This document shows, piece after piece, positions 1 through 64,000 of a stretch of 64,000 bases of DNA. Position 1 is the first letter of the stretch, and each line of letters starts with the position of its first letter. Under the pieces are notes generated by a model. That model was not told the origin of the DNA and ran no database searches. It saw nothing but the letters and a program-made list of their open reading frames with translations. This DNA is from Candidatus Adlerbacteria bacterium. Its GTDB lineage: Bacteria; Patescibacteriota; Minisyncoccia; Phycocordibacterales; SBAW01. The stretch spans positions 3,830 through 67,829 of the forward strand of contig CAISEE010000046.1 in NCBI GenBank assembly GCA_903884345.1, read 5' to 3'. Both the position numbers and the translations under genes were made by a program.

Positions 1-897
1 CTCTTGCAATGCGCGCTCGTTGACTTTGATGACCACACCATCGACCCAGTAGCCTTGTGTTTTGCTCTTGTGCTGCCACTCCTTCCAGTACGAAATAATC
101 TCGTCGATTGAGGTTACGACTCGGTAGCCGGGATTCACTTTGAAGCCAAGTTCCTGCAAATAGCCCAACTCGTCGGCCTGCGTGTGCGGCAATGTTTCCT
201 CGGTCTCGGCCACGTCATATATAAAGGTATCGAGCCCGCGTGCGGCGGCCACCTTGGGGTCAAGTTGGCGGATCGAACCGGCTGCGGCGTTTCGCGGGTT
301 TGCAAAGAGTGGTTCGCCCTCTGCCTGCCTCTCTGCATTCACCTTGCGCAAGGCATGCTCGCTCATCCACACCTCGCCTTCGACGACGATGTCGATGGGG
401 CGCTCCAAGAGGAGCGGCACCGATTGAATCGTGCGTACGTTGTGCGTCACATCCTCGCCGATGGTGCCGTCGCCGCGCGTGGCCGCCACGTCGAGCTTCC
501 CATGTTTGTACGTGAGCACGACTTTGAGCCCGTCGATTTTGAGTTCACAGACATATGAAAGCGGCGCTTCAGCAGCAATTCCAAGTTGCTTTTTTACGCG
601 CATATCAAAATCGATTATGTCATTCTCATCGAACGCATCGTTAAACGACCACTGTGGCGTCGTGTGACGGACCTTCGAAAATTGCGTGCGCGCCTCCCCT
701 GCCACGCGCTGCGTCGGCGAGTCGGGCGTCACGAGTACGGGGTACTGGCGCTCGAGCTCGGCCAACTCGTGCATAAGCGAGTCGCGCGCGGCCTCGGGGA
801 TCTCTTCGCGGTCGAAGACATGAAACTGCCGCCGATAGTGATTGATCGACGCCTTCAACTTTTCGTAGCGCAGGCGCAACTCGGGAGGGACGCTCAT
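1..897 (-). CDS. ligA: NAD-dependent DNA ligase LigA, N-terminal part (partial, continues past window start)
   Basis: Manual reverse translation from ATG at 897 gives MSVPPELRLRYEKLKASINHYRRQFHVFDREEIPE...; contains the KxDG adenylation motif (CELKIDGLKV) and other LigA N-terminal signatures. No stop before position 1, so absent from the ORF track. Confidence 0.85.
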   Translation of the reverse strand, partial: MSVPPELRLRYEKLKASINHYRRQFHVFDREEIPEAARDSLMHELAELERQYPVLVTPDSPTQRVAGEARTQFSKVRHTTPQWSFNDAFDENDIIDFDMRVKKQLGIAAEAPLSYVCELKIDGLKVVLTYKHGKLDVAATRGDGTIGEDVTHNVRTIQSVPLLLERPIDIVVEGEVWMSEHALRKVNAERQAEGEPLFANPRNAAAGSIRQLDPKVAAARGLDTFIYDVAETEETLPHTQADELGYLQELGFKVNPGYRVVTSIDEIISYWKEWQHKSKTQGYWVDGVVIKVNERALQE

Positions 898-903
898 ACC
901 CTA

Positions 904-1443
904 TTAATACGACACTTGGAGCTCGCGTTCAAGCTGCGGCGCACCACCCGCGGCACCCGCGCAGTTGATGAATCCGTGCGAGTAGACGATTGTGGTGAGC
1001 GGGACTGCCGTCTTGGCGATTTGAACCTCGACGCAGCGATCGTTTTCAGGAAACGAAATGTAAAAGGTCGTCGTCGCCGCATTCGCGTTTGCCGTCACAA
1101 TCCATGACGTCCAGGTAGAACTGGTAGGTGGCAGATAGACTGCGGGCGGCGTCCCGTTCGCATAGACATTGTAGCCGTTGCACACGACGCTGCCGACGGT
1201 CGGATTACCTGATGCGCTCGAGGTCGCAAACGCACTCCCCGTCCCGTTGTAGTGAAAGTCCCAGTAGAGCGCGCACTCGGCGCCGGTGTCGGCGGCAAAC
1301 ACCGCGTACTGCGACTGCGCCGTCATCGAAGTGACCTGCAACTCGCGCACCGTAAGATCGTAAATCGCCATGCCGATGGCCAGCGCCAAGCTCGACACCA
1401 GTGCCGCGAAGAACATCGTAAATCCTCGTGGGTTCGTTTTCAT
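904..1443 (-). CDS. T4P-associated minor pseudopilin-like protein (GspK/PilX-like, lacks Glu+5)
   Basis: N-terminal RGFTMFFAALVSSLALAIG hydrophobic segment resembling a class III signal; last gene of the pilus operon. Confidence 0.5.
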   Translation of the reverse strand: MKTNPRGFTMFFAALVSSLALAIGMAIYDLTVRELQVTSMTAQSQYAVFAADTGAECALYWDFHYNGTGSAFATSSASGNPTVGSVVCNGYNVYANGTPPAVYLPPTSSTWTSWIVTANANAATTTFYISFPENDRCVEVQIAKTAVPLTTIVYSHGFINCAGAAGGAPQLERELQVSY

Positions 1444-1985
1444 TGCCAGTGGAATATATTCTCTCGCACGATAATAGAGTGTGTCACCCCGCCCATGTCC
1501 GACCAGCTGACCGTCACAATGACCTGCGCTTCGGTCGTCGAGGACCCCGGCGTCACCACCTGTACCTCGCGCCGAAAGAACGACGGCGTGCCGTTGGTGT
1601 ATTGAAAGGTGCCGCTAGTCTGATCGTAGTTCATCACAGGACACGTGCTTGGCGACGCACAGGCGGTCGGGACCGTCGGGTGTTGCTCGAGCGAATCGAG
1701 GTAGCAGGCCACCGACCCGTCCGTACTCACACACGCATCAAGTCCCGTAAGCCACGGCGACACGCCGGCCAGCGCATTGGAGTCGCGCTTAAACCGCACG
1801 TACTCGAGCGCGTCTTGCGCCAAAAAGAGCGCGATCGTCTGATCCTTGGCGATGAGTGCGCTATGCAAACCTTTGGAGGCGATGGTGAGCGGCCCGGCGA
1901 CCGCGGTCGCCAAAATGAGCACCGCGACCAACGTCTCGATGAGCGTGAACCCGGCGGTGGCTGTGCGTCGCAAACTATTGGTCAT
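1440..1985 (-). CDS. Minor pseudopilin with prepilin-type N-terminal cleavage/methylation domain
   Basis: AGFTLIETLVAVLILA motif (G/FTLIE). Confidence 0.75.
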   Translation of the reverse strand: MTNSLRRTATAGFTLIETLVAVLILATAVAGPLTIASKGLHSALIAKDQTIALFLAQDALEYVRFKRDSNALAGVSPWLTGLDACVSTDGSVACYLDSLEQHPTVPTACASPSTCPVMNYDQTSGTFQYTNGTPSFFRREVQVVTPGSSTTEAQVIVTVSWSDMGGVTHSIIVRENIFHWQ

Positions 1986-2559
1986 AGAGGCGTTGTGTTA
2001 CCGAGGTCTCGAGGTTGAAGGTAGTCGATGCGGTACCGCTTGAGGACACGACCCCCGACGCGAGGATGGTCACTTTGGGTTGTACCGAGTTGCCCGTAAT
2101 CGGCGACCCGATCAGGTAGAAGCTCAGCTGCGTGATGGCGATCTCGGGCGAGGTCATTGGGAGGTAGTTCCCGGAGTTAATCTGGCGCAAGATCGAGCAT
2201 CGGCTGCCGACCGCACACGTGGTGGCACTCCCGCAGGAGGCTGCGGCGCCGTTGCTCAGGCAGTACGTCACAGTGTCTCCCCCGAAGGCAGTGAAGGTAA
2301 ATCCGTATCCCGGTGTGGCGGTGCAGTCCGGCGAGGTGCCGCCCGAGCCCCCGACACACGCATACGTCTGACCGGTGCGAATCGTGCGAGACATACTATC
2401 GAACGCGGCGCTGAGGTTGTTGACCGCCGAATTGATCGCCTGCGCGCGACGGTTTGCCTCAGAAAGTGCGAGGAGCGCGCCAAGCGCAATCACCATGACC
2501 GTCGCAAAGATGGCGACCGAGACCAATATTTCGATGAGGGTAAATCCGCGATTTTTCAT
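1975..2559 (-). CDS. Minor pseudopilin with prepilin-type N-terminal cleavage/methylation domain
   Basis: Internal start MKNRGFTLIEILVSVAIFATV at 2559, abutting the upstream gene stop at 2561. The track ORF is extended upstream to 2679. Confidence 0.75.
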   Translation of the reverse strand: MKNRGFTLIEILVSVAIFATVMVIALGALLALSEANRRAQAINSAVNNLSAAFDSMSRTIRTGQTYACVGGSGGTSPDCTATPGYGFTFTAFGGDTVTYCLSNGAAASCGSATTCAVGSRCSILRQINSGNYLPMTSPEIAITQLSFYLIGSPITGNSVQPKVTILASGVVSSSGTASTTFNLETSVTQRLYDQ

Positions 2560-2560
2560 A

Positions 2561-3235
2561 TCAACAATTCGTGTAGGCCGCACTGACGGTATCGTTGAGC
2601 GGACACACGTTAATCTCGCCGGTGGTGGTGATTTTGACGAGGCGACTCGAGCTACCGGCGCTGATGCGCACGTAGGCACTGTCGTACGTCTCGGCCAGCT
2701 TCACACCACTCGAGTAGAACGAGGCATACTTGGCGTCCGGGTTGGGACGCTGAAAGATGATCGACGCGTACGTAATGGTCGCAGACCCGGTCGTATCATC
2801 GGCACCGTTACAGCGAAACGTCGACGGTGGCAGGTGCATACACACCTCGCTGACTGAGTAGCCGTTACTGAGGTTAAAGACCTTCACAACCTCGTTCACA
2901 TCCAGGGCGCTGTTGCCGTTGATATCGGCAAAGAGCGTGTAGTTCTGCGTACTGTTCCCAAAATAAAGGCCGTAGGCAGGCACCGCATTTGGCGAGGCGG
3001 CAGAGCGAAGCACGCTGATGCCGTACACCTGCGTCTGGCGCACCGACAGCGAGACCCCGTAGGCAAGGCTGCGCAATACGGTCGAACTATCAAAACTCGA
3101 CTGCCGAAACACGACGAACGCGGTGATGACGGTGATGATTGCCGCGACCGCCAAAAGTTCGATCAGCGTAAACCCCGCCGTAGCCGAGGTCACGCGCCGG
3201 TTAGAAAAGTGAGAGTGATGAGAAAAAATTGACAT
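2561..3235 (-). CDS. Minor pseudopilin with prepilin-type N-terminal cleavage/methylation domain
   Basis: TAGFTLIELLAVAAIITVITAF motif. Start at 3235 (MSIFSHH) or 3259; overlaps the pilD 3' end. Confidence 0.7.
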   Translation of the reverse strand: MSIFSHHSHFSNRRVTSATAGFTLIELLAVAAIITVITAFVVFRQSSFDSSTVLRSLAYGVSLSVRQTQVYGISVLRSAASPNAVPAYGLYFGNSTQNYTLFADINGNSALDVNEVVKVFNLSNGYSVSEVCMHLPPSTFRCNGADDTTGSATITYASIIFQRPNPDAKYASFYSSGVKLAETYDSAYVRISAGSSSRLVKITTTGEINVCPLNDTVSAAYTNC

Positions 3236-3977
3236 GGAAGAAGTAGACGAGAAACGCACCGAACGCGAGAAACGGCGCGAATGGAATCTCGTTCTTCATT
3301 GTAAACCGCTTCCCTCCCGATTTCCACGGTATCGACGAGAACAACATGAGCAAGATGCCGACCAGAGCGCCACTCCACACGGCAACAAGGAGCGCGGTGA
3401 ATCCTGCGCTGAGCCCCAGGAGCCAGCCCAACGAAATCTCAAATGCGCTATCGCCCCACCCCATCCAGCGACCCATCGAGACGAGCGAAAGGAGGAACAG
3501 TGGCAGTGCCAACAGCGGCCCCGCGTAGAGTGCCGCAAACGACGGCGGCCACGCGAGAGCAATTGTCGCAAGACTAAGTAGCACCAACGTGCCCGAACAC
3601 GACCACGGGATGACGGTGTGGCGCATGTCGTAGACCACGATGAAAAGGATCGTCAGCCACACCAAGAGCGACACGGCATAGGCGAGCGGCGTCGGGTGCA
3701 GCACATAGACCCCTACCGAGAGGCCCGCAGCCAACACCTCGACCAAGGGGTACTGCGCCGAGATGCGGGTCTTGCAGTACCTACAGCGACCAAAAAGAAA
3801 GAGCCACGAAAAAATCGGCACGAGGTCGATTGCCGCGAGGGTGTGACCGCAGCGCATGCAGTGCGAGCGCCCACCCATCCCCTGCCCTGTATTGAATCGA
3901 AATGACAGCGCGTTAAGAAAGCTGCCCAATATGGCACCCAGGCCCGCGGCGCAAATTGCCAAGAAGGGGTCGTACAT
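3201..3977 (-). CDS. pilD: Prepilin peptidase (A24 family, PilD)
   Basis: N-terminal CxxC...CxxC zinc motifs (HCMRCGHTL...CRYCKTRI), conserved GWGD, DLVPIFSW, multiple TM segments. Likely start MYDPFLAI at 3977. Confidence 0.85.
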   Translation of the reverse strand: MYDPFLAICAAGLGAILGSFLNALSFRFNTGQGMGGRSHCMRCGHTLAAIDLVPIFSWLFLFGRCRYCKTRISAQYPLVEVLAAGLSVGVYVLHPTPLAYAVSLLVWLTILFIVVYDMRHTVIPWSCSGTLVLLSLATIALAWPPSFAALYAGPLLALPLFLLSLVSMGRWMGWGDSAFEISLGWLLGLSAGFTALLVAVWSGALVGILLMLFSSIPWKSGGKRFTMKNEIPFAPFLAFGAFLVYFFHVNFFSSLSLF

Positions 3978-4495
3978 TAGTTGGTCATGTCGTCGCAGTT
4001 GTCGCCGCTTGAAGCGGGAGTCGTACCGACGCACAAGGGCGCGTTACCATCGAAGGCTGTCGATCCGCTGCAGGCGTAAAACCCGCTGAAGACGCCGGAG
4101 CCGCCCGCGGCAGGCGCATCGACATCGTCGAGCACGTTGGTGTTAGCCTCCATCGCGGCACCGATGTGGTATTTGACCGGCTTGACGCTCGCGCAGGCGC
4201 CGCCGCTGTCGGTTGTGAGCGCATAGTAGTAGTAGTTGGCGTGCGTCAGCGGATCGGTCGGCAAGGTTGCGATGTAGGTCGGCGAGAGCGTCGTCAGTGC
4301 CGTCGGATAGTAGTAGTAGTCGTTGTAAAATTCCTCGAGCGAGAGTTGGATGGTCTTGAGATCGGCCGTGCGGCGCGCATCGCGACCCTTTTGCTTGGAG
4401 ACCGACACCGACACCATCACGATGGTCGAGAGGATGCCGATGATGGCGATGACTACCAAGAGTTCAATGAGCGTAAATCCTTTTTTGGCATTCAT
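3977..4495 (-). CDS. Type IV pilin (prepilin-type N-terminal methylation domain); contains YYYY repeats
   Basis: MNAKKGFTLIELLVVIAIIGIL class III signal; tandem with two other pilin genes. Confidence 0.8.
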   Translation of the reverse strand: MNAKKGFTLIELLVVIAIIGILSTIVMVSVSVSKQKGRDARRTADLKTIQLSLEEFYNDYYYYPTALTTLSPTYIATLPTDPLTHANYYYYALTTDSGGACASVKPVKYHIGAAMEANTNVLDDVDAPAAGGSGVFSGFYACSGSTAFDGNAPLCVGTTPASSGDNCDDMTN

Positions 4496-4518
4496 GTAGA
4501 TGTTTTATGCGAAACTAA

Positions 4519-5022
4519 CTAAAAGCATGCAGCACCAGTGACAGCCGAAGAGGTCGCATCACTGACACACACATCCCCTGAACCATATGACCCCGAACCA
4601 GTTTCGAGCACAATTTTAAATTGCCACGTGTTGAAATACGGCGCAGCGCTGAAGCTCGTCCGAGAGGTGACAGTATAGTTGCACAAACCGGTAGTACTCC
4701 CTGCGCCGCAGGTAGTCGCCGCGACTGCCGTGACTGGATCGCTAAACATCCCCGAGGCTGGATCGGTACAGGAAGAGGCCAGATTAGCACCAGCGTTCGT
4801 GCATCCTACGAACTGGTTGTTTGAGCCGTCCTTAGGATCAAGCGAAATCAATCGCTGCCATTGACGAAGGTCGGAGATACGTTTGGCGTCGCGACTTTTC
4901 ACACGGGAACTATTGAGTGCCGTAATAACAATCGAAGCCAAGATGCCGATGATAGCGATCACGACCAGGAGTTCGATAAGAGTAAAGCCGCGCTGTATAA
5001 AAAGAGGTCTCTTCGAGTTCAT
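4519..5022 (-). CDS. Type IV pilin
   Basis: RGFTLIELLVVIAIIGILASIV; paralog of 5098..5592 with shared C-terminal SGS(L/Y)G(T/S)G...C motifs. Confidence 0.8.
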   Translation of the reverse strand: MNSKRPLFIQRGFTLIELLVVIAIIGILASIVITALNSSRVKSRDAKRISDLRQWQRLISLDPKDGSNNQFVGCTNAGANLASSCTDPASGMFSDPVTAVAATTCGAGSTTGLCNYTVTSRTSFSAAPYFNTWQFKIVLETGSGSYGSGDVCVSDATSSAVTGAACF

Positions 5023-5045
5023 GCGATAATCATCCCACAGAAACG

Positions 5046-5078
5046 AGAAATCCCCAACCTTCGGTTGGGGATTTCTGC
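5046..5078 (-). terminator. Hairpin between tandem pilin genes (terminator/attenuator)
   Basis: Perfect inverted repeat atccccaacc-ttcg-ggttggggat directly after the pilin gene 5098..5592, flanked by T/A-rich stretches. Confidence 0.6.
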
Positions 5079-5097
5079 TTTTGTGAAGCGAGAGGGA

Positions 5098-5592
5098 TTA
5101 CTTGCAGTTTGCGCCCGAGGCAATCGACGAAGTCGCGTCGCCGAGACAGATAACTCCCGTACCCAACGAACCGGAACCGGTCTCGAGCCAATCACGAACT
5201 GTATAGCCCAAATAGGTGCCGCTGTTTGAGAACGCTGGCGCACCACCGCCTGCGGCGCTGGCGACCGAGTAGTTACATTGCGAGGTCGGTCCGGCGGAGC
5301 AAGCAGTTGGAGACGTACCCGGATCAGCGAAGCCCGTGCCATTCGGGTCCGTACATGCTGAGACGAGTGCATTGGCGGTCGTACAACCGCTGAAGTTCGC
5401 CAACCCGTTCGCGTTGGTGCTCATCGCAACCGCGCGCTGGAACTGCTGGAGGTCGGCGACGCGCTTTGCATCGCGGCCTTTGGCGCGTGCGCTGTTAAGG
5501 GAGACGAGCACGATCGAGGCCAAAATGCCGATGATAGCGATCACGACCAGGAGTTCGATAAGGGTGAAACCGCGTGTAAACGTTTTGCGCAT
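5098..5592 (-). CDS. pilA: Type IV pilin (probable major pilin PilA)
   Basis: MRKTFTRGFTLIELLVVIAIIGILASIVLV; first pilin after pilC and followed by a hairpin, a typical major-pilin arrangement. Confidence 0.8.
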   Translation of the reverse strand: MRKTFTRGFTLIELLVVIAIIGILASIVLVSLNSARAKGRDAKRVADLQQFQRAVAMSTNANGLANFSGCTTANALVSACTDPNGTGFADPGTSPTACSAGPTSQCNYSVASAAGGGAPAFSNSGTYLGYTVRDWLETGSGSLGTGVICLGDATSSIASGANCK

Positions 5593-5710
5593 AAAATGAC
5601 GTTTAGATTAATTATCTGCCATTGATTAATAATTTGTTGCAGACTAGCCCTAGTATACCCTGGTACCTCCTTCCCCATTCCTTCATATGTGGATAACCAC
5701 ATTGCCGCAG

Positions 5711-6931
5711 CTACATGCTGGCGGTGCTGTTGTAGATCGGGAGGAGGACCGAGGCCAAAAGAAAGCCCACGCCGAGCGCCAAGGCGACGATGAGCGCCGG
5801 CTCGATGAGTGAGACGAGGGTGTCGACCGCGGCATTGACTTCGCGGTTGTAGAACTTGGCCAGACGCTCGAGGATGCCGCCCATTTCGCCCGTCTCCTCG
5901 CCGATTTGTATCATTTGCACCACGATCGGCGGCATTTCGTTGGGATAGTGCGCGAGCATCGCCGACATCGGGGTGCCGGCTTTGACGCCCTCGAGCGCCT
6001 CGAGGAGGATTCGCTCGTAGATCTTGTTCTCGATGACCGAGGAGGTGATTTCAAGCGAACGCACCGCGGTGATGCCCGAGGTCAACATCACGTGCATGTT
6101 GTCGGCAAAGCGCGAGAGGTAGAGCTTTTTGTAGAGGTCGCCCACGTACGGCAGCGATATTTTGATGCGACTCATGGCGATCGCTCCCACCGGCGTCTGC
6201 GCGTAGCGCACGAGGAAGAACCCGCCGACGATGAGCGCGATGAGAACGAACACGCCGTAGTCGACGAGGAAATGGCTCATGTCGAGGATGATCTGGGTGT
6301 AGACCGGCAAGGTCTGCCCGTCGCTTGAAAGGATGTCACCGATCTTGGGGATCACGACCGTGAGCATGAGCGTCATCACGGTGACGAAGGTCGCCATAAT
6401 GAATCCCGGGTACACGAGCGCGTTGCGCGCTTTGGACGAAAGCTCGTAGGAACGGTCGATGTAGTCGGCCAAGAAGAGGAAGGTCTGATCGAGCTTGCCC
6501 GACTCCTCACCCGAGCGAACCATGTTGATGTAGAAGGGCGAAAAGGCGCTCGGGTGTTTGGCGAGAGCCTTGGAGATGCTGCTGCCGCCCTGAAGGTCGT
6601 CAGAGACCTCGGTCAAAATGGCGCGCAGGGCCGGCTTCTCGGCTTGGCTCGACAGCAGGCGAAAGACGCGCAGCGCCGACACCTGCGCCTCAAAGAGGGT
6701 CGAAATCTGGCGCGAGAGCACCACGATGTCGCGGCTCGAGACCCCGCCGAAGAAGGACATTTTGCCCTGAAGCACCGCTTGCACGCCGCCCGGATTTTGC
6801 GTGTTAGTGATCGAGGTGATGGTGAGACCCTTCTTTTGCAGCAGGTCGACGGCGCCGCCTTCGGATGCGGAGGAGATGGTGCCGCTCTGCGGCTTGCCTG
6901 CTTGATCAACTGCGTTGTATTTGAATTCCAT
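5711..6931 (-). CDS. pilC: Type IV pilus assembly platform protein PilC (GspF family)
   Basis: 406 aa with duplicated GspF-like halves and three TM regions. Confidence 0.9.
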   Translation of the reverse strand: MEFKYNAVDQAGKPQSGTISSASEGGAVDLLQKKGLTITSITNTQNPGGVQAVLQGKMSFFGGVSSRDIVVLSRQISTLFEAQVSALRVFRLLSSQAEKPALRAILTEVSDDLQGGSSISKALAKHPSAFSPFYINMVRSGEESGKLDQTFLFLADYIDRSYELSSKARNALVYPGFIMATFVTVMTLMLTVVIPKIGDILSSDGQTLPVYTQIILDMSHFLVDYGVFVLIALIVGGFFLVRYAQTPVGAIAMSRIKISLPYVGDLYKKLYLSRFADNMHVMLTSGITAVRSLEITSSVIENKIYERILLEALEGVKAGTPMSAMLAHYPNEMPPIVVQMIQIGEETGEMGGILERLAKFYNREVNAAVDTLVSLIEPALIVALALGVGFLLASVLLPIYNSTASM

Positions 6932-6934
6932 ATG

Positions 6935-7999
6935 TTAGAGGAGGCGTTCGAGGGTCTTGGGGCTCCACGAGCGCGAGTAGGCACTCTCGATTGAAATCTC
7001 GCCGGCACGCACCAACTCCGAGAGCGAGCGGTTCATGTCAATCATTCCATCCTCAAGCCCGGTCTCGATCACGGTCTGAATCTCGTGCGTGCGCTTCTCG
7101 CGGATGAGGTTCGAAACCGCACTGTTGTTAATGAGGAGCTCGCAGGCCGGGATGAGACCGCCCGAGATGCGTGGTACCAGGCGCTGCGAGAATATGCCGA
7201 TGAGCGAGCCTGCCAGCTGCATGCGGATTTGGTCTTGCTGAGCGCCCGGGAAGGAGTCGATGATGCGGTCGACGGTTTGGACGGCGTTGTTGGTATGAAG
7301 CGTCGAGAACACGAGGTGCCCGGTCTCGGCGGCGGTCACCGCGGTGGCGATGGTATCGGGACTGCGCATCTCACCCACCATGAGCACGTTGGCGTCTTGG
7401 CGAAAGACCGAGCGAAGCGCCACCTCAAACGAACTGGAGTCGATGCCGATCTCGCGCTGGTCGATGATGGAGCGTTTGTTCTCGAAGAGATACTCGATCG
7501 GGTCCTCGATCGTGACGATGTGTTCGGTGCGCTCGACGTTGATCTTCTCGATGAGCGACGCCAGGGTCGTCGTCTTCCCCTGCCCCACCGGGCCCACCAC
7601 CAGGAAGAAGCCCTGCTTTTTGGATGCGAACGTTTCGACGACCGGCGGCAGATTCAGTTGCGAGACCGTCTGGATGATTTTGGGAATGAGACGAAGCGCG
7701 ATGCCGGGGCGGCCACGCTCGACGAAGGCGTTGCCGCGAAAGCGCACTTTGTCTTGGTGCGAGTATGAAAAGTCGACCTCCTGGGTCTCGGTGAACTTCT
7801 TTTTGTTTGCGGGCGAAACCATCTCGAAGAGGACACCTAAGACGTCGTCGGCGCTCATGACCGGCTCGGTCAACACCGGCGTCATGACGCTCGAGACGCG
7901 CACCGTCGGCTGGTACCCCACGCCCAAGTGCAGGTCGCTGGCGCCCTCGGCGATGACGATATCAATCAGCGTGTTGAGTTTTTGTTTGTAGTCAGGCAT
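6935..7999 (-). CDS. pilT: Twitching motility / pilus retraction ATPase PilT
   Basis: 354 aa; Walker A GPVGQGKTTT; GspE-family motifs without the N-terminal GSPII_E_N domain. Confidence 0.9.
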   Translation of the reverse strand: MPDYKQKLNTLIDIVIAEGASDLHLGVGYQPTVRVSSVMTPVLTEPVMSADDVLGVLFEMVSPANKKKFTETQEVDFSYSHQDKVRFRGNAFVERGRPGIALRLIPKIIQTVSQLNLPPVVETFASKKQGFFLVVGPVGQGKTTTLASLIEKINVERTEHIVTIEDPIEYLFENKRSIIDQREIGIDSSSFEVALRSVFRQDANVLMVGEMRSPDTIATAVTAAETGHLVFSTLHTNNAVQTVDRIIDSFPGAQQDQIRMQLAGSLIGIFSQRLVPRISGGLIPACELLINNSAVSNLIREKRTHEIQTVIETGLEDGMIDMNRSLSELVRAGEISIESAYSRSWSPKTLERLL

Positions 8000-8014
8000 G
8001 CGTTGGTTGTGTCG

Positions 8015-9871
8015 TTAGATTTGCACTTCTTTGTCGTCGGCGCTGGCCGATGCACCCTCATCGAGCGTAATGACCTTGGGCTCGGCGACCGCAGCATCCT
8101 CGTCTTTGGGAATCTCAAACTCGCCACCCAGGGCGTTGACCTCCTCAAACGGGATGACACCGTTGGCTGATTTTATGATAGCATCTTCCTTCATCGTGAG
8201 CATACCTTGCTTGCGCACAACTGCGGTCATGTCCTCTTCGGATCCGTGACTGAGGATGAGTTTTTCGAGCTCGGGCGACATGTTAAACATCTCGACGACC
8301 GCGACGCGGCCTTTGGTGCCGGTCGGACACTCGGGCGTGGGAGCGAGCCGCGTCACTTCAGTAAGCGACGGGACGCGGGAGCGAAACTCCGCGGGCAGCG
8401 TCTTGAAGCTATCCTCAAACATCGCCTGCATGGTGGCATCAACCGGCATGCGCTTGCCCGAACCCGGGCAGAGCGTGCGGACGAGGCGCTGCGCCATACC
8501 CAAAATCAAGACCGGCGGGATGAGGTACGGTTCAACACCCATGTCGAGGAGACGCGGCACGATGCCCACGGCGTTGTTGGTGTGGATGGTCGAGAGCACC
8601 AAGTGACCGGTGAGTGCCGCTTGGACGGCCAAGTTTGCCGTCTCGGCGTCGCGGATCTCGCCCACCATGATGATGTTTGGGTCCTGACGCAGTGTGGTGC
8701 GCAACCCCGAGGCGAAGGTGTAGCCGATCTCGGGGCGCATCTGCGACTGGGAGACGCCGGGGATGATGTACTCGACCGGGTCTTCGAGCGAGAGCACGTT
8801 CTGGCGCTCGCGGTCGACCTCGTTGAGGATGGCGTAGAGCGATGTCGATTTACCCGAGCCGGTCGGCCCCGAGACCAAAATCATGCCGAAGGATTTCTTA
8901 ATCGCGGTGCGAATCATCTCAAGGTCGTAGGCCGAAAAGCCCAAGGAGTCGAGCTCGACCGCGCGCGAGGAGGATCCCAAGATACGCATCACCACCTTCT
9001 CGCCGTAGTACGTCGGGAAGGTCGAGACACGAAAGTCGACCTTGTTGCCTTTGATGCGCGCCGAGAAGCGGCCGTCTTGCGGTTTGCGCTTTTCGTCCAG
9101 GCGCATGTTCGAGAGCACCTTGATGCGCGCCACGACCGACTGGTGCACCTGAGTCGGCAGCGTGATGTTGGTCGTGAGGACGCCGTCGATGCGGAAGCGT
9201 ACGCGACTCTTGTCGACCAGGGCCTCGATGTGGATGTCGGAGGCGCGCTGCTCGAAGGCGTGGCGCAGGACGGTCGCCACGATTTTGGTGACCGGCGCGT
9301 CGGTCGTGATGGCCGCCGACTCGGTTTCGGTAATTTGATCTTCGGTAAGCAGGCTCTCTTGGTCGGCCGTCTCTTTGTTTGTCTTGCTTTGGGTTTTGAC
9401 CGCCGACTCGGTCTGAAGCTCCGTGAGTGCACTCCCCACCTCGCCCGAGAAGCCCCGGTAGGCATTGAGCATCTTGTCGAAGTCGGTTTGCGAGATGAGA
9501 AAGAGCTTGTACGGCATCCCGATTTTTGCCGAGGTAAACGTCAGCGCGTCGCGCGCCTCAAGGTTGTCGGGGTCGGTGATGCCAATCTCGAGCACGTTGT
9601 CGACGACGCCGATCGGCACGAAGTGGTAGTAGCGCGCCGACTCCTCGGGGATGTAGTGCAACACCTCAAAGGGCACCGTCGCATCCCCCAGTTCGCGCGG
9701 TGGGACGCCATAGTAGGTACCTTTGACGCGCAGAATCTCCGAGAGCGGCACGCCGTTTTTGACGAAGACAGCCTCGGGATTAACCCCGGGCTTGGTGAGT
9801 TCGGCGCGCAGGAGTTGTGCCTTCGCGGCGTCTATGACATTGGCTTCTTCCAGGAGGGCGAGAAGATCCAT
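8015..9871 (-). CDS. pilB: Type IV pilus assembly ATPase PilB (GspE family)
   Basis: 618 aa; N-terminal GSPII_E_N-like region; Walker A SGPTGSGKSTS; C-terminal Cys motifs. Confidence 0.9.
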   Translation of the reverse strand: MDLLALLEEANVIDAAKAQLLRAELTKPGVNPEAVFVKNGVPLSEILRVKGTYYGVPPRELGDATVPFEVLHYIPEESARYYHFVPIGVVDNVLEIGITDPDNLEARDALTFTSAKIGMPYKLFLISQTDFDKMLNAYRGFSGEVGSALTELQTESAVKTQSKTNKETADQESLLTEDQITETESAAITTDAPVTKIVATVLRHAFEQRASDIHIEALVDKSRVRFRIDGVLTTNITLPTQVHQSVVARIKVLSNMRLDEKRKPQDGRFSARIKGNKVDFRVSTFPTYYGEKVVMRILGSSSRAVELDSLGFSAYDLEMIRTAIKKSFGMILVSGPTGSGKSTSLYAILNEVDRERQNVLSLEDPVEYIIPGVSQSQMRPEIGYTFASGLRTTLRQDPNIIMVGEIRDAETANLAVQAALTGHLVLSTIHTNNAVGIVPRLLDMGVEPYLIPPVLILGMAQRLVRTLCPGSGKRMPVDATMQAMFEDSFKTLPAEFRSRVPSLTEVTRLAPTPECPTGTKGRVAVVEMFNMSPELEKLILSHGSEEDMTAVVRKQGMLTMKEDAIIKSANGVIPFEEVNALGGEFEIPKDEDAAVAEPKVITLDEGASASADDKEVQI

Positions 9872-9874
9872 AAG

Positions 9875-10267
9875 CTATTTGGTCTTTGAGGTGCTCGACT
9901 TCGTGGTAGACGTACTCGGGAGCTTCAGCGGTATCGAGTTGAGGGCTTTGGACGAACTCGCCGTGGCGCCCGACTGACCCACAAACACGAACGGGTTGTG
10001 GCGGCCCAACGGCTCGGGTGCGATGACGACACCAAAGTCGGTGAGCGCCACGAACGTCGGATCGGTAAAGATGGTGTTGTCGAGCCGGATGCTCTGGAGG
10101 CTGCTCAGCATCACGAGCATCGGCTGCGAGCCGATTGAAGCATCATCGGTTGAGGTCAGTGCAGCACCCGAGCCGGTCGCCGACCCCGACATCATGTAGT
10201 AGCCGACCGCGAGGACGGCCAGCACCACAACCGCGAGCATGATTTTGTTGTCTTTGATAAAGTCCAT
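9875..10267 (-). CDS. Small membrane-anchored pilus-operon protein (PilP-like position), function unknown
   Basis: N-terminal TM helix; sits between pilO-like and pilB; Ser/Thr-rich tail. Confidence 0.45.
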   Translation of the reverse strand: MDFIKDNKIMLAVVVLAVLAVGYYMMSGSATGSGAALTSTDDASIGSQPMLVMLSSLQSIRLDNTIFTDPTFVALTDFGVVIAPEPLGRHNPFVFVGQSGATASSSKALNSIPLKLPSTSTTKSSTSKTK

Positions 10268-10276
10268 AGCGCGTGT

Positions 10277-10825
10277 TTAGTGAAGCCAGTAGGTGCGAAT
10301 CTCGAGCGAGTAGGACATCAGATCGCCCGCCCCCGCCTTAAACCCGATTTTGTCGACGTCGACGATGCGCAGACTGTGCTCGAGGTCCTGCAAGAACGCC
10401 TGAAAATCATCATAGCTTGCCGTGACCGAGAAGCCAACCTGGACTGACCCCACTGCGTCGCCTGACGACCCGACCGCCGTCGCCGTCTTGGGGTCGCCCT
10501 TGGTGAGACTGCCGATGTTCACGCCCGAAAGAGGCAGGTTGTGTCGCGCCGCGATGTTGTTGACGTCGATGATGAGGCGGATGTTGTCGACGTTGTCAGG
10601 GAGTACGTGCTCGAGTTTGGCGACGTCGTCGTTTGAGAGCGCGTTTCGCTTGTTGAGCAAGGTGTCGCGCACCGCGTGAAGCTGCGCCGCCTGCGCGAGC
10701 GCGGTCGTGTACTTGCTGTCGAGTGCCGACATCGACAAGTCCTTTTGATAGGTCGGGTTGGTGTACACGACGAAGAGTCCGACAGCTGCGATAATGAGGA
10801 GGATGGGTACGAAAAATCTAGCCAT
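10277..10825 (-). CDS. PilO-like type IV pilus biogenesis protein
   Basis: Single N-terminal TM plus periplasmic domain; position after the pilN-like gene. Confidence 0.55.
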   Translation of the reverse strand: MARFFVPILLIIAAVGLFVVYTNPTYQKDLSMSALDSKYTTALAQAAQLHAVRDTLLNKRNALSNDDVAKLEHVLPDNVDNIRLIIDVNNIAARHNLPLSGVNIGSLTKGDPKTATAVGSSGDAVGSVQVGFSVTASYDDFQAFLQDLEHSLRIVDVDKIGFKAGAGDLMSYSLEIRTYWLH

Positions 10826-10830
10826 GGTGA

Positions 10831-11517
10831 TTATGATTGCGGTGTCGCACCTGTGGGCGTCGTCGTGGACGATTGCGTCGTGTCTGAAGCGGGCGCCGCT
10901 GCCGATTGGTCGGTCGAGGCCGCGCTGGTGCCCAAGGTCTTGGCGAAGTTGATGACCGACGGGTCGACTGTCGCGGTGACGTTAAAGGTTACGGCGCCGG
11001 TACTACCCACGGTAATATTGTTGAACGAGACTTCCTTTAGGAGCTTGTTGGCGCCGAACTGGTCGCTCTGGAGCGCCACAGTCGCGAAGCTGTCTGCCTG
11101 CCCGTCGAGGGTAATCTGCGCCGACCCGTCGGCCTGAAGCTCGTAGTCAAAACTGCTGAACTGGACCGCCTGGAGTGTCTGACTGCCCAGGAAGGTAAAG
11201 AGTGCCGAGGGCGCCACGTGCTTTTGCAGCAGCCCCTCTGCGTTTTGGATGCGCAAGTCGAGGCGACTCATCTCGGCGATGGTGTCGGGATTGAACGCGT
11301 CCTGTGCTTTTTTGAGCGAGTCCGTCTTCGTGGCGATCGAGGTCGTGAGCACCTGCGAGTAGCCGAATGCCGCGCCGGCCAATACGATCGAGGCGATGAA
11401 GACGAGCAGCGCGATGATGAAAAAGATGCTGCTGAAGGCGCCTTCACTGCTGGCGTAATAGCTACCGCTATCGAGCGACTGCTTGGGAATGAAAGATGCC
11501 GGAGCCTGAGAATCCAT
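10831..11517 (-). CDS. PilN-like type IV pilus biogenesis protein
   Basis: N-terminal TM helix after a short cytoplasmic segment; immediately downstream of pilM; Ser/Thr-rich C-terminus. Confidence 0.55.
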   Translation of the reverse strand: MDSQAPASFIPKQSLDSGSYYASSEGAFSSIFFIIALLVFIASIVLAGAAFGYSQVLTTSIATKTDSLKKAQDAFNPDTIAEMSRLDLRIQNAEGLLQKHVAPSALFTFLGSQTLQAVQFSSFDYELQADGSAQITLDGQADSFATVALQSDQFGANKLLKEVSFNNITVGSTGAVTFNVTATVDPSVINFAKTLGTSAASTDQSAAAPASDTTQSSTTTPTGATPQS

Positions 11518-11579
11518 TACTCATTAGTATAGCCCGACTTTACAACTCTGTGTGGCGCAATCCACACATGCGGGTGCGT

Positions 11580-12656
11580 CTAATTTTGGAGGAGCCGCAG
11601 CGCGAGCCCGATGGCCACCGTAAACTCCGGCCCCGCCTCCTCGAACCCCTTCTGGAGGAACGCCGGCACGCGGATCTTGCTAAATGGGTCGGACATGCGC
11701 ACCTCGTTTTGGATTTTGCTTTGTGCGAACTCTTTGAGCCCGCGAATGTCGGTGCCGCCACCGGTAAAGACCAAGGCGCTGAGTGATTGGTTGGTGCGCG
11801 ACTCGTACGCCGCCGCCGTGCGCGCGATCTCGGAAAACAGCGGCATGAGCGAGAGCTCGATCGATTTCTTGAGATCCTCGGTGGTCGCCATCTCGGATAT
11901 GCCGGTGAGCCCCACCTTGCGCTTGTACTCCTCGGCCTTGCTGACCGAGATGCCCAGGGCGCGCGAGACCGCCAACGTCAAATCTTGGCTGCCGTGGTTG
12001 ATGATATGACTCTCGTGGATGAGCCCGCGCTCGACGACGTAGAACTTGGTCGTGGCCGCGCCGAGGTCGACCACCGCCACGGGCACAATCCCCCGGTCGA
12101 GCGCCGCACGCACCGCGCTGAAGACCTCGATCTCGAAGAAGCTCACATTGAGCCCTGCTTCGCTCGCGATGGTACGAAACTTTTGTATCGTATCGTTGTG
12201 GATAACCACGAGCAGCACCTCGATTTTGGAGGGGTCTTTTTTGTCGGGGCCGATGACGAACCAGTCGAGCTGCACCTCGTTAATCGGCACGGGAATATAC
12301 TTGCGCGCCTCAAGCGGGATGACTTGCGCCAACTGCTTTTGCACCACCGCGGGCAGACGCAGGATTGAGATAAGGCTCGAGGAGTATGGTATCGAGAGCG
12401 CCGCGTTTTGCGTCGTGACGTTGGCTTCGCGAATCAAATCCTTCAATGCTTCGGCGACTTTTTCGGCCGGCAGTGACGTCGCGCGGCCGATTTCGCTGCC
12501 TGCGTACGGCCCCAGCGCCACCGCGCCGTAGGTTTCGAGCACGACGGTGCCTTTGTCTTTGCGCAGCTGCACTAACTTAATCGACGACGTGCCGATGTCG
12601 ACGCCCAGCGCGCTTTTTTGTTCGGGAGCGAAGAGTGATGCGAAGGAGAATGCCAT
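11580..12656 (-). CDS. pilM: Type IV pilus assembly protein PilM (actin-like ATPase fold)
   Basis: 358 aa; LGVDIGTSSIKLVQL N-terminus typical of PilM/FtsA-like proteins; first gene of the operon. Confidence 0.85.
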   Translation of the reverse strand: MAFSFASLFAPEQKSALGVDIGTSSIKLVQLRKDKGTVVLETYGAVALGPYAGSEIGRATSLPAEKVAEALKDLIREANVTTQNAALSIPYSSSLISILRLPAVVQKQLAQVIPLEARKYIPVPINEVQLDWFVIGPDKKDPSKIEVLLVVIHNDTIQKFRTIASEAGLNVSFFEIEVFSAVRAALDRGIVPVAVVDLGAATTKFYVVERGLIHESHIINHGSQDLTLAVSRALGISVSKAEEYKRKVGLTGISEMATTEDLKKSIELSLMPLFSEIARTAAAYESRTNQSLSALVFTGGGTDIRGLKEFAQSKIQNEVRMSDPFSKIRVPAFLQKGFEEAGPEFTVAIGLALRLLQN

Positions 12657-12702
12657 AGTATCTTGCTATATAGTAGTATATACGAACCCGACGGTTTCAA
12701 CT

Positions 12703-13326
12703 ATGCATTATATCCTGTCGCGCCTCTGCCAACCCCTCGTCGACCTCGTCGCGCCCCCACGCGACACCGAACTCCTCGTTCGCGAGCTGTGCGAGGAAGA
12801 CCTCATGGAGCTCGTGATGCCAAATGAGATCGGCCTCCTCCCCTACCACGACGAGCGCGCACGCGCTCTGGTCTGGGAGATGAAGTACTACGCCAGTTCG
12901 CGCGCCGCCAACCTGGGCGGCATTATTCTTGCTGAAGCGCTCATCGAGTACGCCAGCGATATTTTGGGCGAGCCGCTCCTCATCCCCATCCCGCTCCATC
13001 ACACCCGCCGCCGCGAGCGCGGCCACAACCAGAGCGAACTTTTGTGCAAAGCTGCGCTCGCCCACGCACCCCACTGCGCACAGTACGCGCCGCAACTTCT
13101 CGTGCGCCACAAAGCCACCCCGCACCAGCAAGGTTCGGCCCGCCACAAACGCCTCAGCAATCTCAAAAATTCAATGACCGCCCCTCACCCCGAGCGCCTG
13201 CGGGGTCGCACCGTGATTATCGTTGACGATGTCACCACCACCGGCGCCACCTTCGCCGAAGCCAAACGCGCCCTCTTGGCCGCCGGCGCCGCACACGTCT
13301 ACTGTTTGGCACTCGCGCAATCGTGA
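12703..13326 (+). CDS. comFC: ComF family phosphoribosyltransferase-domain protein (ComFC)
   Basis: C-terminal PRTase motif RTVIIVDDVTTTGATFAEAKRALLAAGA. Start MHYILSR at 12703; divergent from pilM. Confidence 0.8.
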   Translation: MHYILSRLCQPLVDLVAPPRDTELLVRELCEEDLMELVMPNEIGLLPYHDERARALVWEMKYYASSRAANLGGIILAEALIEYASDILGEPLLIPIPLHHTRRRERGHNQSELLCKAALAHAPHCAQYAPQLLVRHKATPHQQGSARHKRLSNLKNSMTAPHPERLRGRTVIIVDDVTTTGATFAEAKRALLAAGAAHVYCLALAQS

Positions 13327-13397
13327 GTTTTGGTGTAGTTTAGTGGAACAGGCGCAGGGCGAAACCCGGTCTGCAGCAGACAAAACAGAATATAAAC

Positions 13398-13484
13398 GGA
13401 GGCGTGGCTGAGCGGTCGAAAGCAGCAACCTGCTAAGTTGTTGACCTGGGAACGGGTCCGAAGGTTCGAATCCTTCCGCCTCCG
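13398..13484 (+). tRNA. tRNA-Ser (anticodon GCU)
   Basis: Acceptor GGAGGCG/CGCCTCC; anticodon loop CUGCUAA; long variable arm; T-loop GAAGG-TTCGAAT-CCTTC. Confidence 0.85.
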
Positions 13485-13563
13485 CTGAGATTTTTAAGGA
13501 GTTTACGACTATAAAAATCCGAGTGCAGTCGCGTCCTCGCGAGCTGCCGCCAAACATTACGAG

Positions 13564-13592
13564 CACCCGCAAGGGTGCCTTTTGGTGTGCGG
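13564..13592 (+). terminator. Rho-independent terminator downstream of tRNA-Ser
   Basis: gcaccc-gcaa-gggtgc hairpin followed by cttttgg. Confidence 0.6.
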
Positions 13593-13612
13593 GAAGGATT
13601 CGAAAGGCGCCG

Positions 13613-13774
13613 CTATCTCAAAAATCGCAAGGCAAATGCCCCAAACACCAACACAATCCCGACGTTCACCATGAGCCGCTCCCACACCCTATCCCGAAAG
13701 AACAACACATCGACACCGACAATAACGGCAATAAGCGCAACAACACAAACTGCAGTGAGTAGTGGTTTAGTCAT
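13613..13774 (-). CDS. Possible small two-helix membrane protein (53 aa), not in ORF track
   Basis: Manual translation gives MTKPLLTAVCVVALIAVIVGVDVLFFRDRVWERLMVNVGIVLVFGAFALRFLR. No clear SD. Confidence 0.25.
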   Translation of the reverse strand: MTKPLLTAVCVVALIAVIVGVDVLFFRDRVWERLMVNVGIVLVFGAFALRFLR

Positions 13775-13928
13775 TACTTAAAACGATAGCACGTATCCGT
13801 CGCCTGAGTCAGAAGACTCACTTATGGTCGATAGACGAACGGCGTAGCTACGTTTTGACAGGCGACAAAACCATGAGTGGACAATAGAATTTACTTACCA
13901 TTCAAATGCTGTAAAATCTGTTTACTCT

Positions 13929-14579
13929 ATGAATTATACAAAAGGGCGCGTGATGGCGTTGGTAACCGGTATCGTAATTATTATCGGCGCAGGGGCTACG
14001 TTTTGGTATCTAACCCACAACACTGCGCAACCGGTACCTGTTTTGACTACTGCGTTACAGACCTCGAACACCACCTTTCCCACTCCGCCGACGGATACGC
14101 GGGTCACACCTGAACCGACACAACCGGCAGCCGCAGGCCTTACACGAACAAGCAATACCTCGACTTCTCGTCCGAATTCGACTTCTGCAACACCCAAGCC
14201 ACAAACACAGCAGACTGCGCGCGTCTCCGCAACAATAGACCAAAGCTCACTTACCTCGACCTCGAACACCGCACCAAAAATACAAGGTGCAGTTTCGGGA
14301 ACTTCGGCGATTTCCGTTTATATATGGCGCAATGTAATTACCCCTCCACAGTCAGAGACCGCTACGTTTCCAAAATCTGTATGGTTCAACTCTTCGGAGC
14401 TCAGAACTTCTGAGATCGTTGTCTCAAAAGGACGATGGAACGCCTACATTGGAAATACAGAGGTAGCTGGAAACGGATTTGATTATTCAGTATTTTCGGC
14501 TGGTGCCTATACTGTAGCGGTCTACGACGATACAACGGGCCAGCTGCTCGCAACAGACTCACTAACAATCAACGGTTAA
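13929..14579 (+). CDS. Hypothetical membrane-anchored protein with Thr/Ser/Pro-rich linker
   Basis: N-terminal TM (VTGIVIIIGAGATFWYL), low-complexity T/S/P region, C-terminal globular part. No recognisable family. Confidence 0.55.
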   Translation: MNYTKGRVMALVTGIVIIIGAGATFWYLTHNTAQPVPVLTTALQTSNTTFPTPPTDTRVTPEPTQPAAAGLTRTSNTSTSRPNSTSATPKPQTQQTARVSATIDQSSLTSTSNTAPKIQGAVSGTSAISVYIWRNVITPPQSETATFPKSVWFNSSELRTSEIVVSKGRWNAYIGNTEVAGNGFDYSVFSAGAYTVAVYDDTTGQLLATDSLTING

Positions 14580-14734
14580 CAACCTACGATTTCTTCCAAT
14601 CAACACTGTGCCTCGGGGCCCCTCCGGGGCATGGCGTATACTTCCCTCATGAGCACCTTCTCCCGATTTTTTAGATGGCGCTTGGGATTGGATGATGCGG
14701 ACGCGCGAGCACATTCTTAATATTGCATAAAAGA

Positions 14735-14786
14735 AAAAGCCGAGCGGGGCGCGATAGTCGCGCACACCACTCGGCTGCAGGCCGGA
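14735..14786 (-). terminator. Rho-independent terminator after small Cys-rich ORF
   Basis: On the minus strand: GCCGAGTGGTGTGCGCGA-cta-TCGCGCCCCGCTCGGC followed by TTTTTCTTTTAT. Confidence 0.6.
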
Positions 14787-14788
14787 GC

Positions 14789-14986
14789 CTAGGACATTCT
14801 TTTCATCTCGCCAAGCTTGGTCAGGCCGTACGGGCCGGCCGGGCCATTACCGTCTTCCCCAAGCCGTTCGGCTTCTGCGGCCTCGGCCAGCCGCGAGGGA
14901 TTGAACTTGCACGGCTCGCAGGGATTCTCGCTAGGAATCGAAGACATCATTCCATCGGCGCAATTGAGGCCGGAACAATTAAGCAT
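14789..14986 (-). CDS. Small Cys-rich protein (65 aa; CxxxxC...CxxC, possible zinc-ribbon-like)
   Basis: AGGTGA SD 4 nt upstream of ATG; intrinsic terminator immediately downstream; divergent from msrB. Confidence 0.5.
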   Translation of the reverse strand: MLNCSGLNCADGMMSSIPSENPCEPCKFNPSRLAEAAEAERLGEDGNGPAGPYGLTKLGEMKRMS

Positions 14987-15157
14987 GGATCACCTACCCA
15001 AAAGATCGTGCATCAACGACGCTCGTCGATGCAAAAACAAGAGTACACCAAAAACTGAATTCGTCAAGGATTCGCCGCATCTCCCCCACCCAAGACTCCC
15101 CTTGGGATTGCGGTTCGTTTTCATATTCACAGACGACACGCTTGATATACTTACCGC

Positions 15158-15562
15158 ATGACAAAACCCCTGCCATCCGACGAGGAGTTGAAGAAGCGGC
15201 TCACGGCCAAGCAGTACGAAGTGCTGCGCGAGGGTGGGACCGAGGCGCCGTTTTCGGGGAAGCTCGTGCATCCCGACCGCGACGGATTCTACCGCTGCGC
15301 GGTGTGCGGGAGCGCGCTCTTTGCAGCCGATGCGAAATTCGACTCGGGCACGGGCTGGCCAAGCTTCGACCAGGCACTCCCCGGCGCGGTCAAAGACGTC
15401 GAGGATACCTCGCACGGCATGGTGCGCACCGAGACTGTGTGCGCCACCTGCGGCTCACACCTCGGGCACCTTTTTAACGATGGCCCCACCAAAACTGGCA
15501 TGCGTTACTGCATGAACTCAGTCTGCTTTGAAAATTTTGATGACGAGGCGAAGGGCGCGTAA
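15158..15562 (+). CDS. msrB: Peptide-methionine (R)-S-oxide reductase MsrB
   Basis: CAVCGSALF...TGWPSF...CATCGSHLGHLF SelR motifs. Confidence 0.9.
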   Translation: MTKPLPSDEELKKRLTAKQYEVLREGGTEAPFSGKLVHPDRDGFYRCAVCGSALFAADAKFDSGTGWPSFDQALPGAVKDVEDTSHGMVRTETVCATCGSHLGHLFNDGPTKTGMRYCMNSVCFENFDDEAKGA

Positions 15563-15566
15563 CGTG

Positions 15567-15968
15567 TTAGCCCAGCAAACCGTAGACGAGGTACATGGTG
15601 TACGAGGCGATGGCGGTAAGCGTCGTACCCCAGGCCATGTCGACGAGGGCGACCTTAAGCGGCCAATCTTTAAGCGTTGCGAGGTTGGTGAGGTCGTAGG
15701 TCATGTAGCACATAAAGCCAAAGAGCGCGCCATACAAAAGTGCGCGCATGGGGCTGTGTGCAACGATCGCCGGGTGCGCAGCGAAGATCATGATGCCAAC
15801 GAGATAGCACGCGTAAAACAAAATCGCGGGTGTTAGTAAAAACGACGGCGCAAGATGGTACCCAAGACCGGCTTTGATCGAATCTTTAGCAATGACCCCG
15901 AGCCACAGACCATCGAGCAGCAACATGACCGGCGCGGTTAATAAAACTGCGTAGAGTAAGCGAAGCAT
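15567..15968 (-). CDS. Small integral membrane protein (DUF2177-like)
   Basis: 133 aa, four predicted TM helices. Confidence 0.55.
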   Translation of the reverse strand: MLRLLYAVLLTAPVMLLLDGLWLGVIAKDSIKAGLGYHLAPSFLLTPAILFYACYLVGIMIFAAHPAIVAHSPMRALLYGALFGFMCYMTYDLTNLATLKDWPLKVALVDMAWGTTLTAIASYTMYLVYGLLG

Positions 15969-15974
15969 GGTGTA

Positions 15975-16006
15975 AGTATACCAGTCATAAAAAAATTCCC
16001 GACCAC
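15975..16006 (-). terminator. Rho-independent terminator after gene 16038..16688
   Basis: On the minus strand: TTCCCGGCC-cactcgt-GGTCGGGAA followed by TTTTTTTAT. Confidence 0.55.
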
Positions 16007-16037
16007 GAGTGGGCCGGGAACGAGGTTACGCACACCA

Positions 16038-16688
16038 TCACCACAGTCGGTGCGAACAGTTTCTGAAGAGGTTCTCGGCGATTCCAAGTTCATGATCCGT
16101 ATTCGCTTCGGACGCGACGACCATCGCCTTCCTTGCGGCATGACTCGCTTCAGCCACCTCACCGAGATGCCAAAATAGGAGTGCCACGGCGTTGAGTACG
16201 CGCGCGAGGTTGCGCTCTGCGTCGCCACTCTCGTCTGCACACCCGACCGGCTTGTTGTCGTTAATGGGCGTGGCTTTGAACAACACGGAGTGCGCCTCTT
16301 GCAAGGCTTCCTGGCGCTCGCCACATAATAATAGGCACTCACCAATGAGCACATACACGAGCGCCCTCTCATACGGTGCGCAGCCTACGAGTGCCAAGTC
16401 GGTCAGGACTGACGTTTCGTATAGTCTATTTCGCAGCACCCAGCGAAGGCCGGGCACGCGCACCACAAGTTCGAGCCCGTCTCGCATCTGCGGGCCGCTC
16501 ATGCCGCGCGCGCCACACGCGACACCGAACGCATCACGCAGTTTCGCAAACGGTCGGCGCGCCACCCACGCACGAAACCCTGTCTGCCACGGGTCACTCT
16601 GGAGTTCCATTTCGCATGTCCTTGTACAATGTAGGCCGACGAAACTGTACAGCAACAACGCGTAGTCGTCAATTACAGACCGAGACAC
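16038..16688 (-). CDS. Hypothetical helical protein
   Basis: 216-aa ORF with a downstream terminator. No recognisable motifs; alternative start MELQ at 16610. Confidence 0.45.
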   Translation of the reverse strand: MSRSVIDDYALLLYSFVGLHCTRTCEMELQSDPWQTGFRAWVARRPFAKLRDAFGVACGARGMSGPQMRDGLELVVRVPGLRWVLRNRLYETSVLTDLALVGCAPYERALVYVLIGECLLLCGERQEALQEAHSVLFKATPINDNKPVGCADESGDAERNLARVLNAVALLFWHLGEVAEASHAARKAMVVASEANTDHELGIAENLFRNCSHRLW

Positions 16689-16796
16689 CCATCCTTTTTT
16701 GATTTACGCCACAGTCGGTATCACTTGCTTGTTTTAGCAAATATGTTATATAGTCGGGCCACAAGCAGTGGTTCTTTCATACGGGAGTCTATATCG

Positions 16797-17561
16797 ATGG
16801 CGCAAGGCCAACCTACACTTGCTCGCTATGCTGCCGAACCGCGAGAGCGTTCGCAGCGCAACTTCTTCTCGAACGTGTTTCTGGTGATGACCGGCGACCT
16901 CGTGCTCACGGCACTGGTCTCGCTCGCGTTGTCGTCCAACCACGCCGTGATGGCGTCGCTGTTCCACCTGGTCACCTACTCCGAAGACGGCGAGACCAAG
17001 ACCACCTTCGAGGCCTCGGGCCTCTACTGGTGCGCGGCTGCGTTCGAGATCTTGCTGGTGATCGTGCTCTCATGGAGCAGCCTCGGCAAACGCCTGAACT
17101 TCGTCGACGGCCTCGTCTTGTTCGGCATCTATGCCGCGCTTAACGGCGTCACGCTCGCGCCACTGCTCTACGCCTACACAGCCGTGAGCATCGTCCGAGT
17201 CTTCTTCATCGCCGCCAGCATGTTCTGCGGGATGGCGATCTGGGGGCTCACGACGAAGGTCAACTTGACGGGCCTGCAGTCGTTCTTCCTGATGGCGCTG
17301 ATCGGCCTTCTGGCGGCGATACTCATGAACGCCGCGTTCGGCTCGGTCGAGAACGAGTTCTACATCAGCGTGGCGGCGGTCGGCCTCTTCGCGGGACTCA
17401 CCGCCTTCGACATGCAGAAGCTTCGCGCCATGCATGACGAGAGCGCCGGCGCCTCGGCAGGGCTCGTGGTCTTCGGCGCACTGACGCTGTACCTCGACTT
17501 CATCAACCTGTTCATCCACCTCCTGCGTATCTTCGGCGTCGCCCGAATCGGCGACGACTGA
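16797..17561 (+). CDS. Bax inhibitor-1/YccA family membrane protein
   Basis: Seven TM helices; C-terminal FGALTLYLDFINLFIHLLRIFG typical of BI-1. Start MAQGQ at 16797. Confidence 0.8.
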   Translation: MAQGQPTLARYAAEPRERSQRNFFSNVFLVMTGDLVLTALVSLALSSNHAVMASLFHLVTYSEDGETKTTFEASGLYWCAAAFEILLVIVLSWSSLGKRLNFVDGLVLFGIYAALNGVTLAPLLYAYTAVSIVRVFFIAASMFCGMAIWGLTTKVNLTGLQSFFLMALIGLLAAILMNAAFGSVENEFYISVAAVGLFAGLTAFDMQKLRAMHDESAGASAGLVVFGALTLYLDFINLFIHLLRIFGVARIGDD

Positions 17562-17579
17562 ATTCCGTTCGCCCTCGCA

Positions 17580-17618
17580 AACCGAGCGGCCAGGCACCCC
17601 CTGGCCGCTCTTTTTCTT
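17580..17618 (+). terminator. Rho-independent terminator
   Basis: GAGCGGCCAGG-caccc-CCTGGCCGCTC followed by TTTTTCTTTTGT. Confidence 0.7.
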
Positions 17619-17684
17619 TTGTACATGCACCACACGCTCCTTAACGTGCCTGCGCTTTTGTGCCACACTTCGTGTACGACACGT

Positions 17685-18734
17685 ATGAAAATGTATCGCT
17701 ATATTACCATCGTCTTTCTTGTCCTTGCCGCACTGGCTGCAGGATTTTTCATGCATCGACCCGCACCGCGCCTGACCCACGAGCCCGAACTCGCCGCGGG
17801 CGCAGCGGTAACACAACCGCAACAAGAGCCGAGTGTATCCATCCTCGCCTTCGGTGACTTGATGCTCGACCGCGCAGTGCGCACCACCATCCTCAACCAC
17901 GGCGCCGACTATCCGTTCGTATCAATCGAACAATTTCTAAACGGTCACGACATCGTGGTCGCCAACGCCGAGGGACCGTTCACAAACAACACGTCGGTCG
18001 CGACGGCCGACCGATTGCAGTTCACCTTCGACCCCGGCGAGTTGCCGACCCTGCACAACCTCGGCTTCACGCTACTCTCGCAAGCCAACAATCACGCGTT
18101 TAACTTTGGCGCGGCAGGGCTGCGCGAATCGCAGGCCAACATTCGTGCGAGCGGCATCGGCACCTTTGGCGACCCGCAAAACGACGACCCTGGGCCGTCG
18201 TTGCAAATCATCCATGGGCAGACCGTCGCCTTCATCGGCTACCATCAATTTTTAGGCACCGACACGAAGGTGCTCGAGGCGATTCGCGAGGCAAAAACGC
18301 TGGGCGCGTTCACCATTCTTTACCCGCACTGGGGCGTCGAGTACAGCACGACCACGTCGGCGTTTCAACGCGCCGAAGCGCATGCCTTCATCGACGCGGG
18401 CGCCGACGCGGTGTTGGGCGCGCACCCGCACGTCATCGAGCCGATCGAGATATATAACGGCAAGGCGATCTTTTACTCGATGGGCAATTTCATCTTCGAC
18501 CAGTCGAATTCCGGGCCGACGTCCGAAGGGCTCGCCATCGAAATTACCCTCACCCCGAGTCAGGCGACGTACACCATCGACCCGCTCGACATTGCACACG
18601 CGCAAGCCTCACTCATGCCAGACCCCGAGCGCACGACCATCCTCCAAACCTTGGCACACACCGCGACGCTTGCGACCACAAGCGAGAGCTTAAGAAGCGG
18701 CATAGCCGACGGCGTCTTTACGCTCGATCGATAG
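17685..18734 (+). CDS. CapA/PgsA-family metallophosphatase-like protein (poly-gamma-glutamate synthesis-type)
   Basis: N-terminal TM anchor; ILAFGDLMLDR, NNHAFNFG, GAHPHVIEPIEIYNGKAIFYSMGNFIFDQ motifs of PGA_cap. Confidence 0.75.
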   Translation: MKMYRYITIVFLVLAALAAGFFMHRPAPRLTHEPELAAGAAVTQPQQEPSVSILAFGDLMLDRAVRTTILNHGADYPFVSIEQFLNGHDIVVANAEGPFTNNTSVATADRLQFTFDPGELPTLHNLGFTLLSQANNHAFNFGAAGLRESQANIRASGIGTFGDPQNDDPGPSLQIIHGQTVAFIGYHQFLGTDTKVLEAIREAKTLGAFTILYPHWGVEYSTTTSAFQRAEAHAFIDAGADAVLGAHPHVIEPIEIYNGKAIFYSMGNFIFDQSNSGPTSEGLAIEITLTPSQATYTIDPLDIAHAQASLMPDPERTTILQTLAHTATLATTSESLRSGIADGVFTLDR

Positions 18735-18813
18735 CATTTAATGAGAACCCTCGATACGTGATAGCTACTCTGATACACTGTTGATTAATTATTTATTACG
18801 CGCGAAACAAACA

Positions 18814-19791
18814 ATGCACTACCACGACCGAGTGTACGGAGATGCCGAGATTACCGAGGACGTGCTTGTGGCACTCATCGAATCGTCATCGCTCCAGCGC
18901 CTCAAAGACATCGACCAGGCGGGCTACCCCGAGCCCTACTACCCCGGGTCGGCACACTCACGCTTCGAACATTCGATGGGCGTGATGCTCTTGCTCCGCA
19001 GATTCGGCGCATCACTGGAGGAGCAGATCGCTGGACTCATCCACGACGTGTCGCACTCGGCATTCTCGCACTGCATCGACTACGCGCTGGCGGGCGTCGC
19101 TGAAGAGAAGCACTCGCACCAAGATGACATCTTCGAGGGATTCGTGCGCACATCCGAGATTCCCGCCATCTTAGAGCGCCACCACATCGACCTCGAGCGG
19201 ATTCTCGACGACGCGAACTTTCCGCTGAAGGAGCGCGACCTCCCCGATTTGTGCGCCGACCGGATCGACTACTCGCTGCGCCAAGCGGTCGTATGTGGGC
19301 ACATACCCGACGGATCACAATTCTTGCAGAGACTGTCGGCCGAGGATGGTCACTGGGTCTTTGCCGATGTCGAGAGCGCCGCGTCATTCGCAGAACTTTT
19401 TCTTTTGTGCAATACGCGTTACTGGGCAGGACTCACCTCGGCCGTCATGTTTCGCACTGTGGGCGACACACTTAGGCACGCGCTCGCGCAAACATACATC
19501 AGCGAGGCGGACCTCTACACCACCGACGAGGCGGTGCTGCGAAAGATACTGCCGCGCGCGACCGAGGACGCGACGCTCGCGCTCCTCCTTGCCCGCATGA
19601 ACGGCGAGGTCGGCTACACCAACGACCCCGACGATTTCACGGCGCGCGTCTCGTGCAAATCGCGCGCCGTCGACCCACTATGCCGCAACGAGGGCGAGGT
19701 GTGCCGACTCTCGGACGTGAGACCAGAATGGAAAAATACACTGACGCAAGAATCCACACCCAAGGAATATTTTCTGAAATTCGAGCGCTAG
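18814..19791 (+). CDS. HD-domain phosphohydrolase
   Basis: HSRFEHSMGV...LIHDVSHSAFSH (H...HD...D metal ligands). Start MHYHDRVYG at 18814. Confidence 0.75.
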   Translation: MHYHDRVYGDAEITEDVLVALIESSSLQRLKDIDQAGYPEPYYPGSAHSRFEHSMGVMLLLRRFGASLEEQIAGLIHDVSHSAFSHCIDYALAGVAEEKHSHQDDIFEGFVRTSEIPAILERHHIDLERILDDANFPLKERDLPDLCADRIDYSLRQAVVCGHIPDGSQFLQRLSAEDGHWVFADVESAASFAELFLLCNTRYWAGLTSAVMFRTVGDTLRHALAQTYISEADLYTTDEAVLRKILPRATEDATLALLLARMNGEVGYTNDPDDFTARVSCKSRAVDPLCRNEGEVCRLSDVRPEWKNTLTQESTPKEYFLKFER

Positions 19792-19800
19792 CGCGATAAA

Positions 19801-19843
19801 AAAAGAAAGCGGCGCGACCCAGGGATAGGGTTGCGCCGCGCAC
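19801..19843 (-). terminator. Rho-independent terminator
   Basis: On the minus strand: GCGGCGCAACCC-tatccct-GGGTCGCGCCGC followed by TTTCTTTTTTTAT. Confidence 0.65.
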
Positions 19844-19846
19844 GCG

Positions 19847-20368
19847 TTACGCCGTAGCAAAGAGCAACTCATTCGATTGCGAGAACAAATTATTGGGCGC
19901 AAAGACAAAGAACCAGGCGCACGTCGCCGCCCGCGCGGACTCGAGCAGCTCGTGCATCTCGTCCTCTCTGACGAGGCGAAACTCGTTATACCGCTCCACC
20001 GCAACATCGCGCGACAGCAAAAACGCCTGCTCAAGTTTCTCGACTGCGAGTCTCTTTGTTTCCGCTTCGAGCCTTGAGACTTCCGCATTCGCCCGTTCAG
20101 CCTTGAAGATTCGTATCATGCGCACAACTCGCCACCGACTCGCCTCAACCTGAGCGAACACCGTTTCACTCACTGCAGTTTGTTTTGACAGACGCCGAAC
20201 CGCCTCGGTCAAATGGCCGTCAACATCATTAATCCGGATGATTGTTTTGATGCTGCTACCGTCGCGTGCACGCTCGTCAGCCTCCCGCGTAATCGCCTCA
20301 ACTGACTTGCCTTGGTAGTGCAGGTGAAAGAATGCGATTTGAACCAGATTTGCCGACATAACACTCAT
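19847..20368 (-). CDS. Hypothetical coiled-coil protein
   Basis: Start MSVMSANLV at 20368 (GGAG nearby). The track ORF extended to 20563 would include the upstream terminator hairpin. Confidence 0.5.
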   Translation of the reverse strand: MSVMSANLVQIAFFHLHYQGKSVEAITREADERARDGSSIKTIIRINDVDGHLTEAVRRLSKQTAVSETVFAQVEASRWRVVRMIRIFKAERANAEVSRLEAETKRLAVEKLEQAFLLSRDVAVERYNEFRLVREDEMHELLESARAATCAWFFVFAPNNLFSQSNELLFATA

Positions 20369-20439
20369 CTCCGGTGGTTTGAGGAAATATTCTGCAACCA
20401 CTATGCCACAAACCGAGCGAAATGGGAAGCTACAAGAAA

Positions 20440-20467
20440 AACGCCACCCGAGAGCCGGGTGGCGTGA
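20440..20467 (-). terminator. Rho-independent terminator
   Basis: On the minus strand: CCACCCG-gctct-CGGGTGG followed by CGTTTTTCTTG. Confidence 0.55.
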
Positions 20468-20481
20468 AGTCGTGGGAACTT

Positions 20482-20955
20482 TTATGCAGTGTTTGTTTGC
20501 CGTGGGAAGATCAGCCGAACCGGTTTCTTCGGGAGTCGCGCAAGGAACCGAAGAGCCGGCCAACGGAGGCGACGCATTGCGCGTGTGCGAAGCGGTTCAC
20601 CTCCCTGCTCGCCCCGCAGGTCGATCTGAAGCGTGACGTACGTCGTCGCCGACGGCGGCACACCCAGATGCTCGGGCAGCGTCTGCACGTGTTTGCGAAT
20701 CCACAGGAACGTTCGCACGAGCAGTCTCGTGTGCCACACCGTCTCCTCATCGATCTCGATGAGCGGACGATGTACGACCACCATCACCTTAACCGCGCCG
20801 ACGCAAGAATGCCGCTCGGCGTTGTAAAGTGCGACACCAAGATAGTGCAGCACCGACACGAGAAACGGCGGGTCATTCCATCCTTGAAAGATGGTGACCA
20901 GCACGATCTTTCGTTTGGCACCGATTCCCAGCTGGTGCTCGGGATGCCGCGTCAC
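20482..20955 (-). CDS. Hypothetical protein (low confidence) between kup and terminator
   Basis: 157-aa ORF with GTG start; balanced hydrophobic composition; ends just before the terminator. No known motif; could be spurious. Confidence 0.3.
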   Translation of the reverse strand: MTRHPEHQLGIGAKRKIVLVTIFQGWNDPPFLVSVLHYLGVALYNAERHSCVGAVKVMVVVHRPLIEIDEETVWHTRLLVRTFLWIRKHVQTLPEHLGVPPSATTYVTLQIDLRGEQGGEPLRTRAMRRLRWPALRFLARLPKKPVRLIFPRQTNTA

Positions 20956-20979
20956 TTGGGGTTGCGCCCAACCGAGGAA

Positions 20980-22846
20980 CTACTCGACCGACAAGCCGTC
21001 TTTAACGCGTTTTGGCGCGATCTCCAGCGCTTTTTTAGCCCAACGTCGAAGCTGGGAGAGCGGCGCCATTTCGGGAGGCAGGTCGCGCAGCGGTATCTCG
21101 AAACTCGACACGAGCTCGTGATTCTCGAAGATCTGAACCTGTGCCACCGGCTTGTCGATCGGCACATGCGCCCGGCGAATCCGGTCGATGTGCACGAAGA
21201 CGGCGGTTTGCGGCATCCCCCTCCAGTCATCCAAGTAGTGATAGAACGCGAGCGGGACGTTACCGTCCATACTGGCGGCCCCGGCACATAGGAAAACGCG
21301 CATGACCGGCGTGTGGACGAAGGGCGTCTTCTCGTCGTGGTTGATGATGTGCGCGAAGGTGTCCACTTTTTCCTTTGCCTCGGCATCATCCACGATCTTT
21401 CGACCCATCCCCCACACCGCCATCGCCGACGTAAACAGCACCATGCTGCCAAGCGGGATGAGGCCCAACGGGCTGTCGAGCAGTTTGGAGTAGGCACCGA
21501 GCGTGAGGATGATGATGAACACCCCGCACACATCGATCAGCCACACGTAGCGACATCCGTGTTCGCGATAGTACCGGCGAACGAGCGTGTAGGTAATGCT
21601 CATCCCCGTCCCCACCGCCATCCCGTACGCGAACGTCATCGCATCAGGGTCGGGGAAGATCAGCACGAAACTGATCGCCCCAATAAGGAGGAACGTGTTG
21701 ATGGTCGGCACGTAGACCTGAGACGCATTCTCGTCGGAAGTGCAAGTGACCTTCGCGCGGGGTGCGAGCCCTAGTCGCACCGCTTGCGCCACGAGACTGA
21801 AGCAACCCGTGAAGAGCGCCTGCGAGGCGATGAACGCCGCCGCCACCGCGAGCGCTACCATGAACGTGAGCACGTACTCATTGTCCTGGTAGAGCGCGAA
21901 GAACGGCGACTCCTTGTAACCGTAGCCTGCAAGCAATGCACCCTGCCCCGCGTAGTTGACGATGAGGCCGCACATGACGAGCGTGCACGCAGCCATGATG
22001 GGGCCGCGACCGAAGTGCCCCATGTCTGCATAGAGCGCCTCGCCGCCGGTTACCGCCAAGAGCACCGTACCGAACACGGCGAGCGAGGCGGTCACCGTCG
22101 CACCAAAAAATGGAGAGCGATTTCCACCACGGCAGATCGTGCGTCAGGAGACTCCACATGCAGTCGAAGCGAAGCGGTGCCTGCAGGATGCCCGGGTGCG
22201 ACATAATCTGCGGCATACCGCCCCACACCAGCATGAAGAACCACCCCAGCATAATCGGGCCGAACATCGTGCCGATCTTGCTACTGCCCTTCTTCTGAAT
22301 CCAGGCAAGCACGATGAGTGCCAGGACAGCGAGCGCCTTGGCGATCGAGTGGCCGATCATGAGACGTTGCGCCTCGACTCCCGTGTCGGTCGCGGGGAGC
22401 GCGAGCCATCCTTCGTCGGTGCCGTAGTGCTGCACCATGACGGTAAGCGCCACGAACGCCGGGACACTGAGGAGCCCCCACCATGCCGACAGAATCGAAA
22501 TGGCCGGGGTGATCTGACCGTCCGAGATGACGCCCGAGATGCCGACGCGCGCCCACCACTTGTCGATTTTACGTTTGGATATGCTGTAGAGCACGGTGAT
22601 GCCACCGTCCCCTTGCTGATTGATTCGCAGCACGACCGCACAGTAAAACCCGACGATGCCAAAGAGTGTCACGAAGATGAGGCCGACTGCCCCGTAGACA
22701 TGCTCCTTGGTGTAGAAGCTGGGGTCGGGCCCCAGCATGGCGGTTAAGACATAGAGCGGTGAGGTGCCGATGTCGCCAAAGACGACGCCGAGCGATTGAA
22801 ACGCGAGCGTAAAGAACGCCGCGAGACATACTGTCTTGTGCGACAT
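20980..22846 (-). pseudogene. kup: KUP/HAK/KT potassium uptake transporter, disrupted by frameshift(s)
   Basis: N-terminal ORF (22846..~22200) has GDIGTSPLYV and PIMLGWFF. C-terminal ORF (22095..20980) has [16 protein letters not shown] and the rest of Kup. The frames join at the A6 run 22105..22110 (ALHFF|GATVTAS) if one base is added. Confidence 0.8.
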
Positions 22847-22949
22847 GCGTCCAACTCCTTATTGTTTTAGAAGGACATGTGCCACACGAATACCGCGTGG
22901 CTCTGCGGGGAGTTTTACCACACAGACGAGCTTCTGACAACGGTCTTTG

Positions 22950-23327
22950 CTACATCGACAGGTACAGGAGTGCGAGGCCGAGGAGAATGCACGCGACCGC
23001 GCTCCAGATGAGGATGCCGCCGCGCACGACACGTGAGTAAAATGAAACGAGGCATTTCGGCGCCGCGAGAATCGCCACACCCTTGATGAGGGCGAGCCAG
23101 CCCAAAACCGTGATAAAGAGCGGGAGCCCGGTAGTCCACACATTGTTGAGCGCGACCATAACGGCACCCATCGACAGAGCGGCGAACCCGGCGAACCACA
23201 GCGACCCTTCGTCCCCCACCGTGCGAGCGATTGCCGAAGCAGCACCCTTTCTGTTAAGCAGCACCGACACCCCGACGAGCGAGAAGAGAATACCGAGCGA
23301 CCGAGCGAGCACAAGCGTTGTATACAT
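22950..23327 (-). CDS. Small integral membrane protein
   Basis: 125 aa, four TM helices, upstream of kup. Confidence 0.5.
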   Translation of the reverse strand: MYTTLVLARSLGILFSLVGVSVLLNRKGAASAIARTVGDEGSLWFAGFAALSMGAVMVALNNVWTTGLPLFITVLGWLALIKGVAILAAPKCLVSFYSRVVRGGILIWSAVACILLGLALLYLSM

Positions 23328-23419
23328 AGCGTGAAATTAGTATATAAAGACACTGTAAGTATACCCCCGACCGCGCGCCAAAAAGGAGTTCTGCACCGCC
23401 CAGAAATTTGCTACCATAG

Positions 23420-24100
23420 GTGGGTATGCTGAAGATTATTTTGGGGATTTTAGCAGGATGCATCGTCGTCTTGGGTGTGTACTTCGCCGAAACCGGCGGC
23501 CCGACGCCAAACGACGCGACACCCACCAACACGACGGTCGTCTCCCCCGCGACCACACGGGCGACGGGCACGAGCACCGCGACGACTACTACTAATAAAC
23601 AGACCAAGAACATGGACACCATATCTCAGGCGACGCTCCACACCAGCATGGGCGATATTACGATCGCGTTTTTACCTAAGCAGGCACCCAACACCGTCGC
23701 CAATTTCATCAAACTCGCGCAGAGCGGATTTTACGACGGCACGAAGTTTCACCGCGTCATTAAAAACTTCATGGACCAGGGCGGCGACCCGCTCACCAAG
23801 GATGACTCAAAGATGGCGATCTGGGGCACCGGCGGCCCGGGCTACCAAATGAGTGATGAGATCGGCCCGACCAACAGCAACCTCGCGGGCACAATCGCGA
23901 TGGCCAACTCGGGGCCCAACACCGCGGGCAGTCAGTTCTTCATCAATGCAGTCGACAACCCCAGCCTCAACAGCGGCTACACCGTCTTTGGCCACGTCGT
24001 CGCGGGCATGAATGTCGTATTGGAGATCAACAACACGGCGACCGACGGCCGCGATCGACCGCTGACGCCGGTCGTCCTCACCAGCGTCACGCTCAAGTAA
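23420..24100 (+). CDS. ppiB: Peptidyl-prolyl cis-trans isomerase, cyclophilin type, membrane-anchored
   Basis: N-terminal TM plus Thr-rich linker, then cyclophilin motifs (FHRVIKNFMDQGGDP, GTIAMANSGPNTAGSQFFIN). Confidence 0.85.
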   Translation: MGMLKIILGILAGCIVVLGVYFAETGGPTPNDATPTNTTVVSPATTRATGTSTATTTTNKQTKNMDTISQATLHTSMGDITIAFLPKQAPNTVANFIKLAQSGFYDGTKFHRVIKNFMDQGGDPLTKDDSKMAIWGTGGPGYQMSDEIGPTNSNLAGTIAMANSGPNTAGSQFFINAVDNPSLNSGYTVFGHVVAGMNVVLEINNTATDGRDRPLTPVVLTSVTLK

Positions 24101-24117
24101 TCGAGAGCGAGACAAAA

Positions 24118-24145
24118 AACCCGACCAGTTGGTCGGGGTTTTTTA
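24118..24145. terminator. Bidirectional rho-independent terminator between convergent genes
   Basis: aaaaaa-CCCGACC-agtt-GGTCGGG-gtttttt. Confidence 0.8.
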
Positions 24146-24152
24146 GTGCTTC

Positions 24153-24656
24153 TTAGCGCAGCAGCATCCACCCGATGAGCGCCCAAATAATGAGCATGAT
24201 GACCACGAGCGCAATCTTGGCCTGAGTCTCGGTCTTGACCAGGTGCGTCTTGAGGAGCAGTCCGATGAGACCGCCCGGGTTCTGCGCGCCGGATTCACCA
24301 AGCGACGCCATGTACTCGGGTGCCCCGGCGTTTGCGTTTTGCTTTTGCGCGTCGCGGTGGCGCTGCATTTCGGCGAGGAACTCCTTCGGATCTTTGGTGT
24401 TAAATGACGAATCCTCGGCCGCAACCTCCTCGTCGCCCTGATGCGGCACCATGAGGCCGATGAGGTTCCCTTCCTCCTCGGCAGCAGCGGGAGCCTCCGC
24501 CTGCGGCGCAGGCGACTCGACGGCGAATGTGGCGAAGGTGTCTGCAACATCGGCATCGGCCCACCCCGCCGCCTTGAGCGACTGTTCGATGTCGGGCCGC
24601 GCGAAGCCTGCCTCTAAATTTTGTTTGATGTAGTCGACTAATTCTTGTCTCACCAT
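24153..24656 (-). CDS. Hypothetical protein with C-terminal TM anchor (ECF sigma operon)
   Basis: Acidic Ala/Glu-rich middle, C-terminal TM KIALVVIMLIIWALIGWMLL; third gene after the sigma factor. Confidence 0.5.
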   Translation of the reverse strand: MVRQELVDYIKQNLEAGFARPDIEQSLKAAGWADADVADTFATFAVESPAPQAEAPAAAEEEGNLIGLMVPHQGDEEVAAEDSSFNTKDPKEFLAEMQRHRDAQKQNANAGAPEYMASLGESGAQNPGGLIGLLLKTHLVKTETQAKIALVVIMLIIWALIGWMLLR

Positions 24657-24668
24657 GGTCGCGACGGT

Positions 24669-25136
24669 CTAGAAGTAAAGCGTATGGATGGTCAGCGTGA
24701 ACGAAAACACCGTACTGATGATCGTGTACCCATAGAGCGCGAGGTACGGGATGCCCCACGTTCGAAGCACGTGTCGGTGGCGCAGCATCTCCTGCCCCGT
24801 CAATACGAACAAATACGACGCCGCGAGGAAGATGACGACGTGGAGCACGAGGTACGCAGTCGCGAGAGCCTCAGCGAGCGAGGATTCGGGTCGATGGACG
24901 AAATAGAAGAAACGCAGACTCAGTACCCAGAGGACAAATACGAGCGCCGCAAGAAACATATCCCGACTCGAGCTGAGTACCTTTTTCATATATGCGTCCA
25001 GTATAGCACGCACGGAGTGTGGTATCGGGAACGTCTGCATCTCCTCTGCGACTCGCGCCCACACGGCCGCGCGCTCCATCGGTGACAGCCGAATCTGCGC
25101 GATTTCATCGAGAAATTGTTCGTCAAATGGATTCAT
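24669..25136 (-). CDS. Membrane protein, candidate anti-sigma factor
   Basis: Immediately downstream of and overlapping the ECF sigma gene; three TM helices. Confidence 0.45.
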   Translation of the reverse strand: MNPFDEQFLDEIAQIRLSPMERAAVWARVAEEMQTFPIPHSVRAILDAYMKKVLSSSRDMFLAALVFVLWVLSLRFFYFVHRPESSLAEALATAYLVLHVVIFLAASYLFVLTGQEMLRHRHVLRTWGIPYLALYGYTIISTVFSFTLTIHTLYF

Positions 25137-25665
25137 GGTGGGATGCAGGCTCGAGCAACGCGCTGAGCTTTTTGAGACCGCGATGGATGCGCACCGACAC
25201 GGCGTTCTCGCGCTCGCCCAGGCACGCCGCTATCTCCTGCGGAGAAAGACCATCAATATAGCGCATGATGAGTGTCTCGCGATATCGCTGGGGCAGGCGC
25301 GCGAGACAGTCGACGGCGCGCCGACCGTCGAGGCGATCAATCGCAGCCTCGAGCGTGTTGGTGTCGTCCTTGGGCAGACGCGAATCGAGCGCCTCGCCGT
25401 CATCCTCCTCAATCATCGCCTCAAGCGAGAGTGTCTTGTGCCGACGGTACTCGTCGATCACCAAATGCCGAAGCGTCATGTAGAGGAATGGTCGATACTC
25501 GCGCACGGGTCTGCCCTGCGCCAGGTGCCGCCAGGTGCGCAGAAACGTCTCTTGCACAAGGTCGAGCGCCCGCTCGCGATCGGACACGCGCAGATACGCG
25601 AAGCGAAACAGCTCGTCCCCATGCCGCCGAAACGCGTCTTCAAATTGCTTTTCGATGTGTGCCAT
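25123..25665 (-). CDS. ECF-family RNA polymerase sigma-70 factor
   Basis: Region 2 (LVQETFLRTWRHL) and region 4 (ETLIMRYIDGLSPQEIAACLGERENAVSVRIHRGLKKL) motifs. Start MAHIEKQ at 25665. Confidence 0.85.
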   Translation of the reverse strand: MAHIEKQFEDAFRRHGDELFRFAYLRVSDRERALDLVQETFLRTWRHLAQGRPVREYRPFLYMTLRHLVIDEYRRHKTLSLEAMIEEDDGEALDSRLPKDDTNTLEAAIDRLDGRRAVDCLARLPQRYRETLIMRYIDGLSPQEIAACLGERENAVSVRIHRGLKKLSALLEPASHHESI

Positions 25666-25778
25666 ACGGTATGACGCACGGAAAGTCATTTTCTTTCTCG
25701 TGCGTCATTAACCTCTACCACAGCTGTCTGAAAGGCAGTTCAGCTACATGAATGGGTCACGCAAAAAGCTGCTCCGTA

Positions 25779-26972
25779 CTACCGAATCGCTTTCGCCACC
25801 GCCTCGGCGATGCCCTTCTCGAACGGCCCGGGGATGATTTTTTGTTTGGTGGGCTTCGGCACCAGTGCCGCCAAATTCTTGGCTGCTTTGAGTTTCATCG
25901 CGTCGGTAATGGCCGACACTTTGTGATCGAGCGCCCCGCGAAAGACGCCCGGGAAGACGAGCGAGTTATTGATCTGATTGGGATAGTCGGAGCGCCCCGA
26001 TGCCACGATTGCCGCCCCTGCCGCCAGTGCCGCCTCGGGAGAAATTTCGGGCGTGGGATTAGCCAGCGCGAAGATGATCGCATCCTTAGCCATGAGCGCG
26101 ATATGCTCGCTTGAAATAAGGTTCGGCCCCGAGACCCCGATGACGACGTCGGCCTCGTTGAGTGCCGCCGCAAGGTCGCCCGAGATGCCGCGCGGATTGG
26201 TCATGCTTGCGAGCTCGAGTTTGTGTTCGGCAAGCCCCGTGCGTGCCTCGTCGAGGATGCCGTGGCTATCGAGCACAATGACGTCTTGAATACCTGCAAG
26301 CACAAGGAGTTTTGCAATCGCCGTCCCTGCCGCCCCGGCACCAAGGATGACGATGCGCAGCCCCGCGAATTTCTTGCCCACAACTTTTGCTGCATTAATG
26401 AGCGCTGCCGTCGCCGCGATCGCGGTGCCGTGCTGATCGTCGTGCATGACCGGGATTGCGAGCCGCTCCTTGATGCGCGCCTCGATCGCAAAGCAGTTGG
26501 GAGCCGCGAAGTCCTCGAGGTTGATGCCGCCGAAGCCGGGCGCAAGCGCACACACCGTCTCGACGATCTGGTCGACGTTTTGCGTGTCGAGCACAATCGG
26601 GAAGGCGTCGACATCGCCGAAGGTTTTAAAAAGCGCGCACTTCCCCTCCATGACCGGGAGCGCCCCATAGGGCCCGATGTTGCCAAGCCCCAAGACCGCC
26701 GAGCCGTCCGAGATGACCGCGACCATCCGCCCTTTTATGGTGTAGTCGCGCGCCGCCTTCATCTGCTCGTGCTCCGAACCTTTAGCGACGAGGAGCGACA
26801 CTGCGGCCACCCCCGGCGTGTAGACGAGCGAAAGGTCGTCGCGGGACTTTACGGCCATGGTAGGCGTGATGCGAATCTTCCCCTGGAGTTTTTTATGGAG
26901 CGCGATGGCAAGCTTCGCGGTGTCGGGTTTTCGAACTGCTGTTTTGATCGGTTTTTTGGGTGTTTTTTTCAT
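25779..26972 (-). CDS. NAD(P)-dependent malic enzyme (short form)
   Basis: LSLVYTPGVAAVSL and GINLEDFAAPNCF; Rossmann GAGAAGTAIAKLL; 397 aa. Confidence 0.85.
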   Translation of the reverse strand: MKKTPKKPIKTAVRKPDTAKLAIALHKKLQGKIRITPTMAVKSRDDLSLVYTPGVAAVSLLVAKGSEHEQMKAARDYTIKGRMVAVISDGSAVLGLGNIGPYGALPVMEGKCALFKTFGDVDAFPIVLDTQNVDQIVETVCALAPGFGGINLEDFAAPNCFAIEARIKERLAIPVMHDDQHGTAIAATAALINAAKVVGKKFAGLRIVILGAGAAGTAIAKLLVLAGIQDVIVLDSHGILDEARTGLAEHKLELASMTNPRGISGDLAAALNEADVVIGVSGPNLISSEHIALMAKDAIIFALANPTPEISPEAALAAGAAIVASGRSDYPNQINNSLVFPGVFRGALDHKVSAITDAMKLKAAKNLAALVPKPTKQKIIPGPFEKGIAEAVAKAIR

Positions 26973-27010
26973 GCCCCCAGTGTAGCAGAATTACTTGGTA
27001 TCATGGAGGG

Positions 27011-29269
27011 ATGGAACTGACCGACTCGGTAACGCAGTACTTCCGCCTTGTGCCCTCGCAAAAAGACGCGCTCCACAAGCTCGGCATCCGCACTGTGCGC
27101 GACCTCCTCTTTCACTTCCCCTTTCGCTATGAGGCCGCCGGCGAGCAATCGACCGTCGCGTCGCTGGAGCCCGGCCAAGAAATCACCCTGGTGGGTGTGC
27201 TTGAAAAGCTAGCGGCGAAAAAATTGTGGCACAGCAAAATGCCCGCGACCGAAGGGTTCTTGCGCGACCAAACCGGCCGCATCAAAGTGCGCTGGTTTAA
27301 TCAACCCTACATCGCCAAAATGTACGGCGAGGGTGCGCTCGTGCAGGCCGTCGGAAAAGTTGCCGGCAAACCCGGCAACCTGTATTTGGCTAATCCAAAA
27401 CTCGAACGAGTGACCTTGAGCGAGAGCGGCCTCTTCGAAAAAACAGAACCCGTCGTGCAGTTGAGCGAGCAGCGACATCCCGCAGAGAACGGTCTGGCCG
27501 AGCGCAGCGAGGAGACCCGAGGACCTTCTCGGAGGGATGGCGCTGCGAGCGATTCTTCATCGAGTGCAGATAAACTTTTCGCGCAGTACCCCGAGAGTCG
27601 CGGTATCACGTCGCTGTGGTTTCGCCACGCAATCGAGCGATTGATCGCCGCCGATATTCTCGACGCAATCGAAGACCCCATCCCCGACGACATCCTCGCG
27701 CGCTACCATCTGCCCTCGCAAAAAGCGGCGCTCCTGTATATGCACGTACCCAAGGCACTGAAAGACGCCGAGGCTGCGCGCAAACGATTTTCCTTCGAGG
27801 AGATTTTTTTGATCCAACTTGCGCGACAAAAAGAGCGCCTCGCGGGATTGCGCGAAATAAGTTTCGCCGTCGACGCACCGCAACGCGACGTCGACTCATT
27901 CGTCTCATCCTTCCCCTTCACCGCAACCCCGGCGCAGACGCGCGCCATCAAAGCCATCCTCACCGACATGCGAACAGGGCACCCGATGTCGCGCCTGCTT
28001 GAGGGCGATGTGGGCTCGGGCAAAACAGCGGTTGCCGCGACCGCCGCCTACGCCGCCGTGCGCACCAAACCCGAGGGCCAAAAATCGGGCACACTCCAGG
28101 TCGCCTACATGGCGCCGACCGAAATCTTGGCCAAGCAACACTTCGAGTCGTTCATCAATTACTTCGAACACTTCCCCATCAACATCGGCCTCATCACCGG
28201 GAGCGGCTGCTACAAATTTCCCTCCAAAGTGAATCGCGAAAAAGCGACGCCGATCTCGCGTGCACAACTCCTCAAGTGGGTGGCCTCGGGCGAGATCGCT
28301 ATCCTCATCGGCACGCACGCGCTCATCGAGGCGTCGGTCCAATTCAAACACCTGGGGCTCGTGGTCATCGACGAACAACATCGCTTCGGCACCAACCAAC
28401 GCCGCAAGCTCGCGCGCAAAGAGGCACGCCTGCCGCACCTCCTCTCGATGACGGCCACCCCCATCCCGCGGACGCTCGCACTCACGATCTACGGCGACCT
28501 TGACCTCACCCTCCTTGACCAAATGCCGCGCGGGCGCAAACCCATCATCACCGAAGTGGTGAAACCCGAGGGGCGCGCGGTGGCCTACGAGCGCATTCGC
28601 GAAGAACTGAGAAACGGCCGCCAAGCCTACGTCATTTGCCCGCGCATCGACGAGCCCGACCCCGAGAAGGCCTTCGCGCTCATGGCAAAGTCGGTCACCG
28701 CCGAGGCGAAACGACTAAAGAAAGATGTCTTCCCCGAATACACCATCGACATTCTCCACAGCAAAATGAAACCCGCCGAGAAAGACGAGGTGATGGCGCG
28801 CTTCGCCGCGCACGAGGTCGACATCCTGGTTGCAACCTCGGTGGTCGAAGTTGGGGTCAACGTCCCCAACGCGACGATGATCTTCATCGAGGGTGCCGAG
28901 CGCTTCGGCCTCTCGCAGCTCCACCAATTGCGCGGCCGCGTCGTGCGCAGCAATCACCAGGCGTACTGCTTCGTCTGCCCCGAGTCGCGCGGCGAGCACA
29001 CGCTCGCGCGCCTCAAAGCCCTAGTGACAGCAAAAAACGGATTCGAATTAGCCGAGCAAGACCTCTTGCAGCGCGGCCCGGGCGAACTGTCGGGTCGCAA
29101 ACAGTGGGGCATCTCAGACGTCGGTATGGAAGCATTAAAGAATCTGAAATTGGTCGAAGCCGCCCGCACCGAGGCGTTGGCGCTCCTTAAAAAAGATGAG
29201 TCACTCGCCAAGCATCCGCGCTTGGCCGCACACCTCGCCAATCAGATGCGCGCGCTTCATTTCGAGTAG
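27011..29269 (+). CDS. recG: ATP-dependent DNA helicase RecG
   Basis: Wedge domain followed by helicase motifs (GDVGSGKTAVA, DEQHRFG, TATPIPRTL). ATG at 27011 after GGAGGG. Confidence 0.9.
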   Translation: MELTDSVTQYFRLVPSQKDALHKLGIRTVRDLLFHFPFRYEAAGEQSTVASLEPGQEITLVGVLEKLAAKKLWHSKMPATEGFLRDQTGRIKVRWFNQPYIAKMYGEGALVQAVGKVAGKPGNLYLANPKLERVTLSESGLFEKTEPVVQLSEQRHPAENGLAERSEETRGPSRRDGAASDSSSSADKLFAQYPESRGITSLWFRHAIERLIAADILDAIEDPIPDDILARYHLPSQKAALLYMHVPKALKDAEAARKRFSFEEIFLIQLARQKERLAGLREISFAVDAPQRDVDSFVSSFPFTATPAQTRAIKAILTDMRTGHPMSRLLEGDVGSGKTAVAATAAYAAVRTKPEGQKSGTLQVAYMAPTEILAKQHFESFINYFEHFPINIGLITGSGCYKFPSKVNREKATPISRAQLLKWVASGEIAILIGTHALIEASVQFKHLGLVVIDEQHRFGTNQRRKLARKEARLPHLLSMTATPIPRTLALTIYGDLDLTLLDQMPRGRKPIITEVVKPEGRAVAYERIREELRNGRQAYVICPRIDEPDPEKAFALMAKSVTAEAKRLKKDVFPEYTIDILHSKMKPAEKDEVMARFAAHEVDILVATSVVEVGVNVPNATMIFIEGAERFGLSQLHQLRGRVVRSNHQAYCFVCPESRGEHTLARLKALVTAKNGFELAEQDLLQRGPGELSGRKQWGISDVGMEALKNLKLVEAARTEALALLKKDESLAKHPRLAAHLANQMRALHFE

Positions 29270-29293
29270 CGAGTGCGGTATAGTCCAGAGCGA

Positions 29294-29365
29294 GGGCGCA
29301 TAGCTCAGCGGTAGAGCAGCCGTCTTATACACGGCCGGTCGTAGGTTCGATCCCTACTGCGCCCA
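29294..29365 (+). tRNA. tRNA with anticodon UAU (predicted tRNA-Ile decoding AUA)
   Basis: Acceptor GGGCGCA/TGCGCCC; D-arm GCTC-AGCGGTA-GAGC; anticodon stem GCCGT/ACGGC with loop CTTATAC; T-arm GTAGG-TTCGATC-CCTAC. Confidence 0.75.
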
Positions 29366-29445
29366 CAAAGATTGCATGCCGCCGACGAATGCGGTATGGT
29401 CAGCCACAGAATAGTCTCCTCAACACACAGAATGGAAAGTTCCCG

Positions 29446-30468
29446 ATGTTGTACCGCCTCATTCTTCGCCCCATCCTCTTCTTGTTCGATGCGGAATGGG
29501 TGCACGACATGACGATCGCGCTCTGCGGCTGGCTCCAAAAAAGTCCCGGTGCGCTCCGCGTTCTTTCGTGGTACTTCCACCCCGTCTATGCACCGGTTGA
29601 GGTTATGGGAATCACATTGCCCAACCGAGTCATGCTCGCCGCCGGGTTCGACAAGGCCGGTAAGATTGCAAACATCATGCAAGCGCTTGGGCTTGGTAGT
29701 GGAGTCGTCGGGTCGGTACCACTGCGTGCCCAGCCCGGGAATCCAAAACCGCGACTGAAGCGCGTACCCAGACGGGACGATCTGCTCAATCACATGGGCT
29801 GCAACTCACCGGGCGCCTTTGCGGTGCGAGATAACCTCGAGGAAGCGAGACGAGGCGGGAGCATTCCCGTCGGCATCTCACTGACATGTAACACCGATAC
29901 CTTGCACGGGCAGGAGGCGACGAATCTGCTTGAGTCGCTCCGGATTCTCTATCTTCTGGGCGACTTCTTCGAAGTAAACATCAGTTGCCGCAACACGCCG
30001 GCGCACCGCTACCTGCAAAATCCGTTAGTTATTGAAAAGGTTTTGCGGGCGCTCGTCGAGCGTGAAAAGGAACTTGCTCACCGACACGGCGTGCAACATA
30101 AGCCCATCTTGCTCAAGCTCGCACCCGACCTTAGCGATGAGCAATTGCTCGATTGCGTTGAGGCGGCTGTACGCGCCGACATCGACGGAGTGGTACTGGG
30201 CAACACGTCGAAGAACCCCCACAGCGTCGACGCGGTGGGCGCACTAAGCGGGCACAGTCTCTTCGACCGCATGCTTGAGATGGTGCGCCTGGTCCACACA
30301 ACGTACCCGACACTCACGATCATTGCGTGCGGTGGCATCGACTCACCCGAGCGGGCAGAGCTGGCACTAGCTGCAGGCGCCGCCCTGGTGCAAATCTTCA
30401 CCGCGCTCGTGTACAAAGGCCCCGGCATCATCCGTCGCATCGCCCATCGCCTTGCACACTATCGCTAA
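29446..30468 (+). CDS. pyrD: Dihydroorotate dehydrogenase (quinone), class 2
   Basis: Class-2 N-terminal extension, conserved Ser-type catalytic region, C-terminal IIACGGI motif. Confidence 0.85.
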   Translation: MLYRLILRPILFLFDAEWVHDMTIALCGWLQKSPGALRVLSWYFHPVYAPVEVMGITLPNRVMLAAGFDKAGKIANIMQALGLGSGVVGSVPLRAQPGNPKPRLKRVPRRDDLLNHMGCNSPGAFAVRDNLEEARRGGSIPVGISLTCNTDTLHGQEATNLLESLRILYLLGDFFEVNISCRNTPAHRYLQNPLVIEKVLRALVEREKELAHRHGVQHKPILLKLAPDLSDEQLLDCVEAAVRADIDGVVLGNTSKNPHSVDAVGALSGHSLFDRMLEMVRLVHTTYPTLTIIACGGIDSPERAELALAAGAALVQIFTALVYKGPGIIRRIAHRLAHYR

Positions 30469-30530
30469 CGCGAAACCGCCGCTCCCTTCAACAAGGAGCG
30501 GCGGTCCTTCTTTTTCGTACAGACGAGCAA

Positions 30531-32480
<1,950 letters not shown>

Positions 32481-32564
32481 GAGAGTTACATAGTACCATT
32501 TTGACAAGTTCAGGACAAAAAAAGGCCGTTGCGGTATTGTACAGGTACGCAGTATATAAATAGT

Positions 32565-33008
32565 ATGAATTTGATCGAACACAAAAAGGCGCACCTCAAC
32601 TTCGAGCTCATCAAAGAGTTCGAGGCCGGGATCGAACTCTTGGGCCACGAGGTCAAAACCCTGCGCAGTCGCCACGGCAAGATCGAGGGCGCACACGTCA
32701 TCGTCCGCGGTGGCGAAGCCTTTTTGGTGGGCGCGTCGCTCCCACCCTACCAGCAGACCAACACCCCCGGCGACTACGACCCCGACCGCACGCGTCGCCT
32801 CTTGCTGACCAAGCAGGAGCTGGCTGAGTTGGCCGAATATGAACAGCAGAAGGGCTTGACAATCATCCCTATTTCTGTCTATAATAAAGGTGCGAAGTTG
32901 AAGGTACGCATCGCGGTCGCCCGCGGTCGTAAGAAGTTCGATAAGCGCGCGGTCCTCAAAGAACGCGATGTGAAACGAGAGATCGACCGCACCTTGAAAA
33001 ATCAATAA
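32565..33008 (+). CDS. smpB: SsrA-binding protein SmpB
   Basis: AHLNFELIKEFEAGIELLGHEVKTLRSRHGKIEGAHV...DPDRTRRLLLTKQELAEL. Confidence 0.9.
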   Translation: MNLIEHKKAHLNFELIKEFEAGIELLGHEVKTLRSRHGKIEGAHVIVRGGEAFLVGASLPPYQQTNTPGDYDPDRTRRLLLTKQELAELAEYEQQKGLTIIPISVYNKGAKLKVRIAVARGRKKFDKRAVLKERDVKREIDRTLKNQ

Positions 33009-33399
33009 CTGAATGAGTGTTCGAAAGTGGTTCAAAAAAACCACGCTCTAGCCCGGCATTACTCGGGCAGAGAATTTGACGAGTATTTGACATGAGTTCG
33101 ACACCGCGTACCAATGACTGCTCGGTAACTCCTCGTACCGAGACTGACGTCCTCTTGTGGACGGAAGCCTTCCTCGCCCTTGGGGTGCCCGCCGTCACCG
33201 CTGTGGTGATTCGCGCACAGGCCGGACGCTTCGGCATCCTGACCGTGATGGAGGAGGACAAACACCGAGGTCTATCCGTGATCCACTAAGCAGCCCCGGC
33301 GCACCGGCATGTACTCCTTACATCGCCGGTCGCCACCACTTTCGAGCACTCAGTCGCTGGCATTCATTTTGAGCGAATATCTTTCGATGTTCTTTCAGA

Positions 33400-33780
33400 G
33401 GGGATGCCAGGCATAGACAATGGGACAGTTCGTCGGATGCGCGAAGTAGAAGACCAGATCTTCTTAAAAAGCTGGAAAACCTACCTGCAGCCAAAACTGC
33501 ATCGCCGTATTTCGCGGCGAACGACTTCCAGTTCGCGCTCGCGCGAGCCTAACGTCGCACTCTCTCCTTCTCGCCTGAGGCTGGAGACCGGGTGTTATAT
33601 ATCAGGACTATAGTCGCGAATCGTCCGCCTTGCGACGCGACCGAACATTAGAGGCTGCAATCGACGCTAGTTTCGTTCGCTTCATATAGCGTCGGTTAAA
33701 GAAACAAAAAAGCGCGACTACACTCCGTAGAAGCTCCGATAGCTCCCCGTTGCACGCGGGTTCAACTCCCGCCATCTCCA
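33400..33780 (+). ncRNA. ssrA: tmRNA (ssrA)
   Basis: 3' end ACGCGGGTTCAACTCCCGCCATCTCCA nearly identical to E. coli tmRNA 3' end. 5' GGGGATG pairs with CATCTCC including a G3:U pair. Internal tag-like frame GCG AAC GAC TTC CAG TTC GCG CTC GCG CGA GCC TAA (ANDFQFALARA*); adjacent to smpB. Confidence 0.8.
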
Positions 33781-33929
33781 CTCGACTCGCCTGCCTTTAT
33801 GGCAGACTCGCTCGTGGCAAGCCACCGATTCGGAATAGCCGACTTGGTGGCTTTTCACGTTGGCGAATCGAGTGTCCCGAGCGAAGTCGAGGGACTTGAT
33901 TTGAATACTAGGCGCGCGAAAATAGAGAC

Positions 33930-34197
33930 ATGTATTTCGTGTACATGATCAAGAATGCGGCAGACGAACTGTATGTTGGCGTAACCGAAAACCCGCAGCA
34001 CAGACTCGCCTACCACAACGAAAAAACGCGGCGCACAGTATACGAAACACTCCTCGACCTACGCTATCGTATTTTTGGAAGAGCACTCTTCCCTCTCCGA
34101 CGCGCGTCAGCGTGAAATACAAATCAAGAAATGGCGGCGAGAAAAGAAAGAGGCGCTTATTGTTAGGTACGCAGCAGGTCTTGAAACTCGACAATAA
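33930..34197 (+). pseudogene. GIY-YIG nuclease superfamily protein (YhbQ/UPF0213-like), frameshifted in an A6 run
   Basis: Frame 0 MYFVYMIKNAADELYVGVTENPQHRLAYHNEK, then +1 frame RGAQYTKHSSTYAIVFLEEHSSLSDARQREIQIKKWRREKKEALI*. Frames join if A6 at 34021..34026 were A5. Confidence 0.7.
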
Positions 34198-34458
34198 AGA
34201 AGCCCGCGGTTCCGATCACGCATTCGCCAAGAAACATTTGTTATAAACGAAACGGTTTGCGTGAAAAAAGTAGAAGTTGTATTCTTACCCATGGGTGGAC
34301 GGGGCAAGATCGCTACGACTCCTCGGAGTTTAAACATATAGCGCACTTCGTCCACCCACCTCGACGTGCCACCCGGCGCGTCGATTTTTTGTATTAGGTC
34401 GCTCGTACATTGACTTTGTGTGCTGTATATGCTATAATAACAATAGTAGGAGGTTCAC

Positions 34459-34863
34459 ATGGACTTTGAACTGGAGAACGTCGGCATCGGCCGTCATCCG
34501 CGATACATTATGACGATCGAGACCAAACGGTTTGGTCGGCATCGCTGGCAGCTCGACGACCTGGTGCCGCGGACTTTGATGAAGCAGGTATGCAACGGCT
34601 CGCACGCGATGTGGTGGCAAGATTCCGACGAGCATTTTTCAATCGAGGTGCCGAGCGAAGACGTCGCGCAGTTGCTCGCCGACGCCATCGAGTCATGGCT
34701 TGAGGCCCAGGTTGTTGCGGACGCGGAGTTCGACGCATCCGTGAAAGCGGCGCAGGAAGCGGAGGACGCACAATCGCATCAAACTTCATTGCGCAAACAC
34801 GTCTATGCCGCTCTCGCGGTAACGGCGTGCATCATCGCAGTATTTGCGCTGATTGTTTGGTGA
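34459..34863 (+). CDS. Hypothetical protein with C-terminal TM anchor
   Basis: Strong SD AGGAGG 5 nt upstream of ATG; acidic helical domain; C-terminal VYAALAVTACIIAVFALIVW. Confidence 0.6.
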   Translation: MDFELENVGIGRHPRYIMTIETKRFGRHRWQLDDLVPRTLMKQVCNGSHAMWWQDSDEHFSIEVPSEDVAQLLADAIESWLEAQVVADAEFDASVKAAQEAEDAQSHQTSLRKHVYAALAVTACIIAVFALIVW

Positions 34864-34942
34864 CGAATGTGGCAGACGCCGCGAAAGGGTTGGCACGAAT
34901 GACTTACCTCATTTCGGGCCAACCTTTTTTTATTCCCCGCCA

Positions 34943-35368
34943 CTACTCCCGTACGAAGTGGGTGGTCTCGTGGTAGGCGTCGTAATTTACCGTGAGCTCT
35001 TCGCCCGCTTTGATGTCGCGCAGCGCGACGAAAGTCTCGCCCCGGTCGTGCGTCACCATGTTGGGAGTCTTCGAGTGATTCAAAAAGTAATTTTTGGTAA
35101 GCGCGTCCATGCCGTAGCTGGGGACGTGGTAGACGCCATCTTGAAGTGCGCAGAAGTCGCGCACCAACTCTTTTGCCGCCTCGTCGCATGGGTACAAGTC
35201 GAGCTCCTCTTTTTTTATCTTGAGTAACGTGCCAAACGGGTCGGCATGTTCAAGCGGGTCGGTGCCCTGGGGTATGGTGCGGATGGCGACGAGCCCCACG
35301 CCGTGTGTCGTGACCCCGAGGCGGCAATAAATTTTCGTGAGTGATTCGAGGAATTCCTTCTTGCGCAT
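34943..35368 (-). CDS. SET-domain protein (putative protein-lysine methyltransferase)
   Basis: FLNHSKTPN (NHSxxPN) and RDIKAGEELTVNYD SET core motifs; 141 aa. Confidence 0.75.
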   Translation of the reverse strand: MRKKEFLESLTKIYCRLGVTTHGVGLVAIRTIPQGTDPLEHADPFGTLLKIKKEELDLYPCDEAAKELVRDFCALQDGVYHVPSYGMDALTKNYFLNHSKTPNMVTHDRGETFVALRDIKAGEELTVNYDAYHETTHFVRE

Positions 35369-35404
35369 GAAACTCTACTCTACCCCACCCACGGCCCCGC
35401 TACC

Positions 35405-35441
35405 AGATAGAAAAATCCCGGGGCCTGGTGGGGCCCCGGGA
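35405..35441 (-). terminator. Rho-independent terminator
   Basis: On the minus strand: TCCCGGGGCC-ccacca-GGCCCCGGGA followed by TTTTTCTATC. Confidence 0.7.
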
Positions 35442-35460
35442 CTAACGAACGAGCTCTGCG

Positions 35461-35595
35461 CTACTCGTTCGTCATGCCTTTCGTCACGAACGCATCGAAT
35501 TGATCGATCGAAAACTTGCCGAGAGTTCGCAGAGCACGTCCGCAACGGGACGCGATCGCAACAGACCGGTAGCACAACTTCTTCAACGTCAGCAT
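35461..35595 (-). CDS. Candidate small protein (44 aa), not in ORF track
   Basis: MLTLKKLCYRSVAIASRCGRALRTLGKFSIDQFDAFVTKGMTNE; AAGGAT SD-like 8 nt upstream; strong terminator directly downstream. Confidence 0.3.
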   Translation of the reverse strand: MLTLKKLCYRSVAIASRCGRALRTLGKFSIDQFDAFVTKGMTNE

Positions 35596-36161
35596 GGTGG
35601 AAATCCTTTCCAAAAGAGCCTGTCACCATGACAGACTCGTGAATGCCAACCGCAATACTACACTCATTGTTTACAGTACGTCAATAGCCCCACATAATTG
35701 ACAAACATGAAGATACGGTGTATTTATGACAGCGGAAGTTCACCAATATGTGTGTTTCGCGTGAATCCATCGAAAACTGGGATACGGTAGACATAATGTG
35801 CACAACAACGACCTACTTGCACCTCATCGCTCAAGACTCACCGAGTGATGTGCGACCGAAGAAAACTCCGAACACAGGACGAAAACAGAAACAGCTCGCG
35901 AAAACGAGAACTTATTGGCTCGAAGGAACCACGGTCGTACGTACGACCTCGAGAATATCGACCTCGTCGGTATTCATGCGCGGGTGTTCCCTTTGAAACC
36001 GCCGATTTCGCTGGCCTGCTCTGCGCCGGCATGCACATGCAGAAACAGGAAATTGCTTGCGATGGACAAGCTCAATCCTGATGAGACGAGACTGTTCTTG
36101 ATTGCCGTCGAGCACGCAATACGAGTGCGCGACGCGCAGAAAGCCGCCGCCTGATTACCGG

Positions 36162-36194
36162 CCGCCCCACACTCTGGGGCGGTCTACTTTTTTA
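36162..36194 (+). terminator. Rho-independent terminator ending a probable noncoding transcript
   Basis: CCGCCCCA-cactc-TGGGGCGG followed by TCTACTTTTTTA. Confidence 0.7.
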
Positions 36195-36249
36195 TACCCA
36201 CTCCCCTTTCACCTCGTACACACGCGTGCTCGTGTATCCTTTGACGCCT

Positions 36250-36447
36250 ATGATGGAACTACAAAAGATGCAGAATCTGCTGGGGACGCTCAAGTACCCG
36301 CTGACCAAAGAGCAACTCCTGCAGGAGATTACCAACCATGGACTCTTGGAGTCGCTCCCACTCGTAAACAGCCTGCCCGATCAGCCGTTTACCAATGCGA
36401 ACGACATCCTATCCAAATTGAAAGACACAATGGGAGAGATGCATTAA
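36250..36447 (+). CDS. DUF2795-like small protein
   Basis: MMELQKMQNLLGTLKYPLTKEQLLQEITNHG...LPDQPFTNANDILSKL resembles DUF2795 layout. The track ORF starts at GTG 36226. Confidence 0.55.
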   Translation: MMELQKMQNLLGTLKYPLTKEQLLQEITNHGLLESLPLVNSLPDQPFTNANDILSKLKDTMGEMH

Positions 36448-36592
36448 CCTCAATATCACGGGAGGCGTGGCATAACAAACCTTGGGTAGTTCTGCACCCA
36501 CGGTTCGCGAAGCGGCTCGGCAAGACGCGGCGTCGCGGCGACATGACAATAAAAAATGGTACGGTAAAACAAACGTAAGGGACAGTGTGGCG

Positions 36593-37438
36593 ATGTCGAA
36601 ATGGCTCACCGTTGATGTCGGGGAAGACGACGTCTCGATAAACGGCAACCCTATCAACTACAACGAGGAGATACAGTGCGGGTTCGGATTCGTCATATTC
36701 AGTCGGCGAAGCGGTGCTTTGGAGGTGACGAGGTATTCACGTGCGGGAAACGAAAAGTACCGCACCGAACTGCGCCGTCGCGGGAAGTGGCGAATCGGTT
36801 CGGATTGCGCGTACCGCATGATTTTGCCGCAGGAGGAATCAAACCTGGTGCGGCGACTCATTCGTCTGTCGTGCCTACCAATGGCGATACTCCACCCCCA
36901 CGAGTTCGGCGAGGAGGTGGTTCTTCACACGATGGACGTGGACAAGCGGCGGAGGCTGCTCGTCGACACTGACGAGTACATCCAGGGCCCCTATGCGGGC
37001 CCGTGGCCGGTCACTCTGTCGACGGCAAGCTACGCCATCGTGTCCGAACACTTCGACCGAGACGGCGCGAACACACGACCCCGCATAAGCGCCGTCCATG
37101 TGTGGGGAGAACCGAACACCACAATCATGAGAAGCATCATCGCAAAGCACCTCTTCGGTGAGGTGGCCAACCACGAGTACCTATGGGTCGCACACAACGA
37201 CTCTAACCGTCCCGAGGCCGAGGCCTGGGTCGCGCGATGGTTCGCGTTCGGCTCGGTGTCGAGCGACCCTCCCACGCGGCGCTTCATGACGATCAACGGG
37301 CAGATCGTCGCCGAGCATCAAAAACATCCGGACTGGATTCGGCGCGGACCCTTCCGCCTGCTCTCTGACCTTAACCGACGATATCCGGGGATTTTGCCCC
37401 ACGAGTTCGACACACCGAAAGGATACCGCAGACGATAA
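36593..37438 (+). CDS. Hypothetical protein (orphan)
   Basis: 282 aa from MSKWLTVDV; no recognisable motifs. Confidence 0.5.
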   Translation: MSKWLTVDVGEDDVSINGNPINYNEEIQCGFGFVIFSRRSGALEVTRYSRAGNEKYRTELRRRGKWRIGSDCAYRMILPQEESNLVRRLIRLSCLPMAILHPHEFGEEVVLHTMDVDKRRRLLVDTDEYIQGPYAGPWPVTLSTASYAIVSEHFDRDGANTRPRISAVHVWGEPNTTIMRSIIAKHLFGEVANHEYLWVAHNDSNRPEAEAWVARWFAFGSVSSDPPTRRFMTINGQIVAEHQKHPDWIRRGPFRLLSDLNRRYPGILPHEFDTPKGYRRR

Positions 37439-37521
37439 CCACTACGTTCATTCGCATATGTGCAACCGAAGCTTCGCGCGGCCTTCCGTGCGGAGCTTCT
37501 CTCGACTATACTTATCGCTGT

Positions 37522-38007
37522 ATGCAACTCTACCGGTGTAGCCCCATCGACAGCGAGGCAGGTTTGCGCGAGGCAATCGCCTACGTCGCCGACGCCTCAT
37601 CGCAGCTGTGCAAAAAAGTCACCGGCGAAGTTTTGCCCATCACGTCCCTCACCGTCTTTTCGCACTACCCAGCTGAGTTCGACTTTTTGAAATCGCTCCT
37701 GCCCACACTTGGCACCCTGGTCGGCGGCATCTTTGGCCCCCGCATCGTTTTAAACGAGCCGATTGTGGCTGGCCCGCACACCATCACCCACCTGCGCATC
37801 CGCGAGCCCGACCCCTACCGCGCACACGTCGGCAGCAACGACTACGACATCCCCGACTACACCGCGTTTAAAGAAACGTATCTTGCCGCGCATCCCGAGA
37901 ACCTGCGCATCATCCCGCGCGAGGGGTACGAATTGCTCGAGTTCTTCGACCCCGATTTCGACGTATTAGGCTACGTCCTCTCGGACCCGGCACGGTCGAA
38001 GAAATAG
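37522..38007 (+). CDS. Hypothetical protein (orphan)
   Basis: 161-aa ORF; no recognisable family. Confidence 0.5.
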   Translation: MQLYRCSPIDSEAGLREAIAYVADASSQLCKKVTGEVLPITSLTVFSHYPAEFDFLKSLLPTLGTLVGGIFGPRIVLNEPIVAGPHTITHLRIREPDPYRAHVGSNDYDIPDYTAFKETYLAAHPENLRIIPREGYELLEFFDPDFDVLGYVLSDPARSKK

Positions 38008-38084
38008 TCACGAGGAGCGTTTGACAAATCGCATGTTTGGTGTATAGTCAGTAGCAGCCGCACACCAAATGAAAGAGGCAACGG

Positions 38085-38285
38085 ATGTCGATTTTCGTAA
38101 CCGACCAACAAGAGATTGATGCTGAAGACCCGAACGAGTACAACAACGCGCGCGGAGGCGACGCGCTGGCGAGCCTCGTGCTGTTTATGCTCTGCATCAT
38201 CGGGGGACTCTATTTCCTCGGGATGGGCATCATCTCGCTGTGTGAGCAGATGACGCCCGCGCTCTCGGTACTCAACGTGATATAA
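38085..38285 (+). CDS. Small membrane protein (66 aa)
   Basis: AAGAGG SD 5 nt upstream; one TM; followed by a terminator at ~38340..38382. Confidence 0.45.
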   Translation: MSIFVTDQQEIDAEDPNEYNNARGGDALASLVLFMLCIIGGLYFLGMGIISLCEQMTPALSVLNVI

Positions 38286-38339
38286 TGACTAAACGATCAC
38301 GGGCCCGTCCCTCCCCCGGACACAAACCTGTGGCAGAAC

Positions 38340-38382
38340 AAACTCGGCGGCGCCCTTCGGGATGCCGCCTTTTTCTTTTTGT
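38340..38382 (+). terminator. Rho-independent terminator
   Basis: GGCGGCGCCC-ttcg-GGATGCCGCC followed by TTTTTCTTTTTG. Confidence 0.6.
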
Positions 38383-38476
38383 CGGCACAATGTTGACAGA
38401 AACGTATAATACGTGTCTTGTAAAAAATAGGTTCGCCGTCACGGAAAGCCGCAAAGTCTTCGAAAAGGTTCACACG

Positions 38477-38722
38477 ATGACATTCACTATTGCGTTGATA
38501 GTCCTCTTCGCAGCAGGCGTACTCTGCGCGAAGTTAAACTCCCGCGGTAACTATACGCTGAAAGAATCCGCGAGAACATGGATTCTTCCGCTGCTCCTCG
38601 GCATTGTATTCGGTATTGTGTATGGTTGGGCCTGGTCGCTGTTGGGCGCCGTCGTCCTCTTCGCTGGCTACGCCTCGTACTATATATTCATCGTTTGGCT
38701 GCTCCAAACGACACCCGAATAA
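38477..38722 (+). CDS. Small membrane protein (81 aa)
   Basis: AAAGG SD; starts MTFTIALIVLFAAG; two TM helices. Upstream TTGACA and TATAAT hexamers at ~38388..38405. Confidence 0.5.
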   Translation: MTFTIALIVLFAAGVLCAKLNSRGNYTLKESARTWILPLLLGIVFGIVYGWAWSLLGAVVLFAGYASYYIFIVWLLQTTPE

Positions 38723-38731
38723 TGCTCGACC

Positions 38732-38768
38732 CGGCGGCGCCTAACAAGCGCCGCCGATTACTTTTTTT
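38732..38768 (+). terminator. Rho-independent terminator
   Basis: CGGCGGCGC-ctaacaa-GCGCCGCCG followed by ATTACTTTTTTTA. Confidence 0.75.
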
Positions 38769-39606
38769 ACTGTGCGTTCGCGTACGCCTCGAACCCGTGC
38801 ATCAATTTTTTCGTCACCTCGCCGACCGCGCCGGTGCCGATTTTTGTATCATCTATTTGAACGACGGGCACGATGTCTTTGAAGCTTGAGGTAAGAAAGG
38901 CTTCGTCGGCCTGGAGCATCTCGTCGACCGAGACGGGGCGCTCCTCGACCGTACCTGCCGCACGCGCCACTTCAAGCGCTACTTTGCGGGTGATGCCTTC
39001 GAGGATGCCGATGTTTGGCGTGATGACAATGCCGTCTTTGACGATGAAGAAGTTGCTGGTGGCGCACTCGTAGACCCCGCCGTCGTGGACGTAGAGGATT
39101 TCGAGCGCCTGCTTTTCTTTGCGCTGCCCCTGGAGCAACACCGCCTCGATGTAGTTGACGGTCTTGTAGCGCGGGAACTGTCGCTCGAACTCGGCGGTGA
39201 TGAGCGAGCAGCCGTCGGTAAAGTTACTCGCCTCGATCGGCTTAAACTCCTCGCACAATATATAGAAGGTGGGCGTGCCTCGGTCGTACTCGATGCCCGC
39301 CTGCGCCGTGCCGCCCGTCAGAATAATGCGGAAGATCGACTCTTTGAATCCGTTCTTGGCATGGAGGTCCTCAAGAATTTGCCCGAACACCTCGTCGGTG
39401 ACGGGAATTGTGAGCTGCATCTCCCGGGCCGACATGCGAAAGCGCGCCGTGTGATCGGCCAGACGGAAGGGTTTGCCGTTTTTGGTCGCCAGCGCCTCGT
39501 AGATGCCAAAGCCGCGCAAGAGACCGATATCGCACACCGAAACCTTCGCCTCCGAAACCGGGATAATGTCGCCGTTGAGATAGCAGTACGTAGTCATGGG
39601 GTTCAT
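38767..39606 (-). CDS. Class IV aminotransferase (branched-chain amino acid / D-amino acid aminotransferase family)
   Basis: Fold-type IV motifs: FGxYE-like GFGIYEAL, catalytic Lys region YKTVNYIE, EGITR, AFLTSS. Possible start at 39597. Confidence 0.85.
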   Translation of the reverse strand: MNPMTTYCYLNGDIIPVSEAKVSVCDIGLLRGFGIYEALATKNGKPFRLADHTARFRMSAREMQLTIPVTDEVFGQILEDLHAKNGFKESIFRIILTGGTAQAGIEYDRGTPTFYILCEEFKPIEASNFTDGCSLITAEFERQFPRYKTVNYIEAVLLQGQRKEKQALEILYVHDGGVYECATSNFFIVKDGIVITPNIGILEGITRKVALEVARAAGTVEERPVSVDEMLQADEAFLTSSFKDIVPVVQIDDTKIGTGAVGEVTKKLMHGFEAYANAQ

Positions 39607-39647
39607 ACTACCACCATCAAACCCACACTTCTATGCACCCTGCTGCA

Positions 39648-41468
<1,821 letters not shown>

Positions 41469-41547
41469 ACTAGTAACGTCGCCCCGCTGCTCCGCGGATT
41501 ATGTGGTTCATACCGTATTAACAAACACCAAGCCGGGTGAGTTTCAG

Positions 41548-42912
41548 ATGATTCTATCGTATACTTTCAACATGATCGAAACCGCGCCCGTGATCGAAAT
41601 TAACATCGAGCCCAAGATCCTCGAAAAAAAGCACTCCACCCGCTTTGGCCGCCTGCTGCGCATTTTGGGCCCGGGCCTCATCACGGGCGCCGCCGACGAC
41701 GATCCATCGGGCATCGCCACCTACTCGCAAACGGGCGCACAATTCGGCTTCGGCCAGCTGTGGACGGCGCTCTACCAGCTGCCGCTCATCATCGCCGTCC
41801 AAGAGGCGTGTGCGCGCATCGGTGTGGTGACCGGCAAAGGTCTTGCTGGCGTCGTCAAAGAGCACTACTCGAAGAGACTCCTTACCGCGGTCGTCATTTT
41901 GGTCGTCATCGCCAACACCATCAACATCGGCGCCGACATCGGAGCGATCGCGAGCGCCTCGCAGCTCGTGTTTGACTTGCCCTTCGCCCTCTACGCCATC
42001 CTTTCGGCCATCCTGGTCGTAGCTCTGGAAATTCTCATCAGCTACAAAAACTACGTGAAGTTCCTGAAGTTCCTCACCCTCTCACTTCTGGCCTACCCCG
42101 TGACCGCACTCATCGTGCACGAGCCGTGGAAGCAGATTTTTGCCGCGACCCTCATCCCACACATGGAGTTTAATTTCGCGTTCTTCTTTATCGTCGTCGG
42201 TGTCTTCGGCACCACCATCACGCCGTACATGTTCTTCTGGCAGGCGTCGGGCGAAGTCGAAGAAGAGATTGCCAATCACCACCTGGCGCAAAAAGGCGGC
42301 ACCCCGCACGGTATCAAAAAGTTTCTCAAGCAAGTGCGCCTGGACACCACCATCGGCATGGTTGCCGCAGAAATTGCGCAGTGGTTCATCATCATCACGA
42401 CCGCGACCATCCTCTTTAGCCACGGCATCACCAACATCACTAGCGCCGCCGACGCTGCCAAAGCGCTCGAGCCACTGGTGCGCTCCTTCCCCAACTCGGG
42501 CCAACTTGCCAAAGACATCTTCGCCGTCGGCATCATCGGCCTCGGCCTCTTGGCGATCCCCGTCCTCGCTGCCTCGACCGCCTACGCCATGTCCGAGGCC
42601 TTCGGCTGGCGCGAAGGACTCTACCGCAAATTCCGCAAGGCGCGCGGCTTCTACGGCGTCATCATCGTCGCGACCTTCATCGGCCTTCTTATGAACTTCG
42701 TCGGCATCAATCCAATTAAGGCACTCGTCTTTGCCGCCGTCTTCAATGGTGTGACTGCCGTCCCCCTTCTCTTCCTCATCAATCGCATCAACGCCAACGA
42801 GGCCATCCTCGGTAAATACAAAGGCGGCGCACTCTCGCAAACCGTCATCTGGATCACCTTCGCCATCATGTCCTTCGGTGCCCTCGGCCTCTTCTACACC
42901 CTGCTGGCGTAG
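41548..42912 (+). CDS. mntH: NRAMP-family divalent metal cation transporter (MntH-like)
   Basis: GPGLITGAADDDPSGIATYSQTGAQFGFGQLW Nramp signature; ~11 TMs; GGGTGAG SD before ATG 41548. Confidence 0.85.
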   Translation: MILSYTFNMIETAPVIEINIEPKILEKKHSTRFGRLLRILGPGLITGAADDDPSGIATYSQTGAQFGFGQLWTALYQLPLIIAVQEACARIGVVTGKGLAGVVKEHYSKRLLTAVVILVVIANTINIGADIGAIASASQLVFDLPFALYAILSAILVVALEILISYKNYVKFLKFLTLSLLAYPVTALIVHEPWKQIFAATLIPHMEFNFAFFFIVVGVFGTTITPYMFFWQASGEVEEEIANHHLAQKGGTPHGIKKFLKQVRLDTTIGMVAAEIAQWFIIITTATILFSHGITNITSAADAAKALEPLVRSFPNSGQLAKDIFAVGIIGLGLLAIPVLAASTAYAMSEAFGWREGLYRKFRKARGFYGVIIVATFIGLLMNFVGINPIKALVFAAVFNGVTAVPLLFLINRINANEAILGKYKGGALSQTVIWITFAIMSFGALGLFYTLLA

Positions 42913-42934
42913 GCACATCAGCAAAATACGCTTC

Positions 42935-42956
42935 CTTGCGGAGGTCAGTCCTCCGT
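42935..42956 (+). repeat. Repeated terminator-hairpin motif (copy 1)
   Basis: ttgcggaggtcagtcctccg is identical over 20 nt to 59495..59514; the stem GCGGAGG/CCTCCGC follows the mntH stop. Confidence 0.7.
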
Positions 42957-42960
42957 ATGG

Positions 42961-43557
42961 CTATTTACCGCACACACCCGGGGCCCACAGGCCTTTTTGC
43001 TGTTGCTTGGCCTCGGCCTGCGCTGCATTAAATTCGGCTTGATACTTGTAGGGCACGTCGTAGGTGTACTCGTGGCCATAACCCTCGCTGATTAAATACT
43101 CGTCGACGAGGAATCCTTGCGGGTCGCTGTTAAGGGGCGCCCAGACATAGGCGAGCGTGCGGCCGTACTTGTCGAGCACTCCCTGCGATGGGTCAAACTC
43201 CAAGTGCACCGACTGGCCTGTAAGAAGGAGTTTGGTCTGCGCCGATGCTTCGCGGCCAAAGCACTGCACAGGCTTTCGCGGGTCGACCACCTCGGGCGTA
43301 TCGACGCCGATGAGGCGCACCGTGGTCGTGGCACCCTGGTGCATCACTACAATGGTGTCGCCGTCGATGACGCGAATAACCGGCTCCCAGACCGGGGTCG
43401 AGGTTGCGAGGGCGGCAGCAGAAACGGGTATTTCAGCCTGCGAGTGCGGGTTGCGGGCGAGAAACGGGTTGTCTCCATATGCCGATAGCTGCTGGGTCAG
43501 CACGGCCGCGCCAAGCACCACCAATGAAACCAGCATCCCGTACGTGCGTCTGCTCAT
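42961..43557 (-). CDS. Staphylococcal-nuclease-like (SNase/thermonuclease) protein, membrane-anchored/secreted
   Basis: RVIDGDTIVV...VRLIGVDTPE...YGRTLAYV SNase motifs. N-terminal TM from start MSRRTYG at 43557. Confidence 0.8.
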   Translation of the reverse strand: MSRRTYGMLVSLVVLGAAVLTQQLSAYGDNPFLARNPHSQAEIPVSAAALATSTPVWEPVIRVIDGDTIVVMHQGATTTVRLIGVDTPEVVDPRKPVQCFGREASAQTKLLLTGQSVHLEFDPSQGVLDKYGRTLAYVWAPLNSDPQGFLVDEYLISEGYGHEYTYDVPYKYQAEFNAAQAEAKQQQKGLWAPGVCGK

Positions 43558-43707
43558 ATCCCTATAATACCCCGCAGCCCTTGCGCTCCAAAACAACCTG
43601 TGATACATTCCTGTGCGGAGAGGCACCCAGAAACATCTAAGGGCGTGGTACCGAGATCGGTAGCCGTACTAGTACGTTCGCCGCCGAGCGGGCCGCCTCT
43701 CCACCCA

Positions 43708-43738
43708 CCACCTCCCCAAAAGGAGGTGTTTTTCTTTA
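43708..43738 (+). terminator. Terminator-like hairpin upstream of infC promoter
   Basis: CCACCTCC-ccaaaa-GGAGGTG followed by TTTTTCTTT. Confidence 0.5.
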
Positions 43739-43740
43739 TA

Positions 43741-43769
43741 TTGCCCGAAAAAGGCTTTGCTGGTATACT
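43741..43769 (+). promoter_or_regulatory. Sigma-70-like promoter for infC-rpmI-rplT
   Basis: TTGCCC-17 nt-TGgTATACT (extended -10). Confidence 0.5.
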
Positions 43770-43786
43770 CAAGGTCAACTAAAACT

Positions 43787-44305
43787 GCTTTGGAAACCCG
43801 AATCAATCACCATATCCGTGCGAAGGAAGTCCGCGTTGTCGGCGCCGAAGGCGAGAACCTGGGCGTTTTGGCCCTGTCTGACGCAATCGCCCGTGCCGAG
43901 GAGCTCAATCTCGACCTCGTCGAGATCTCGCCGAATGCCGTTCCCCCGGTTGCAAAAATCATGGAGTATGGTAAATTCCAGTACGAGCAGGAGAAACGAC
44001 GCCGTGAAATAAAGGCGAAATCTCACACCACCGAGACCAAAAGCGTACAGGTAAAGATCGGAACGGGCGAAAACGACCTTAATCTTAAAGCAAAACGGAC
44101 TGCGGAGTGGCTTCGAGAGGGGCACCGCGTCAAAGTGGACCTCTTCCTGTGGGGGCGGTACAAGTACATGGAATTCGCCTTCCTCAAAGAGCGATTGGAG
44201 CGATTTTTGAAACTCATCCCCGAGGAGTACAAGATCAGCGACCCCATCATCAAGAGCCCGAAAGGTCTCACCACCGTGATCGAGCGAGCAGGAAAGCCAA
44301 AGTAA
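43787..44305 (+). CDS. infC: Translation initiation factor IF-3
   Basis: INHHIRAKEVRVVGAEGENLGVL...EISPNAVPPVAKIMEYGKFQYE. Probably a non-AUG start (TTG 43787, or nearby) downstream of the promoter; the track ORF starts at 43757 inside the promoter. Confidence 0.85.
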   Translation, partial: ALETRINHHIRAKEVRVVGAEGENLGVLALSDAIARAEELNLDLVEISPNAVPPVAKIMEYGKFQYEQEKRRREIKAKSHTTETKSVQVKIGTGENDLNLKAKRTAEWLREGHRVKVDLFLWGRYKYMEFAFLKERLERFLKLIPEEYKISDPIIKSPKGLTTVIERAGKPK

Positions 44306-44315
44306 TCACCATTTT

Positions 44316-44516
44316 ATGAAAACGAACAAATCATTCACCAAGCGTTTGAAGTTGACCAAGACGGGCAAAATCGTCGCTCGCAAGCCGGGCCAAAACCACT
44401 TCAACGCCAAGGAGAGCCGTTCGACCCAGCAGGATGGCCGCCGCACCCAGAACATCGTCGTGACCCCGAAGGTCGCGCAGCGCTTTATTAACACCGCAAG
44501 CACGTTCAAGAACTAA
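44316..44516 (+). CDS. rpmI: 50S ribosomal protein L35
   Basis: MKTNKSFTKRLKLTKTGKIVARKPGQNHFNAKES. Confidence 0.9.
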   Translation: MKTNKSFTKRLKLTKTGKIVARKPGQNHFNAKESRSTQQDGRRTQNIVVTPKVAQRFINTASTFKN

Positions 44517-44525
44517 TTCACCACT

Positions 44526-44876
44526 ATGGCACGCGTAAAAGGAGGAGTCACATCAACAAAGCGACGTCACAATATCTTGGCAATGACCAAGGGTTACCGC
44601 TTTGGCCGCAGCACCAAGAAGAAGCAGGCCCGCGAGGCGATTTTCCACGCCGGCAAGAGCGCGTTTGCGCACCGCCGCGACAAGAAGAACGACTACCGCA
44701 AGCTCTGGAACGTCCGCATCAACGCCGGCCTCGACCAGATCTCGGAGACCTTCTCGTACAGCAAATTCATCGGCGCGCTTAAGAAGGCCAACATCGAGCT
44801 CGATCGCAAGATTCTCTCGACCCTCGCCGAAAAGGCACCCGAGACCTTCGCTCGCGTCGTCAAAAAGGTCTCCTAA
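44526..44876 (+). CDS. rplT: 50S ribosomal protein L20
   Basis: MARVKGGVTSTKRRHNILAMTKGYRFGRS... Confidence 0.9.
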   Translation: MARVKGGVTSTKRRHNILAMTKGYRFGRSTKKKQAREAIFHAGKSAFAHRRDKKNDYRKLWNVRINAGLDQISETFSYSKFIGALKKANIELDRKILSTLAEKAPETFARVVKKVS

Positions 44877-44895
44877 TCCCCTCTTTCCCCGGATT

Positions 44896-44930
44896 ACAAA
44901 AACCCCGTCATCGCGACGGGGTTTTTGTTT
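44896..44930. terminator. Bidirectional rho-independent terminator
   Basis: acaaaaa-CCCCGTC-atcgc-GACGGGG-tttttgttt. Confidence 0.8.
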
Positions 44931-44945
44931 GCACGGTGGGTGGTG

Positions 44946-45542
44946 TTAGCCGACCTTTTCAAAATGCATCTGCGCGCGCGTGATGGTGTCTTTGTTGACC
45001 AGCTCGACGACGCGCTCGACGAGGGCTTTGGGGTCGGAGTCAAAGACGATGCGATCGTTGGGGCGGTGGCCATTGGCGAGGATGTCTTTGATGACCTCGT
45101 CGGTCTCCCAAGCACCTTGCAAGACGCCGATCGGCTTTTGGTCCTCGAAAGCGATGGTGAACTCGTGGATGGTGCCGATGCGGCCGCAGCCAAAGAACAT
45201 CGCGTCGACCGATCGGGTAAAGATGAGGTCGCGGCCCGGGTAGCCAAAGCCCGTGTAGACGATGACGTCCATGTGCTCAATCGGCAGATTGTAGCCCTCG
45301 ATGTGCTCCTTCTCGCATGTGGCCGGTGAGAATCCCAGCGAAAAGCCGCCCGCTTGTTTGGCACCCATGGCAGACCACATCGGGAAGCCGGTCGTGGCGC
45401 CCGAGACGATGATGGCGCCGCTTTTGGCGATTTCTTGACCTAGTTGAATAGCCTGGTCGTAGGCATCGGGGCCGCAGTGGCCGGTTTCGGCGGCGCCCGA
45501 GACGCCGAATTTCATCTGCAAGTGTTGTTGCGGTTGTTCCAT
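44946..45542 (-). CDS. LOG-family / TIGR00725-like Rossmann-fold nucleotide-binding protein
   Basis: GHCGPDAYDQAIQLG...AIIVSGATTG...VIVYTGFGYPG pattern typical of the LOG/SLOG family. Alternative start at 45515. Confidence 0.7.
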   Translation of the reverse strand: MEQPQQHLQMKFGVSGAAETGHCGPDAYDQAIQLGQEIAKSGAIIVSGATTGFPMWSAMGAKQAGGFSLGFSPATCEKEHIEGYNLPIEHMDVIVYTGFGYPGRDLIFTRSVDAMFFGCGRIGTIHEFTIAFEDQKPIGVLQGAWETDEVIKDILANGHRPNDRIVFDSDPKALVERVVELVNKDTITRAQMHFEKVG

Positions 45543-45554
45543 TTTTTTATTGTA

Positions 45555-46955
45555 TCAGAAATTGATCGACGCCTTGTCGCCCGCCGCGGGGACAATCGAC
45601 TTAATACCGAGATAGTCGCGAATGCGCTGCGCCAAAAAGCCCGATGAGGCTGGCTCCCCCATCACCACGAAGACCGTCTCGAGCGAATCCTGCATGCCCG
45701 CGGCAAAGTCCAGAAGCTGTTCGCTGTTCATGTGCGCCGAGTAGCCGTAGATGGTCTCGATCTTCGCACGCACCGCGACGCTGGTGCCGTGGATGTCGAG
45801 CTTCTTCGCACCCTCGATCAACTGGCGTCCCAAGCTCCCGGCAGCCTGATAGCCCGCGATGAGCACCGTTGAATGCTCGTCGGGCAAGACTTCCATCTCG
45901 TGTGCCAACACGCGCCCGCCGTTGCTCATGCCCGAGCCTGCGAGAATAATCTTGGGGCCGGGCTTTTTCATGATGTCGGTCGACTGCGCGGCATTCTCGA
46001 TGAAGTGGAGCTCGTCGAAGGCGAAGATCTTCTCGCCCGCATGAATGCGCGCCTGCATCGCCTCGTTGAAAAACTCCGGGTGTGCGACGTAGGCCTGCGT
46101 TATTTTCTCGGCCAGGGGTGAATCGAGGTAGACCGGCATCGAGGGCACCTTCTTGTTGGTGAACAGTTCGCGGATTTCAAAAAGGATATCCTGCGTGCGC
46201 TCGGTCGAGAACGCCGGGATGAGGAGTACCCCGCCGCGACGTGCCACGTCTTCGATATGATTCTCGAGCTGGTCGAGGCGCGGCTCGCCGGGCGCAGGCA
46301 TCTTGTCGCCGTAGACGCTCTCGGTCACCAAGTAATTGACGTCCTTGGGCTCCTCGGCCAGGGAGAGGAGCGGCGAGTTGCCACCGCCGAGGTCGCCGGT
46401 AAAAAGGACGCTGCGCACCTCACCCTCGCTGGTGCGACGAAAGAGCGCCATAGCAGAGCCCAAGATGTGCCCGGAGTCGAGGAATTCGAGCGTCACCCCG
46501 TCGCCGAGGTCTTTTGGGGCGTGGTAGCCCATGGTTTGCCACTGCGAGAGTGCCTGCGCGATGTCGGCCTCGCCAAAGAGTTCGGGGTGACCGTGGCGCT
46601 TAGCATCCATACGCGAGAGCTCCATCGCATCGTGGAGGAGCGGCTCGGCAATCGCGCGCGTGGCCTCAGTCGAGAGAATAGGCCCGCGGTAGCCCAGGCG
46701 CACGAGGTGCGGGATACGCCCGATGTGGTCGATGTGCGCGTGCGTGTTGACCAAGAGCGCAATCTCGGTCGGATCAAACCCAAACGGCGCCCAGTTCCCC
46801 GCCTCAAGCTCGGCCCCACCCTGAAACATCCCGCAGTCGATTAAAAACTTTTTGCCTGCCCCGAGCCCTGTCGAGGGGGCGCCTGTATCAAGTAAAAAAT
46901 TGGACCCCGTGACCGAACCTGCGCCACCACAGAAGGTAATTGTTGCTGAAGACAT
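45555..46955 (-). CDS. MBL-fold metallo-hydrolase with beta-CASP/RNA-metabolising domain (RNase J/CPSF-like)
   Basis: HAHIDHIG motif 2, GDLGGGNSPLL, C-terminal beta-CASP region; 466 aa. Confidence 0.8.
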   Translation of the reverse strand: MSSATITFCGGAGSVTGSNFLLDTGAPSTGLGAGKKFLIDCGMFQGGAELEAGNWAPFGFDPTEIALLVNTHAHIDHIGRIPHLVRLGYRGPILSTEATRAIAEPLLHDAMELSRMDAKRHGHPELFGEADIAQALSQWQTMGYHAPKDLGDGVTLEFLDSGHILGSAMALFRRTSEGEVRSVLFTGDLGGGNSPLLSLAEEPKDVNYLVTESVYGDKMPAPGEPRLDQLENHIEDVARRGGVLLIPAFSTERTQDILFEIRELFTNKKVPSMPVYLDSPLAEKITQAYVAHPEFFNEAMQARIHAGEKIFAFDELHFIENAAQSTDIMKKPGPKIILAGSGMSNGGRVLAHEMEVLPDEHSTVLIAGYQAAGSLGRQLIEGAKKLDIHGTSVAVRAKIETIYGYSAHMNSEQLLDFAAGMQDSLETVFVVMGEPASSGFLAQRIRDYLGIKSIVPAAGDKASINF

Positions 46956-46985
46956 GCGTTCATTGTACCACTAGGAAGCGTTGCT

Positions 46986-47022
46986 GTGCCGCCACGAAAA
47001 AAGCCCCTCACCCACTAGGGGC
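46986..47022 (-). terminator. Rho-independent terminator after ndk
   Basis: On the minus strand: GCCCCT-agtgggtg-AGGGGC followed by TTTTTTCG. Confidence 0.6.
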
Positions 47023-47186
47023 GAGAGGCATTTTTCGGACTTCGAGAGCAAGCGTCTTCTTGTTGTTACGTGGGTGCTCGCAGCCGGTGCGCCAAGGCGC
47101 ATGGCGATATGAAGCTCCCAAAAAGACACTTAAGGACATTTGCCCCCGCCGTCCTCCTTTAAACTATCGCACAACGAATGTGTTGT

Positions 47187-47771
47187 CTACTCGTCGATGC
47201 CGAAGCGCTTGTAGGAGAATCCGGCGTTTGCGCCGAACCAGTGTTTGATCTCATGCTCGGCCTCTTGCGGGGTTTCGGATGCGTGCAAAATGTTGGCAAC
47301 CGCGCGCTTCTCGCTGTTGGCGATGGCCGGTGAATCAATCGAGAAATCGCCGCGGATGGTGCCGACTTCGGCCGCGTACGGCAGGGTCGGGCCCGCGATT
47401 TTGCGGACGACGTCGACTGCGTGTGCACCTTCGACGACCATGCGGACAAGCGGGGCCGAGGTCATAAAGTCGAGGAGCCAGCCGCGTACCATGGTGCCGA
47501 TTTTATGCGCATCGTCGGTGCCAAGTGCCTCGATGGGGTCAACGCCGTATTTGGCGTAGGTCGAGAGGGTCTTCCCTCCCACGCGCTCGATCCAGGCATC
47601 ATACTTGGGGTAGTGATTGTCAATCATGTCGCGTGACGGCTCAAACATCTCGAGTGCCACGATTTTAAGGTCGCGCTGCTCGAAGCGCTTGATGACCTCG
47701 CCGATGAGACCCTTCTTCACGCCATCTGGCTTAATAAGGACGAACGTGCGCTCCTGTTTCAAATTTGCCAT
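47187..47771 (-). CDS. ndk: Nucleoside diphosphate kinase (long form)
   Basis: ERTFVLIKPDGVKKGLIGEVIKRFEQRDLKIV...HASE (active-site His region). Confidence 0.85.
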   Translation of the reverse strand: MANLKQERTFVLIKPDGVKKGLIGEVIKRFEQRDLKIVALEMFEPSRDMIDNHYPKYDAWIERVGGKTLSTYAKYGVDPIEALGTDDAHKIGTMVRGWLLDFMTSAPLVRMVVEGAHAVDVVRKIAGPTLPYAAEVGTIRGDFSIDSPAIANSEKRAVANILHASETPQEAEHEIKHWFGANAGFSYKRFGIDE

Positions 47772-47783
47772 ACTGCTTCGAAA

Positions 47784-48191
47784 TTATTTATCCGATAAAA
47801 ACATCGCCGTCATGCCCGTGCTTGCCAAGAGCAGCGCCACCGATCCCACAATGAGCGCCCATGCCGAGAGCCCTAAGGGCAAAATCTGCACATGGTAGAT
47901 CACGTCAAGGATCGAGACCGCGATACCCAAGAGGAACGAGGCGAATAACATGACCAACCCAAAGTACACACCCGTGCGCACCGACGGCGCCACGCTGGGC
48001 GAGCGGAAGTACCACAGGGTGCACAGAACCGGCACGATGACCGAGTGCCACAGGAGGTTAATCGGCGCGTAAGCCGCGGCAAACGGCACGATTTTAACCT
48101 CGATGATAAGCCCCAAAACCGTGCCCAAAAGCACTCCCACGGCGGCGATTGACAGGGCGCGGCCCCAACGAATTGTCTGCATAGCTGGCAT
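47784..48191 (-). CDS. Integral membrane protein, unknown function
   Basis: 135 aa, four TM helices. Confidence 0.5.
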   Translation of the reverse strand: MPAMQTIRWGRALSIAAVGVLLGTVLGLIIEVKIVPFAAAYAPINLLWHSVIVPVLCTLWYFRSPSVAPSVRTGVYFGLVMLFASFLLGIAVSILDVIYHVQILPLGLSAWALIVGSVALLLASTGMTAMFLSDK

Positions 48192-48243
48192 TGTACGGCT
48201 CCCCGATGAAATTGCAATGGCCCGATTTACTACCGCTTGCGCT

Positions 48244-49014
48244 CTACAAAAACGGCGTGAGAATCTCGCAGCCGTCTTCGGTGACCAAGAGCGATTGCTC
48301 GAAGTGCGCGGCGCGGGAGTGGTCGAGGGTGAGGTACGTCCACTCGTCGTCGGCGACCCCGACGTCGGGCGAGCCTTCGGTCATAATGGGTTCAATCGCC
48401 AGGACCAACCCCGCGACCAATTTCTCGCCGTTGCCTTTGTGGCCCATGTTGGGAATAAAAGGCTTCTCGTGAACGGTTTTGCCCAACGCGTGGCCCCCGA
48501 GTTCTTCGACGATGCCAAGCTTGTACTTCTTGGCCACCAGCTCGACGGCAGCGCCAACGTCTCCCACGTGTGCGCCCGCTTTGATGACTTTGATCGCCTG
48601 GCGCAACGCCTCGCGAGTGCCCTCGAGCAGGTTCTTGGCTGCGTCGTCACACTCGCCGCCTACGATTACCGTGATGGCGGAGTCCGAAAAGAGACCATTG
48701 TAGGAGAGACCCAAATCGAGCGAGACGATGTCGCCGTCCTCAAGCGTGTGCTCTTCGGATGGAATGCCGTGCACCACCTCGTCGTTAACCGAGATGCACA
48801 GCGCCGCCGGGTAGGCGTAGGCCGCGCCGCGCGGTTTGTAGTTGAGGAAGGCGGGCACGCCACCGCGGGCACGGATCTCACGCTCGGCAACCATGTCGAG
48901 CTCGGCGGTCGTGACCCCCGCTTTGACCGCACGCGCGGTTGCGGCAAGCGCCTCGGCGAGGTACTTCCCCGCCAGGCGCAGATTCTTAATGTCTGATTCG
49001 GTTTTGGCAATCAT
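48244..49014 (-). CDS. map: Methionine aminopeptidase, type I
   Basis: Pita-bread fold metal ligands (DIVSLDLG, HGIP, conserved E/H residues). Confidence 0.9.
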   Translation of the reverse strand: MIAKTESDIKNLRLAGKYLAEALAATARAVKAGVTTAELDMVAEREIRARGGVPAFLNYKPRGAAYAYPAALCISVNDEVVHGIPSEEHTLEDGDIVSLDLGLSYNGLFSDSAITVIVGGECDDAAKNLLEGTREALRQAIKVIKAGAHVGDVGAAVELVAKKYKLGIVEELGGHALGKTVHEKPFIPNMGHKGNGEKLVAGLVLAIEPIMTEGSPDVGVADDEWTYLTLDHSRAAHFEQSLLVTEDGCEILTPFL

Positions 49015-49637
49015 GAGAGTTGGAGCGCTTTGAGAATTTCTTGCTGCACGGCCTCGATCGGCTGCTCGCCGTTGATTTCGACGAAGCGGTAGTCGGGCGA
49101 ATTTTTAAACCACTCGTTTACCGCGGCGGCCTCTTGGTGCGACCAGCGCAGACGCTCCTCGATGCCCTCGGTCGTGTCGTCCTCGCGATGGCGCTTGGTA
49201 AGGCGGTCTTTGGCAACCTCGTCGGAGAGGCCGATGTGGAGCACCACCGGGCGCTCGCGCTCGAAGAACTTCATTGCGGAGTCAAAGTCAGGGATCTGGT
49301 CGGTCGTGCGCGGGAAGCCGTCGATGATGATGTGCTCGTTGCCGTGGATGCTGTTGATGAGGCGCGAGGAAAAGAGCTCGGTTGAGATGAAGGTGGGGAT
49401 GAGCTTGCCTGCCGCGATGAGCGGGCGCACTTTTTCCTGCGCGAACCCCTCGCCTGCCGCGAAGGCGCGAAGCGAAGTCCCGGCCGTGAAGTAGACGATC
49501 GAACGCGTGTCGTTGTTGGTAATGTAGTCTTTGAGTAATGAAACCTGCGTGCCTTTGCCGCTGCCTTGAGGGCCTAAGAAAATGATGGTTTGTTGCGTCA
49601 CAATCCACATTGTACAAGAGCGCTCACCTCTACACAA
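49011..49637 (-). CDS. adk: Adenylate kinase
   Basis: IIFLGPQGSGKGTQ P-loop; NMP-binding and LID regions. Alternative start at 49613. Confidence 0.9.
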   Translation of the reverse strand: MCRGERSCTMWIVTQQTIIFLGPQGSGKGTQVSLLKDYITNNDTRSIVYFTAGTSLRAFAAGEGFAQEKVRPLIAAGKLIPTFISTELFSSRLINSIHGNEHIIIDGFPRTTDQIPDFDSAMKFFERERPVVLHIGLSDEVAKDRLTKRHREDDTTEGIEERLRWSHQEAAAVNEWFKNSPDYRFVEINGEQPIEAVQQEILKALQLS

Positions 49638-49665
49638 ATACTAAAACGAGCTACACTTACTGTAT

Positions 49666-50265
49666 ATGAAACTCCACACCATCACCATCTCGGGCATCCC
49701 GGGGAGCGGCAAATCATCGACCGCAGACACCGTTGCGATGCGCCTGGGCTACTCACGATTCTCCTCGGGCGACTTTATGCGCAAGCTCGCGCAAAGCCGC
49801 GGCGTCTCGGTCGACGGGCTGCGTGCCTTGGCCGAACAAGACCACACCATCGATCAACAGATCGACACCGAGGTGCAGCGCGTGGGCCTCAGCGGCAACA
49901 TCGTCATCGACTCGCGCCTGGGCTACCACTTCCTCCCCGACAGCTTCAAAGTATTTCTGTCGCTTGACCCGGAGACCTCGGCACAGCGCGCGGTCGAGCA
50001 TCTCGTGCAAGTCGGCGCACCGGCAGACGACGGCCAACTCCTGCGCGACACGCTCCAAAAAATCACCGACCGCATCGCGAGCGAAAAACAGCGCCACCTC
50101 GCAACCTACGGCGTCGACTTCACCAACGCCGCCAACTACGACCTCATCGTCGACACCAACGCCCATTCGCTCGACGAGACCGTCGAGATGATTTTGGCCG
50201 CCTACAACGTCTGGAGCAACGAGAGACAGCAGCCTCCTACGCCAACCGGTACCCCTCTCGCGTAA
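49666..50265 (+). CDS. cmk: Cytidylate kinase (short/archaeal-type Cmk family)
   Basis: ITISGIPGSGKSSTA P-loop; (d)CMP kinase-like layout. Its 3' end overlaps gmk convergently by 29 nt. Confidence 0.75.
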   Translation: MKLHTITISGIPGSGKSSTADTVAMRLGYSRFSSGDFMRKLAQSRGVSVDGLRALAEQDHTIDQQIDTEVQRVGLSGNIVIDSRLGYHFLPDSFKVFLSLDPETSAQRAVEHLVQVGAPADDGQLLRDTLQKITDRIASEKQRHLATYGVDFTNAANYDLIVDTNAHSLDETVEMILAAYNVWSNERQQPPTPTGTPLA

Positions 50266-50833
50266 GGATCGCAACCACGTTTGCGACCGCCGCCGCCAAT
50301 TGCTGGTCGGCGTTAATAACCGTGAAGTCACACAGGGGGCGGTCTTCGGCGACCTCTTTGAGTGCGTTTTGTTGGCGCTGTGCCAACTCCTCGTCGCTCA
50401 TCTCGGGGTTGCGGGTGCGCAGGCGCGCGAGCAACTCGGTCATATCGCCCGGCATGATGAAAATCGCGGTCGCGCCGTAGTGTTTTTTGTAAAACGAAAT
50501 GCCGACGCCGTCGGTATTGGCCAACACGACGAAGCCTGCATCGAGTTTACTCTGCAGGTCGGGCGCGTACGTGCCGTAGTAGACGTCACGATTTTCTATA
50601 TGAGTCACTTCAAGCATCTCCCCCGCCGTCTGCTTGGCGAGAAAATCTTCTTTGCTGAAGAAGTAGTAGTCGACGCCGTAGGTCTCGCCGGGTCGGGGCG
50701 CACGCGTCGTGGCCGTCACCAGGCGGCGCACACGGTCTGGAAACTGCGCGAGGATGGCGTTGGTGATGGCGCTCTCACCGCTCCCACTGGGACCCGAGAT
50801 GACGGCAACCTGCTTTATGCTGCCGTCCCCCAT
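50237..50833 (-). CDS. gmk: Guanylate kinase
   Basis: AVISGPSGSGESAI P-loop, GMP-binding YGVDYYF, ATRAPRPGE. Confidence 0.85.
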   Translation of the reverse strand: MGDGSIKQVAVISGPSGSGESAITNAILAQFPDRVRRLVTATTRAPRPGETYGVDYYFFSKEDFLAKQTAGEMLEVTHIENRDVYYGTYAPDLQSKLDAGFVVLANTDGVGISFYKKHYGATAIFIMPGDMTELLARLRTRNPEMSDEELAQRQQNALKEVAEDRPLCDFTVINADQQLAAAVANVVAILTREGYRLA

Positions 50834-50835
50834 GA

Positions 50836-52107
50836 TTAGTATTCGCGGAGCGAGATTTGCGCGTCGATGCGACGTGCGAGGTCGAGAATGACCGAGACGA
50901 CGATGAGGAGTGCGGTGCCGCCCAGGGTCAGCGACTGAATGCCGGTCAGGGATTGCATGGCAATCGGGAGGACGGCGATGACGCCAAGGAAGAGCGCGCC
51001 GACGAAGGTGATGCGGGTGATGATGCGGCCGAGGTACTCGGTGGTCGAGTTACCGGGGCGCACGCCCGGGATGAAAGCGCCATTCTTCTGGAGGTTCTCG
51101 GAAATCTGCTTGGGGTCGAAGGTAACCGCGGTGTAGAAGTAGGTGAAGAGGAAGACGAGCGCGAAGTAGATCGAGCCGTAGATACCGAGGTTCTGGAGGC
51201 CATGGAGGACGACGGTTGCGGCAGCAGCCACGAAGTGGATGTGCGAGGTCGTAAAGAAGGTCGCCACCATCTGCGGGATGAGGAGGAGCGAGAGCGCGAA
51301 GATAATCGGGATCACACCTGCCTGATTGAGGCGCAGCGGGAGGAAGGTCGTGGTGCCGCCATAGGTCTTCATGCCGCGCACGCGTTTGGCGTAGGTCACG
51401 GGCACCGGGCGCTCGGCCTCGGTCACAACGACGACGGCCCACACGATGGCGAAGGTGGCAGCGAGGAAGGCCAGGTAGACCGGGATCTGGCTTGCGGTAA
51501 ACGAGAAGGCAGCCTGGCTGATGTCACGCGGGAGGCGCGCCACGATACCGGCGAAGATGAGGACCGAGACGCCGTTGCCCAGGCCAAACTCCGAGACGAG
51601 TTCACCGAGCCACATAAGCAGCAGCGAGCCTGCGACGACGACCAAGAGGTTGACGCCAAACTGGAAGGCGTTGAGCGTCTGCATGATGCCCTCGCGCTGC
51701 AAGATAAGGAGGAAGCTGATGCCCTGGACGACGGCGATCGGGAGCGTCAAAAAGCGCGTGTACTGGGCGAACTTCTGGCGGCCTGCCTCACCCTCTTCTT
51801 GATAGAGCTGCTTGAGGCTCGGGATCATCATGGTCAAAAGCTGCAGGATGATCGACGCGGTGATGTAGGGGCCCACACCCAAAAGGACGATCGAGAGGTT
51901 CGAGAGTCCGCCGCCCGAGAAGAGGTTGAGGAGGCCGAAGAATTGGTTGTTGCTGAAGAATTGCTGGAGTGCCTGCGCGTTGATGCCCGGAATCGGGATC
52001 GACGCGAGCGCGCGAAAGATCGCGAGCGAGCCCAAGACGAAGAGCAACCGATTGCGGAGCGTCGAGTCTTTGAGCAGTAATGAAATTTTAGCTGCGAACG
52101 AGTTCAT
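50836..52107 (-). CDS. secY: Preprotein translocase subunit SecY
   Basis: 423 aa, 10 TMs, conserved SecY plug/hinge motifs. Confidence 0.9.
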   Translation of the reverse strand: MNSFAAKISLLLKDSTLRNRLLFVLGSLAIFRALASIPIPGINAQALQQFFSNNQFFGLLNLFSGGGLSNLSIVLLGVGPYITASIILQLLTMMIPSLKQLYQEEGEAGRQKFAQYTRFLTLPIAVVQGISFLLILQREGIMQTLNAFQFGVNLLVVVAGSLLLMWLGELVSEFGLGNGVSVLIFAGIVARLPRDISQAAFSFTASQIPVYLAFLAATFAIVWAVVVVTEAERPVPVTYAKRVRGMKTYGGTTTFLPLRLNQAGVIPIIFALSLLLIPQMVATFFTTSHIHFVAAAATVVLHGLQNLGIYGSIYFALVFLFTYFYTAVTFDPKQISENLQKNGAFIPGVRPGNSTTEYLGRIITRITFVGALFLGVIAVLPIAMQSLTGIQSLTLGGTALLIVVSVILDLARRIDAQISLREY

Positions 52108-52113
52108 GAGGGT

Positions 52114-52557
52114 TTACTCGGCAATCGAACCGCCCGCCTTCTCGATCTTCTCTTTAGCCGAGCCTGAAACGACGCAGCCGGCGATGATGAACTTCTTGGT
52201 GACCTCACCGTTGCCGAGAATCTTCACGGCCGGAGTGATGGTCTTGCGTGCGCGAACGAGGCCGCGCTCGACCAAGACTGCCGGCGAGATGGTCTCCCCC
52301 GCCTTGAAGGCGACCTCAAGCGAGCTCACATTCACGACCGCAGGCTTCTCCTGGATGCTGTAGAGGCCCTGGATGCCGCGTCCGCGCATCTTCGGAAGTT
52401 TCTTGAGCTTCTCGCGGACGTCTGGGCGAATCGAGTGACCGGCGCGCGCCTTCTGACCCTTGGTACCACGACCCGAGGTCTTGCCGCGAATACCGCCACG
52501 ACCGACGCGCTTGGCCGATTTCGTTGCTGTCTTTGGTTTGAGTTCGTGGAGTTGCAT
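52114..52557 (-). CDS. rplO: 50S ribosomal protein L15
   Basis: MQLHELKPKTATKSAKRVGRGGIRGKTSGRGTKGQKAR. Confidence 0.9.
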   Translation of the reverse strand: MQLHELKPKTATKSAKRVGRGGIRGKTSGRGTKGQKARAGHSIRPDVREKLKKLPKMRGRGIQGLYSIQEKPAVVNVSSLEVAFKAGETISPAVLVERGLVRARKTITPAVKILGNGEVTKKFIIAGCVVSGSAKEKIEKAGGSIAE

Positions 52558-52562
52558 AAAAG

Positions 52563-53174
52563 TTAGGCTTTGAGCTGCTTAAGCGCTTCGATTGCGGCGC
52601 GCGCGTTGTTAAGACCGTTCTTGCTGCCCGAGTGGATCTTGGCCACCACATTGGTGACGCCACCCAATTCGAGGACCGGGCGAACCGACGAGCCGGCGAC
52701 GAGACCGCGGCCGCGAGCCGGCATGAGCGAGACGCGTGCGGCGCAGTACTTGGCGTCGACCTCGTGTGCGATCGAGGTGTCTTTGGTGAGGTTGATGGTG
52801 ATCATGTGCTTCTTGGCATCGCGGACCGCCTTGTCGATTGCAAGCGTCGTGTCCCCTGCTTTGCCGAGACCCACACCGACTTTGCCCTTCTTGTTGCCGA
52901 TGATGATTGCAACCGAGAATGAGAAGCGGCGACCGCCGGCGACCACACGCGCCACGCGGCGGATGTTGATCATCTTTTGGTCAAACTCGCTTTTCGCGCG
53001 CGGAGGGCGCGGACCGCGATTGCCGCCAGGGCCACCTGGGCGACCGCCGGGGCGACCAGCACCGCCGCGAGCACCGCGTCCGCGCGGCGAAAACGCCGGC
53101 TTTGCCGAAGGAGCAGCGGCAGTGGTTGCCTCTGGTGCCTGTCCTGCGGTGATGTTGTTTTCGATGTCAGCCAT
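52563..53174 (-). CDS. rpsE: 30S ribosomal protein S5 (with Arg/Gly/Pro-rich N-terminal extension)
   Basis: MINIRRVARVVAGGRRFSFSVAIIIGNKKGKVGVGLGKA core; ~60-aa RG-rich extension. Confidence 0.9.
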   Translation of the reverse strand: MADIENNITAGQAPEATTAAAPSAKPAFSPRGRGARGGAGRPGGRPGGPGGNRGPRPPRAKSEFDQKMINIRRVARVVAGGRRFSFSVAIIIGNKKGKVGVGLGKAGDTTLAIDKAVRDAKKHMITINLTKDTSIAHEVDAKYCAARVSLMPARGRGLVAGSSVRPVLELGGVTNVVAKIHSGSKNGLNNARAAIEALKQLKA

Positions 53175-53184
53175 GAATAGATAG

Positions 53185-53538
53185 TTAGAATTTCAAACCG
53201 CCCTCGCGAGCCGCATCAGCCAATACAGCGACCCGTCCGGTGTAGCGGAACCCGCCGCGGTCAAAGACCACCGTCGTGATGCCGAGCGCCGCCGCCTTCT
53301 TGGCGAGTTCGACGCCGAGCGCCTTTGCGGCATCGGTCTTCTTCATGCCCTTGGCAGCCTCTTTGGTCGAGCCTGCGACCAGGGTGACGCGCTTTGCGTC
53401 ATCGATGATCTGCGCGTGCATGTAGCGGTTCGATTTGTAGACCGACAGGCGCGGCTGCGTGGCCGAGCCGATGACCTGGGTGCGGATACGTGCGTGACGT
53501 CGTTCGCGGCCGATTCGTTTGTTGTTGGTAGTAGTCAT
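53185..53538 (-). CDS. rplR: 50S ribosomal protein L18
   Basis: RHARIRTQVIGSATQPRLSVYKSNRYMHAQIID. Confidence 0.9.
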   Translation of the reverse strand: MTTTNNKRIGRERRHARIRTQVIGSATQPRLSVYKSNRYMHAQIIDDAKRVTLVAGSTKEAAKGMKKTDAAKALGVELAKKAAALGITTVVFDRGGFRYTGRVAVLADAAREGGLKF

Positions 53539-53546
53539 AACGGTGT

Positions 53547-54080
53547 TTATGAGGTCTTCTTACCCTGCTTGCGGCGGATAACTTCCCCATCGTAGCGGAT
53601 GCCCTTGCCTTTGTACGGCTCCGGCTTCTTCTGCGCGCGGACGTTTGCGGCAAACTGGCCGACCGCCTCTTTATCAAAACCGGTGATGGTGAGTGCGTTC
53701 TTCTCGGCGACGACAGTGAGCCCTTCGGGGATCGCCATCTTGACCGGGTGCGAGAAGCCGAGCGAGAGGTTGAGCACCTTGCCCTGAACATCCCACTTGA
53801 AGCCGACGCCTTCGACGAGGAGCTTCTTGCTGTAACCCTTGGTCACGCCTTCGAGCATGTTGCGTACGTGCGAGGCGTAGGTGCCGACGGTTGCGCGTGA
53901 CTCGATGGTCGACCCCTTGGCCGAGACCTGGACACCCTCTGGAGTGACCTCGACAGAGACGAGGCGGTTGGCTGCGCGGGTGAGCGTTCCCTTCGGACCC
54001 TTGACCGTGATAAGGCCGCCCGAAACGGTGAGTTCGGTTTGTGCGGGGAGGCTGATTGGGCGTTTAGCAAGACGTGACAT
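53547..54080 (-). CDS. rplF: 50S ribosomal protein L6
   Basis: MSRLAKRPISLPAQTELTVSGGLITVKGPKGTL. Confidence 0.9.
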   Translation of the reverse strand: MSRLAKRPISLPAQTELTVSGGLITVKGPKGTLTRAANRLVSVEVTPEGVQVSAKGSTIESRATVGTYASHVRNMLEGVTKGYSKKLLVEGVGFKWDVQGKVLNLSLGFSHPVKMAIPEGLTVVAEKNALTITGFDKEAVGQFAANVRAQKKPEPYKGKGIRYDGEVIRRKQGKKTS

Positions 54081-54086
54081 AATGAT

Positions 54087-54476
54087 TTACCAAATTTCGA
54101 ACAGAGTCTCGCCGCCGACGCGCTGCTCGCGAGCTTCTTTACCAGTAAGGATGCCTGCCGGGGTCGAGAGGAGCAGAAGGCCGTGACCACGCTTGACCGG
54201 CTGGATGTCGCGCACACCGGCGTAGAGGCGGCGTGAGGGCTTCGAGAGGCGCTTGACGCCCGAGATGACCGGCTTGCCGTCTTTGTAGGCAAGAGCGACG
54301 ATAAGCGAGGCGCCGGCCTTGGACTTCTTGTCGATCGAGGCGACATAGCCCTCGCGGACCAAGACCTCGGCGATGGCACGCTTCATCTGCGAGTACGGCA
54401 AGGTCAAAGTCTCCTTACCAGCGTTGCTGGCGTTCTTGAGACGAATAATGAAATCTGCTGTTGGGTCGGTTACCAT
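54087..54476 (-). CDS. rpsH: 30S ribosomal protein S8
   Basis: [45 protein letters not shown]. Confidence 0.9.
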
Positions 54477-54655
54477 GATGATTTTCGGATGCCCGGAATA
54501 AGACCTTCGTTAGCGGCTTCGCGGAAGCAGGTGCGGCACATACCGAAGTCGCGCATAAACGAGCGAGCGCGGCCGCAGCGGAAACAGCGGTTAACCGCGC
54601 GCGAAGAGAACTTCGGCGTCTTATTCGATCTTGCTACTGTAGATTTTTTTGCCAT
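54470..54655 (-). CDS. rpsZ: 30S ribosomal protein S14 type Z (zinc-binding)
   Basis: 61 aa; [23 protein letters not shown] (C4 zinc ribbon). Confidence 0.9.
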
Positions 54656-54690
54656 TTAGAAAAGAAAAGCCCGAAAAAAGGGCTTCGCAG
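54656..54690 (-). promoter_or_regulatory. Leader hairpin plus U-tract directly abutting rpsZ AUG (terminator-like attenuator/operator)
   Basis: On the minus strand: GAAGCCC-ttttttc-GGGCTT-TTCTTTTCTAA-ATG; no SD sequence. Confidence 0.55.
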
Positions 54691-54719
54691 ATAGTACGCG
54701 AAAGCGGTTAGAAAGTCAA
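54691..54719 (-). promoter_or_regulatory. Near-consensus sigma-70 promoter for rpsZ-secY operon
   Basis: On the minus strand: TTGACT-17 nt-TACTAT, ~7 nt upstream of the hairpin leader. Confidence 0.55.
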
Positions 54720-54771
54720 CAAACTCGCCTGCGCTTCATATAGTTTCCATACCCTGCCCTGTGGAAACCCT

Positions 54772-55515
54772 ATGGTTGCGAGTGGTGGTACAATGGAAAT
54801 ATATATGATTGAAATAGACTCACTGCACAAACAGATTGACGGGCGAACCATCGTGTCCAACCTCTCACTTTCGATACAAAAGGGCTCTGTCTTCGGCTTT
54901 TTGGGCCCCAACGGAGCGGGCAAGACGACCACGATGAAGATTCTGGTGGGACTCAACCACCCCTCCTCGGGGCGGGTCACCATCGACGGGCACGCCCCGA
55001 GCGAGACCCTGACCCGCGAGAAACTGGGCTTTATGCCCGAGGCACCGTACTTCTACGAGCACCTCACGGGGTTGGAGTTCCTGCGCTTTTGCGGCGAGCT
55101 CTTTGCCCGGCCCCGCGGCGAGGCCGCCTACGAGGCACTGCTGCGCAAAGTCGGCATCTTCGAGGCCAAAGACCAGCGCATCACCACCTACTCCAAGGGC
55201 ATGAAGCAGCGCCTGGGGTTTGCGCAGGCCCTGGTGAATGACCCCGAGTACGTCTTCCTCGACGAGCCCTTGGATGGCCTTGACCCCATCGGCCGCCGGG
55301 CGCTTAAATCGATGATCCGGGAACTCAAGCACGACGGGCGCACGGTCTTCTTTAACTCTCACATCCTCTTTGACACCGAGGAGCTGTGCGACGAGATCGG
55401 CATCCTCAACCGCGGCTCCCTCCTGTTTGCCGGCCCTTTGGGCGAGTTTACCCGCGGCCTGTCGCTGGAAGAGCAGTTCGTCGCCACTATTGAGCAACTC
55501 GAAGTAACTGCATGA
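54772..55515 (+). CDS. ABC transporter ATP-binding protein
   Basis: Walker A GPNGAGKTTT, Q-loop, signature-like YSKGMKQRL, Walker B VFLDEPLDGLD. Alternative start at 54793. Confidence 0.85.
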   Translation: MVASGGTMEIYMIEIDSLHKQIDGRTIVSNLSLSIQKGSVFGFLGPNGAGKTTTMKILVGLNHPSSGRVTIDGHAPSETLTREKLGFMPEAPYFYEHLTGLEFLRFCGELFARPRGEAAYEALLRKVGIFEAKDQRITTYSKGMKQRLGFAQALVNDPEYVFLDEPLDGLDPIGRRALKSMIRELKHDGRTVFFNSHILFDTEELCDEIGILNRGSLLFAGPLGEFTRGLSLEEQFVATIEQLEVTA

Positions 55516-56288
55516 AACACTCATTTATCCGCGACACCCTGGTCGTCGCCAAAAATACGTTCAAAGAAAGCGTGCGCGACAAGGTCTTTTACGCCCTCTT
55601 CGCCTTCGCCTTCATCACCATCACCTTTACCCTCTTCTTGGGTTCGATTTCGCTGAGCGAAGACGTCCACGTGATTCGAAGCCTCGGGATGGCCGGCATC
55701 TACCTCTTTAGCATCCTCATCACGGTCTTTTTGGGCACCGCGCTCATGTACAAAGAGATCGAGCGCCGCACGCTCTACTTCATCCTCTCAAAACCAGTCA
55801 CCCACGCGCAGGTCGTGGTCGGCAAGTTCCTCGGGCTCTTTGCGAGTGTCGCACTCTCGACCCTGGGTATGACGGCAGTCTACCTCGCGACCGTGCTCTA
55901 CGCGGGCGGCGGGTTTGATCGATTGGCACTTCTGGCCGTCTTCTTCGAGATTCTCGAGCTCGGCCTCCTCATCGCGCTCTCAATCTTCTTCTCGACCTTC
56001 GCCAAGCCCCTTGCGGGCGCGGTCTACGCCATCCTCGTCATCTACATCGGCCACTCGCTGGGGATGCTCGCTGCGGTCTCCGAAAAGAGCGGCGTTCTCG
56101 CGCACCGCTTCATCCAAGTGCTCTACTACCTTTTGCCCAACCTCGAGAAATTTAACATACGCGATTTGGTCCTCTACAACCAGGCACCCTCGCTCTCTGC
56201 CACCCTGGCGGTCGTCCTCTACGCCGCGGTCTACGCGACGATACTCCTGTGCGGCGGGACACTACTTCTTAAGCGACGCGAATTTTAG
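55512..56288 (+). CDS. ABC-2 family transporter permease
   Basis: 258 aa, six TM helices; overlaps the ATPase stop (ATGA). Confidence 0.75.
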   Translation: MKHSFIRDTLVVAKNTFKESVRDKVFYALFAFAFITITFTLFLGSISLSEDVHVIRSLGMAGIYLFSILITVFLGTALMYKEIERRTLYFILSKPVTHAQVVVGKFLGLFASVALSTLGMTAVYLATVLYAGGGFDRLALLAVFFEILELGLLIALSIFFSTFAKPLAGAVYAILVIYIGHSLGMLAAVSEKSGVLAHRFIQVLYYLLPNLEKFNIRDLVLYNQAPSLSATLAVVLYAAVYATILLCGGTLLLKRREF

Positions 56289-56290
56289 CC

Positions 56291-57121
56291 ATGCCCGAGG
56301 TCGTACGACATAGCAGTACTGCGCGCTGGGCACTCGCGCTGACCCTCCTCATCGCGCTCGTGGGAAGCCAGGTTTTCTTTGACCGCAACGCGCCCCAGGG
56401 CCACGACATTCCACTGAGCACCCTCTCGCCCGACGTCGTGCGCGCCGCAGACCTTGGCCTGCACGGGGCGGCGGCATCTCTGCTGTGGCTTCGTGTCGTG
56501 CAAAACGTCGGTATGTACGTCCTGCAGTCGCCCAAGACCATGTCGAGCGACATGCAGGCGGTCGTCGAGCTGGATCCCAAGTTTAGCTACCCCTACAGCT
56601 TCGCCGTGCTCATGATCCCCGGCATCGATCGCTCGCAGACGCCCCAAGCACTGGCAATCGGCGAGCGCGGCATGGCCGAGAACCTCGGCGACTGGCGCAT
56701 CCCCTACTACCTGGGCTTTACCTACCACTTCGTGCTGCACGACCCCAAAAACGCCCTCGTGTATATGACACAGACGGCGCACACGCCGGGCGTCCCCGAG
56801 GGCATCAAGGTCTCGGCACTCAACTATGGCTCACAGACGAAGGTCGAGGAACAGACGCGCGAGATCTGGACCGCGATTCGCGACAATGCCACCGACGACG
56901 TCACCCGCCAGCAGGCGCAAGATAACCTCGACCACCTCGCCATCATCGACGGCCTAAAAGCCGCGGTGGCAGCCTACAAGGCTCGATACGGCACCTTCCC
57001 CACCCGCCTCGACGCACTCGTCACCTCGGGGATCATCCCGGCGATTCCGCAAGATCCGTTCGGCATCACGTTTGGTATACTGCACGACAACGGCGAGCTC
57101 ACGTTTTCACTCGGCAAATAA
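56291..57121 (+). CDS. Hypothetical membrane-anchored protein; C-terminus with pseudopilin-like YGxFPxxLxxLV...P(Q)DP(F/W)G motif
   Basis: N-terminal TM; C-terminal AAYKARYGTFPTRLDALVTSGIIPAIPQDPFG. Confidence 0.5.
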   Translation: MPEVVRHSSTARWALALTLLIALVGSQVFFDRNAPQGHDIPLSTLSPDVVRAADLGLHGAAASLLWLRVVQNVGMYVLQSPKTMSSDMQAVVELDPKFSYPYSFAVLMIPGIDRSQTPQALAIGERGMAENLGDWRIPYYLGFTYHFVLHDPKNALVYMTQTAHTPGVPEGIKVSALNYGSQTKVEEQTREIWTAIRDNATDDVTRQQAQDNLDHLAIIDGLKAAVAAYKARYGTFPTRLDALVTSGIIPAIPQDPFGITFGILHDNGELTFSLGK

Positions 57122-57130
57122 CATTCCTGC

Positions 57131-58621
57131 ATGCACCACCACGCCGACCTCTACGCGATTCTTCCCCTCTCGGCGCTCGCCCTTCTGACCACCCTCTCGG
57201 CGCTCTCCAACCCCTACAGCCGCATGAGTCGCGTGCGCAATCCGTTTGAGACCAAGCTTGCGCACGGCCGCATCACACTCACGAAACGGTTCGACCTGTC
57301 GGTGCGCCGATCGCTCTTTTGGCGTCTGTTCGCATACGGCAAATGCGGGTGGCACATCGTCTCGAACGTGCGCGCGGGCTCTCGCGCCAAAAGCAAAACC
57401 CGCGAGGGCATCATTCGCGACATCCACCGCGTGCGTTTCAATCCCAAGCGGCCGTACGTCATCTCGGGCGACCACTTCAACGTCTTCTACCCGCGCAACC
57501 TCGGCGTCTTTTACTACGCGATGATCGACCCGCGCACGGCACTGAGCCCCGCCGATTTCGAGCATCGCCAGCGCCTGTACCTGCAGTCGGCGGCCTACGC
57601 CATCGCCGCCTTCGCCGAACATGGCGATTGCACGACGACCATCGTCCCCGTGGGCGAGCGTGCCGTCTGCTGCATCAACTTCTACACCTACCCCTCCGAC
57701 GCCCTCTACGGCATCCTCTTTGCGCTTGCCGTCCTGCGCGACGATCGTGTCTTTTGCGAGCGATTCCCTTTCACCCCCGCTGCCGCCCCTGCGCCCGTGA
57801 CCAAAGATGCCGCCGAGGCGCTGCTTAGCGAGCGCCGCGCGACACTCGAACTGCTCCTGCAAAAGTACGTCGTACATGTTTATGATTTTGAAACCGGCCT
57901 CATTAAAACCAACGTGCGCATCTCGTCGGCCAAAGACATCACCATCCGCGAGGGTGCGTTTTATGACAACGTCATCGTATGGAAGACGCTGTCGCTGGCC
58001 GACGAACTTGGTCTCACTCGACCTGACATTAACCTGCCTCAGCTGAAGGCCCGCATTCTTACGGCCTTCTGGCGCGAGCAAGACGGCTTCTTTCTCGAGG
58101 ATCAATCGCGTGCCGCGGCGAGCGAGGGCTACTACTCGGCCGACTGGCTGACCGCTTTCTTCACCGGATTCCTCGATGCCAACGTCCCCGCCGAAGTAAC
58201 GTACCTGCGCCGCGCGGTCGGCTACACGATGCGACAAAACCTCGACCTCCCCTTCCCGCTGCGCTACCAGGGCGAGGATCGCGCGAGCCGACAGTACCCG
58301 CTCGTGCGCCTCGTCGTCCCCTCCTACGGCGGCACCAGCATCTGGAGCTTTTGGGGCGCCGAGTTCATCAAGCTTTTGGTCGTCCTCTACCGCCACACGG
58401 GAAACGAGACATACCTTGCGCGCGCCGGCCAGCACGTCGAAACGTATGAAAAGAATATGGAACAGTACCGCGGCTACCCCGAGGTCTACAACACCGACGG
58501 CGGCATGCTCAACACACCGCTCTACAAATCCGTCCGCCAAACCGGCTGGGTCGTCGGCTTCGAACAAGCCGCCGCGATGTACCGTGCGGCTACAGAAATC
58601 ACAGAAGCGGCAAAAAATTAA
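57131..58621 (+). CDS. Hypothetical 496-aa protein, Trp/Tyr/aromatic-rich, possibly glycoside-hydrolase-like (alpha/alpha barrel)
   Basis: Signal-like N-terminus; motifs GDHFNVFYPRNLGVFYY, GGTSIWSFWGAEFIKLLVVLYRHTGNETYL, GYPEVYNTDGGML. Family assignment uncertain. Confidence 0.5.
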   Translation: MHHHADLYAILPLSALALLTTLSALSNPYSRMSRVRNPFETKLAHGRITLTKRFDLSVRRSLFWRLFAYGKCGWHIVSNVRAGSRAKSKTREGIIRDIHRVRFNPKRPYVISGDHFNVFYPRNLGVFYYAMIDPRTALSPADFEHRQRLYLQSAAYAIAAFAEHGDCTTTIVPVGERAVCCINFYTYPSDALYGILFALAVLRDDRVFCERFPFTPAAAPAPVTKDAAEALLSERRATLELLLQKYVVHVYDFETGLIKTNVRISSAKDITIREGAFYDNVIVWKTLSLADELGLTRPDINLPQLKARILTAFWREQDGFFLEDQSRAAASEGYYSADWLTAFFTGFLDANVPAEVTYLRRAVGYTMRQNLDLPFPLRYQGEDRASRQYPLVRLVVPSYGGTSIWSFWGAEFIKLLVVLYRHTGNETYLARAGQHVETYEKNMEQYRGYPEVYNTDGGMLNTPLYKSVRQTGWVVGFEQAAAMYRAATEITEAAKN

Positions 58622-58709
58622 CGCTTCATCTTTTCATGTACAAGCACCTCCTGGTTGAGTAAAATGATGCGCAGACGGACTGCGATACCACAACAAACAA
58701 AGGGAAGGA

Positions 58710-59102
58710 TTGCATTGCATGGTCGAGGCGTCACTCATCGCACAGACGTTTTGCACGAACCTCACGTTCTTAGCTGCGCTTATCGAGGCCTTTCACGACT
58801 ATAACGAAAAAGTACCCAACGGAGGCGAAATTTCCAGCACGACATTGACGCTGTACGAGGAGTCGGCCGATACCGAATACCAGATTCGCATTGACTTGAG
58901 TCCGCACCTCAGCCGGGACGGACCCGATCGACTCCTCGACGCCCACGGGCTTACCTTGCGCGAGGATGTGCAACACGTTCTCACTGCGCTCCTCACCCAT
59001 CATCGTGGGCACAAGGATTCACCGAGCATCTTAGTTCTCATCATACTTCTGTCATCAAACGCCGGTCACGGCACCGCGTCTGCTACGATTCCCATCCGCT
59101 AA
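58710..59102 (+). CDS. Hypothetical protein
   Basis: 130-aa ORF; lower-GC region; no motif. Confidence 0.4.
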   Translation: MHCMVEASLIAQTFCTNLTFLAALIEAFHDYNEKVPNGGEISSTTLTLYEESADTEYQIRIDLSPHLSRDGPDRLLDAHGLTLREDVQHVLTALLTHHRGHKDSPSILVLIILLSSNAGHGTASATIPIR

Positions 59103-59172
59103 GTACCAACGATACACGGCCTCACTCGCAAGAGCGGGGCCGTAACTAGTTCGCCCAACGAGCGTTGTATAT

Positions 59173-59489
59173 GTGTATATGACCAAACACCCCATCCTAA
59201 ACGCATTGCTGGCGGCCTTGTATATCGGCCTCATCGCGTCGTTAATGTTCTTCGGGCAGCGATACGTTGACCCGGTCGATAACGTGCTCATGCCGATGAC
59301 CATGCTGTCCTTGTTGACACTCTCGGTCGCGTTTATGGCCTGCGCTTTTTCCTCCAGCCCGTACTCCTGTATTTGGACGGACACAAGGTCGCGGCCGTCA
59401 AACTGATCCTGCACACCATCGCCGCCTTCGCGATCATCACAGCGCTCTTTCTCGCCGCCCTCTTCATCTCGCCGCTACTCTACAAATAA
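59173..59489 (+). pseudogene. Small membrane protein, frameshifted in a T5 run
   Basis: Frame 1 ...LSVAFMACAF then -1 frame FLQPVLLYLDGHKVAAVKLILHTIAAFAIITALFLAALFISPLLYK*. Frames join if T5 at 59346..59350 were T6. Confidence 0.6.
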
Positions 59490-59494
59490 AGAGT

Positions 59495-59517
59495 TTGCGG
59501 AGGTCAGTCCTCCGCAA
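59495..59517 (+). repeat. Repeated terminator-hairpin motif (copy 2)
   Basis: TTGCGGAGG-tcagt-CCTCCGCAA followed by ATTTGTTT; 20-nt identity with 42935..42954. Confidence 0.7.
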
Positions 59518-59584
59518 ATTTGTTTGACAAGACCATGCGTTTAGGTACTATGCAAAATAGCTAAACTAGTTCATGGAGAACGTA

Positions 59585-60031
59585 ATGCTTACGCGACGGC
59601 AGGTATTCATAGGTGCTACTGCTGCTGCAGCAATGGCTCCTGTATTGGCTAACATGATGCTCGATACCAGCGCCGCTTCGGAGCGCGATGCTGCTCTGCG
59701 GTTGATCGCGGCACGGGTGAAGACAGCGCTCAGCACCCCCGTTTCGACGAACGCAACGCCGGACTTCGTACGGATGTGGGAGCAACTCACCGCCGAATGG
59801 AGAACCGCACCAGACCTTGTAGCGATGGTGGAACAGAAGACAAACAGGATTTTCGCCAACGGCTACTCGATCTTGGTGTACGCGCACTTCGGCAGCCTGC
59901 CCTCGCAAGGGATGGTAAGGGATTACTTCTCCGACTACGCTCTCGACCACTTCCCGTTCCACTACCATGAATTACGCGAGCCGGAGATGCTTGCGGCATT
60001 CACAGCGCTTGTGCCCCAACACCTGCGCTGA
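59585..60031 (+). CDS. Hypothetical secreted protein with twin-arginine (Tat) signal peptide
   Basis: MLTRRQVFIGATAAAAMAPVLA (S/T-R-R-x-F-L/I-G plus h-region plus AxA); GGAGAA SD. Confidence 0.6.
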   Translation: MLTRRQVFIGATAAAAMAPVLANMMLDTSAASERDAALRLIAARVKTALSTPVSTNATPDFVRMWEQLTAEWRTAPDLVAMVEQKTNRIFANGYSILVYAHFGSLPSQGMVRDYFSDYALDHFPFHYHELREPEMLAAFTALVPQHLR

Positions 60032-60107
60032 CACCCTTTTGTCTCATTTTGGGAGAGCCGCTTAGTAGCAAACGCGAACAGCGGCTCTTTACTTCTATGA
60101 CCCACCG

Positions 60108-60127
60108 TCTACGGAGGACTGTCCTCC
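60108..60127 (+). repeat. Repeated hairpin motif (copy 3, near-inverted variant)
   Basis: ACGGAGG-actgt-CCTCCGT followed by AAATTTTGATTTT. Confidence 0.5.
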
Positions 60128-60181
60128 GTAAATTTTGATTTTCCCCATCTGGGAAATAGAAACTGTGATAAACTTTGCAGC

Positions 60182-60481
60182 ATGAAGACACCACTATACT
60201 TGCACGCACTAGCTGTGTTTTGTTTGTATGTTATTTGGCATTTTACTATCGGATTGCAATACGGTCTCATGTACTCGTCGTTGCTCGTCGATATCGTCGC
60301 CTTCGCTTTGTATGTAATTTTATTTGCAGCAGGACTCGCGGTTGTGGGATCGATTTGGTTACCGACAAAATTTCGGTTTATCAACAGCCGTAGACGAGCG
60401 TACCTAGCTATAATCGTTGCGGCTTACTTCTTTTTGTCCATCGTTGGATTTATATGGGCGGTTGCAGCAGGAGGCATGTAG
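60182..60481 (+). CDS. Small integral membrane protein (99 aa)
   Basis: Three TM helices; AT-rich codon usage relative to surroundings. Confidence 0.5.
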   Translation: MKTPLYLHALAVFCLYVIWHFTIGLQYGLMYSSLLVDIVAFALYVILFAAGLAVVGSIWLPTKFRFINSRRRAYLAIIVAAYFFLSIVGFIWAVAAGGM

Positions 60482-60519
60482 GCTTGCCCTCGAAGACGCG
60501 TTCTCTGCAGTACCAAACT

Positions 60520-60558
60520 GAAAACCCGCCGCATCGTTTCGAATGCGGCGGGTTTTTC
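60520..60558. terminator. Bidirectional rho-independent terminator (end of rplE operon segment and of inserted cassette)
   Basis: aaaa-CCCGCCGCA-tcgtttcgaa-TGCGGCGGG-tttttcgg. Confidence 0.8.
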
Positions 60559-60568
60559 GGTAAAAAAA

Positions 60569-61108
60569 TTATTTCTTGAACGGGAGACCGAGGTGTTCGA
60601 GGTAGGCCAGGGCAGACTCGCGGGTGGTGGCGGTGGTGACGATGGTGATCGCCATACCGAAAACGTCCTTGAGCTCCTCGTCGGCGGTTTCAGGGAAGAC
60701 CGAGTGCTCTTTGATGCCGAGGGTGTAGTTGCCCATCTCGTCGACGGCGGTCTTGGAGATACCCTTGAAGTCTTTAGTACGCGGGAGGGCGACGTGGATC
60801 AGGCGGTTGAGGAAGTCCTCTTTGCGCTTGCCGCGCAGCGTCACCTGGTAGCCAATGACGTCGCCGATACGGGTCTTGAAGGTCGCGACGGCCTTCTTGG
60901 CGCCGCGGGAAATCGGCTTCTGGCCGGTGATCTTGGCGAGGCGGTCGATGACGAGGGCAATCTTTGCCTTGTCTTTGGTCATTTTGCCCACACCAACCGA
61001 CACGACAACCTTCTCGATCTTCGGGGTCTGCATGACGTTCGTCCACGCAAAGTCACCTTTGAGGGTCGAGTACGCGGTCTTCTGCTGTTCGTGTATAAGT
61101 TGGGTCAT
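60569..61108 (-). CDS. rplE: 50S ribosomal protein L5
   Basis: 179 aa; KIEKVVVSVGVGKMTKDKAKIALVIDRLAKITGQKP. Confidence 0.9.
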   Translation of the reverse strand: MTQLIHEQQKTAYSTLKGDFAWTNVMQTPKIEKVVVSVGVGKMTKDKAKIALVIDRLAKITGQKPISRGAKKAVATFKTRIGDVIGYQVTLRGKRKEDFLNRLIHVALPRTKDFKGISKTAVDEMGNYTLGIKEHSVFPETADEELKDVFGMAITIVTTATTRESALAYLEHLGLPFKK

Positions 61109-61141
61109 AGTGGTGTGTTACTTGTGGTGAGCGTAGTCGAA

Positions 61142-61420
61142 CTACTTCTTCTTGGCGACGCGCGTCTTCTTTGCCTTTGCCTCGGCCTTCACCTCGACGG
61201 TGCTCTTGACCTTGCTTGCGTGGATCGGATGGTGCTTGTCGATAATCTGCCCCTGCTGGCCTTCGCGGCGCGGCTTCTGGTGCTTTTTGTGAAAGCCCAC
61301 ACCCTCGACGACGACTTTGTTCTCTTTGGGGAACACCTCGATGACTTTGCCGGACTTGCCCTTCTCGGATCCCGAGAGGATGATCACGGTGTCACCTTTC
61401 TTTACGTGGAGAGTATTCAT
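61142..61420 (-). CDS. rplX: 50S ribosomal protein L24
   Basis: [29 protein letters not shown] (KOW motif). Confidence 0.9.
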
Positions 61421-61425
61421 AGGCG

Positions 61426-61806
61426 TTATACGACTTCCGGCGCGCGGGAGATGATAGTCTGATAACCAAGCTCCGAAAGCTCGCGCGGGATCGGGCCGAA
61501 GATGCGGCCAGCCTTGGGCTCCTGCGGGCTCCTGCCGGTGCCTTCGATAATCACGACGGCGTTCTCGTCGAAGCGCAGGTACGATCCGTCTTTTCGGCGA
61601 AACGGCTTCTTCTGGCGGACGACGACGGCCTTGAGGATGTCCTTCTTCTTGACGCCCTTGCGCGGCTCGGCGGTCTGGACCGACACGATCACGACCTCGC
61701 CGATCTCGGCGTAGCGCTTGTGGGACGAACCCGGCACCTTGAAGACGCGGGCGATCTTGGCGCCGGTGTTATCTGCAACTACAACGAGTGAGCGGTCTTG
61801 TATCAT
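61426..61806 (-). CDS. rplN: 50S ribosomal protein L14
   Basis: [24 protein letters not shown]. Confidence 0.9.
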
Positions 61807-61807
61807 G

Positions 61808-62053
61808 TTAGTTAAATACGATTTCGAATGACTTCGTCTTCGACAACGGACGGCAGGAACGGATCACCACCTGCTCCCCTTCCTTGGCCTTGTTGCCCGG
61901 ATTGTGCGCGTGGTACTTCTTGGTGATCTTCATGTACTTCTTGTACTTGGGGTGCTTGACGTAGCGAAGCACCGCGACCACGGCCGTGTCCTGCATCTTG
62001 TCCGAGGTGACGACACCGCGAAGGGTTTTTCTGTTGGTGGTAATTGGTTCCAT
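61808..62053 (-). CDS. rpsQ: 30S ribosomal protein S17
   Basis: KTLRGVVTSDKMQDTAVVAVLRYVKHPKYKKY. Confidence 0.9.
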   Translation of the reverse strand: MEPITTNRKTLRGVVTSDKMQDTAVVAVLRYVKHPKYKKYMKITKKYHAHNPGNKAKEGEQVVIRSCRPLSKTKSFEIVFN

Positions 62054-62056
62054 ATG

Positions 62057-62251
62057 CTATTTCGAGTTACGTACGGTGAGCTCGGTCAGGCTGCGCGCAA
62101 TGTCCTTGCGGAGGGTGCGGGCGAGCTTTACGTTACGATTTTTACTCCCTGCGACGGAAAAACGCAAGGTGCGGAGCTCTTCGCGCTTACCGGCGACGAG
62201 ATTGTTGATCTCTTCGACGGAGTGGTTGATAAGGGTAAGTTTCTTTGACAT
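62057..62251 (-). CDS. rpmC: 50S ribosomal protein L29
   Basis: 64 aa; EELRTLRFSVAGSKNRNVKLARTLRKDIAR. Confidence 0.85.
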   Translation of the reverse strand: MSKKLTLINHSVEEINNLVAGKREELRTLRFSVAGSKNRNVKLARTLRKDIARSLTELTVRNSK

Positions 62252-62263
62252 ACAAATGTGGGG

Positions 62264-62683
62264 TTAGGCGCGGGCAACGACCTTAGCTTTCAGCGGGAGC
62301 TTCTTTGACGCACCGACCAAAGCCTTGGTGGCGATGACCTCAGAGACGCCGTCGACCTCGAAGAGGACACGTCCCGGCCAGATCTCGACCTCGTAGCCGA
62401 CCGGATCACCCTTGCCCTTGCCGAGCTTCACTTCAGGCGGCTTCTGGGTAAAGGGCTTGTCGGGGAAGATGCGCACCCAGACCTTGCCGGTCTTGCCCAA
62501 GGAGCGAGCGATCACCTTGCGGGCGCTCTCGATCTGGTTGGAGCGGACGCGAGCGTGAGTCACCGCCTTGAGGCCGTGGCTGCCGAAGGCGACCGTGATG
62601 CCACGCGAGGCGACCATGTCGCGCTTGGTGTTGCGACGCATCGTGTGCGATTTGCGGAATTTAACTTTCTTAGGGAAAAGCAT
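62264..62683 (-). CDS. rplP: 50S ribosomal protein L16
   Basis: MLFPKKVKFRKSHTMRRNTKRD... Confidence 0.9.
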   Translation of the reverse strand: MLFPKKVKFRKSHTMRRNTKRDMVASRGITVAFGSHGLKAVTHARVRSNQIESARKVIARSLGKTGKVWVRIFPDKPFTQKPPEVKLGKGKGDPVGYEVEIWPGRVLFEVDGVSEVIATKALVGASKKLPLKAKVVARA

Positions 62684-62689
62684 GGTAGT

Positions 62690-63358
62690 TTATTTATCTT
62701 TCTTGTCCCCCGCGAAGACCTCGCCGCGGTAGATCCAAACCTTGATGCCGGTGACGCCGAGCGGGAGGTTCGCACGCTCACGAGCGTAGTCGATGTCGGA
62801 GCGAAGCGTCTGGAGCGGAATGCGGCCCTTCTTGAGCTCCTCTTTGCGCGCCATCGAACCGCCGCCGAGCATACCGCCGAGCGCGATACGAACACCCTTG
62901 ACCTCGCGGTTGGCCATCACCTTCTCGATGGTCTGCTTGAGGACGCGGCGAAACGGCATGCGCTTCTCGAGCCCCTCTGCCACCATGTAGGCGACGATAG
63001 CGGCCGAGCTCTCGGGTGAGCGAATCTCCTCGATGTCGAGTTTGATCTCGGGCACCGCGAGTTGCTTTTTGGTAAGGAACGCGACGATCTTGTTGCGGAG
63101 CTTGACCGAGCCTTCACCGGAGCGGCCGATGATGACGCCCGGGCGCGAGGTCTTGATGACGATGCGGAGGGTCTTTTGGTTGCGCTCGATCTCGAGGCCG
63201 CCGATGTACATACCGCGCAGCTCCTTTTGGAGGTACTCGCGCAGGAGGATGTCCGCCTTCAAATACTCCTGGTACTTGCCGTCGTCGGCAAACCAGCGAT
63301 GACGCCAGTCACGGAGGGTTCCCAAACGGTGCGCATATGGATGGACAACTTTAGACAT
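62690..63358 (-). CDS. rpsC: 30S ribosomal protein S3
   Basis: MSKVVHPYAHRLGTLRDWRHRWFADDGKYQEYLKADILLREYLQKEL (KH domain). Confidence 0.9.
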   Translation of the reverse strand: MSKVVHPYAHRLGTLRDWRHRWFADDGKYQEYLKADILLREYLQKELRGMYIGGLEIERNQKTLRIVIKTSRPGVIIGRSGEGSVKLRNKIVAFLTKKQLAVPEIKLDIEEIRSPESSAAIVAYMVAEGLEKRMPFRRVLKQTIEKVMANREVKGVRIALGGMLGGGSMARKEELKKGRIPLQTLRSDIDYARERANLPLGVTGIKVWIYRGEVFAGDKKDK

Positions 63359-63362
63359 AGGA

Positions 63363-63701
63363 TTATTTCGTTTTCGGCGTTTTGCGGGTCAAAGAAAGCG
63401 TGACGTGGCTCGACTTCTTGCGGATGGCCGAGGCGCGTCCGCGAGCACGCGGCATCGAGCGGCGCAGGACGACGCCACCGTTGACCTCGATCTTCGAGAT
63501 GAAAACTTCACCTGCCGAGGCTCCCGAGTTGGCAACCGCCGACGAAATGAGCTTCTGAAGCGGCAGTGACGCGCGCTTCGGGAGGTTGGCGAGAAGTGCC
63601 AGTGCGCGCTCGGCGCTTTTGCCGCGCACGAGGTCAGCGACAAGACGCACCTTGCGCGGAGACTGTCGGTAGCTGTTGAGTGATGCGGTTGCGTCTGCCA
63701 T
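63363..63701 (-). CDS. rplV: 50S ribosomal protein L22
   Basis: SPRKVRLVADLVRGKSAERALALL. Confidence 0.9.
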   Translation of the reverse strand: MADATASLNSYRQSPRKVRLVADLVRGKSAERALALLANLPKRASLPLQKLISSAVANSGASAGEVFISKIEVNGGVVLRRSMPRARGRASAIRKKSSHVTLSLTRKTPKTK

Positions 63702-63707
63702 AAATGT

Positions 63708-64000
63708 TTATTTTTTCTTTGCGGCTGCGCCCTTAACGTCGGTGGCTGCCTTGGCTGCCTGTGCCGAAGCGATCTCAGAGGCCTTGGCCTTCTGTTCCAT
63801 CTCCTTCTGCATCTTACCGCCGTGGCGGAGGAACTTCTTCGTCGGCGAGAACTCACCCAGGCGATGACCCACCATATCCTCGGAGACGAGAACTTCGATG
63901 TGGTTTTTACCGTTGTGCACGCCAAACTTGAAGCCGACCATCTCCGGGGAAATCTGGGAGCGGCGCGCCCACGTCTTAATAACCTCAGTCGTCTGTGGCT
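63708..64000 (-). CDS. rpsS: 30S ribosomal protein S19 (partial; N-terminus beyond window end; Lys/Ala-rich C-terminal extension)
   Basis: The frame continues upstream of the track start: ...[47 protein letters not shown]. Confidence 0.9.

Follow-up and report, generated by a model that had tools for sequence, protein, structure and literature searches.

The window analysed here, a 64-kb stretch of DNA with a GC content of about 58-59%, carries a type IV pilus cluster, a ribosomal-protein operon and, between recG and pyrD, a short tRNA gene whose anticodon pairs with the isoleucine codon AUA. The features of this locus and of its neighbourhood are the following.

26960..29269, plus strand: recG (Pfam DEAD, Helicase_C, RecG_wedge and RecG_dom3_C), 24 nt upstream of the tRNA gene
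29279..29284, plus strand: -10-like hexamer TATAGT, a putative promoter of the tRNA gene itself, in the 24-nt spacer between recG and the tRNA and 9 nt upstream of the tRNA 5' end
29294..29365, plus strand: tRNA-Ile(UAU) gene, 72 nt (ARAGORN, Rfam RF00005, minimum-free-energy fold and covariation in 84 homologues)
29324..29330, plus strand: anticodon loop CUUAUAC (CTTATAC in the DNA), that is C32 U33 U34 A35 U36 A37 C38, read from the sequence
29326..29328, plus strand: anticodon TAT (UAU), which pairs with the AUA codon (ARAGORN and sequence)
29446..30468, plus strand: pyrD, downstream of the tRNA gene, between it and ftsH
30531..~32501, minus strand: ftsH (Pfam Peptidase_M41, AAA and FtsH_ext), convergent with the tRNA gene
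32565..33008, plus strand: smpB, beyond ftsH
33400..33783, plus strand: tmRNA, after smpB

Two tRNAs were called by ARAGORN in the 64-kb window, one of them a tRNA-Ile with the anticodon (tat) at 29294-29366; in the numbering of this program the anticodon is tRNA position 33, position 17 being absent. The Rfam family RF00005 spans 29294-29365 over its full length with 71.4 bits (gathering score 29, E=1.3e-13), and the cloverleaf is also the minimum-free-energy fold, at -30.8 kcal/mol. In the Rfam alignment as in the fold, 21 of the 21 pairs are standard and none is non-canonical. The gene reads GGGCGCA-TA-GCTC-AGCGGTA-GAGC-A-GCCGT-CTTATAC-ACGGC-CGGTC-GTAGG-TTCGATC-CCTAC-TGCGCCC-A, in which the acceptor stem is GGGCGCA/TGCGCCC, the D arm GCTC-AGCGGTA-GAGC, the anticodon arm GCCGT-CTTATAC-ACGGC, the variable loop CGGTC and the T arm GTAGG-TTCGATC-CCTAC. 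The discriminator base is A (29365), and CCA is not encoded, the gene being directly followed by CAAA on its 3' side. The first-pass annotation had placed a tRNA with anticodon UAU and loop CTTATAC at 29294-29365, and this is borne out by ARAGORN, by the Rfam score and by the fold; neither another anticodon nor another structure was obtained, ARAGORN giving (tat) and Rfam and the fold a full cloverleaf. The segment is thus confirmed as a genuine canonical cloverleaf tRNA with a UAU anticodon. The call is far beyond chance, since there are only two tRNAs in 64 kb, about 100 homologues and compensatory covariation among them.

A minus-strand open reading frame that covers the tRNA gene (29305-29793) was rejected as spurious, its codon-position GC pattern being wrong. 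In the spacer upstream of the tRNA, the hexamer TATAGT sits within the 12-mer TGCGGTATAGTC, which recurs exactly as TGCGGTATGGTC at 29390, before pyrD. An exact 12-mer repeat, TGCGGTATRGTC, consequently flanks the tRNA gene at 29274 and 29390, and a third, similar copy with two mismatches precedes smpB. More simply than as the mark of an insertion, these repeats may be read as copies of a -10-like promoter motif. Homologous loci show an enrichment of TAnnnT boxes at 15-26 nt before the tRNA 5' end. Because a strict sigma-70 consensus scan returned no promoter in 29000-29700, TATAGT is offered as a suggestion for the tRNA's own promoter, which would leave a very short leader.

In the ribosomal-protein operon of the window, S5 is directly followed by L15, without L30. 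This gene order is a hallmark of CPR bacteria. The closest homologues of the RecG and FtsH proteins (70-83% identity) come from metagenome-assembled genomes (MAGs) labelled Minisyncoccia, Candidatus Adlerbacteria and Paceibacterota, and the NCBI taxonomy places Adlerbacteria within the Parcubacteria group of Patescibacteria. The host is a Parcubacteria/Paceibacteria-type CPR bacterium. Proteins identical to those of the window are also present in ENA metagenome assemblies and in the NCBI MAG GCA_903951795.1.

The distribution of the gene was followed in two samples. In the first, one genome per GTDB species was scanned with the pattern TAGCTCAGNGGTAGAGCNNNNNNCTYATAC, which fixes the D arm and C38. 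At least 119 matches were obtained in species genomes, and among those listed at least 102 carry TAT and at least 17 CAT; ARAGORN called 100 tRNA-Ile(tat) genes among the 119 matches listed. Nearly all of the listed TAT matches come from Patescibacteria MAGs, with labels that include Patescibacteria, Paceibacterota, Parcubacteria and Levyi-, Woese-, Uhr-, Kerfeld-, Andersen-, Berkel-, Adler-, Nomura-, Harrison- and Sungii-bacteria. The 17 listed CAT matches all belong to other phyla, including Dormibacteria, Omnitrophota and Coprothermobacterota. A few TPA_asm labels ('uncultured Gammaproteobacteria', 'uncultured Candidatus Saccharibacteria') are evidently unreliable: despite such labels, the FtsH proteins of loci L014 and L042 are 80% identical, and the RecG of L042 is 70% identical, to those of the window.

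Since the pattern had fixed the D arm and C38, a second sample was drawn by RecG homology alone (50-83% identity), giving 80 metagenome loci with 667 kb of sequence. Of these 80 loci, 52 contain the tRNA(UAU) gene, in 27 cases no more than 600 nt from the recG 3' end; many of the others offer hardly any sequence, or none, downstream of recG. In the same way, among the 100 tRNA(UAU) genome loci listed, recG is beside the tRNA in 18, and ftsH is in the same 8-kb block in 27, at 300 nt or less from the tRNA in 12. The tRNA(UAU) is the norm in this lineage of Patescibacteria (CPR), and not an oddity.

The homologues also allow the selection acting on the gene to be read. In 84 distinct 72-nt tRNA(UAU) homologues, standard pairs occupy 99.9% of the cells, and 15 of the 17 variable pairs display compensatory changes. 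Double-sided changes amount to 399 cells, where shuffles give 104.6 ± 7.5 and none of 500 attains 399, and pairing drops to 29-49% when the partner columns are slid; the D stem and the anticodon loop, which the search pattern had fixed, are uninformative in this respect. By this comparison of sequences, the tRNA(UAU) is under selection as a tRNA.

The anticodon loop is itself strongly conserved. Across both samples, C32 is present in 132 of 132 distinct tRNA(UAU) genes and C38 in 130 of 132, and most other tRNAs of the same loci have A38. That C38 could be an artefact of a pattern that required it is ruled out by the recG-anchored sample, in which the D loops vary and the loop is CUUAUAC in 51 of 52 genes (43 distinct sequences) and CUUAUAU in the remaining one. 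The C32/C38 combination is a family signature of the tRNA(UAU). Positions 32 and 38 are said to set decoding strength, according to work by Olejniczak, Ledoux and Uhlenbeck, and the invariant pair may tune U34 against the reading of AUG.

The usual reader of AUA in bacteria is tRNA-Ile2(CAU), the substrate of the lysidine synthetase TilS, which converts its C34 to lysidine. This C34 is absent from the present tRNA, position 34 being T (29326), and the 132 distinct homologues that ARAGORN calls tRNA-Ile(tat) all have T there as well. Besides this substitution of U for C as first anticodon base, the two tRNAs have much in common: the AUA-specific task, the D arm TAGCTCAGYGGTAGAGC, C32, a 5-nt variable loop and A73. 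With U34 instead of C34, TilS has nothing to modify. The CPR tRNA(UAU) and the CPR tRNA-Ile(GAU) differ in the D loop, the anticodon arm and position 38, and by sequence the former looks closer to the C38 tRNA(CAU) genes that adjoin tilS in other phyla.

Traces of the TilS pathway were sought around the gene. No protein with the PP-loop motif SGGxDS was found in any of the six frames of the 64-kb window, nor in the 10 kb beyond either of its ends (with LigA, GatC and GatA at one end and L2, L23, L4 and L3 at the other), which brings the genome covered to about 84 kb in all; no TilS was found among the Pfam-annotated genes of the window. In other bacteria ftsH often follows tilS, and it does so in loci L071 and L096; here it is preceded by smpB and not by tilS. 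Among the 119 listed genome loci, SGGxDS matches occurred in four non-CPR loci only. In the 667 kb of the 80 recG-anchored loci, no CAU tRNA and no TilS-like open reading frame were found, the one SGGxDS hit being a 31-aa chance match. The lack of a PP-loop open reading frame in about 1.4 Mb of CPR flanks is only weakly informative, as such a stretch would by chance contain about 1-2 even if each genome possessed one. Finally, where CPR loci with tRNA(UAU) also contain CAU tRNAs, these are of the initiator (CGCGGG...) or elongator-Met type only.

Complete genomes provide a broader view. For 95 complete genomes, the numbers of tRNAs per amino acid are listed in Supplementary Table 2 of PMC13011429 ('Group I introns in tRNA genes of Patescibacteria'). 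The names that ARAGORN gives to tRNAs follow the anticodon, so that all CAU tRNAs are counted in its 'Met' column. When these counts were tabulated, two or more Ile tRNAs (tRNAscan-SE) were present in 45 of the 95 genomes, 40 of which have no more than two CAU tRNAs, which leaves room for the initiator and the elongator Met only. The other 50 genomes have one Ile tRNA, and every one of them has three or more CAU tRNAs (Fisher p=1e-21). The two-Ile state was observed in Dojkabacteria (7/7), Microgenomatia (12/12), ABY1 (4/4) and Paceibacteria (15/20), and also in WWE3, UBA1384 and Doudnabacteria; 14 of the 15 Paceibacteria with two Ile tRNAs have no third CAU tRNA. The canonical state of one Ile and three CAU tRNAs was found in 32 of 36 Saccharimonadia and in all JAEDAM01 and all Kazan-3B-28. 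The table gives no anticodons, and we infer that the second Ile tRNA is UAU from the genome and recG-anchored samples, the classes found in the genome scan being in agreement. The paper itself makes no mention of UAU, TilS or lysidine.

These reciprocal counts of Ile and CAU tRNAs point to a replacement of tRNA-Ile2(CAU). Judged by this base rate, a Patescibacteria genome with tRNA(UAU) very probably lacks tRNA-Ile2(CAU), and because that tRNA is the only known substrate of TilS, the enzyme would be dispensable without it. The counts also bear on the rarity that the first-pass annotation had attributed to tRNA-Ile(UAU). Rarity does describe the literature, where PMC3575796 lists 9 species and PMC8450103 17 genomes and where a 2026 preprint speaks of 'rare cases', but not the Patescibacteria, in which about half of the complete genomes have a second Ile tRNA and no third CAU tRNA.

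Taken together, the gene is best understood as a functional minor tRNA-Ile(UAU) that reads AUA and that most likely replaces, rather than supplements, tRNA-Ile2(CAU) and TilS in this organism, a reading that we consider probable. On this reading, both tilS and tRNA-Ile2(CAU) would be absent from this particular genome. In the nomenclature of tRNAscan-SE, the class is named tRNA-Ile3(UAU).

The alternative that survives best is that tilS and tRNA-Ile2(CAU) are kept and that the tRNA(UAU) is a second reader of AUA. Coexistence does occur, since three CAU tRNAs are found in 5 of the 45 complete Patescibacteria genomes that have two or more Ile tRNAs, and PMC3575796 infers it for Lactobacillus casei/plantarum, Cyanothece PCC 7424 and Ferrimonas; the part of the present genome that was inspected amounts to about 84 kb, which also leaves some space for this alternative. 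Against it, a third CAU tRNA has no room in the 40 other genomes or in 14 of the 15 Paceibacteria, the 667 kb of recG-anchored relatives yielded neither a CAU tRNA nor a TilS-like open reading frame, and the CAU tRNAs near tRNA(UAU) in CPR loci are of the Met types. Redundant decoding is thus rather improbable here, and replacement remains the preferred reading.

A replacement decoder presupposes that AUA is in use and that it means isoleucine. The first-pass annotation had named AUA usage as a check, and the codon is indeed used, with 69 occurrences in the 17,664 codons of 81 putative genes of the window picked by codon-position GC (3.9 per 1000 codons, or about 6% of the Ile codons). Its meaning was examined by tblastn of RecG, FtsH, the malic enzyme and the sigma factor of the window against relatives. 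The ATA codons of the relatives face Ile in 62% of the cases, Val in 16%, Leu in 15% and Met in 1% (n=379). In the same alignments the profiles of ATC and ATT are indistinguishable from that of ATA, and ATG faces Met in 54%. By these alignments AUA is read as isoleucine in this lineage, which, since the codon is in use, needs a decoder for it.

The tRNA itself agrees with an isoleucine identity at most of the positions concerned. The identity set of E. coli tRNA-Ile, as reportedly defined by Nureki et al. in 1994, consists of A35, U36, A37, A38, A73, C4-G69, U12-A23 and C29-G41. All of these are present in the tRNA of the window except at position 38, which is C instead of A; the set was defined for a type-1 isoleucyl-tRNA synthetase (IleRS) and may not hold for a type-2 enzyme. 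Among the 84 distinct homologues, C4-G69 is found in 73 and C29-G41 in 43. Moreover, the acceptor start GGGCG is common to the tRNA(UAU) of the window and to the CPR tRNA-Ile(GAU) genes of loci L036 and L100.

It could be supposed instead that the tRNA has a non-Ile identity, for example Met as in some mitochondria, and that AUA is reassigned in the lineage. CPR lineages are known for changes of the genetic code, such as that of UGA in Gracilibacteria, and C38 in place of the identity element A38 would be in line with this idea. It is nevertheless very improbable, as ATA aligns with Ile, Val and Leu in the proportions of ATC and ATT and with Met in 1% of the cases, and as the acceptor stem, the D stem and A73 fit both the Ile identity elements and the CPR tRNA-Ile(GAU).

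With isoleucine as the amino acid, the question of charging arises. In eukaryotes, a type-2 IleRS charges the UAU-type minor tRNA-Ile. No IleRS gene was found in the 64-kb window. In a Paceibacteria MAG (L087), an IleRS that matches TIGR00392 (ileS) with 853 bits is encoded 1.5 kb from the tRNA(UAU) gene. Among solved structures, its best relatives are the eukaryotic cytoplasmic enzymes 8wnd, 9w01 and 7d5c (about 740 bits), and it reaches 686 bits against IleRS2 of P. megaterium (8c8u); the scores against type-1 enzymes are 288 (1ffy), 300 (8c9e) and 254 bits (E. coli, 8wnf). Because it scores far higher against eukaryotic IleRS and IleRS2 than against the type-1 enzymes, at least this close relative, the one examined, can be assigned by sequence a type-2, eukaryote-like IleRS. 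An IleRS able to recognise UAU would be either a type-2, eukaryote-like enzyme or a type-1 enzyme with Arg at the position of W905 in E. coli. The IleRS of E. coli charges UAU poorly and that of Mycoplasma mobile needs Arg865 to do so, while Bifidobacterium and Neorickettsia, which have no tilS, carry a eukaryote-type IleRS (Taniguchi et al. 2013, PMC3575796).

A non-functional tRNA, be it a pseudogene, a recent arrival with a mobile element or phage, or an assembly artefact, might be imagined from the unencoded CCA and from the flanking exact 12-mer repeat, which could in principle mark an insertion, but this is scarcely credible given the 21 standard pairs, the high Rfam score, the strong compensatory covariation, the place beside recG and ftsH that is kept in relatives with RecG only 50-80% identical, the GC content of the gene, which resembles its surroundings, the fact that half of the homologues likewise have no encoded CCA, and the simpler view of the repeat as copies of a -10-like promoter motif, the third of them before smpB. 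The conserved position together with the covariation excludes a pseudogene or a recent mobile acquisition.

The replacement of tRNA-Ile2(CAU) and TilS by tRNA(UAU) would then proceed as follows. Transcription of the tRNA would start between recG and pyrD, probably under the gene's own -10-like box and with a very short leader, and CCA would be added enzymatically afterwards. The tRNA would be charged with isoleucine by IleRS, presumably a type-2 enzyme here as well. On the ribosome, U34 would pair with the third-position A of AUA. This U34 may be unmodified, or modified in such a way that pairing is restricted to A, and the C32/C38 loop may help to keep it from AUG.

Several known systems can be compared with the Patescibacteria tRNA. 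The cytoplasmic minor tRNA-Ile(UAU) of eukaryotes has the anticodon pseudoU-A-pseudoU, with positions 34 and 36 pseudouridylated. It shares with the present case a UAU-type anticodon that reads AUA and a type-2 IleRS, seen here in L087. Mycoplasma mobile has neither tilS nor tRNA-Ile(CAU), and the U34 of its tRNA-Ile2(UAU) is unmodified and binds AUA strongly and AUG weakly (PMC3575796). As in M. mobile, the AUA reader of a bacterium with a small genome is a dedicated minor Ile tRNA with an encoded UAU anticodon, beside tRNA-Ile(GAU). However, M. mobile relies on a type-1 IleRS with Arg865, whereas the relative L087 has a type-2 IleRS, and the trait of this single species of Mollicutes contrasts with one that spans whole classes in the Patescibacteria.

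Bifidobacterium and Neorickettsia resemble the present lineage in having tRNA-Ile(UAU) in place of tRNA-Ile2(CAU) together with a type-2 IleRS, as in L087 (PMC3575796; PMC8450103); they belong to other phyla, and the loss of tilS is documented there but inferred here. In PMC8450103, a tRNA-Ile3(UAU) is also cited for two archaea, Nanoarchaeum equitans and Korarchaeum cryptofilum. These too are ultra-small, episymbiotic-type organisms that swapped a modified-cytidine system for a UAU tRNA, with the difference that the archaea lost agmatidine and TiaS, and not lysidine and TilS. In the laboratory, a B. subtilis tilS deletion was suppressed by a tRNA-Ile1(UAU) with an unmodified U34 that reads AUA strongly and AUG weakly (Kohrer 2013, PMC3919564; also Fabret 2011). 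This suppressor is a laboratory mutant of tRNA-Ile1(GAU), unlike the CPR tRNA(UAU), but since it reads AUA on ordinary ribosomes, replacement is mechanistically feasible.

The tRNA of the window thus belongs to a known class, that of the lysidine-independent tRNA-Ile(UAU) of M. mobile and its relatives, Bifidobacterium, Neorickettsia and two archaea, and it is ordinary for its lineage. A full-text literature search found no paper linking this mode of decoding to the Patescibacteria/CPR. In current descriptions, tilS is conserved across about 98% of the annotated genomes of bacteria (PMC12514573), and TilS is regarded as essential. It can be proposed tentatively, as a possibility that we would not yet favour, that large parts of the Patescibacteria/CPR have abandoned TilS and lysidine and rely on a vertically inherited tRNA-Ile(UAU), a type-2 IleRS and a C32/C38 adaptation by which U34, either unmodified or with an unusual modification, would read AUA and not misread AUG. 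The groups concerned by this proposal are ABY1, Dojkabacteria, Microgenomatia, most Paceibacteria, WWE3 and the present organism.

If it were true, lysidine-independent decoding of AUA would characterise a considerable share of bacterial diversity rather than a few curiosities. The published counts imply that about 40 of the 95 complete Patescibacteria genomes swapped tRNA-Ile2(CAU) for tRNA(UAU). Should the loss of tilS be confirmed, the stated universality of lysidine would need revision, and antibacterials that target tilS, as well as gene sets that use it as a 'universal marker', would be expected to miss these lineages. The many independent natural sequences with C32/C38 would also offer material for work on how U34 tells A from G. 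For the window alone, the tRNA(UAU) is the expected AUA decoder of the organism.

An exact 12-mer, TGCGGTATRGTC, was found on both sides of the tRNA-Ile(UAU) gene, at positions 29274-29285 and 29390-29401 of the window, the first copy lying 9 nt 5' of the tRNA and the second ahead of pyrD. It is part of a longer match, CGAnTGCGGTATrGTC, and by our estimate chance alone would yield about 0.02 exact copies. A third copy with 2 mismatches was observed at 32530-32541, ahead of smpB. The repeat is probably a -10-type promoter motif of this organism rather than the scar of an insertion.

Several other genes of the window deserve mention, among them the following:

20980-22095, minus strand, Kup ORF with the C-terminal part of the Pfam K_trans domain
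21878-22846, minus strand, Kup ORF with the N-terminal part of K_trans
32565-33008, plus strand, smpB, adjoining the tmRNA gene
33400-33783, plus strand, tmRNA (Rfam RF00023, 88.7 bits)
34943-35368, minus strand, SET-domain protein (Pfam PF00856, E=1e-10)

The tmRNA was absent from the output of ARAGORN for the window, though this program also searches for tmRNA, and it may therefore be divergent. The Kup-type K+ transporter (20980-22846, minus strand) is broken into two overlapping ORFs, a pattern that points to a frameshift, a pseudogene or an error in the assembly. The SET-domain protein of the window is kept in two relatives (loci L010 and L088), although few bacterial proteins have this domain. 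The ribosomal-protein operon (52114-63941, minus strand) is devoid of L30, S5 being directly followed by L15, and genes on the opposite strand (54772-60031, plus strand), which span about 6 kb and include an ABC transporter, break it between L5 (60569-61108) and S8 (54087-54476). S19 and L2 are also parted by inserted genes in the sequence just past the window edge (L123).

In several Patescibacteria loci, ARAGORN predicted a tRNA-Ser with an ACU anticodon, with a tRNA-Ser(GCU) close by. The predictions fall in seven metagenome loci (L147, L150, L160, L166, L178, L179 and L202) and at L073:998-1083. An A34 in tRNA-Ser, if real, would be unusual for bacteria. In a Paceibacteria MAG, the IleRS (L087:2009-5644, minus strand) is of type 2 (eukaryote-like) and carries a mid-synthetase insert, a domain some 180 aa long (residues about 512-690) that resembles histidine phosphatases and phosphoglycerate mutases.

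Contigs with a clearly Parcubacteria-like tRNA(UAU) (L013, L014, L023, L042 and others) bear TPA_asm MAG titles such as 'uncultured Gammaproteobacteria' and 'uncultured Candidatus Saccharibacteria'. The FtsH of L014 and L042, up to 80% identical to that of the window, and the RecG of L042 are also Parcubacteria-like. The taxonomy given in such titles is not to be trusted.

The locus L019:2349-2496 holds a truncated 5' half of tRNA-Ile(UAU) with C38, and an intact tRNA-Ile(UAU) 36 nt downstream that has A38, the sole such case in the whole set among the matches listed. In Coprothermobacterota and Dormibacteria loci (L096:3060-6540, L071:2230-5245, L022 and L108), a tRNA(CAU) directly adjoins a TilS-like gene, and it shows the loop CUCAUAC, C38 and a D arm as in tRNA-Ile(UAU). 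The gene order is tRNA-Ile2 - tilS - ftsH in L096 and L071, and tRNA-Ile(UAU) is itself linked to ftsH in many CPR loci (27 of 100 among the matches listed). This hints at an ancestral neighbourhood common to the tRNA-Ile2 - tilS - ftsH cluster and the CPR tRNA-Ile(UAU)/ftsH loci.

Follow-up and report, generated by a model that had tools for sequence, protein, structure and literature searches.

Does the cluster of small genes that follows the tmRNA gene (ssrA) of this Candidatus Adlerbacteria contig (33930-38722, hereafter the block) derive from an element integrated at ssrA, or does it have another origin? A sequence-only reading of the window, that is, of the whole 64,000-nt stretch of DNA analysed here, had found it consistent with a degraded integrated element or a lineage-specific accessory island. 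From the results below, the block probably makes up the left half of a ~10-kb variable segment that is specific to the lineage (33784-43789), and it is not a recognisable mobile element.

Conserved backbone and variable ssrA-infC gap

The ftsH-smpB-ssrA ... infC-rpmI-rplT backbone was kept in ~20 relatives, and the source of the DNA was of the CPR, Paceibacteria/Adlerbacteria type. The variable segment has ssrA as its left anchor, and the features that frame the block are as follows.

33400-33783, + strand, ssrA (tmRNA); Rfam RF00023, 88.7 bits, E = 4e-33, full-length model
33784..33860, + strand, ssrA trailer with two hairpins (33790-33805; 33820-33852, then TTTT), read from the sequence
38767-39606, - strand, class IV aminotransferase (Pfam, on identical contig L030)
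39648-41468, - strand, glmS (Pfam, on identical contig L030)
~41548-42912, + strand, Nramp (Pfam, on identical contig L030)
~42961-43536, - strand, SNase (Pfam, on identical contig L030)
~43790, infC, right anchor of the variable segment

In the relatives, the ssrA-infC gap ranged from almost nothing (smpB-infC total ~0.5 kb) to ~8.9 kb, and in the window it reached ~10 kb (33784-43789), with 10.8 kb between the end of smpB and the start of infC. The latter distance was 0.5-1.0 kb in L021, L025, L008 and L014, ~0.9 kb in L050, 1.7-5.5 kb in L010, L019, L011, L001, L012 and L004, and 8-9.3 kb in L013, L007, L015, L020 and L024. The cargo of the gap was unlike in nearly every genome, even among the closest relatives (FtsH 82-85% identical), and the position varied in all genomes examined, in agreement with the proposal that the block is lineage-specific. 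Outside the same population, no relative was found above ~75% SmpB identity, so the age and the order of gains and losses lie beyond the resolution of this comparison.

The right boundary that had been drawn at 38722 has to be moved, since the variable segment continues to infC and takes in the aminotransferase, glmS, Nramp and SNase genes. These four genes were near smpB/ssrA in none of the relatives; infC-rplT was near. Housekeeping genes do resume at 38767 by function, as had been stated, but synteny with the relatives returns only at infC (~43.79 kb).

The 3' flank of ssrA

The tmRNA gene at 33400-33783 was found by Rfam and was not called by ARAGORN. It ends at 33783 and the cargo begins at 33930, directly 3' of the ssrA end as first described, with synteny to the relatives broken. 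The hairpins at 33784..33860 likely form the ssrA terminator, to judge by their sequence, and the trailer CTCGACTCGC was common to the window, L001, L009 and L053.

The ssrA 3' end, of which a direct repeat had been suggested as a mark of integration, was not repeated in the window, even when mismatches were allowed. Exact copies of at least 12 nt were absent across 64 kb, the ssrA-end 23-mer and 16-mer each matched only themselves with <=3 mismatches, and the 12-mer with <=2 mismatches occurred at chance level, with 0 + strand matches within 33784-43790. Among the relatives, L011 had its own ssrA terminus repeated 165 nt downstream (14 nt exact, 18 nt with one indel), and L013 had its own ssrA terminal 12-mer repeated twice downstream, bounding islets of ~1.2 kb. 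Given these repeats, ssrA-targeted insertion may occur in the clade. In addition, unrelated DNA adjoins the block in L032 (one small contig), the junction falling precisely on the final 5 nt of ssrA, and this junction, if real, would point to recombination there.

Gene content of the block

The small genes, terminators and gene-free stretch listed by the sequence-only reading were all present after ssrA.

33930..34197, + strand, UPF0213/YhbQ-type GIY-YIG gene; N-terminal half (33930-34115) Pfam GIY-YIG 3.3e-09, C-terminal half in another frame
34361..34394, + strand, intrinsic terminator closing the GIY-YIG unit; 10-bp stem, then TTTTTT
34459-34863, + strand, CDS of an acidic 134-aa protein anchored by a C-terminal TM segment; strong codon periodicity
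34943-35368, - strand, minimal SET-domain protein, 141 aa; Pfam SET 1.1e-10, 42.3 bits (cutoff 22.4)
35443-35414, - strand, strong terminator after the 44-aa ORF; 12-bp stem, 9 GC
35461-35595, - strand, 44-aa basic ORF, upstream of SET on the same strand; GC3 0.71
35655..35698, overlapping divergent promoter-like sites, consensus matches only; (+) TTTACA-17-CATAAT, 10/12; (-) TTGACG-18-TAGTAT, 9/12
35700..36195, + strand, ~490-nt unit in which no long ORF is convincing; flat GC-frame signal, terminator 36160-36184
36250-36447, + strand, DUF2795-like protein, 65 aa; Pfam PF11387, 24.6 bits (cutoff 25), E = 2.3e-05, 48/54 profile positions
36593..37438, + strand, 281-aa protein of a rare family (282 aa in the earlier description)
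37522..38007, + strand, 161-aa VOC-superfamily (glyoxalase/dioxygenase fold) protein, YecM-like
38085-38285, + strand, 66-aa single-TM protein; strong periodicity, promoter-like site 38021-38048 (11/12)
~38345-38378, + strand, GC hairpin then T-run after the 66-aa gene, read from the sequence
38477-38722, + strand, 81-aa three-TM protein; weaker periodicity, promoter-like site 38382-38410, terminator 38732-38756

The GIY-YIG nuclease gene was indeed frameshifted, and freshly so: its A6 run at 34021-34026 carries a +1 frameshift that breaks the gene, and the same frameshift was observed in 3 other assemblies. The ~90-aa domain was whole only after one A was deleted, which restored 88 aa that aligned gap-free with the intact L009 gene at 53/88 identical positions (60%), and this L009 gene occupies the same place after ssrA. 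The repaired protein resembles the stand-alone, single-domain GIY-YIG proteins of ~90 aa of the UPF0213/YhbQ type (PDB 1ywl, 1zg2; E = 2e-06), from which the window copy differs by its interruption. The gene recurred around smpB/ssrA in L009 and L002, and we know of no description of such a linkage.

The membrane-anchored acidic protein with its strong Shine-Dalgarno sequence (AGGAGG) was a tail-anchored protein of 134 aa, and its gene was preceded by the best promoter-like site (34410-34438, TTGACT-17-TATAAT, 11/12 with a TG extension). It was a strict singleton, the sole match in 5.8 billion clusters being itself, and no match was found in Pfam, NCBIfam or PHROG.

In the translation of the SET gene, HGVGLV, FLNHSKTPN and EELTVNY were read, in addition to the profile match above cutoff; they correspond to GxG, NHSxxPN and ELxF/YxY, the motifs of the SET family. 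The protein is like the minimal prokaryotic/viral SET lysine methyltransferases (single ~140-aa domain, GxG, NHSxxPN, ELxxxY), and it is probably an active lysine methyltransferase; among solved structures, no relative was detectable by sequence. Orthologs adjoin ssrA in L001/L053 (58%) and L004 (77%), and this adjacency in three genomes is a feature of synteny without functional implication. The 44-aa ORF with its own terminator, which lies upstream, had no family match in Pfam, NCBIfam or PHROGs.

The non-coding stretch was seen at 35610-36240, with no codon periodicity, a GC of 0.508 and a terminator at its end. The ~490-nt unit within it (fold z = -2.7) holds a 30-aa ORF (36062-36154; GC3 0.68, GC2 0.39) whose stop lies 6 nt before the hairpin. 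It had no Rfam match, and among the loci compared it was similar only to the same-population contigs L030-L033 (100% identical). Strong codon periodicity was observed in the DUF2795-like gene. The two tiny membrane proteins had 66 and 81 aa, the larger with a weak sub-threshold DUF7670 match. For the 281-aa protein, the statement that no family is recognisable holds insofar as Pfam gave no match and no solved or viral structure matched its fold, but remote relatives exist and make up a rare family.

Composition and mobility genes

The compositional check gave a divided result: the block was slightly atypical as a whole (GC 0.546 vs 0.582, ~2 sd low; tetranucleotide outlier, z = 2.6, rank 2/75), but the GC3 of its genes was native (0.70-0.78 vs background 0.75 +/- 0.075). 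The low GC of the block stems largely from its non-coding fraction, and the tetranucleotide and GC deviation would also fit older foreign DNA. Terminator-like sites (15 vs 7.3 +/- 2.7 expected) and promoter-like sites (7 vs 3.3 +/- 1.6 expected) were in excess.

No recombinase or transposase was found with Pfam, NCBIfam, PHROGs and PADLOC among the block ORFs or with Pfam in the remaining segment (via L030), and none was among the families listed for the relatives' cargo. The block had no phage affinity in PHROGs and no defence affinity in PADLOC, whose matches were not above noise.

Origin of the variable segment

The block could derive from one or more decayed elements that had integrated site-specifically at the ssrA 3' end, with the recombinase and the att repeat lost and the composition ameliorated. 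Its position immediately 3' of ssrA, the variability of the gap in all relatives, the mild compositional deviation and the presence of a pseudogene beside orphan genes are in favour of such an origin, and ssrA is a known target of islands defined by repeats of the kind found in L011 and L013 (PMC3146451). From these two genomes a site-specific origin is possible for the window too, whose scars may have eroded. The description as a degraded element or accessory island therefore stands for lineage specificity, the variable site, the slightly atypical composition and the frameshifted GIY-YIG gene, but not for an element, because no recombinase or transposase was found in the window or in the relatives' cargo and no ssrA-end repeat in the window even with mismatches. 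An integrated element is further weakened by the native GC3 of the genes, by the lack of phage/defence affinity and by the SET and GIY-YIG genes, which are shared with relatives beside ssrA at housekeeping-like divergence, indicating long residence. On balance this origin is unlikely.

Joining of foreign metagenomic DNA at ssrA during assembly is barely credible. Chimeric joins do exist in public assemblies, as L032 carries 33777-36771 with unrelated sequence on both sides, but L030 (22 kb, from another sample and an independent assembly) covers ftsH to rplT without gaps and differs at 3 positions by mismatch, the overlapping parts of L031 (NCBI MAG) and L033 are 100% identical, and GC3 fits the host. 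A functionally coupled module, either a defence/toxin system or an operon around the 281-aa and 161-aa genes, is also very improbable. These two genes follow one another on one strand with 83 nt between them, and the divergent promoter-like region feeds two units of small ORF, terminator and gene. Against this, the neighbourhoods in which homologs of the 161-aa protein occur are unrelated and contain no relative of the 281-aa protein, and no 161-aa gene was found beside the relatives of the 281-aa protein. PADLOC gave no match above noise, and the genes lie on both strands, almost all of them with a separate terminator.

Under the preferred explanation, a lineage-specific variable segment, the ssrA-infC gap is a point where synteny breaks, in a different way in each related Paceibacteria genome, and the block is a series of small units, for the most part monocistronic, that each have a promoter-like site and an intrinsic terminator and whose codon usage is already native. 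Their histories are mixed. SET and the UPF0213-type GIY-YIG gene are old ssrA neighbours that different relatives also have, and a single base inserted into an A-run has newly cost the lineage its GIY-YIG copy. The family of the 161-aa gene is spread over CPR and DPANN genomes, and the cargo restricted to the strain or lineage comprises DUF2795, the 281-aa protein, the tail-anchored singleton of 134 aa and the two small membrane proteins. The gap may have been filled by repeated small insertions, partly targeted to ssrA as suggested by the att-like repeats of L011 and L013, and rearrangement and later decay of scars may also have shaped it. The genes of the block would act independently of one another.

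In Dehalococcoides, ssrA genomic islands lie in tandem at ssrA and are defined by ssrA direct repeats (PMC3146451; PMC2764846), the att scar being a second, directly oriented copy of the ssrA 3' end, at least ~15-20 bp long, that marks the distal boundary (PMC3146451). The window is like these islands in having strain- or lineage-specific cargo directly 3' of a single-copy ssrA with synteny broken, and L011 and L013 are like them in their short ssrA-terminus direct repeats, which are in tandem in L013. Unlike them, the window had no ssrA repeat, integration module or recombinase, its codon usage was native and its cargo was shared vertically with relatives, and the islets of L011 and L013 also had no recombinases.

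Integrase-less hot spots, or regions of genomic plasticity, occur between conserved core genes. The present gap is like them in its conserved ssrA and infC flanks, variable content and length, absence of mobility genes and small cargo of mixed origin; the present comparison, in contrast, was made at genus or family level (SmpB <=75%) and not among strains of one species, and long-term rearrangement is inseparable from hot-spot insertion here. The ssrA-infC stretch is an ordinary variable region and not a recognisable island. As a speculation that we hold with little confidence, the ssrA-infC gap of Paceibacteria might be a hot spot served by recombinases in trans, in which islets enter at the ssrA 3' extremity, leave repeats of the tmRNA terminus of ~12-18 nt, like those of L011 and the tandem ones of L013, and build up into an array whose scars erode; the block would then be an old array of this type, carrying the rare 281-aa family and the CPR/DPANN-wide 161-aa VOC family.

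The 161-aa protein

The 161-aa protein had been called an orphan of no recognisable family, which proved wrong: its family is widespread in CPR/DPANN. The protein had no Pfam or NCBIfam match at E <= 0.1, and no current model of either database matches this VOC family. Paired beta-alpha-beta-beta-beta modules of the vicinal-oxygen-chelate superfamily (VOC; glyoxalase/bleomycin-resistance/extradiol dioxygenase) were found, and the VOC (glyoxalase-type) fold, closest to YecM, is assigned with confidence. Unlike E. coli YecM (PDB 1k4n), it has a CPR and DPANN distribution, and a sequence-level relationship between the two was lacking: a PDB profile search at E <= 10 did not retrieve 1k4n, and hhalign against E. 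coli YecM gave a probability of 14%. Within the family, H48, E52, D107 and E140 were invariant and are candidate metal ligands, and the protein is probably a metal-dependent enzyme.

Variable interval between ssrA and infC

The small-gene block at about 33.9-38.7 kb is part of a longer lineage-specific variable stretch between ssrA and infC, and adds one more case of a familiar type of genomic feature. To place it among relatives, loci were retrieved with SmpB as the anchor, 29 from species-representative genomes and 33 from metagenomes (L numbers below denote fetched loci). The closest relatives were MAGs of Candidatus Adlerbacteria, Paceibacterota and Parcubacteria with SmpB identity of at most 75%, which places the window in a CPR bacterium; above 75%, the genome and metagenome scans returned nothing besides members of the same population. 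When all window ORFs were compared with the loci by tblastn, a conserved backbone was observed, which opens with ftsH-smpB-ssrA and, to the right of the gap, continues with infC (window ~43790-44305), rpmI, rplT (44526-44876), an LDcluster4 gene and others.

smpB-to-infC distance (end of the former to start of the latter, with the ~0.4-kb ssrA and its spacers included)
0.5-1.0 kb: L021, L025, L008, L014; little room beyond ssrA
~0.9 kb: L050; little room beyond ssrA
1.7-5.5 kb: L010, L019, L011, L001, L012, L004
8.0-9.3 kb: L013, L007, L015, L020, L024
10.8 kb: the window

The gap between ssrA and infC is variable in every genome of this CPR lineage. Since the conserved backbone resumes at infC and the length of the gap varies, the variable segment of the window is 33784-43789. 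The right boundary of 38722 proposed by the sequence-only reading marks a change in gene type, and the synteny boundary is infC instead. According to the annotation of the identical contig L030, the segment also holds genes for a class IV aminotransferase, GlmS, Nramp and SNase, which were found near smpB in none of the relatives. The cargo of the relatives' gaps consists of ordinary cellular accessory genes, encoding AI-2E transporters, ECF sigma factors, LOG/SLOG proteins, LCAT-like lipases, TspO, FIST-histidine kinases, GST and an NHL-repeat protein; no recombinase family occurs among the matches listed for this cargo (in one half of the survey, the best 25 of 35 families). In Paceibacteria, with their tiny genomes and strong synteny elsewhere, the ssrA flank is thus a compartment that varies. 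Its importance beyond CPR genome annotation is small, and it has no bearing on a long-standing open question.

The arrangement in the window is real, because three same-population contigs agree with it: L030 (22 kb, from another sample) covers ftsH to rplT with three mismatches, all within glmS, and L031 and L033 are identical to the window across their overlaps. A fourth public contig, L032 (3.5 kb), carries window 33777-36771 at 100% identity between 438 nt (3059-3496, junction at 33777) and 63 nt (1-63, junction at 36771) of unrelated sequence. On the left, the join is made at the final 5 nt of ssrA (TCCAC), and on the right it cuts midway through the 281-aa gene; L032 may be an assembly chimera or may show a second, genuine context of this DNA. 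Neither a phage match nor a Pfam match was obtained for its flank; Pfam gave no support for a reading of one flank ORF as a HigB-type toxin.

Genes and signals of the block

All features listed for the region downstream of ssrA by the sequence-only reading were found in the window sequence.

Features of the block
33930-34115: N-terminal half of a GIY-YIG protein (Pfam 3.3e-09), the C-terminal half lying in a different frame
34459-34863: 134-aa acidic protein with C-terminal membrane anchor, preceded by an AGGAGG Shine-Dalgarno sequence and the region's best promoter-like site
34943-35368 (-): SET protein, 141 aa
35461-35595 (-): 44-aa ORF (orf44) with a 12-bp terminator
36160-36184: terminator ending a stretch that has no coding signal
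DUF2795-like ORF (24.6 bits, cutoff 25)
ORFs of 281 aa and 161 aa
Two small membrane proteins (66-aa and 81-aa genes)

GC-frame analysis is powerful in this window because GC3 is ~0.75 and GC2 ~0.40. The 134-aa, SET, DUF2795, 281-aa, 161-aa and 66-aa genes were supported as coding, with weaker support for the 81-aa gene; the signal was flat over 35610-36240 and decayed in the second half of the GIY-YIG gene. No relative was found for the 134-aa tail-anchored protein, a strict singleton. For 35700-36195, Rfam gave no ncRNA match even at E <= 1, the folding z-score was only -2.7 with the terminator included, and the only similarity in the fetched loci was to the 100%-identical same-population contigs L030-L033. 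A decayed gene in this stretch was also considered and rejected, because tblastx gave no hit in any locus from outside the population.

Both terminator-like sites (15, where 7.3 +/- 2.7 were expected) and promoter-like sites (7, with an expectation of 3.3 +/- 1.6) were in excess, and the block reads as a row of small transcription units that are independent of one another. At 35655-35698, divergent promoter-like sites overlap. Leftward transcription from these would pass through orf44 and a strong terminator into SET, and rightward transcription would yield a 490-nt leader-like RNA followed by a terminator and DUF2795; the scan for promoter-like sites detected no own promoter for either SET or DUF2795. 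Such a layout, as read from the consensus matches alone, would permit attenuation-type control. A 30-aa ORF at 36062-36154 (MDKLNPDETRLFLIAVEHAIRVRDAQKAAA) is coding-like (GC3 0.68, GC2 0.39), and its stop codon precedes the rightward terminator hairpin (36160) by 6 nt. This ORF could be a small gene or could encode a leader peptide ahead of DUF2795.

Integrated element or resident variable segment

The block had been proposed to be a degraded integrated element or a lineage-specific accessory island. Three features define islands at ssrA (PMC3146451): the distal boundary carries a direct repeat of ~20 bp from the ssrA 3' end, a recombinase module lies by attL, and synteny is disrupted. Of these, only disrupted synteny is present in the window. 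The search for a repeat of the ssrA 3' end, which the sequence-only reading had put forward as a check, found none in the window by blastn-short, exact k-mers or mismatch-tolerant patterns. Exact repeats of at least 12 nt of the ssrA 3' region are absent from the 64 kb, the 23-mer and the 16-mer at the terminus gave self-matches only when up to 3 mismatches were allowed, and the terminal 12-mer with up to 2 mismatches occurred at chance frequency, with zero direct-strand copies in the segment. The segment proteins matched no recombinase, transposase, phage or defence family. A phage origin was rejected, the PHROGs matches being weak and to GIY-YIG only, and so was a defence system, the sole PADLOC match being at noise level and to a TM segment. 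In composition, the block has a GC content of 0.546 versus 0.582, and in tetranucleotide usage it stands out most strongly (z = 2.6). This deviation comes mainly from its large non-coding fraction, because its genes, at a GC3 of 0.70-0.78, fall within the background of 0.75 +/- 0.075. The proposal therefore holds as far as a lineage-specific variable segment is concerned, but no hallmark of a mobile element is detectable in the window.

Two relatives carry repeats of their own ssrA terminus. In L011 (11665-11862), 14 nt of the extreme 3' end of ssrA are repeated exactly and directly 165 nt downstream (18 nt with one indel), where ~0.007 such matches would be expected by chance in that locus; this repeat may be an att-type scar. 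In L013 (10895-13310), the terminal 12-mer of ssrA (CCCCACTTCCAC) occurs twice in direct orientation, at 12066 and 13294, and the copies have 16 nt in common. Each copy ends an islet of ~1.2 kb and is followed by a hairpin, similar to the tandem ssrA-island scars of Dehalococcoides; a GST-like gene was found in one islet and two unknown genes in the other, with no recombinase in either. These are the first hints of the tmRNA terminus as an attachment site in Paceibacteria. These faint att-like traces keep the island hypothesis alive for the clade and are no evidence on the window itself.

SET and GIY-YIG genes also lie beside ssrA in relatives. SET orthologs adjoin ssrA in convergent orientation in L001/L053 (58% identity, 12 nt from the ssrA end) and L004 (77%), and these identities resemble the divergence of SmpB (66-69%) and FtsH (80-84%) in the same genomes. 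In L009 (11061-11327), an intact GIY-YIG gene of 88 aa follows ssrA with the spacing and orientation of the window copy. When one A is removed from the A6 run at 34021-34026, the window copy becomes an 88-aa ORF that aligns end to end and gap-free with that of L009 (53/88 identical) and whose protein matches the UPF0213 structures 1ywl and 1zg2. Since this single deletion restores the full gap-free ORF, the pseudogene is due to a very recent single-base frameshift; a sequencing error is unlikely because three further assemblies of the same population carry it. The sharing of SET and GIY-YIG may be taken as signs of long residence next to ssrA. In L002 (958-1197, Pfam 1.7e-13), the interval from smpB to ssrA holds a third GIY-YIG gene, and the recurrence of stand-alone GIY-YIG genes around smpB/ssrA suggests either an old linkage or repeated insertion at the locus.

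The 161-aa and 281-aa proteins

The 161-aa protein had been described as having no recognisable family, and it is predicted to belong to the VOC metalloenzyme superfamily instead. Homologs form 74 clusters (35-70% identity) from CPR bacteria (Azambacteria, Woesebacteria) and a Woesearchaeota archaeon, with no Pfam domain in any cluster and neighbourhoods unrelated to one another. The family is common to CPR bacteria and DPANN archaea because one member, P0029 (52% identical), is annotated as Candidatus Woesearchaeota archaeon. Residues S7, P8, I9, H48, E52, D97, G104, D107, E140 and Y151 are invariant in the family alignment. We infer a metal-dependent enzyme in a new sequence family of known fold (VOC); membership of the YecM family by sequence was rejected.

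For the 281-aa protein, a word-indexed search returned an identical fragment only, and exhaustive phmmer against 1.84 billion representatives gave 24 relatives at E <= 1e-3 (best 40% identity). The relatives share the N-terminal 100-230 residues, in some cases inside proteins of 400-550 aa, and none of the 10 scanned has a Pfam domain. The structural model is confident and has neither a structural relative nor a fold match among solved or viral structures. In the groundwater contig L078 (284-1536), the relative P0077 (264 aa) and an overlapping 160-aa ORF after it correspond to a single 426-aa protein, P0076; because both ORFs together match P0076, the P0077 gene is split by a frameshift. A conserved 281-aa/161-aa gene pair was thus rejected, the 160-aa ORF being the C-terminal half of the split P0076-like gene. 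The VOC assignment and the rare 281-aa family are by-products that are useful for annotation and not surprising, and the latter is a reasonable target for structural genomics.

The tmRNA gene and its upstream spacer

A full-length tmRNA gene was found at 33400-33783 (+) by Rfam (RF00023, 88.7 bits), despite which ARAGORN remained silent. Its 3' end (…CTCCAC-TC) has no encoded CCA, and the candidate tag peptide, in a frame read by eye, has ~21 codons and ends in ...FALARA.

The spacer at 33009-33399, between smpB (32529-33008) and ssrA, is ~390 nt long versus ~48-160 nt in L004, L005, L006, L008 and L009. A 21-nt inverted repeat (33011-33031/33335-33355, 90% complementary) brackets this spacer, which folds with a z-score of -5.4 (0/100 shuffles fold equally well) and contains a coding-like 65-aa ORF at 33092-33289 (GC1/2/3 = 0.62/0.48/0.70). 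It matched no family, and a second copy was found neither in the window nor in the relatives. The spacer could represent a small element that was inserted here, or a structure at which the smpB-ssrA transcript is processed. In L011, ~850 nt with ORFs separates smpB and ssrA.

Further upstream, at 29294-29366 between conserved upstream genes and ftsH, lies a tRNA-Ile whose anticodon, TAT (UAU), is uncommon among bacteria.

Follow-up and report, generated by a model that had tools for sequence, protein, structure and literature searches.

A short gene in the 64,000-nt stretch of DNA analyzed here (the window) raises the question of what a SET-domain protein standing alone in a bacterial genome could be doing there: whether it is a working methyltransferase, which molecule it would act on and how the gene came to its present position.

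The SET gene and its predicted active site

The gene was located from the ORF list and by reading of the sequence. It lies on the minus strand (34943..35368), starts with ATG and encodes 141 aa, with the stop codon included in these coordinates. The start codon is considered correct because the same first methionine is shared by 42 homologues, which begin with MRKKEFL or MNKKxFL. An ENA assembly record holds an identical protein within an identical 2,426-nt locus, and this record is possibly of the same source as the window. SET was the sole domain detected in the protein with Pfam, with a match to PF00856 (E=1.1e-10, 42.3 bits; gathering cutoff, 22.4 bits) that extends from residue 23 to residue 129 and spans positions 1-104 of the 105-position model. 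The motif FLNHSKTPN occupies residues 95-103, with NHSKTPN encoded at 35080..35060, and AGEELTVNYD occupies residues 121-130, with EELTVNY encoded at 35002..34982. By profile score and motif content, this agreement is far above chance. A second SET gene was looked for across the 64,000-nt window, and none was found. The predicted pI of the protein is 5.8, which is mildly acidic (family median, 6.3). As judged from its sequence, this is an intact gene of a Patescibacteria (CPR) genome that encodes a stand-alone SET-domain methyltransferase. The features of the locus are collected in Table 1.

Table 1. Features at and around the SET gene (positions in the window)
Feature	Coordinates	Strand	Basis or remarks
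FtsH gene	30531..32480	-	True start near MVDQKKQ, the listed ORF extending further upstream; syntenic in 10 loci
SmpB gene	32529..33008	+	Pfam SmpB, E=1.3e-43; syntenic in 6 loci by clustering
tmRNA gene	33400..33783	+	Rfam RF00023, 88.7 bits; convergent with SET
Lineage-specific insert between tmRNA and SET	33784..34942	+	Absent from L046 and L042; other genes instead in L007
GIY-YIG gene (UPF0213/YhbQ-like), frameshifted	33930-34197	+	Pfam match; inside the tmRNA-SET insert
Hypothetical 134-aa membrane-anchored protein	34459-34863	+	Inside the tmRNA-SET insert
Long imperfect hairpin GGTTGGC...GCCAACC	34888..34931	.	T7 on the plus strand, preceded by A7 on the minus strand
SET-domain methyltransferase CDS, 141 aa, stop included	34943..35368	-	ORF reading
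C-terminal tail, residues 131-141 (AYHETTHFVRE)	34946..34978	-	Y132, E134 and F138 at least 90% conserved; pLDDT 55-58
Motif IV (ELxF/YDY), E123-E-L-T-V-N-Y129	34982..35002	-	Aligns to SETD8 GEELLYDY and MLL3 GEELCYDY
Motif III (NHSxxPN), N97-H-S-K-T-P-N103	35060..35080	-	Aligns to MLL3 NHSCAPN and SETD8 NHSKSGN
D43-P44-F45-G46, counterpart of the E-Y-x-G strand	35230..35241	-	HMM alignment to SETD8 E-Y245-H-G
SAM-binding motif I (GxG), G23-V24-G25	35294..35302	-	Invariant in 42 homologues; aligns to SETD8 KGRGV
-10-like box TAGAGT	35377..35382	-	8 nt upstream of the SET ATG; sequence reading
Strong intrinsic terminator, 12-bp stem, 9 GC pairs, T-run	35414..35443	-	46 nt upstream of the ATG

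An AlphaFold2 model built on the 42 homologues was obtained with a mean pLDDT of 88.3 and a pTM of 0.79; the last ~11 residues were modeled at pLDDT 55-58 (last two 10-residue blocks). Comparison of this model with the PDB by Foldseek returned SET-domain methyltransferases as the only matches, all at a probability of 1.0, led by Schizosaccharomyces pombe Set7 (E 5e-7) and followed by MLL1/3/4, SETD8, G9a, vSET and BurB. The beta-fold that defines the SET superfamily is present in the window protein, and superposition on solved SET domains covers only ~83 of its 141 residues. The parts specific to the family are an N-terminal helix (residues 3-12) and an insert with helices at residues 53-58 and 63-72 and strands at residues 74-83, which bears the signature VRDFCALQ. 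The initial annotation, made from the letters alone, had read a 141-aa stand-alone SET-domain protein with canonical motifs, and this reading is upheld by the significant PF00856 match, by the predicted fold and by the motifs, which are invariant in the 42 homologues.

The residues invariant in these homologues, which are 57-80% identical to the window protein, are G23-V24-G25, N97-H98-S99, N103, E123-E124-L125 and Y129. D43 is likewise invariant, with at least 90% conservation of P44 and G46. Y129 is assigned as the invariant active-site tyrosine because the profile alignment to solved structures sets the register; by the same alignment, V127 occupies the Phe/Tyr-switch position. The tyrosine of the E-Y-x-G strand is absent, with proline in its place and then phenylalanine. 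This absence appears to be a peculiarity of the subfamily that leaves membership in the SET superfamily unaffected. The two tyrosines that set product specificity in SETD8, Y245 and Y334, thus correspond to Pro44 and Val127, and SETD8 Y245F and Y334F mutant structures deposited in the PDB address, by their entry titles, the same two positions. With Pro44/Phe45 and Val127 in place of these tyrosines, a wider pocket would be expected, probably roomy enough for di- or trimethylation, as suggested by an alignment of modest significance (E~0.004).

A Cys-rich post-SET region is absent from the protein. By analogy, the C-terminal tail is likely a flexible lid over the cofactor and lysine channel that stands in for this region, and its conserved residues Y132, E134 and F138 probably become ordered over the cofactor upon binding. 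Everything needed for SAM binding and catalysis appears to be retained. The substrate site is atypical and lysine specificity is an extrapolation, since the E-Y-x-G tyrosine is missing and no more than ~83 residues superpose on solved SET domains.

A family of minimal SET proteins

A word-indexed search recovered 196 relatives of the SET protein, nearly all of 140-150 aa and 57-80% identical to it. A small number carry names, and these are 'SET domain-containing protein' entries from Parcubacteria, Minisyncoccia or unclassified MAGs; NCBI and JGI already name homologues 'SET domain-containing protein(-lysine N-methyltransferase)'. When one genome per GTDB species was scanned, close homologues were found at 40 loci, 40/40 of them in Patescibacteria; the carriers include Lloydbacteria, Adlerbacteria, Kaiserbacteria, Paceibacterota and SPIRE MAGs labeled Saccharibacteria. 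The close clade (57-80% identity) is therefore confined to Patescibacteria MAGs in the scans made, and the host of the window gene is taken to be a Patescibacteria/CPR bacterium because all 40 close-homologue loci are CPR MAGs.

The wider family is far larger. At the level of 50% identity, an exhaustive HMM search over 1.84 billion cluster representatives matched 1,556 clusters with E<=1e-3, 505 of which reached E<=1e-10; the majority are stand-alone and ~140 aa long. A profile of the distant members retrieved over 5,121 clusters defined at 90% identity. A 2014 review listed SET genes in >500 bacterial genomes and argued for a bacterial origin (PMC3980110). Given such counts, the earlier description of bacterial SET proteins as uncommon does not hold. 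Among the papers searched, nothing relevant to SET proteins of CPR/Patescibacteria was found. The large stand-alone family extends over CPR bacteria, phage-like contigs and giant viruses, and to our knowledge none of its members has been studied.

Few of the distant members carry an organism name; those that do are MAG proteins of Gottesmanbacteria, Acetobacteraceae and the archaeon Nitrosocosmicus, and the latter two assignments are possibly the result of mis-binning. In the MAGs labeled Nitrosocosmicus and Acetobacteraceae (L048 and L049), the SET gene adjoins an Acetyltransf_6 (FemAB-like) gene, which in L049 overlaps the SET start by 8 nt and is accompanied by Mur ligase and Glu racemase genes. 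These two loci may represent a cell-wall-linked sub-lineage, or mis-binned contigs. In a Parcubacteria assembly (GCA_021414235.1; L003, 6001-6891), a 141-aa SET gene of the family is followed in tandem by a 140-aa SET gene of the classical bacterial type, with E-Y-x-G and a CxCxxC post-SET. The pair comes after a beta-lactamase2 gene, among cell-wall genes.

Relatives were also found in viruses. In IMG/VR, 176 members of the wider family occur on viral contigs, with many giant-virus MAGs among these. The best are 45-47% identical to the window protein, and its structural neighbors in BFVD are SET proteins of Cafeteria roenbergensis virus, Megaviridae and uncultured Caudovirales. Two phage-like IMG/VR contigs (L054, 3968-4420, and L059, 3998-4411) carry SET genes whose products are 41-45% identical. 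In L054, this gene sits in a co-directional block with tape-measure-like and tail-fiber-assembly-like genes, a context in which a virion-associated or injected SET protein is a possibility. The phage and giant-virus relatives indicate that the wider family can be used against proteins of another organism. INPHARED phages contained no match to the SET family, a plasmid search gave two matches only, both to distant chromosomal-type SETs, and the window protein matched no defense family in PADLOC and no phage family in PHROGs.

SET was the only domain detected when longer relatives were checked for fused domains. Four AT-rich metagenome proteins of 273-342 aa (P0127, P0129, P0142 and P0154) are SET-SET fusions, in which the N-terminal copy is degenerate, having lost NHS and the catalytic tyrosine, and the C-terminal copy is catalytic and of the same family. 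This pairing of a degenerate with a catalytic copy is a hint that the working unit is a dimer and suggests that the fused copies form a pseudo-dimeric enzyme. The viral enzyme vSET reportedly works as a dimer, a finding credited to Manzur et al. in 2003.

Neighborhood, descent and transcription

ORFs of 43 loci (the locus in the window and its relatives) were clustered, as were, separately, those of 80 viral loci. No family-wide conserved neighbor or operon partner was found among the 43 loci or among the 80 viral loci; synteny exists at the level of lineages only. Because no neighbor is kept across the whole SET family, the neighborhood offers no clue to the substrate. The genes flanking SET are almost always divergent or convergent to it. 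Cell-wall genes (beta-lactamase2, PG_binding_1, YkuD, YceG and FemAB-like) recur nearby, inconsistently.

Within one sub-lineage the order is fixed and reads RNase J-like, LDcluster4, L20, L35, IF3, sigma factor, anti-sigma-like, PG-binding protein, SET(+), SmpB(-) and FtsH(+). In Lloydbacteria, the family gene has another location, close to SufBD and to a VF530 protein. Annotation with Rfam placed the tmRNA gene convergent with SET in 7/7 related loci. The gap between the two genes is ~55 nt in L046 and L042 and 1,159 nt in the window; in L029, L033, L037 and L007 it is 550-1,230 nt and filled with unrelated genes. Comparison of the window with these six loci identifies the 3' flank of tmRNA as a hot spot of lineage-specific insertions. 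The variable DNA falls between tmRNA and SET and not around SET, and SET therefore belongs to the old block. Thus, SET, tmRNA, SmpB and FtsH form an old, conserved chromosomal block.

Identities to the window proteins in ten related genomes, taken over the same pairs, were 59-77% for SET, 52-73% for SmpB and 66-83% for FtsH. SET divergence tracks that of SmpB and FtsH, and the gene therefore evolves like a housekeeping gene. The composition of SET (GC/GC3, 0.563/0.754) is close to that of FtsH (0.573/0.742) and SmpB (0.561/0.743), and the closest eukaryotic SETs reach only E~1e-3 against the family profile. Together, composition, synteny and divergence indicate that the window SET gene was inherited vertically.

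Three further observations concern this part of the window. The small GIY-YIG gene in the tmRNA-SET insert is split by a +1 frameshift near an A-run: frame 0 encodes MYFVYMIKNAADELYVGVTENPQHRLAYHNEK, and the remainder, KRGAQYTK...EEHSSLSDARQREIQIKKWRREKKEALI, is in frame 1. An ENA contig (L050) is identical across this stretch; the frameshift is thus either real, marking a pseudogene or slippage site, or an assembly error that both sequences have in common. Upstream of SET, divergent from it and ~880 bp apart, lies a gene for a small DUF2795 protein of 64-73 aa (36253-36447, +), whose match of 24.3 bits is just below the Pfam cutoff of 25. A tRNA-Ile with anticodon TAT (UAU) is encoded at 29294-29366 (+), in place of the usual lysidine-modified CAU tRNA-Ile2; a UAU tRNA-Ile is an unusual AUA-decoding strategy among bacteria.

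SET is a monocistronic gene between hypothetical genes and tmRNA. In 23 of 44 distinct loci, the distance from the end of a -10-like hexamer (TATACT, GATACT, TAGAGT or TATAAT) to the SET start is 4-12 nt, and in most of these 6-8 nt, as opposed to 1% of random positions. The comparison is indicative only, the hexamer set having been picked after the data were seen and the 44 loci being related. With the box 8 nt from the ATG in the window, SET appears to be transcribed from its own promoter, in a layout that would yield a leaderless or near-leaderless mRNA. The same layout was found in 5 of the 74 window ORFs of at least 100 aa (0.5 expected) and is not peculiar to SET. A TATACT box lies 6-9 nt before the start of the ORFs at 10831-11517 (-), 15567-15968 (-), 37522-38007 (+) and 41458-42912 (+), and leaderless transcripts may be a regular feature of the Adlerbacteria genome.

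The intrinsic terminator between the upstream region and the -10-like box is predicted to close an upstream minus-strand transcript and to shield SET from read-through. At the other end of the gene, the long imperfect hairpin between the convergent 134-aa gene and SET is probably a shared terminator; it was passed over by the terminator scan because its loop exceeds 8 nt. A riboswitch or attenuator leader of SET was also considered, running from a promoter-like site (35684-35655) over ~230 nt to the terminator (35443-35414), and the ~290-nt minus-strand stretch upstream of SET folds unusually well (z -3.83). This candidate was rejected because Rfam in E-value mode gave noise only and no credible match for the leader, because a counterpart was absent upstream of SET in every relative compared and because the -10 box lies downstream of the terminator.

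The ~880 bp upstream of SET (35369-36252) contain no called gene. On the minus strand, there are a 50-aa ORF with a TTG start (35613-35461) and two consecutive strong hairpins; on the plus strand, there are a promoter-like site (35670-35698) and a terminator (36160-36184). Searches of this stretch found no Rfam family, no Pfam match above cutoff and no PHROG match, and related genomes contained nothing similar. Small RNAs or small proteins peculiar to the lineage may be encoded here.

Proposed function, alternatives and known systems

We consider it reasonably probable (about 0.6) that the gene encodes a catalytically competent, cytoplasmic, SAM-dependent SET methyltransferase that acts on lysine in one or a few endogenous proteins. 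Of this proposal, we infer the lysine acceptor, the multiple methylation and the endogenous target. The SET mRNA would be made separately, from the promoter abutting the start codon. In the enzyme, S-adenosyl-methionine would be held by the GxG strand (G23-G25) together with N97-H98, and the target lysine would come in through a narrow channel whose walls comprise the invariant Tyr129 along with aromatic side chains from the family insert and the tail (Y132, F138). The methyl group would be transferred directly onto the lysine epsilon-amine, and the Pro44/Phe45 and Val127 pocket would allow the reaction to proceed to di- or trimethylation. By precedent, an abundant basic protein, belonging to the nucleoid or to the translation machinery, would be the expected substrate.

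A protein lysine is proposed as the acceptor by analogy, because nearly all characterized SET enzymes act in this manner. An endogenous substrate is favored because of the housekeeping-grade conservation of the gene, its ancient position, the lack of any secretion or host-targeting feature and the mildly acidic pI of the product. A putative regulatory role, exerted on nucleoid or ribosomal proteins, is likewise plausible. Linkage to tmRNA, SmpB, FtsH and IF3-L35-L20 is positional only, since the genes are not co-oriented, and points at best faintly to the translation apparatus.

The discovery value of the gene itself is small, SET genes being common in prokaryotes and close homologues being already so labeled in public databases. 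The most notable point is an uncharacterized family of minimal SET proteins, under strong constraint in very small genomes and common to phages and giant viruses. Housekeeping-grade conservation in genomes of this size is an argument for an important cellular role of the methylation, and the identity of the substrate would bear on whether lysine methylation is a means by which bacteria control nucleoid or translation proteins of their own. A bolder proposal, which we regard as unlikely, is that the ~140-aa clade marked by DPFG and VRDFCALQ constitutes an undescribed, deeply conserved protein-methylation system of Patescibacteria with a core or nucleoid substrate, and that phages and giant viruses may have borrowed relatives of it for the modification of host or virion proteins. 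The idea of a core substrate, in translation or trans-translation, is drawn from the ancient linkage to tmRNA-SmpB-FtsH and IF3-L35-L20. If true, a housekeeping SET methyltransferase would thereby be defined for the first time in bacteria.

The initial annotation had offered an effector as one plausible role. Such a protein would be delivered into a host cell and would methylate host chromatin or other host proteins in the manner of NUE, RomA/LegAS4, BtSET and BaSET. The studied bacterial SET proteins other than cpnSET, which acts on Hc1, are secreted nucleomodulins (PMC10117894). The organism belongs to the CPR, a group with many episymbionts, and is probably an episymbiont itself, and relatives with 41-47% identity occur on phage-like contigs, one of them inside a tail-gene block, and in giant viruses. 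However, the N-terminus of the window protein, MRKKEFLESLTK, is helical in the model, is not hydrophobic and, on reading, lacks a signal-peptide-like start. The protein has no NLS, ankyrin repeat or other effector module, it scores 13.8 bits with the NCBIfam T4SS_AnkI/LegAS4 model (cutoff, 550), and no secretion-system genes adjoin SET, its neighbors being housekeeping or hypothetical. The SmpB-like conservation of the gene, at an ancient location beside tmRNA, SmpB and FtsH, also counts against this role, because host-targeting effectors usually evolve otherwise. Further, bacteria or archaea account for most of the CPR hosts known to date, and these have no histone tails. The effector role is quite improbable, no feature of this gene speaking for it.

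Methylation of a metabolite, as in the S-methylation of free methionine by BurB, is a very unlikely function of the window protein. BurB is a close structural neighbor of the SET model, and the substrate strand of the window protein is atypical. Similarity to BurB by phmmer is nevertheless insignificant (E=0.57), the profile search misses BurB at E<=0.01, and eukaryotic lysine methyltransferases outscore it with the family profile. BurB lies in the bur cluster, whereas the window gene is monocistronic and SET has no biosynthetic neighbors across 44 loci. Secondary metabolism is also scant in the reduced genomes of CPR bacteria.

A recent import, with a eukaryote-like gene brought in by a genomic island inserted at tmRNA, would fit the position of SET 1.16 kb from the tmRNA 3' end, a classic integration site, as well as the local drop in GC to ~0.53 (0.58 for the window) and the GIY-YIG gene between tmRNA and SET. 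However, no tmRNA-derived direct repeat was found in 33300-45000 and no integrase was found among the neighbors. The GC3 of SET equals that of FtsH and SmpB, SET adjoins tmRNA in all seven relatives, in some of them directly, its divergence tracks that of housekeeping genes, and the nearest eukaryotic SETs are no closer than E~1e-3. The island was therefore rejected, and the recent acquisition from eukaryotes that it implies is contradicted by the data; the horizontal origin that had been raised for the gene is not borne out by its composition or its preserved synteny. A non-catalytic SET-fold protein, serving as a pseudoenzyme or binding module, is scarcely credible: the fused relatives with a degenerate N-terminal copy demonstrate that inactive copies exist in the wider family, but all cofactor-binding and catalytic motifs are invariant in the window protein and its 42 aligned homologues.

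The preferred reading, an endogenous protein lysine methyltransferase, can be set against the known SET systems. The minimal SET enzymes S. pombe Set7 (PDB 5h6z) and PBCV-1 vSET (3kma, 1n3j) are 16-25% identical to the window protein. In comparison with these, the window family adds the N-terminal helix 3-12, has another insert (helices 53-72, with VRDFCALQ) and has DPFG for E-Y-x-G. The substrate of Set7 and vSET is histone H3, whereas no histone is known in the window organism. The SET domains of KMT2 (MLL1/3/4) and KMT5A/SETD8 are found within large, multidomain, complex-dependent histone methyltransferases, unlike the stand-alone window protein. The nucleomodulins NUE, RomA/LegAS4, BtSET and BaSET are larger, are equipped with secretion signals, NLS or ankyrin repeats, and come from pathogens whose hosts are eukaryotes.

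BurB, the methionine S-methyltransferase of Burkholderia thailandensis (PDB 9l4t/9l4v), acts on a free amino acid and is encoded in a biosynthetic cluster; the window gene, by contrast, is not accompanied by a DMSP/malleicyprol-type biosynthetic gene cluster. The classical bacterial SET protein encoded by the second gene of L003 matches the family profile weakly, at 24.8 bits, over the C-terminal motifs. The closest counterparts in function would be two other small prokaryotic SET proteins. Go1-SET of Methanosarcina mazei is reported to methylate that organism's own DNA-binding protein MC1-alpha (PMC3980110), and cpnSET of Chlamydia pneumoniae its own DNA-binding protein Hc1 (PMC10117894). Likened to the window protein by description, these enzymes with endogenous nucleoid substrates provide the functional model that we favor.

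Follow-up and report, generated by a model that had tools for sequence, protein, structure and literature searches.

How is a ribosomal-protein operon expressed when its first gene, rpsZ, lies kilobases from the other half of its cluster and is preceded by a small hairpin where a Shine–Dalgarno (SD) sequence would normally be? The question is raised by the window, the whole stretch of 64,000 nucleotides of a Candidatus Adlerbacteria contig that was analysed here. In it, the initial annotation had described a promoter, TTGACT-17-TACTAT, on the minus strand, followed by a hairpin and a U-rich stretch before the rpsZ AUG, and had read the hairpin as either an intrinsic attenuator or an operator for ribosomal-protein autoregulation, with a pointer to the feedback of S8 on the classical spc operon. 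The following features bear on the transcription of the gene.

54470..54655, minus strand: rpsZ, encoding zinc-type S14 of 61 amino acids (Pfam Ribosomal_S14, E = 2.3e-21)
50836..54476, minus strand: rpsH–rplF–rplR–rpsE–rplO–secY, tightly packed after rpsZ (open reading frames; Pfam labels of an identical public contig)
54772..60031, plus strand: insertion of 5.9 kb and seven genes between rplE and rpsZ (open reading frames, Pfam)
60515..60552, minus strand: intrinsic terminator right after rplE, stem CCCGCCGCAU/AUGCGGCGGG, then UUUUCAGUUU (−27.6 kcal/mol, z = −5.0)
61108..60569, minus strand: rplE (Pfam)
62641..60569, minus strand: rplP, rpmC, rpsQ, rplN, rplX and rplE, the other half of the ribosomal cluster (Pfam)

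The start codon of rpsZ is the ATG at 54655..54653, which gives an encoded N terminus that agrees with those of relatives, and the start of rpsH overlaps the rpsZ stop. The seven genes of the insertion encode an ABC ATPase, an ABC-2 permease and five proteins without a Pfam match; in relatives, rplE and rpsZ are also separated by insertions at this junction, but by shorter ones. Because a strong terminator follows rplE and seven opposite-strand genes occupy the intervening 5.9 kb, the rpsZ–secY unit needs its own promoter. Read-through from rplE is not credible as the source of rpsZ transcripts in view of the same two features, and the description of the operon as 're-promoted' in the initial annotation stands. 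For the ABC ATPase reading frame, the start is probably an internal ATG near 54805 (MIEIDSLHK...) rather than the one at 54772. At the far end of the unit, secY is followed by a guanylate kinase gene (50833..50237, minus strand) that has a convergent overlap of ~29 nt with a cytidylate-kinase-like gene (49666..50265, plus strand). These two genes lie between secY and adk/map (49011–50833), and the usual secY–adk–map order is broken.

The region directly upstream of rpsZ was resolved into the following elements.

54714..54719, minus strand: −35 hexamer TTGACT of the rpsZ promoter (sequence and pattern scan)
54691..54696, minus strand: −10 hexamer TACTAT, after a 17-nt spacer (sequence and pattern scan)
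54684, minus strand: predicted transcription start, an A that is the first base of hairpin P1 (from the −10-to-ATG gap of leaderless-type genes)
54668..54684, minus strand: hairpin P1, arms AGCCC (54684..54680) and GGGCU (54672..54668) around the loop UUUUUUC (sequence, pattern scan and folding)
54656..54667, minus strand: pyrimidine/A-rich tract UUUCUUUUCUAA, reaching the AUG and predicted to be single-stranded (folding)

The minus strand reads as had been claimed, and both pattern scans agree. The promoter spacer, AACCGCTTTCGCG, is nearly the same as that of one relative (L013), and six nucleotides, CTGCGA, separate the −10 hexamer from the AGCCC arm. The −35 hexamer overlaps the −35-like box of a divergent promoter-like site on the plus strand (TCAACA-17-TATAGT, 54716..54744), which stands back to back with it and would serve the ABC ATPase gene. 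At the DNA level, the P1 stem can be extended to GAAGCCC/GGGCUUU (54686..54666), and in this form it folds at −9.8 kcal/mol (z = −1.25 versus shuffles). When folded from the predicted +1, P1 is a 5-bp stem of −7.1 kcal/mol (z = −0.7), and the rest of the 29-nt leader, together with the AUG, is predicted to be unpaired. Folding, which had been proposed as a check, returned the hairpin, but with a weak stem: −7 to −10 kcal/mol, as against −27.6 kcal/mol for the rplE terminator. A terminator-like scan with a loose definition passes P1 and its T-tract (7 pairs, 4 of them G-C; tail TCTTTTCTAA). A motif of the form AGCCC-N3-9-GGGCT is expected by chance 0.42 times per window, and an Rfam 15 search of the window yielded no family for the leader, only a chance-level match (14.7 bits, E = 8). 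On their own, the promoter and hairpin of the window are without statistical distinction; it is conservation, described below, that lifts them above chance. The short leader is the same in four independent assemblies of the species (L005–L008) and is therefore not an assembly artefact.

Transcription start sites and translation signals were assessed across the window. A TAnnnT box stands 3–10 nt before the ATG of 18 of the 66 open reading frames, compared with 2.9 ± 1.8 at random positions; the modal gap between box and ATG is 6 nt, and the box often takes the form TGnTAnnnT (for example, at 46955, 45542, 26972, 15968, 15158 and 27011). This enrichment and spacing point to many mRNAs that begin 7 nt after the −10 box, at the start codon itself, and suggest that leaderless mRNAs are widespread in this genome. 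By the same spacing, transcription of rpsZ would start at A54684, which would make P1 a 5′-terminal stem–loop.

SD cores are no more frequent than chance, being found upstream of 5 of the 66 open reading frames as against 8.1 ± 2.6 at random positions, and a properly spaced SD was found at none of the ~40 starts inspected, including those of every gene in the rpsZ–secY operon. A subgroup of Parcubacteria has been reported to have lost the anti-SD motif (PMC9297842). Lack of an SD characterises the lineage rather than the rpsZ leader in particular. The initial observation that rpsZ has no SD where one would normally be was accurate, but it does not single out this gene, and the initial verdict of an unusual architecture at the head of a major ribosomal operon is valid only if E. 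coli-type expectations are the yardstick.

Other RNA genes were found in the window. A tmRNA gene lies at 33400–33783 on the plus strand (Rfam RF00023, 88.7 bits), and ARAGORN places a tRNA-Ile with the anticodon UAU at 29294–29366, also on the plus strand. Such a tRNA is uncommon in bacteria, in which AUA is usually read by a lysidine-modified CAU tRNA.

To place the rpsZ leader in an evolutionary context, ten relatives were picked by their S8 protein alone (64–75% identity), through a protein database and exact-protein look-ups; a GTDB genome scan with the S8 protein gave matches only in distant phyla (39–44% identity), which were not usable for comparison. The source names of the S8 homologues are Candidatus Paceibacterota, Adlerbacteria, Kaiserbacteria and Pacebacteria, which places the window in a CPR (Patescibacteria) genome, and the nearest S8 outside the window species is ~74–75% identical. 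All ten relatives have the same promoter spacing, the AGCCC/GGGCU hairpin and the pyrimidine tract upstream of rpsZ. The initial annotation had staked its reading on conservation of the hairpin in close relatives, and conserved it is. The relatives' −35 hexamer is TTGACT, TTGCAT or TTGCTT, at the same position as in the window, and their −10 hexamer, TAGTAT or TATATT, ends 6–7 nt before P1. In P1 itself, the arms are constant and the loops variable, and the hairpin is followed by CCUUUUUUCU. Each of the ten then has a long form of the leader, with a further 50–160 nt between the tract and the AUG.

The breadth of this arrangement was gauged by a metagenome scan with GGGCTCCTTTTTTCTNNWAGGT, which returned at least 80 loci and at least ~60 distinct leaders; among the matches listed, nearly all directly precede an S14 gene starting MAKKST. 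The relatives' leader consists, in order, of the promoter, P1 at +1, CCUUUUUUCU, a helix P2a, an internal loop that resembles the S8 site of 16S rRNA, a hairpin P3, AGAAUCAUAAC, a hairpin P4 and the AUG. Of these features, the promoter spacing and P1 with its tract are present in the window, and P2a, the internal loop and P3 are absent. The segment GGGCUCCUUUUUUCU is invariant in the ten S8-picked relatives, and 12 of its 15 positions are kept in the window. This is more conservation than a generic protective hairpin or pairing in P2a would need, and it suggests a sequence-specific role. A long-range helix closing the whole leader, in which CCUUUUUU would pair with AAAAGG or AAAAA(U)GG near the AUG, was considered and rejected: the mean longest complementary run is 4.52 nt, compared with 4.14 nt in shuffles, so the helix is not a general feature of the leaders, and it is present in one subclass only.

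Several features of these loci were recorded in passing. The relatives' leaders contain three single-stranded stretches without an assigned role, situated between P1 and P2 or beyond P2: CCUUUU (within GGGCUCCUUUUUUCU), AGAAUC(A/G)UAAC, and (A)CCA(U), a motif that recurs 0–10 nt before AUGG. In the predicted fold of one relative, L011, CCAUU is paired to AAUGG, which buries the start codon. The 61-codon rpsZ is missing from the gene tables of most public records of the clade (L005, L009, L011, L013–L023 and L104) despite an intact reading frame, leaving a gap of ~300–400 nt before rpsH; only L105 and L106 list it. The omission could be a failure of gene calling, possibly owing to the short length and the lack of an SD, or an artefact of how the tables were built.

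The long form of the leader was then examined for structure. It is ~80–190 nt in length and contains covarying pairs (loci L009 (2680–2821), L011, L013, L014, L018, L020, L022, L104–L106 and L024–L103). P2a forms between UUCUGN, at the 3′ end of the tract, and N′CAGAA, and inside this helix lies (U/A)A-GGU-xy ... y′x′-A-N-A-CC, which encloses the variable-length hairpin P3. In an alignment of 43 sequences, 91% of cells at the proposed pairs are standard, as against 33–49% when the partners are slid by 1–3 columns, and the observed covariation score was reached by none of 500 shuffles. Five pairs have changed on both sides; for example, columns 37–61 hold GC 21 times and CG 20 times, and columns 31–68 hold UA 19 times, AU 7 times and CG 4 times. 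RNAalifold recovers the same core unaided.

The core, (U/A)AGGU(C/G) ... (G/C)A(A/U/G)ACC, was compared with the site that S8 binds in helix 21 of 16S rRNA. In E. coli, this site consists of U593 U594 A595 A596 G597 U598 C599 and G639 A640 U641 A642 C643 U644 G645. According to its published rules, A642 is invariant, position 641 varies, G597 pairs with C643 and a base triple forms on the 596–644 pair, for which E. coli has A-U and Thermus C-G (PMC4176348). The relatives' core follows these rules, including the unpaired A (595) and U598–A640, with G-C as the equivalent of 596–644. The A, the second A and the CC of its 3′ strand are invariant in 59 of 59 leaders among the matches listed, at positions that the search pattern did not fix. 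No 16S gene was found among the relatives' loci from which the clade's own helix 21 could be read, and the comparison rests on E. coli 16S rRNA and the literature.

These observations suggest that the relatives carry a mimic of the S8 site, and that their leader is a candidate S8 autoregulatory element; binding of S8 is postulated from the mimicry. The leader also looks undescribed, since an Rfam 15 search of leaders from six of the relatives' loci gave no match at E ≤ 1 and a survey of ribosomal-protein leaders mentions neither an S8 or S14 leader nor the CPR (PMC7247131). The known S8-interacting mRNA structure overlaps the start of rplE and is confined to Gammaproteobacteria (PMC3616713). 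Because the relatives' leader is found in the CPR, its S8 mimic is probably an independent invention.

What, then, became of this module in the window? In alignment A2, the window aligns with the relatives from the −35 hexamer through P1 and the tract; a single clean gap then extends to 'AA AUG'. The first 10 nt of the tract, UUUCUUUUCU, match the relatives' CCUUUUUUCU without gaps at 7 of 10 positions, and all 10 are pyrimidines; the CAGAA strand, its partner in P2a, is missing. This homology and the single gap identify the window element as a deletion derivative of the clade leader. The deleted part runs from P2 to just before the AUG (~50–160 nt in relatives) and, as a result, P1 and the tract abut the start codon.

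A covariance model, R1, was built from the P1–P2–core portion of the relatives' leader. Held-out family members with long P3 inserts score 57–79 bits. The rpsZ leader of the window scores 6.2 bits (E ~6), and no P2a helix, GGU.../...ANACC loop or P3 was detected in it. Over the whole window, the best R1 score is 12.7 bits at 13559..13624, a plain hairpin and U run after tRNA-Ser, and a regular expression for the S8-like core found no site near the window's rpsZ operon. Relocation of the S8-like site to another place in the window was rejected, as neither search gave anything credible. Loss of RNA-contact residues from the S8 protein of the window was likewise rejected: its S-T-P motif and conserved Tyr are typical of the clade. 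Since the S8-like module has been deleted, the hairpin that remains in the window is not an S8 operator of this kind. The autoregulation proposed in the initial annotation finds a putative counterpart in the homologous leaders of the relatives, which mimic helix 21, but not in the window itself. Separately, the hairpin after tRNA-Ser is a likely terminator (GCACCC-GCAA-GGGUGC then CUUUUGG, 13563–13586, plus strand, ~80 nt after the tRNA gene), and suggests that a short stem can suffice for termination in this genome.

We consider the following reading of the window rather probable, although well short of certain: an ordinary promoter, a 5′-terminal stem–loop and an unstructured start region are the stump of the clade leader, from which the S8-like operator has been deleted. 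A sigma-70-type promoter would transcribe rpsZ–rpsH–rplF–rplR–rpsE–rplO–secY as a separate unit, and the mRNA would retain, as its first ~30 nt, the 5′ remnant of a leader shared by a large clade of Paceibacteria (CPR). With transcription starting at A54684, P1 would most plausibly shield the mRNA from decay that depends on the 5′ end, a role proposed by analogy only. The unpaired U/A-rich stretch around the AUG may serve SD-independent loading of the 30S subunit, as on the genome's other leadered genes. The element would then be constitutive rather than a feedback operator, and S8 feedback, if it operates in the relatives, would have been lost or moved in the window species.

Other functions for P1 were weighed against this reading. 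Together with the U tract, the hairpin might terminate some transcripts ~25–30 nt after their start and so set or modulate expression of the operon. Several observations are consistent with this proposal: the loose terminator-like scan accepts P1; in two relatives (L062 and L035), the stem extends to GGAGCCC/GGGCUCC with U6 directly after it; conservation of the U tract reaches past the bases engaged in P2a; and the short 6-bp hairpin with CUUUU after tRNA-Ser implies that short terminators may work in this genome. However, the stem of P1 in the RNA has only 5 bp and −7.1 kcal/mol, compared with −27.6 kcal/mol for the rplE terminator, most relatives have two Cs between the stem and the U run, and in relatives the promoter is already preceded by another, stronger terminator. 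An unregulated terminator would bring no obvious benefit to a highly expressed ribosomal operon. Regulation is equally difficult to envisage, because P1 begins at the predicted +1, which leaves no upstream RNA for an anti-terminator, competing structure or factor site; in the relatives, P1 precedes the putative protein-binding module, which consequently cannot control it. As a regulated attenuator, the proposal of the initial annotation therefore does not fit, and termination at P1 in any form is unlikely, although we give it some weight. A further proposal is that P1 and the tract (GGGCUCCUUUUUUCU), invariant across a broad clade of Paceibacteria and kept in the window after loss of the S8-like module, act by themselves and through their sequence to control expression in SD-less CPR bacteria, either as a site for a factor or as a promoter-proximal signal for pausing or termination that tunes ribosomal-protein output. 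We assign this proposal a small probability; were it correct, the window species would hold a natural 'minimal' version in which the element works without the S8 mimic.

It is improbable that P1 and the tract are simply neutral leftovers that have not yet decayed, with the promoter alone being of importance. The fold of P1 is indeed no better than that of shuffled sequences (z = −0.7 to −1.25), 3 of 10 tract positions have already changed, and no relative has the same loop. On the other hand, both 5-nt arms are intact, the stem has been lengthened by two complementary bases and the boundary of the deletion falls exactly after the tract. Moreover, the nearest relatives share only ~74% identity in S8, which implies that neutral sequence has had enough time to decay in this lineage. 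Finally, the remaining P1 and tract could themselves be an operator, bound by S8, S14, another ribosomal protein or an RNA-binding factor, such that feedback persists without the helix 21 mimic. Their unusual invariance across the clade and their survival of the deletion that removed the remaining leader would fit such a role, and a protein bound to P1, which ends 11 nt before the AUG, could block 30S loading. Yet P1 has no internal loop and no S8-site signature, it has no match in Rfam, and the S8 of the window is clade-typical at the RNA-contact residues named above. We also know of no ribosomal protein that recognises a plain 5-bp GC hairpin, and we regard an operator of this kind as very improbable.

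On the preferred reading, that of a promoter followed by the stump of a longer leader, the window copy is a truncated and probably non-regulatory member of a family that appears to be uncatalogued, although leaders of ribosomal-protein operons are a known kind of element, and the odd-looking architecture of the window becomes ordinary. The wider interest lies with the relatives: a large group of uncultured Paceibacteria carries a structured, covarying rpsZ leader that copies the S8 site. This would amount to S8 feedback invented independently outside Gammaproteobacteria, in organisms without SD-based initiation. The window species is a natural deletion of the S8-like module and a ready-made negative control, and it raises the question of how ribosomal proteins are kept in balance without the operator.

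Several known systems offer comparisons. Ribosomal-protein leaders that act by attenuation, such as the S10 leader with L4 and NusA in E. coli and the L20/infC leader in B. subtilis, place the terminator downstream of the protein-binding or alternative structure. Like them, the window has a GC hairpin that leads into a U-rich tract ahead of ribosomal-protein genes. By contrast with theirs, the hairpin in the window is transcribed first, is short and weak, and can have no competing structure.

The S8 operator of the E. coli spc operon lies where rplE begins (Cerretti et al. 1988, Merianos et al. 2004, cited in PMC3616713, PMC4176348). Like it, the relatives' leader reproduces the S8 site of 16S helix 21 in a helix whose internal loop is asymmetric, and this helix lies shortly before a cistron of the S14–S8–L6... 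block. Plausibly, the two would also work alike, with excess S8 binding the mRNA and blocking initiation, and the downstream genes responding through translational coupling. Unlike the E. coli operator, the relatives' mimic stands before rpsZ and not over the rplE start, has G-C rather than A-U at the equivalent of 596–644 and involves no SD. The window, which does not have the mimic, is not a member of this class.

With regard to translation, the window resembles the Parcubacteria that lack an anti-SD and initiate independently of an SD or on leaderless mRNAs (PMC9297842), in that no SD precedes rpsZ or almost any other gene. The −10 boxes located 6 nt before many ATGs in the window extend the likeness to leaderless initiation, from which rpsZ departs with its leader of ~29 nt.

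For the hairpin itself, the closest parallels are the leaders of ompA in E. coli and of ermC and aprE in B. subtilis; 5′-terminal stem–loops of this kind typically protect mRNA from 5′-end-dependent decay. As in those leaders, a small hairpin at the predicted 5′ end is followed in the window by single-stranded RNA and the start codon. The differences are that the 5′ end is a predicted one here and that the sequences of the P1 arms are far more conserved than a generic protective hairpin would call for.
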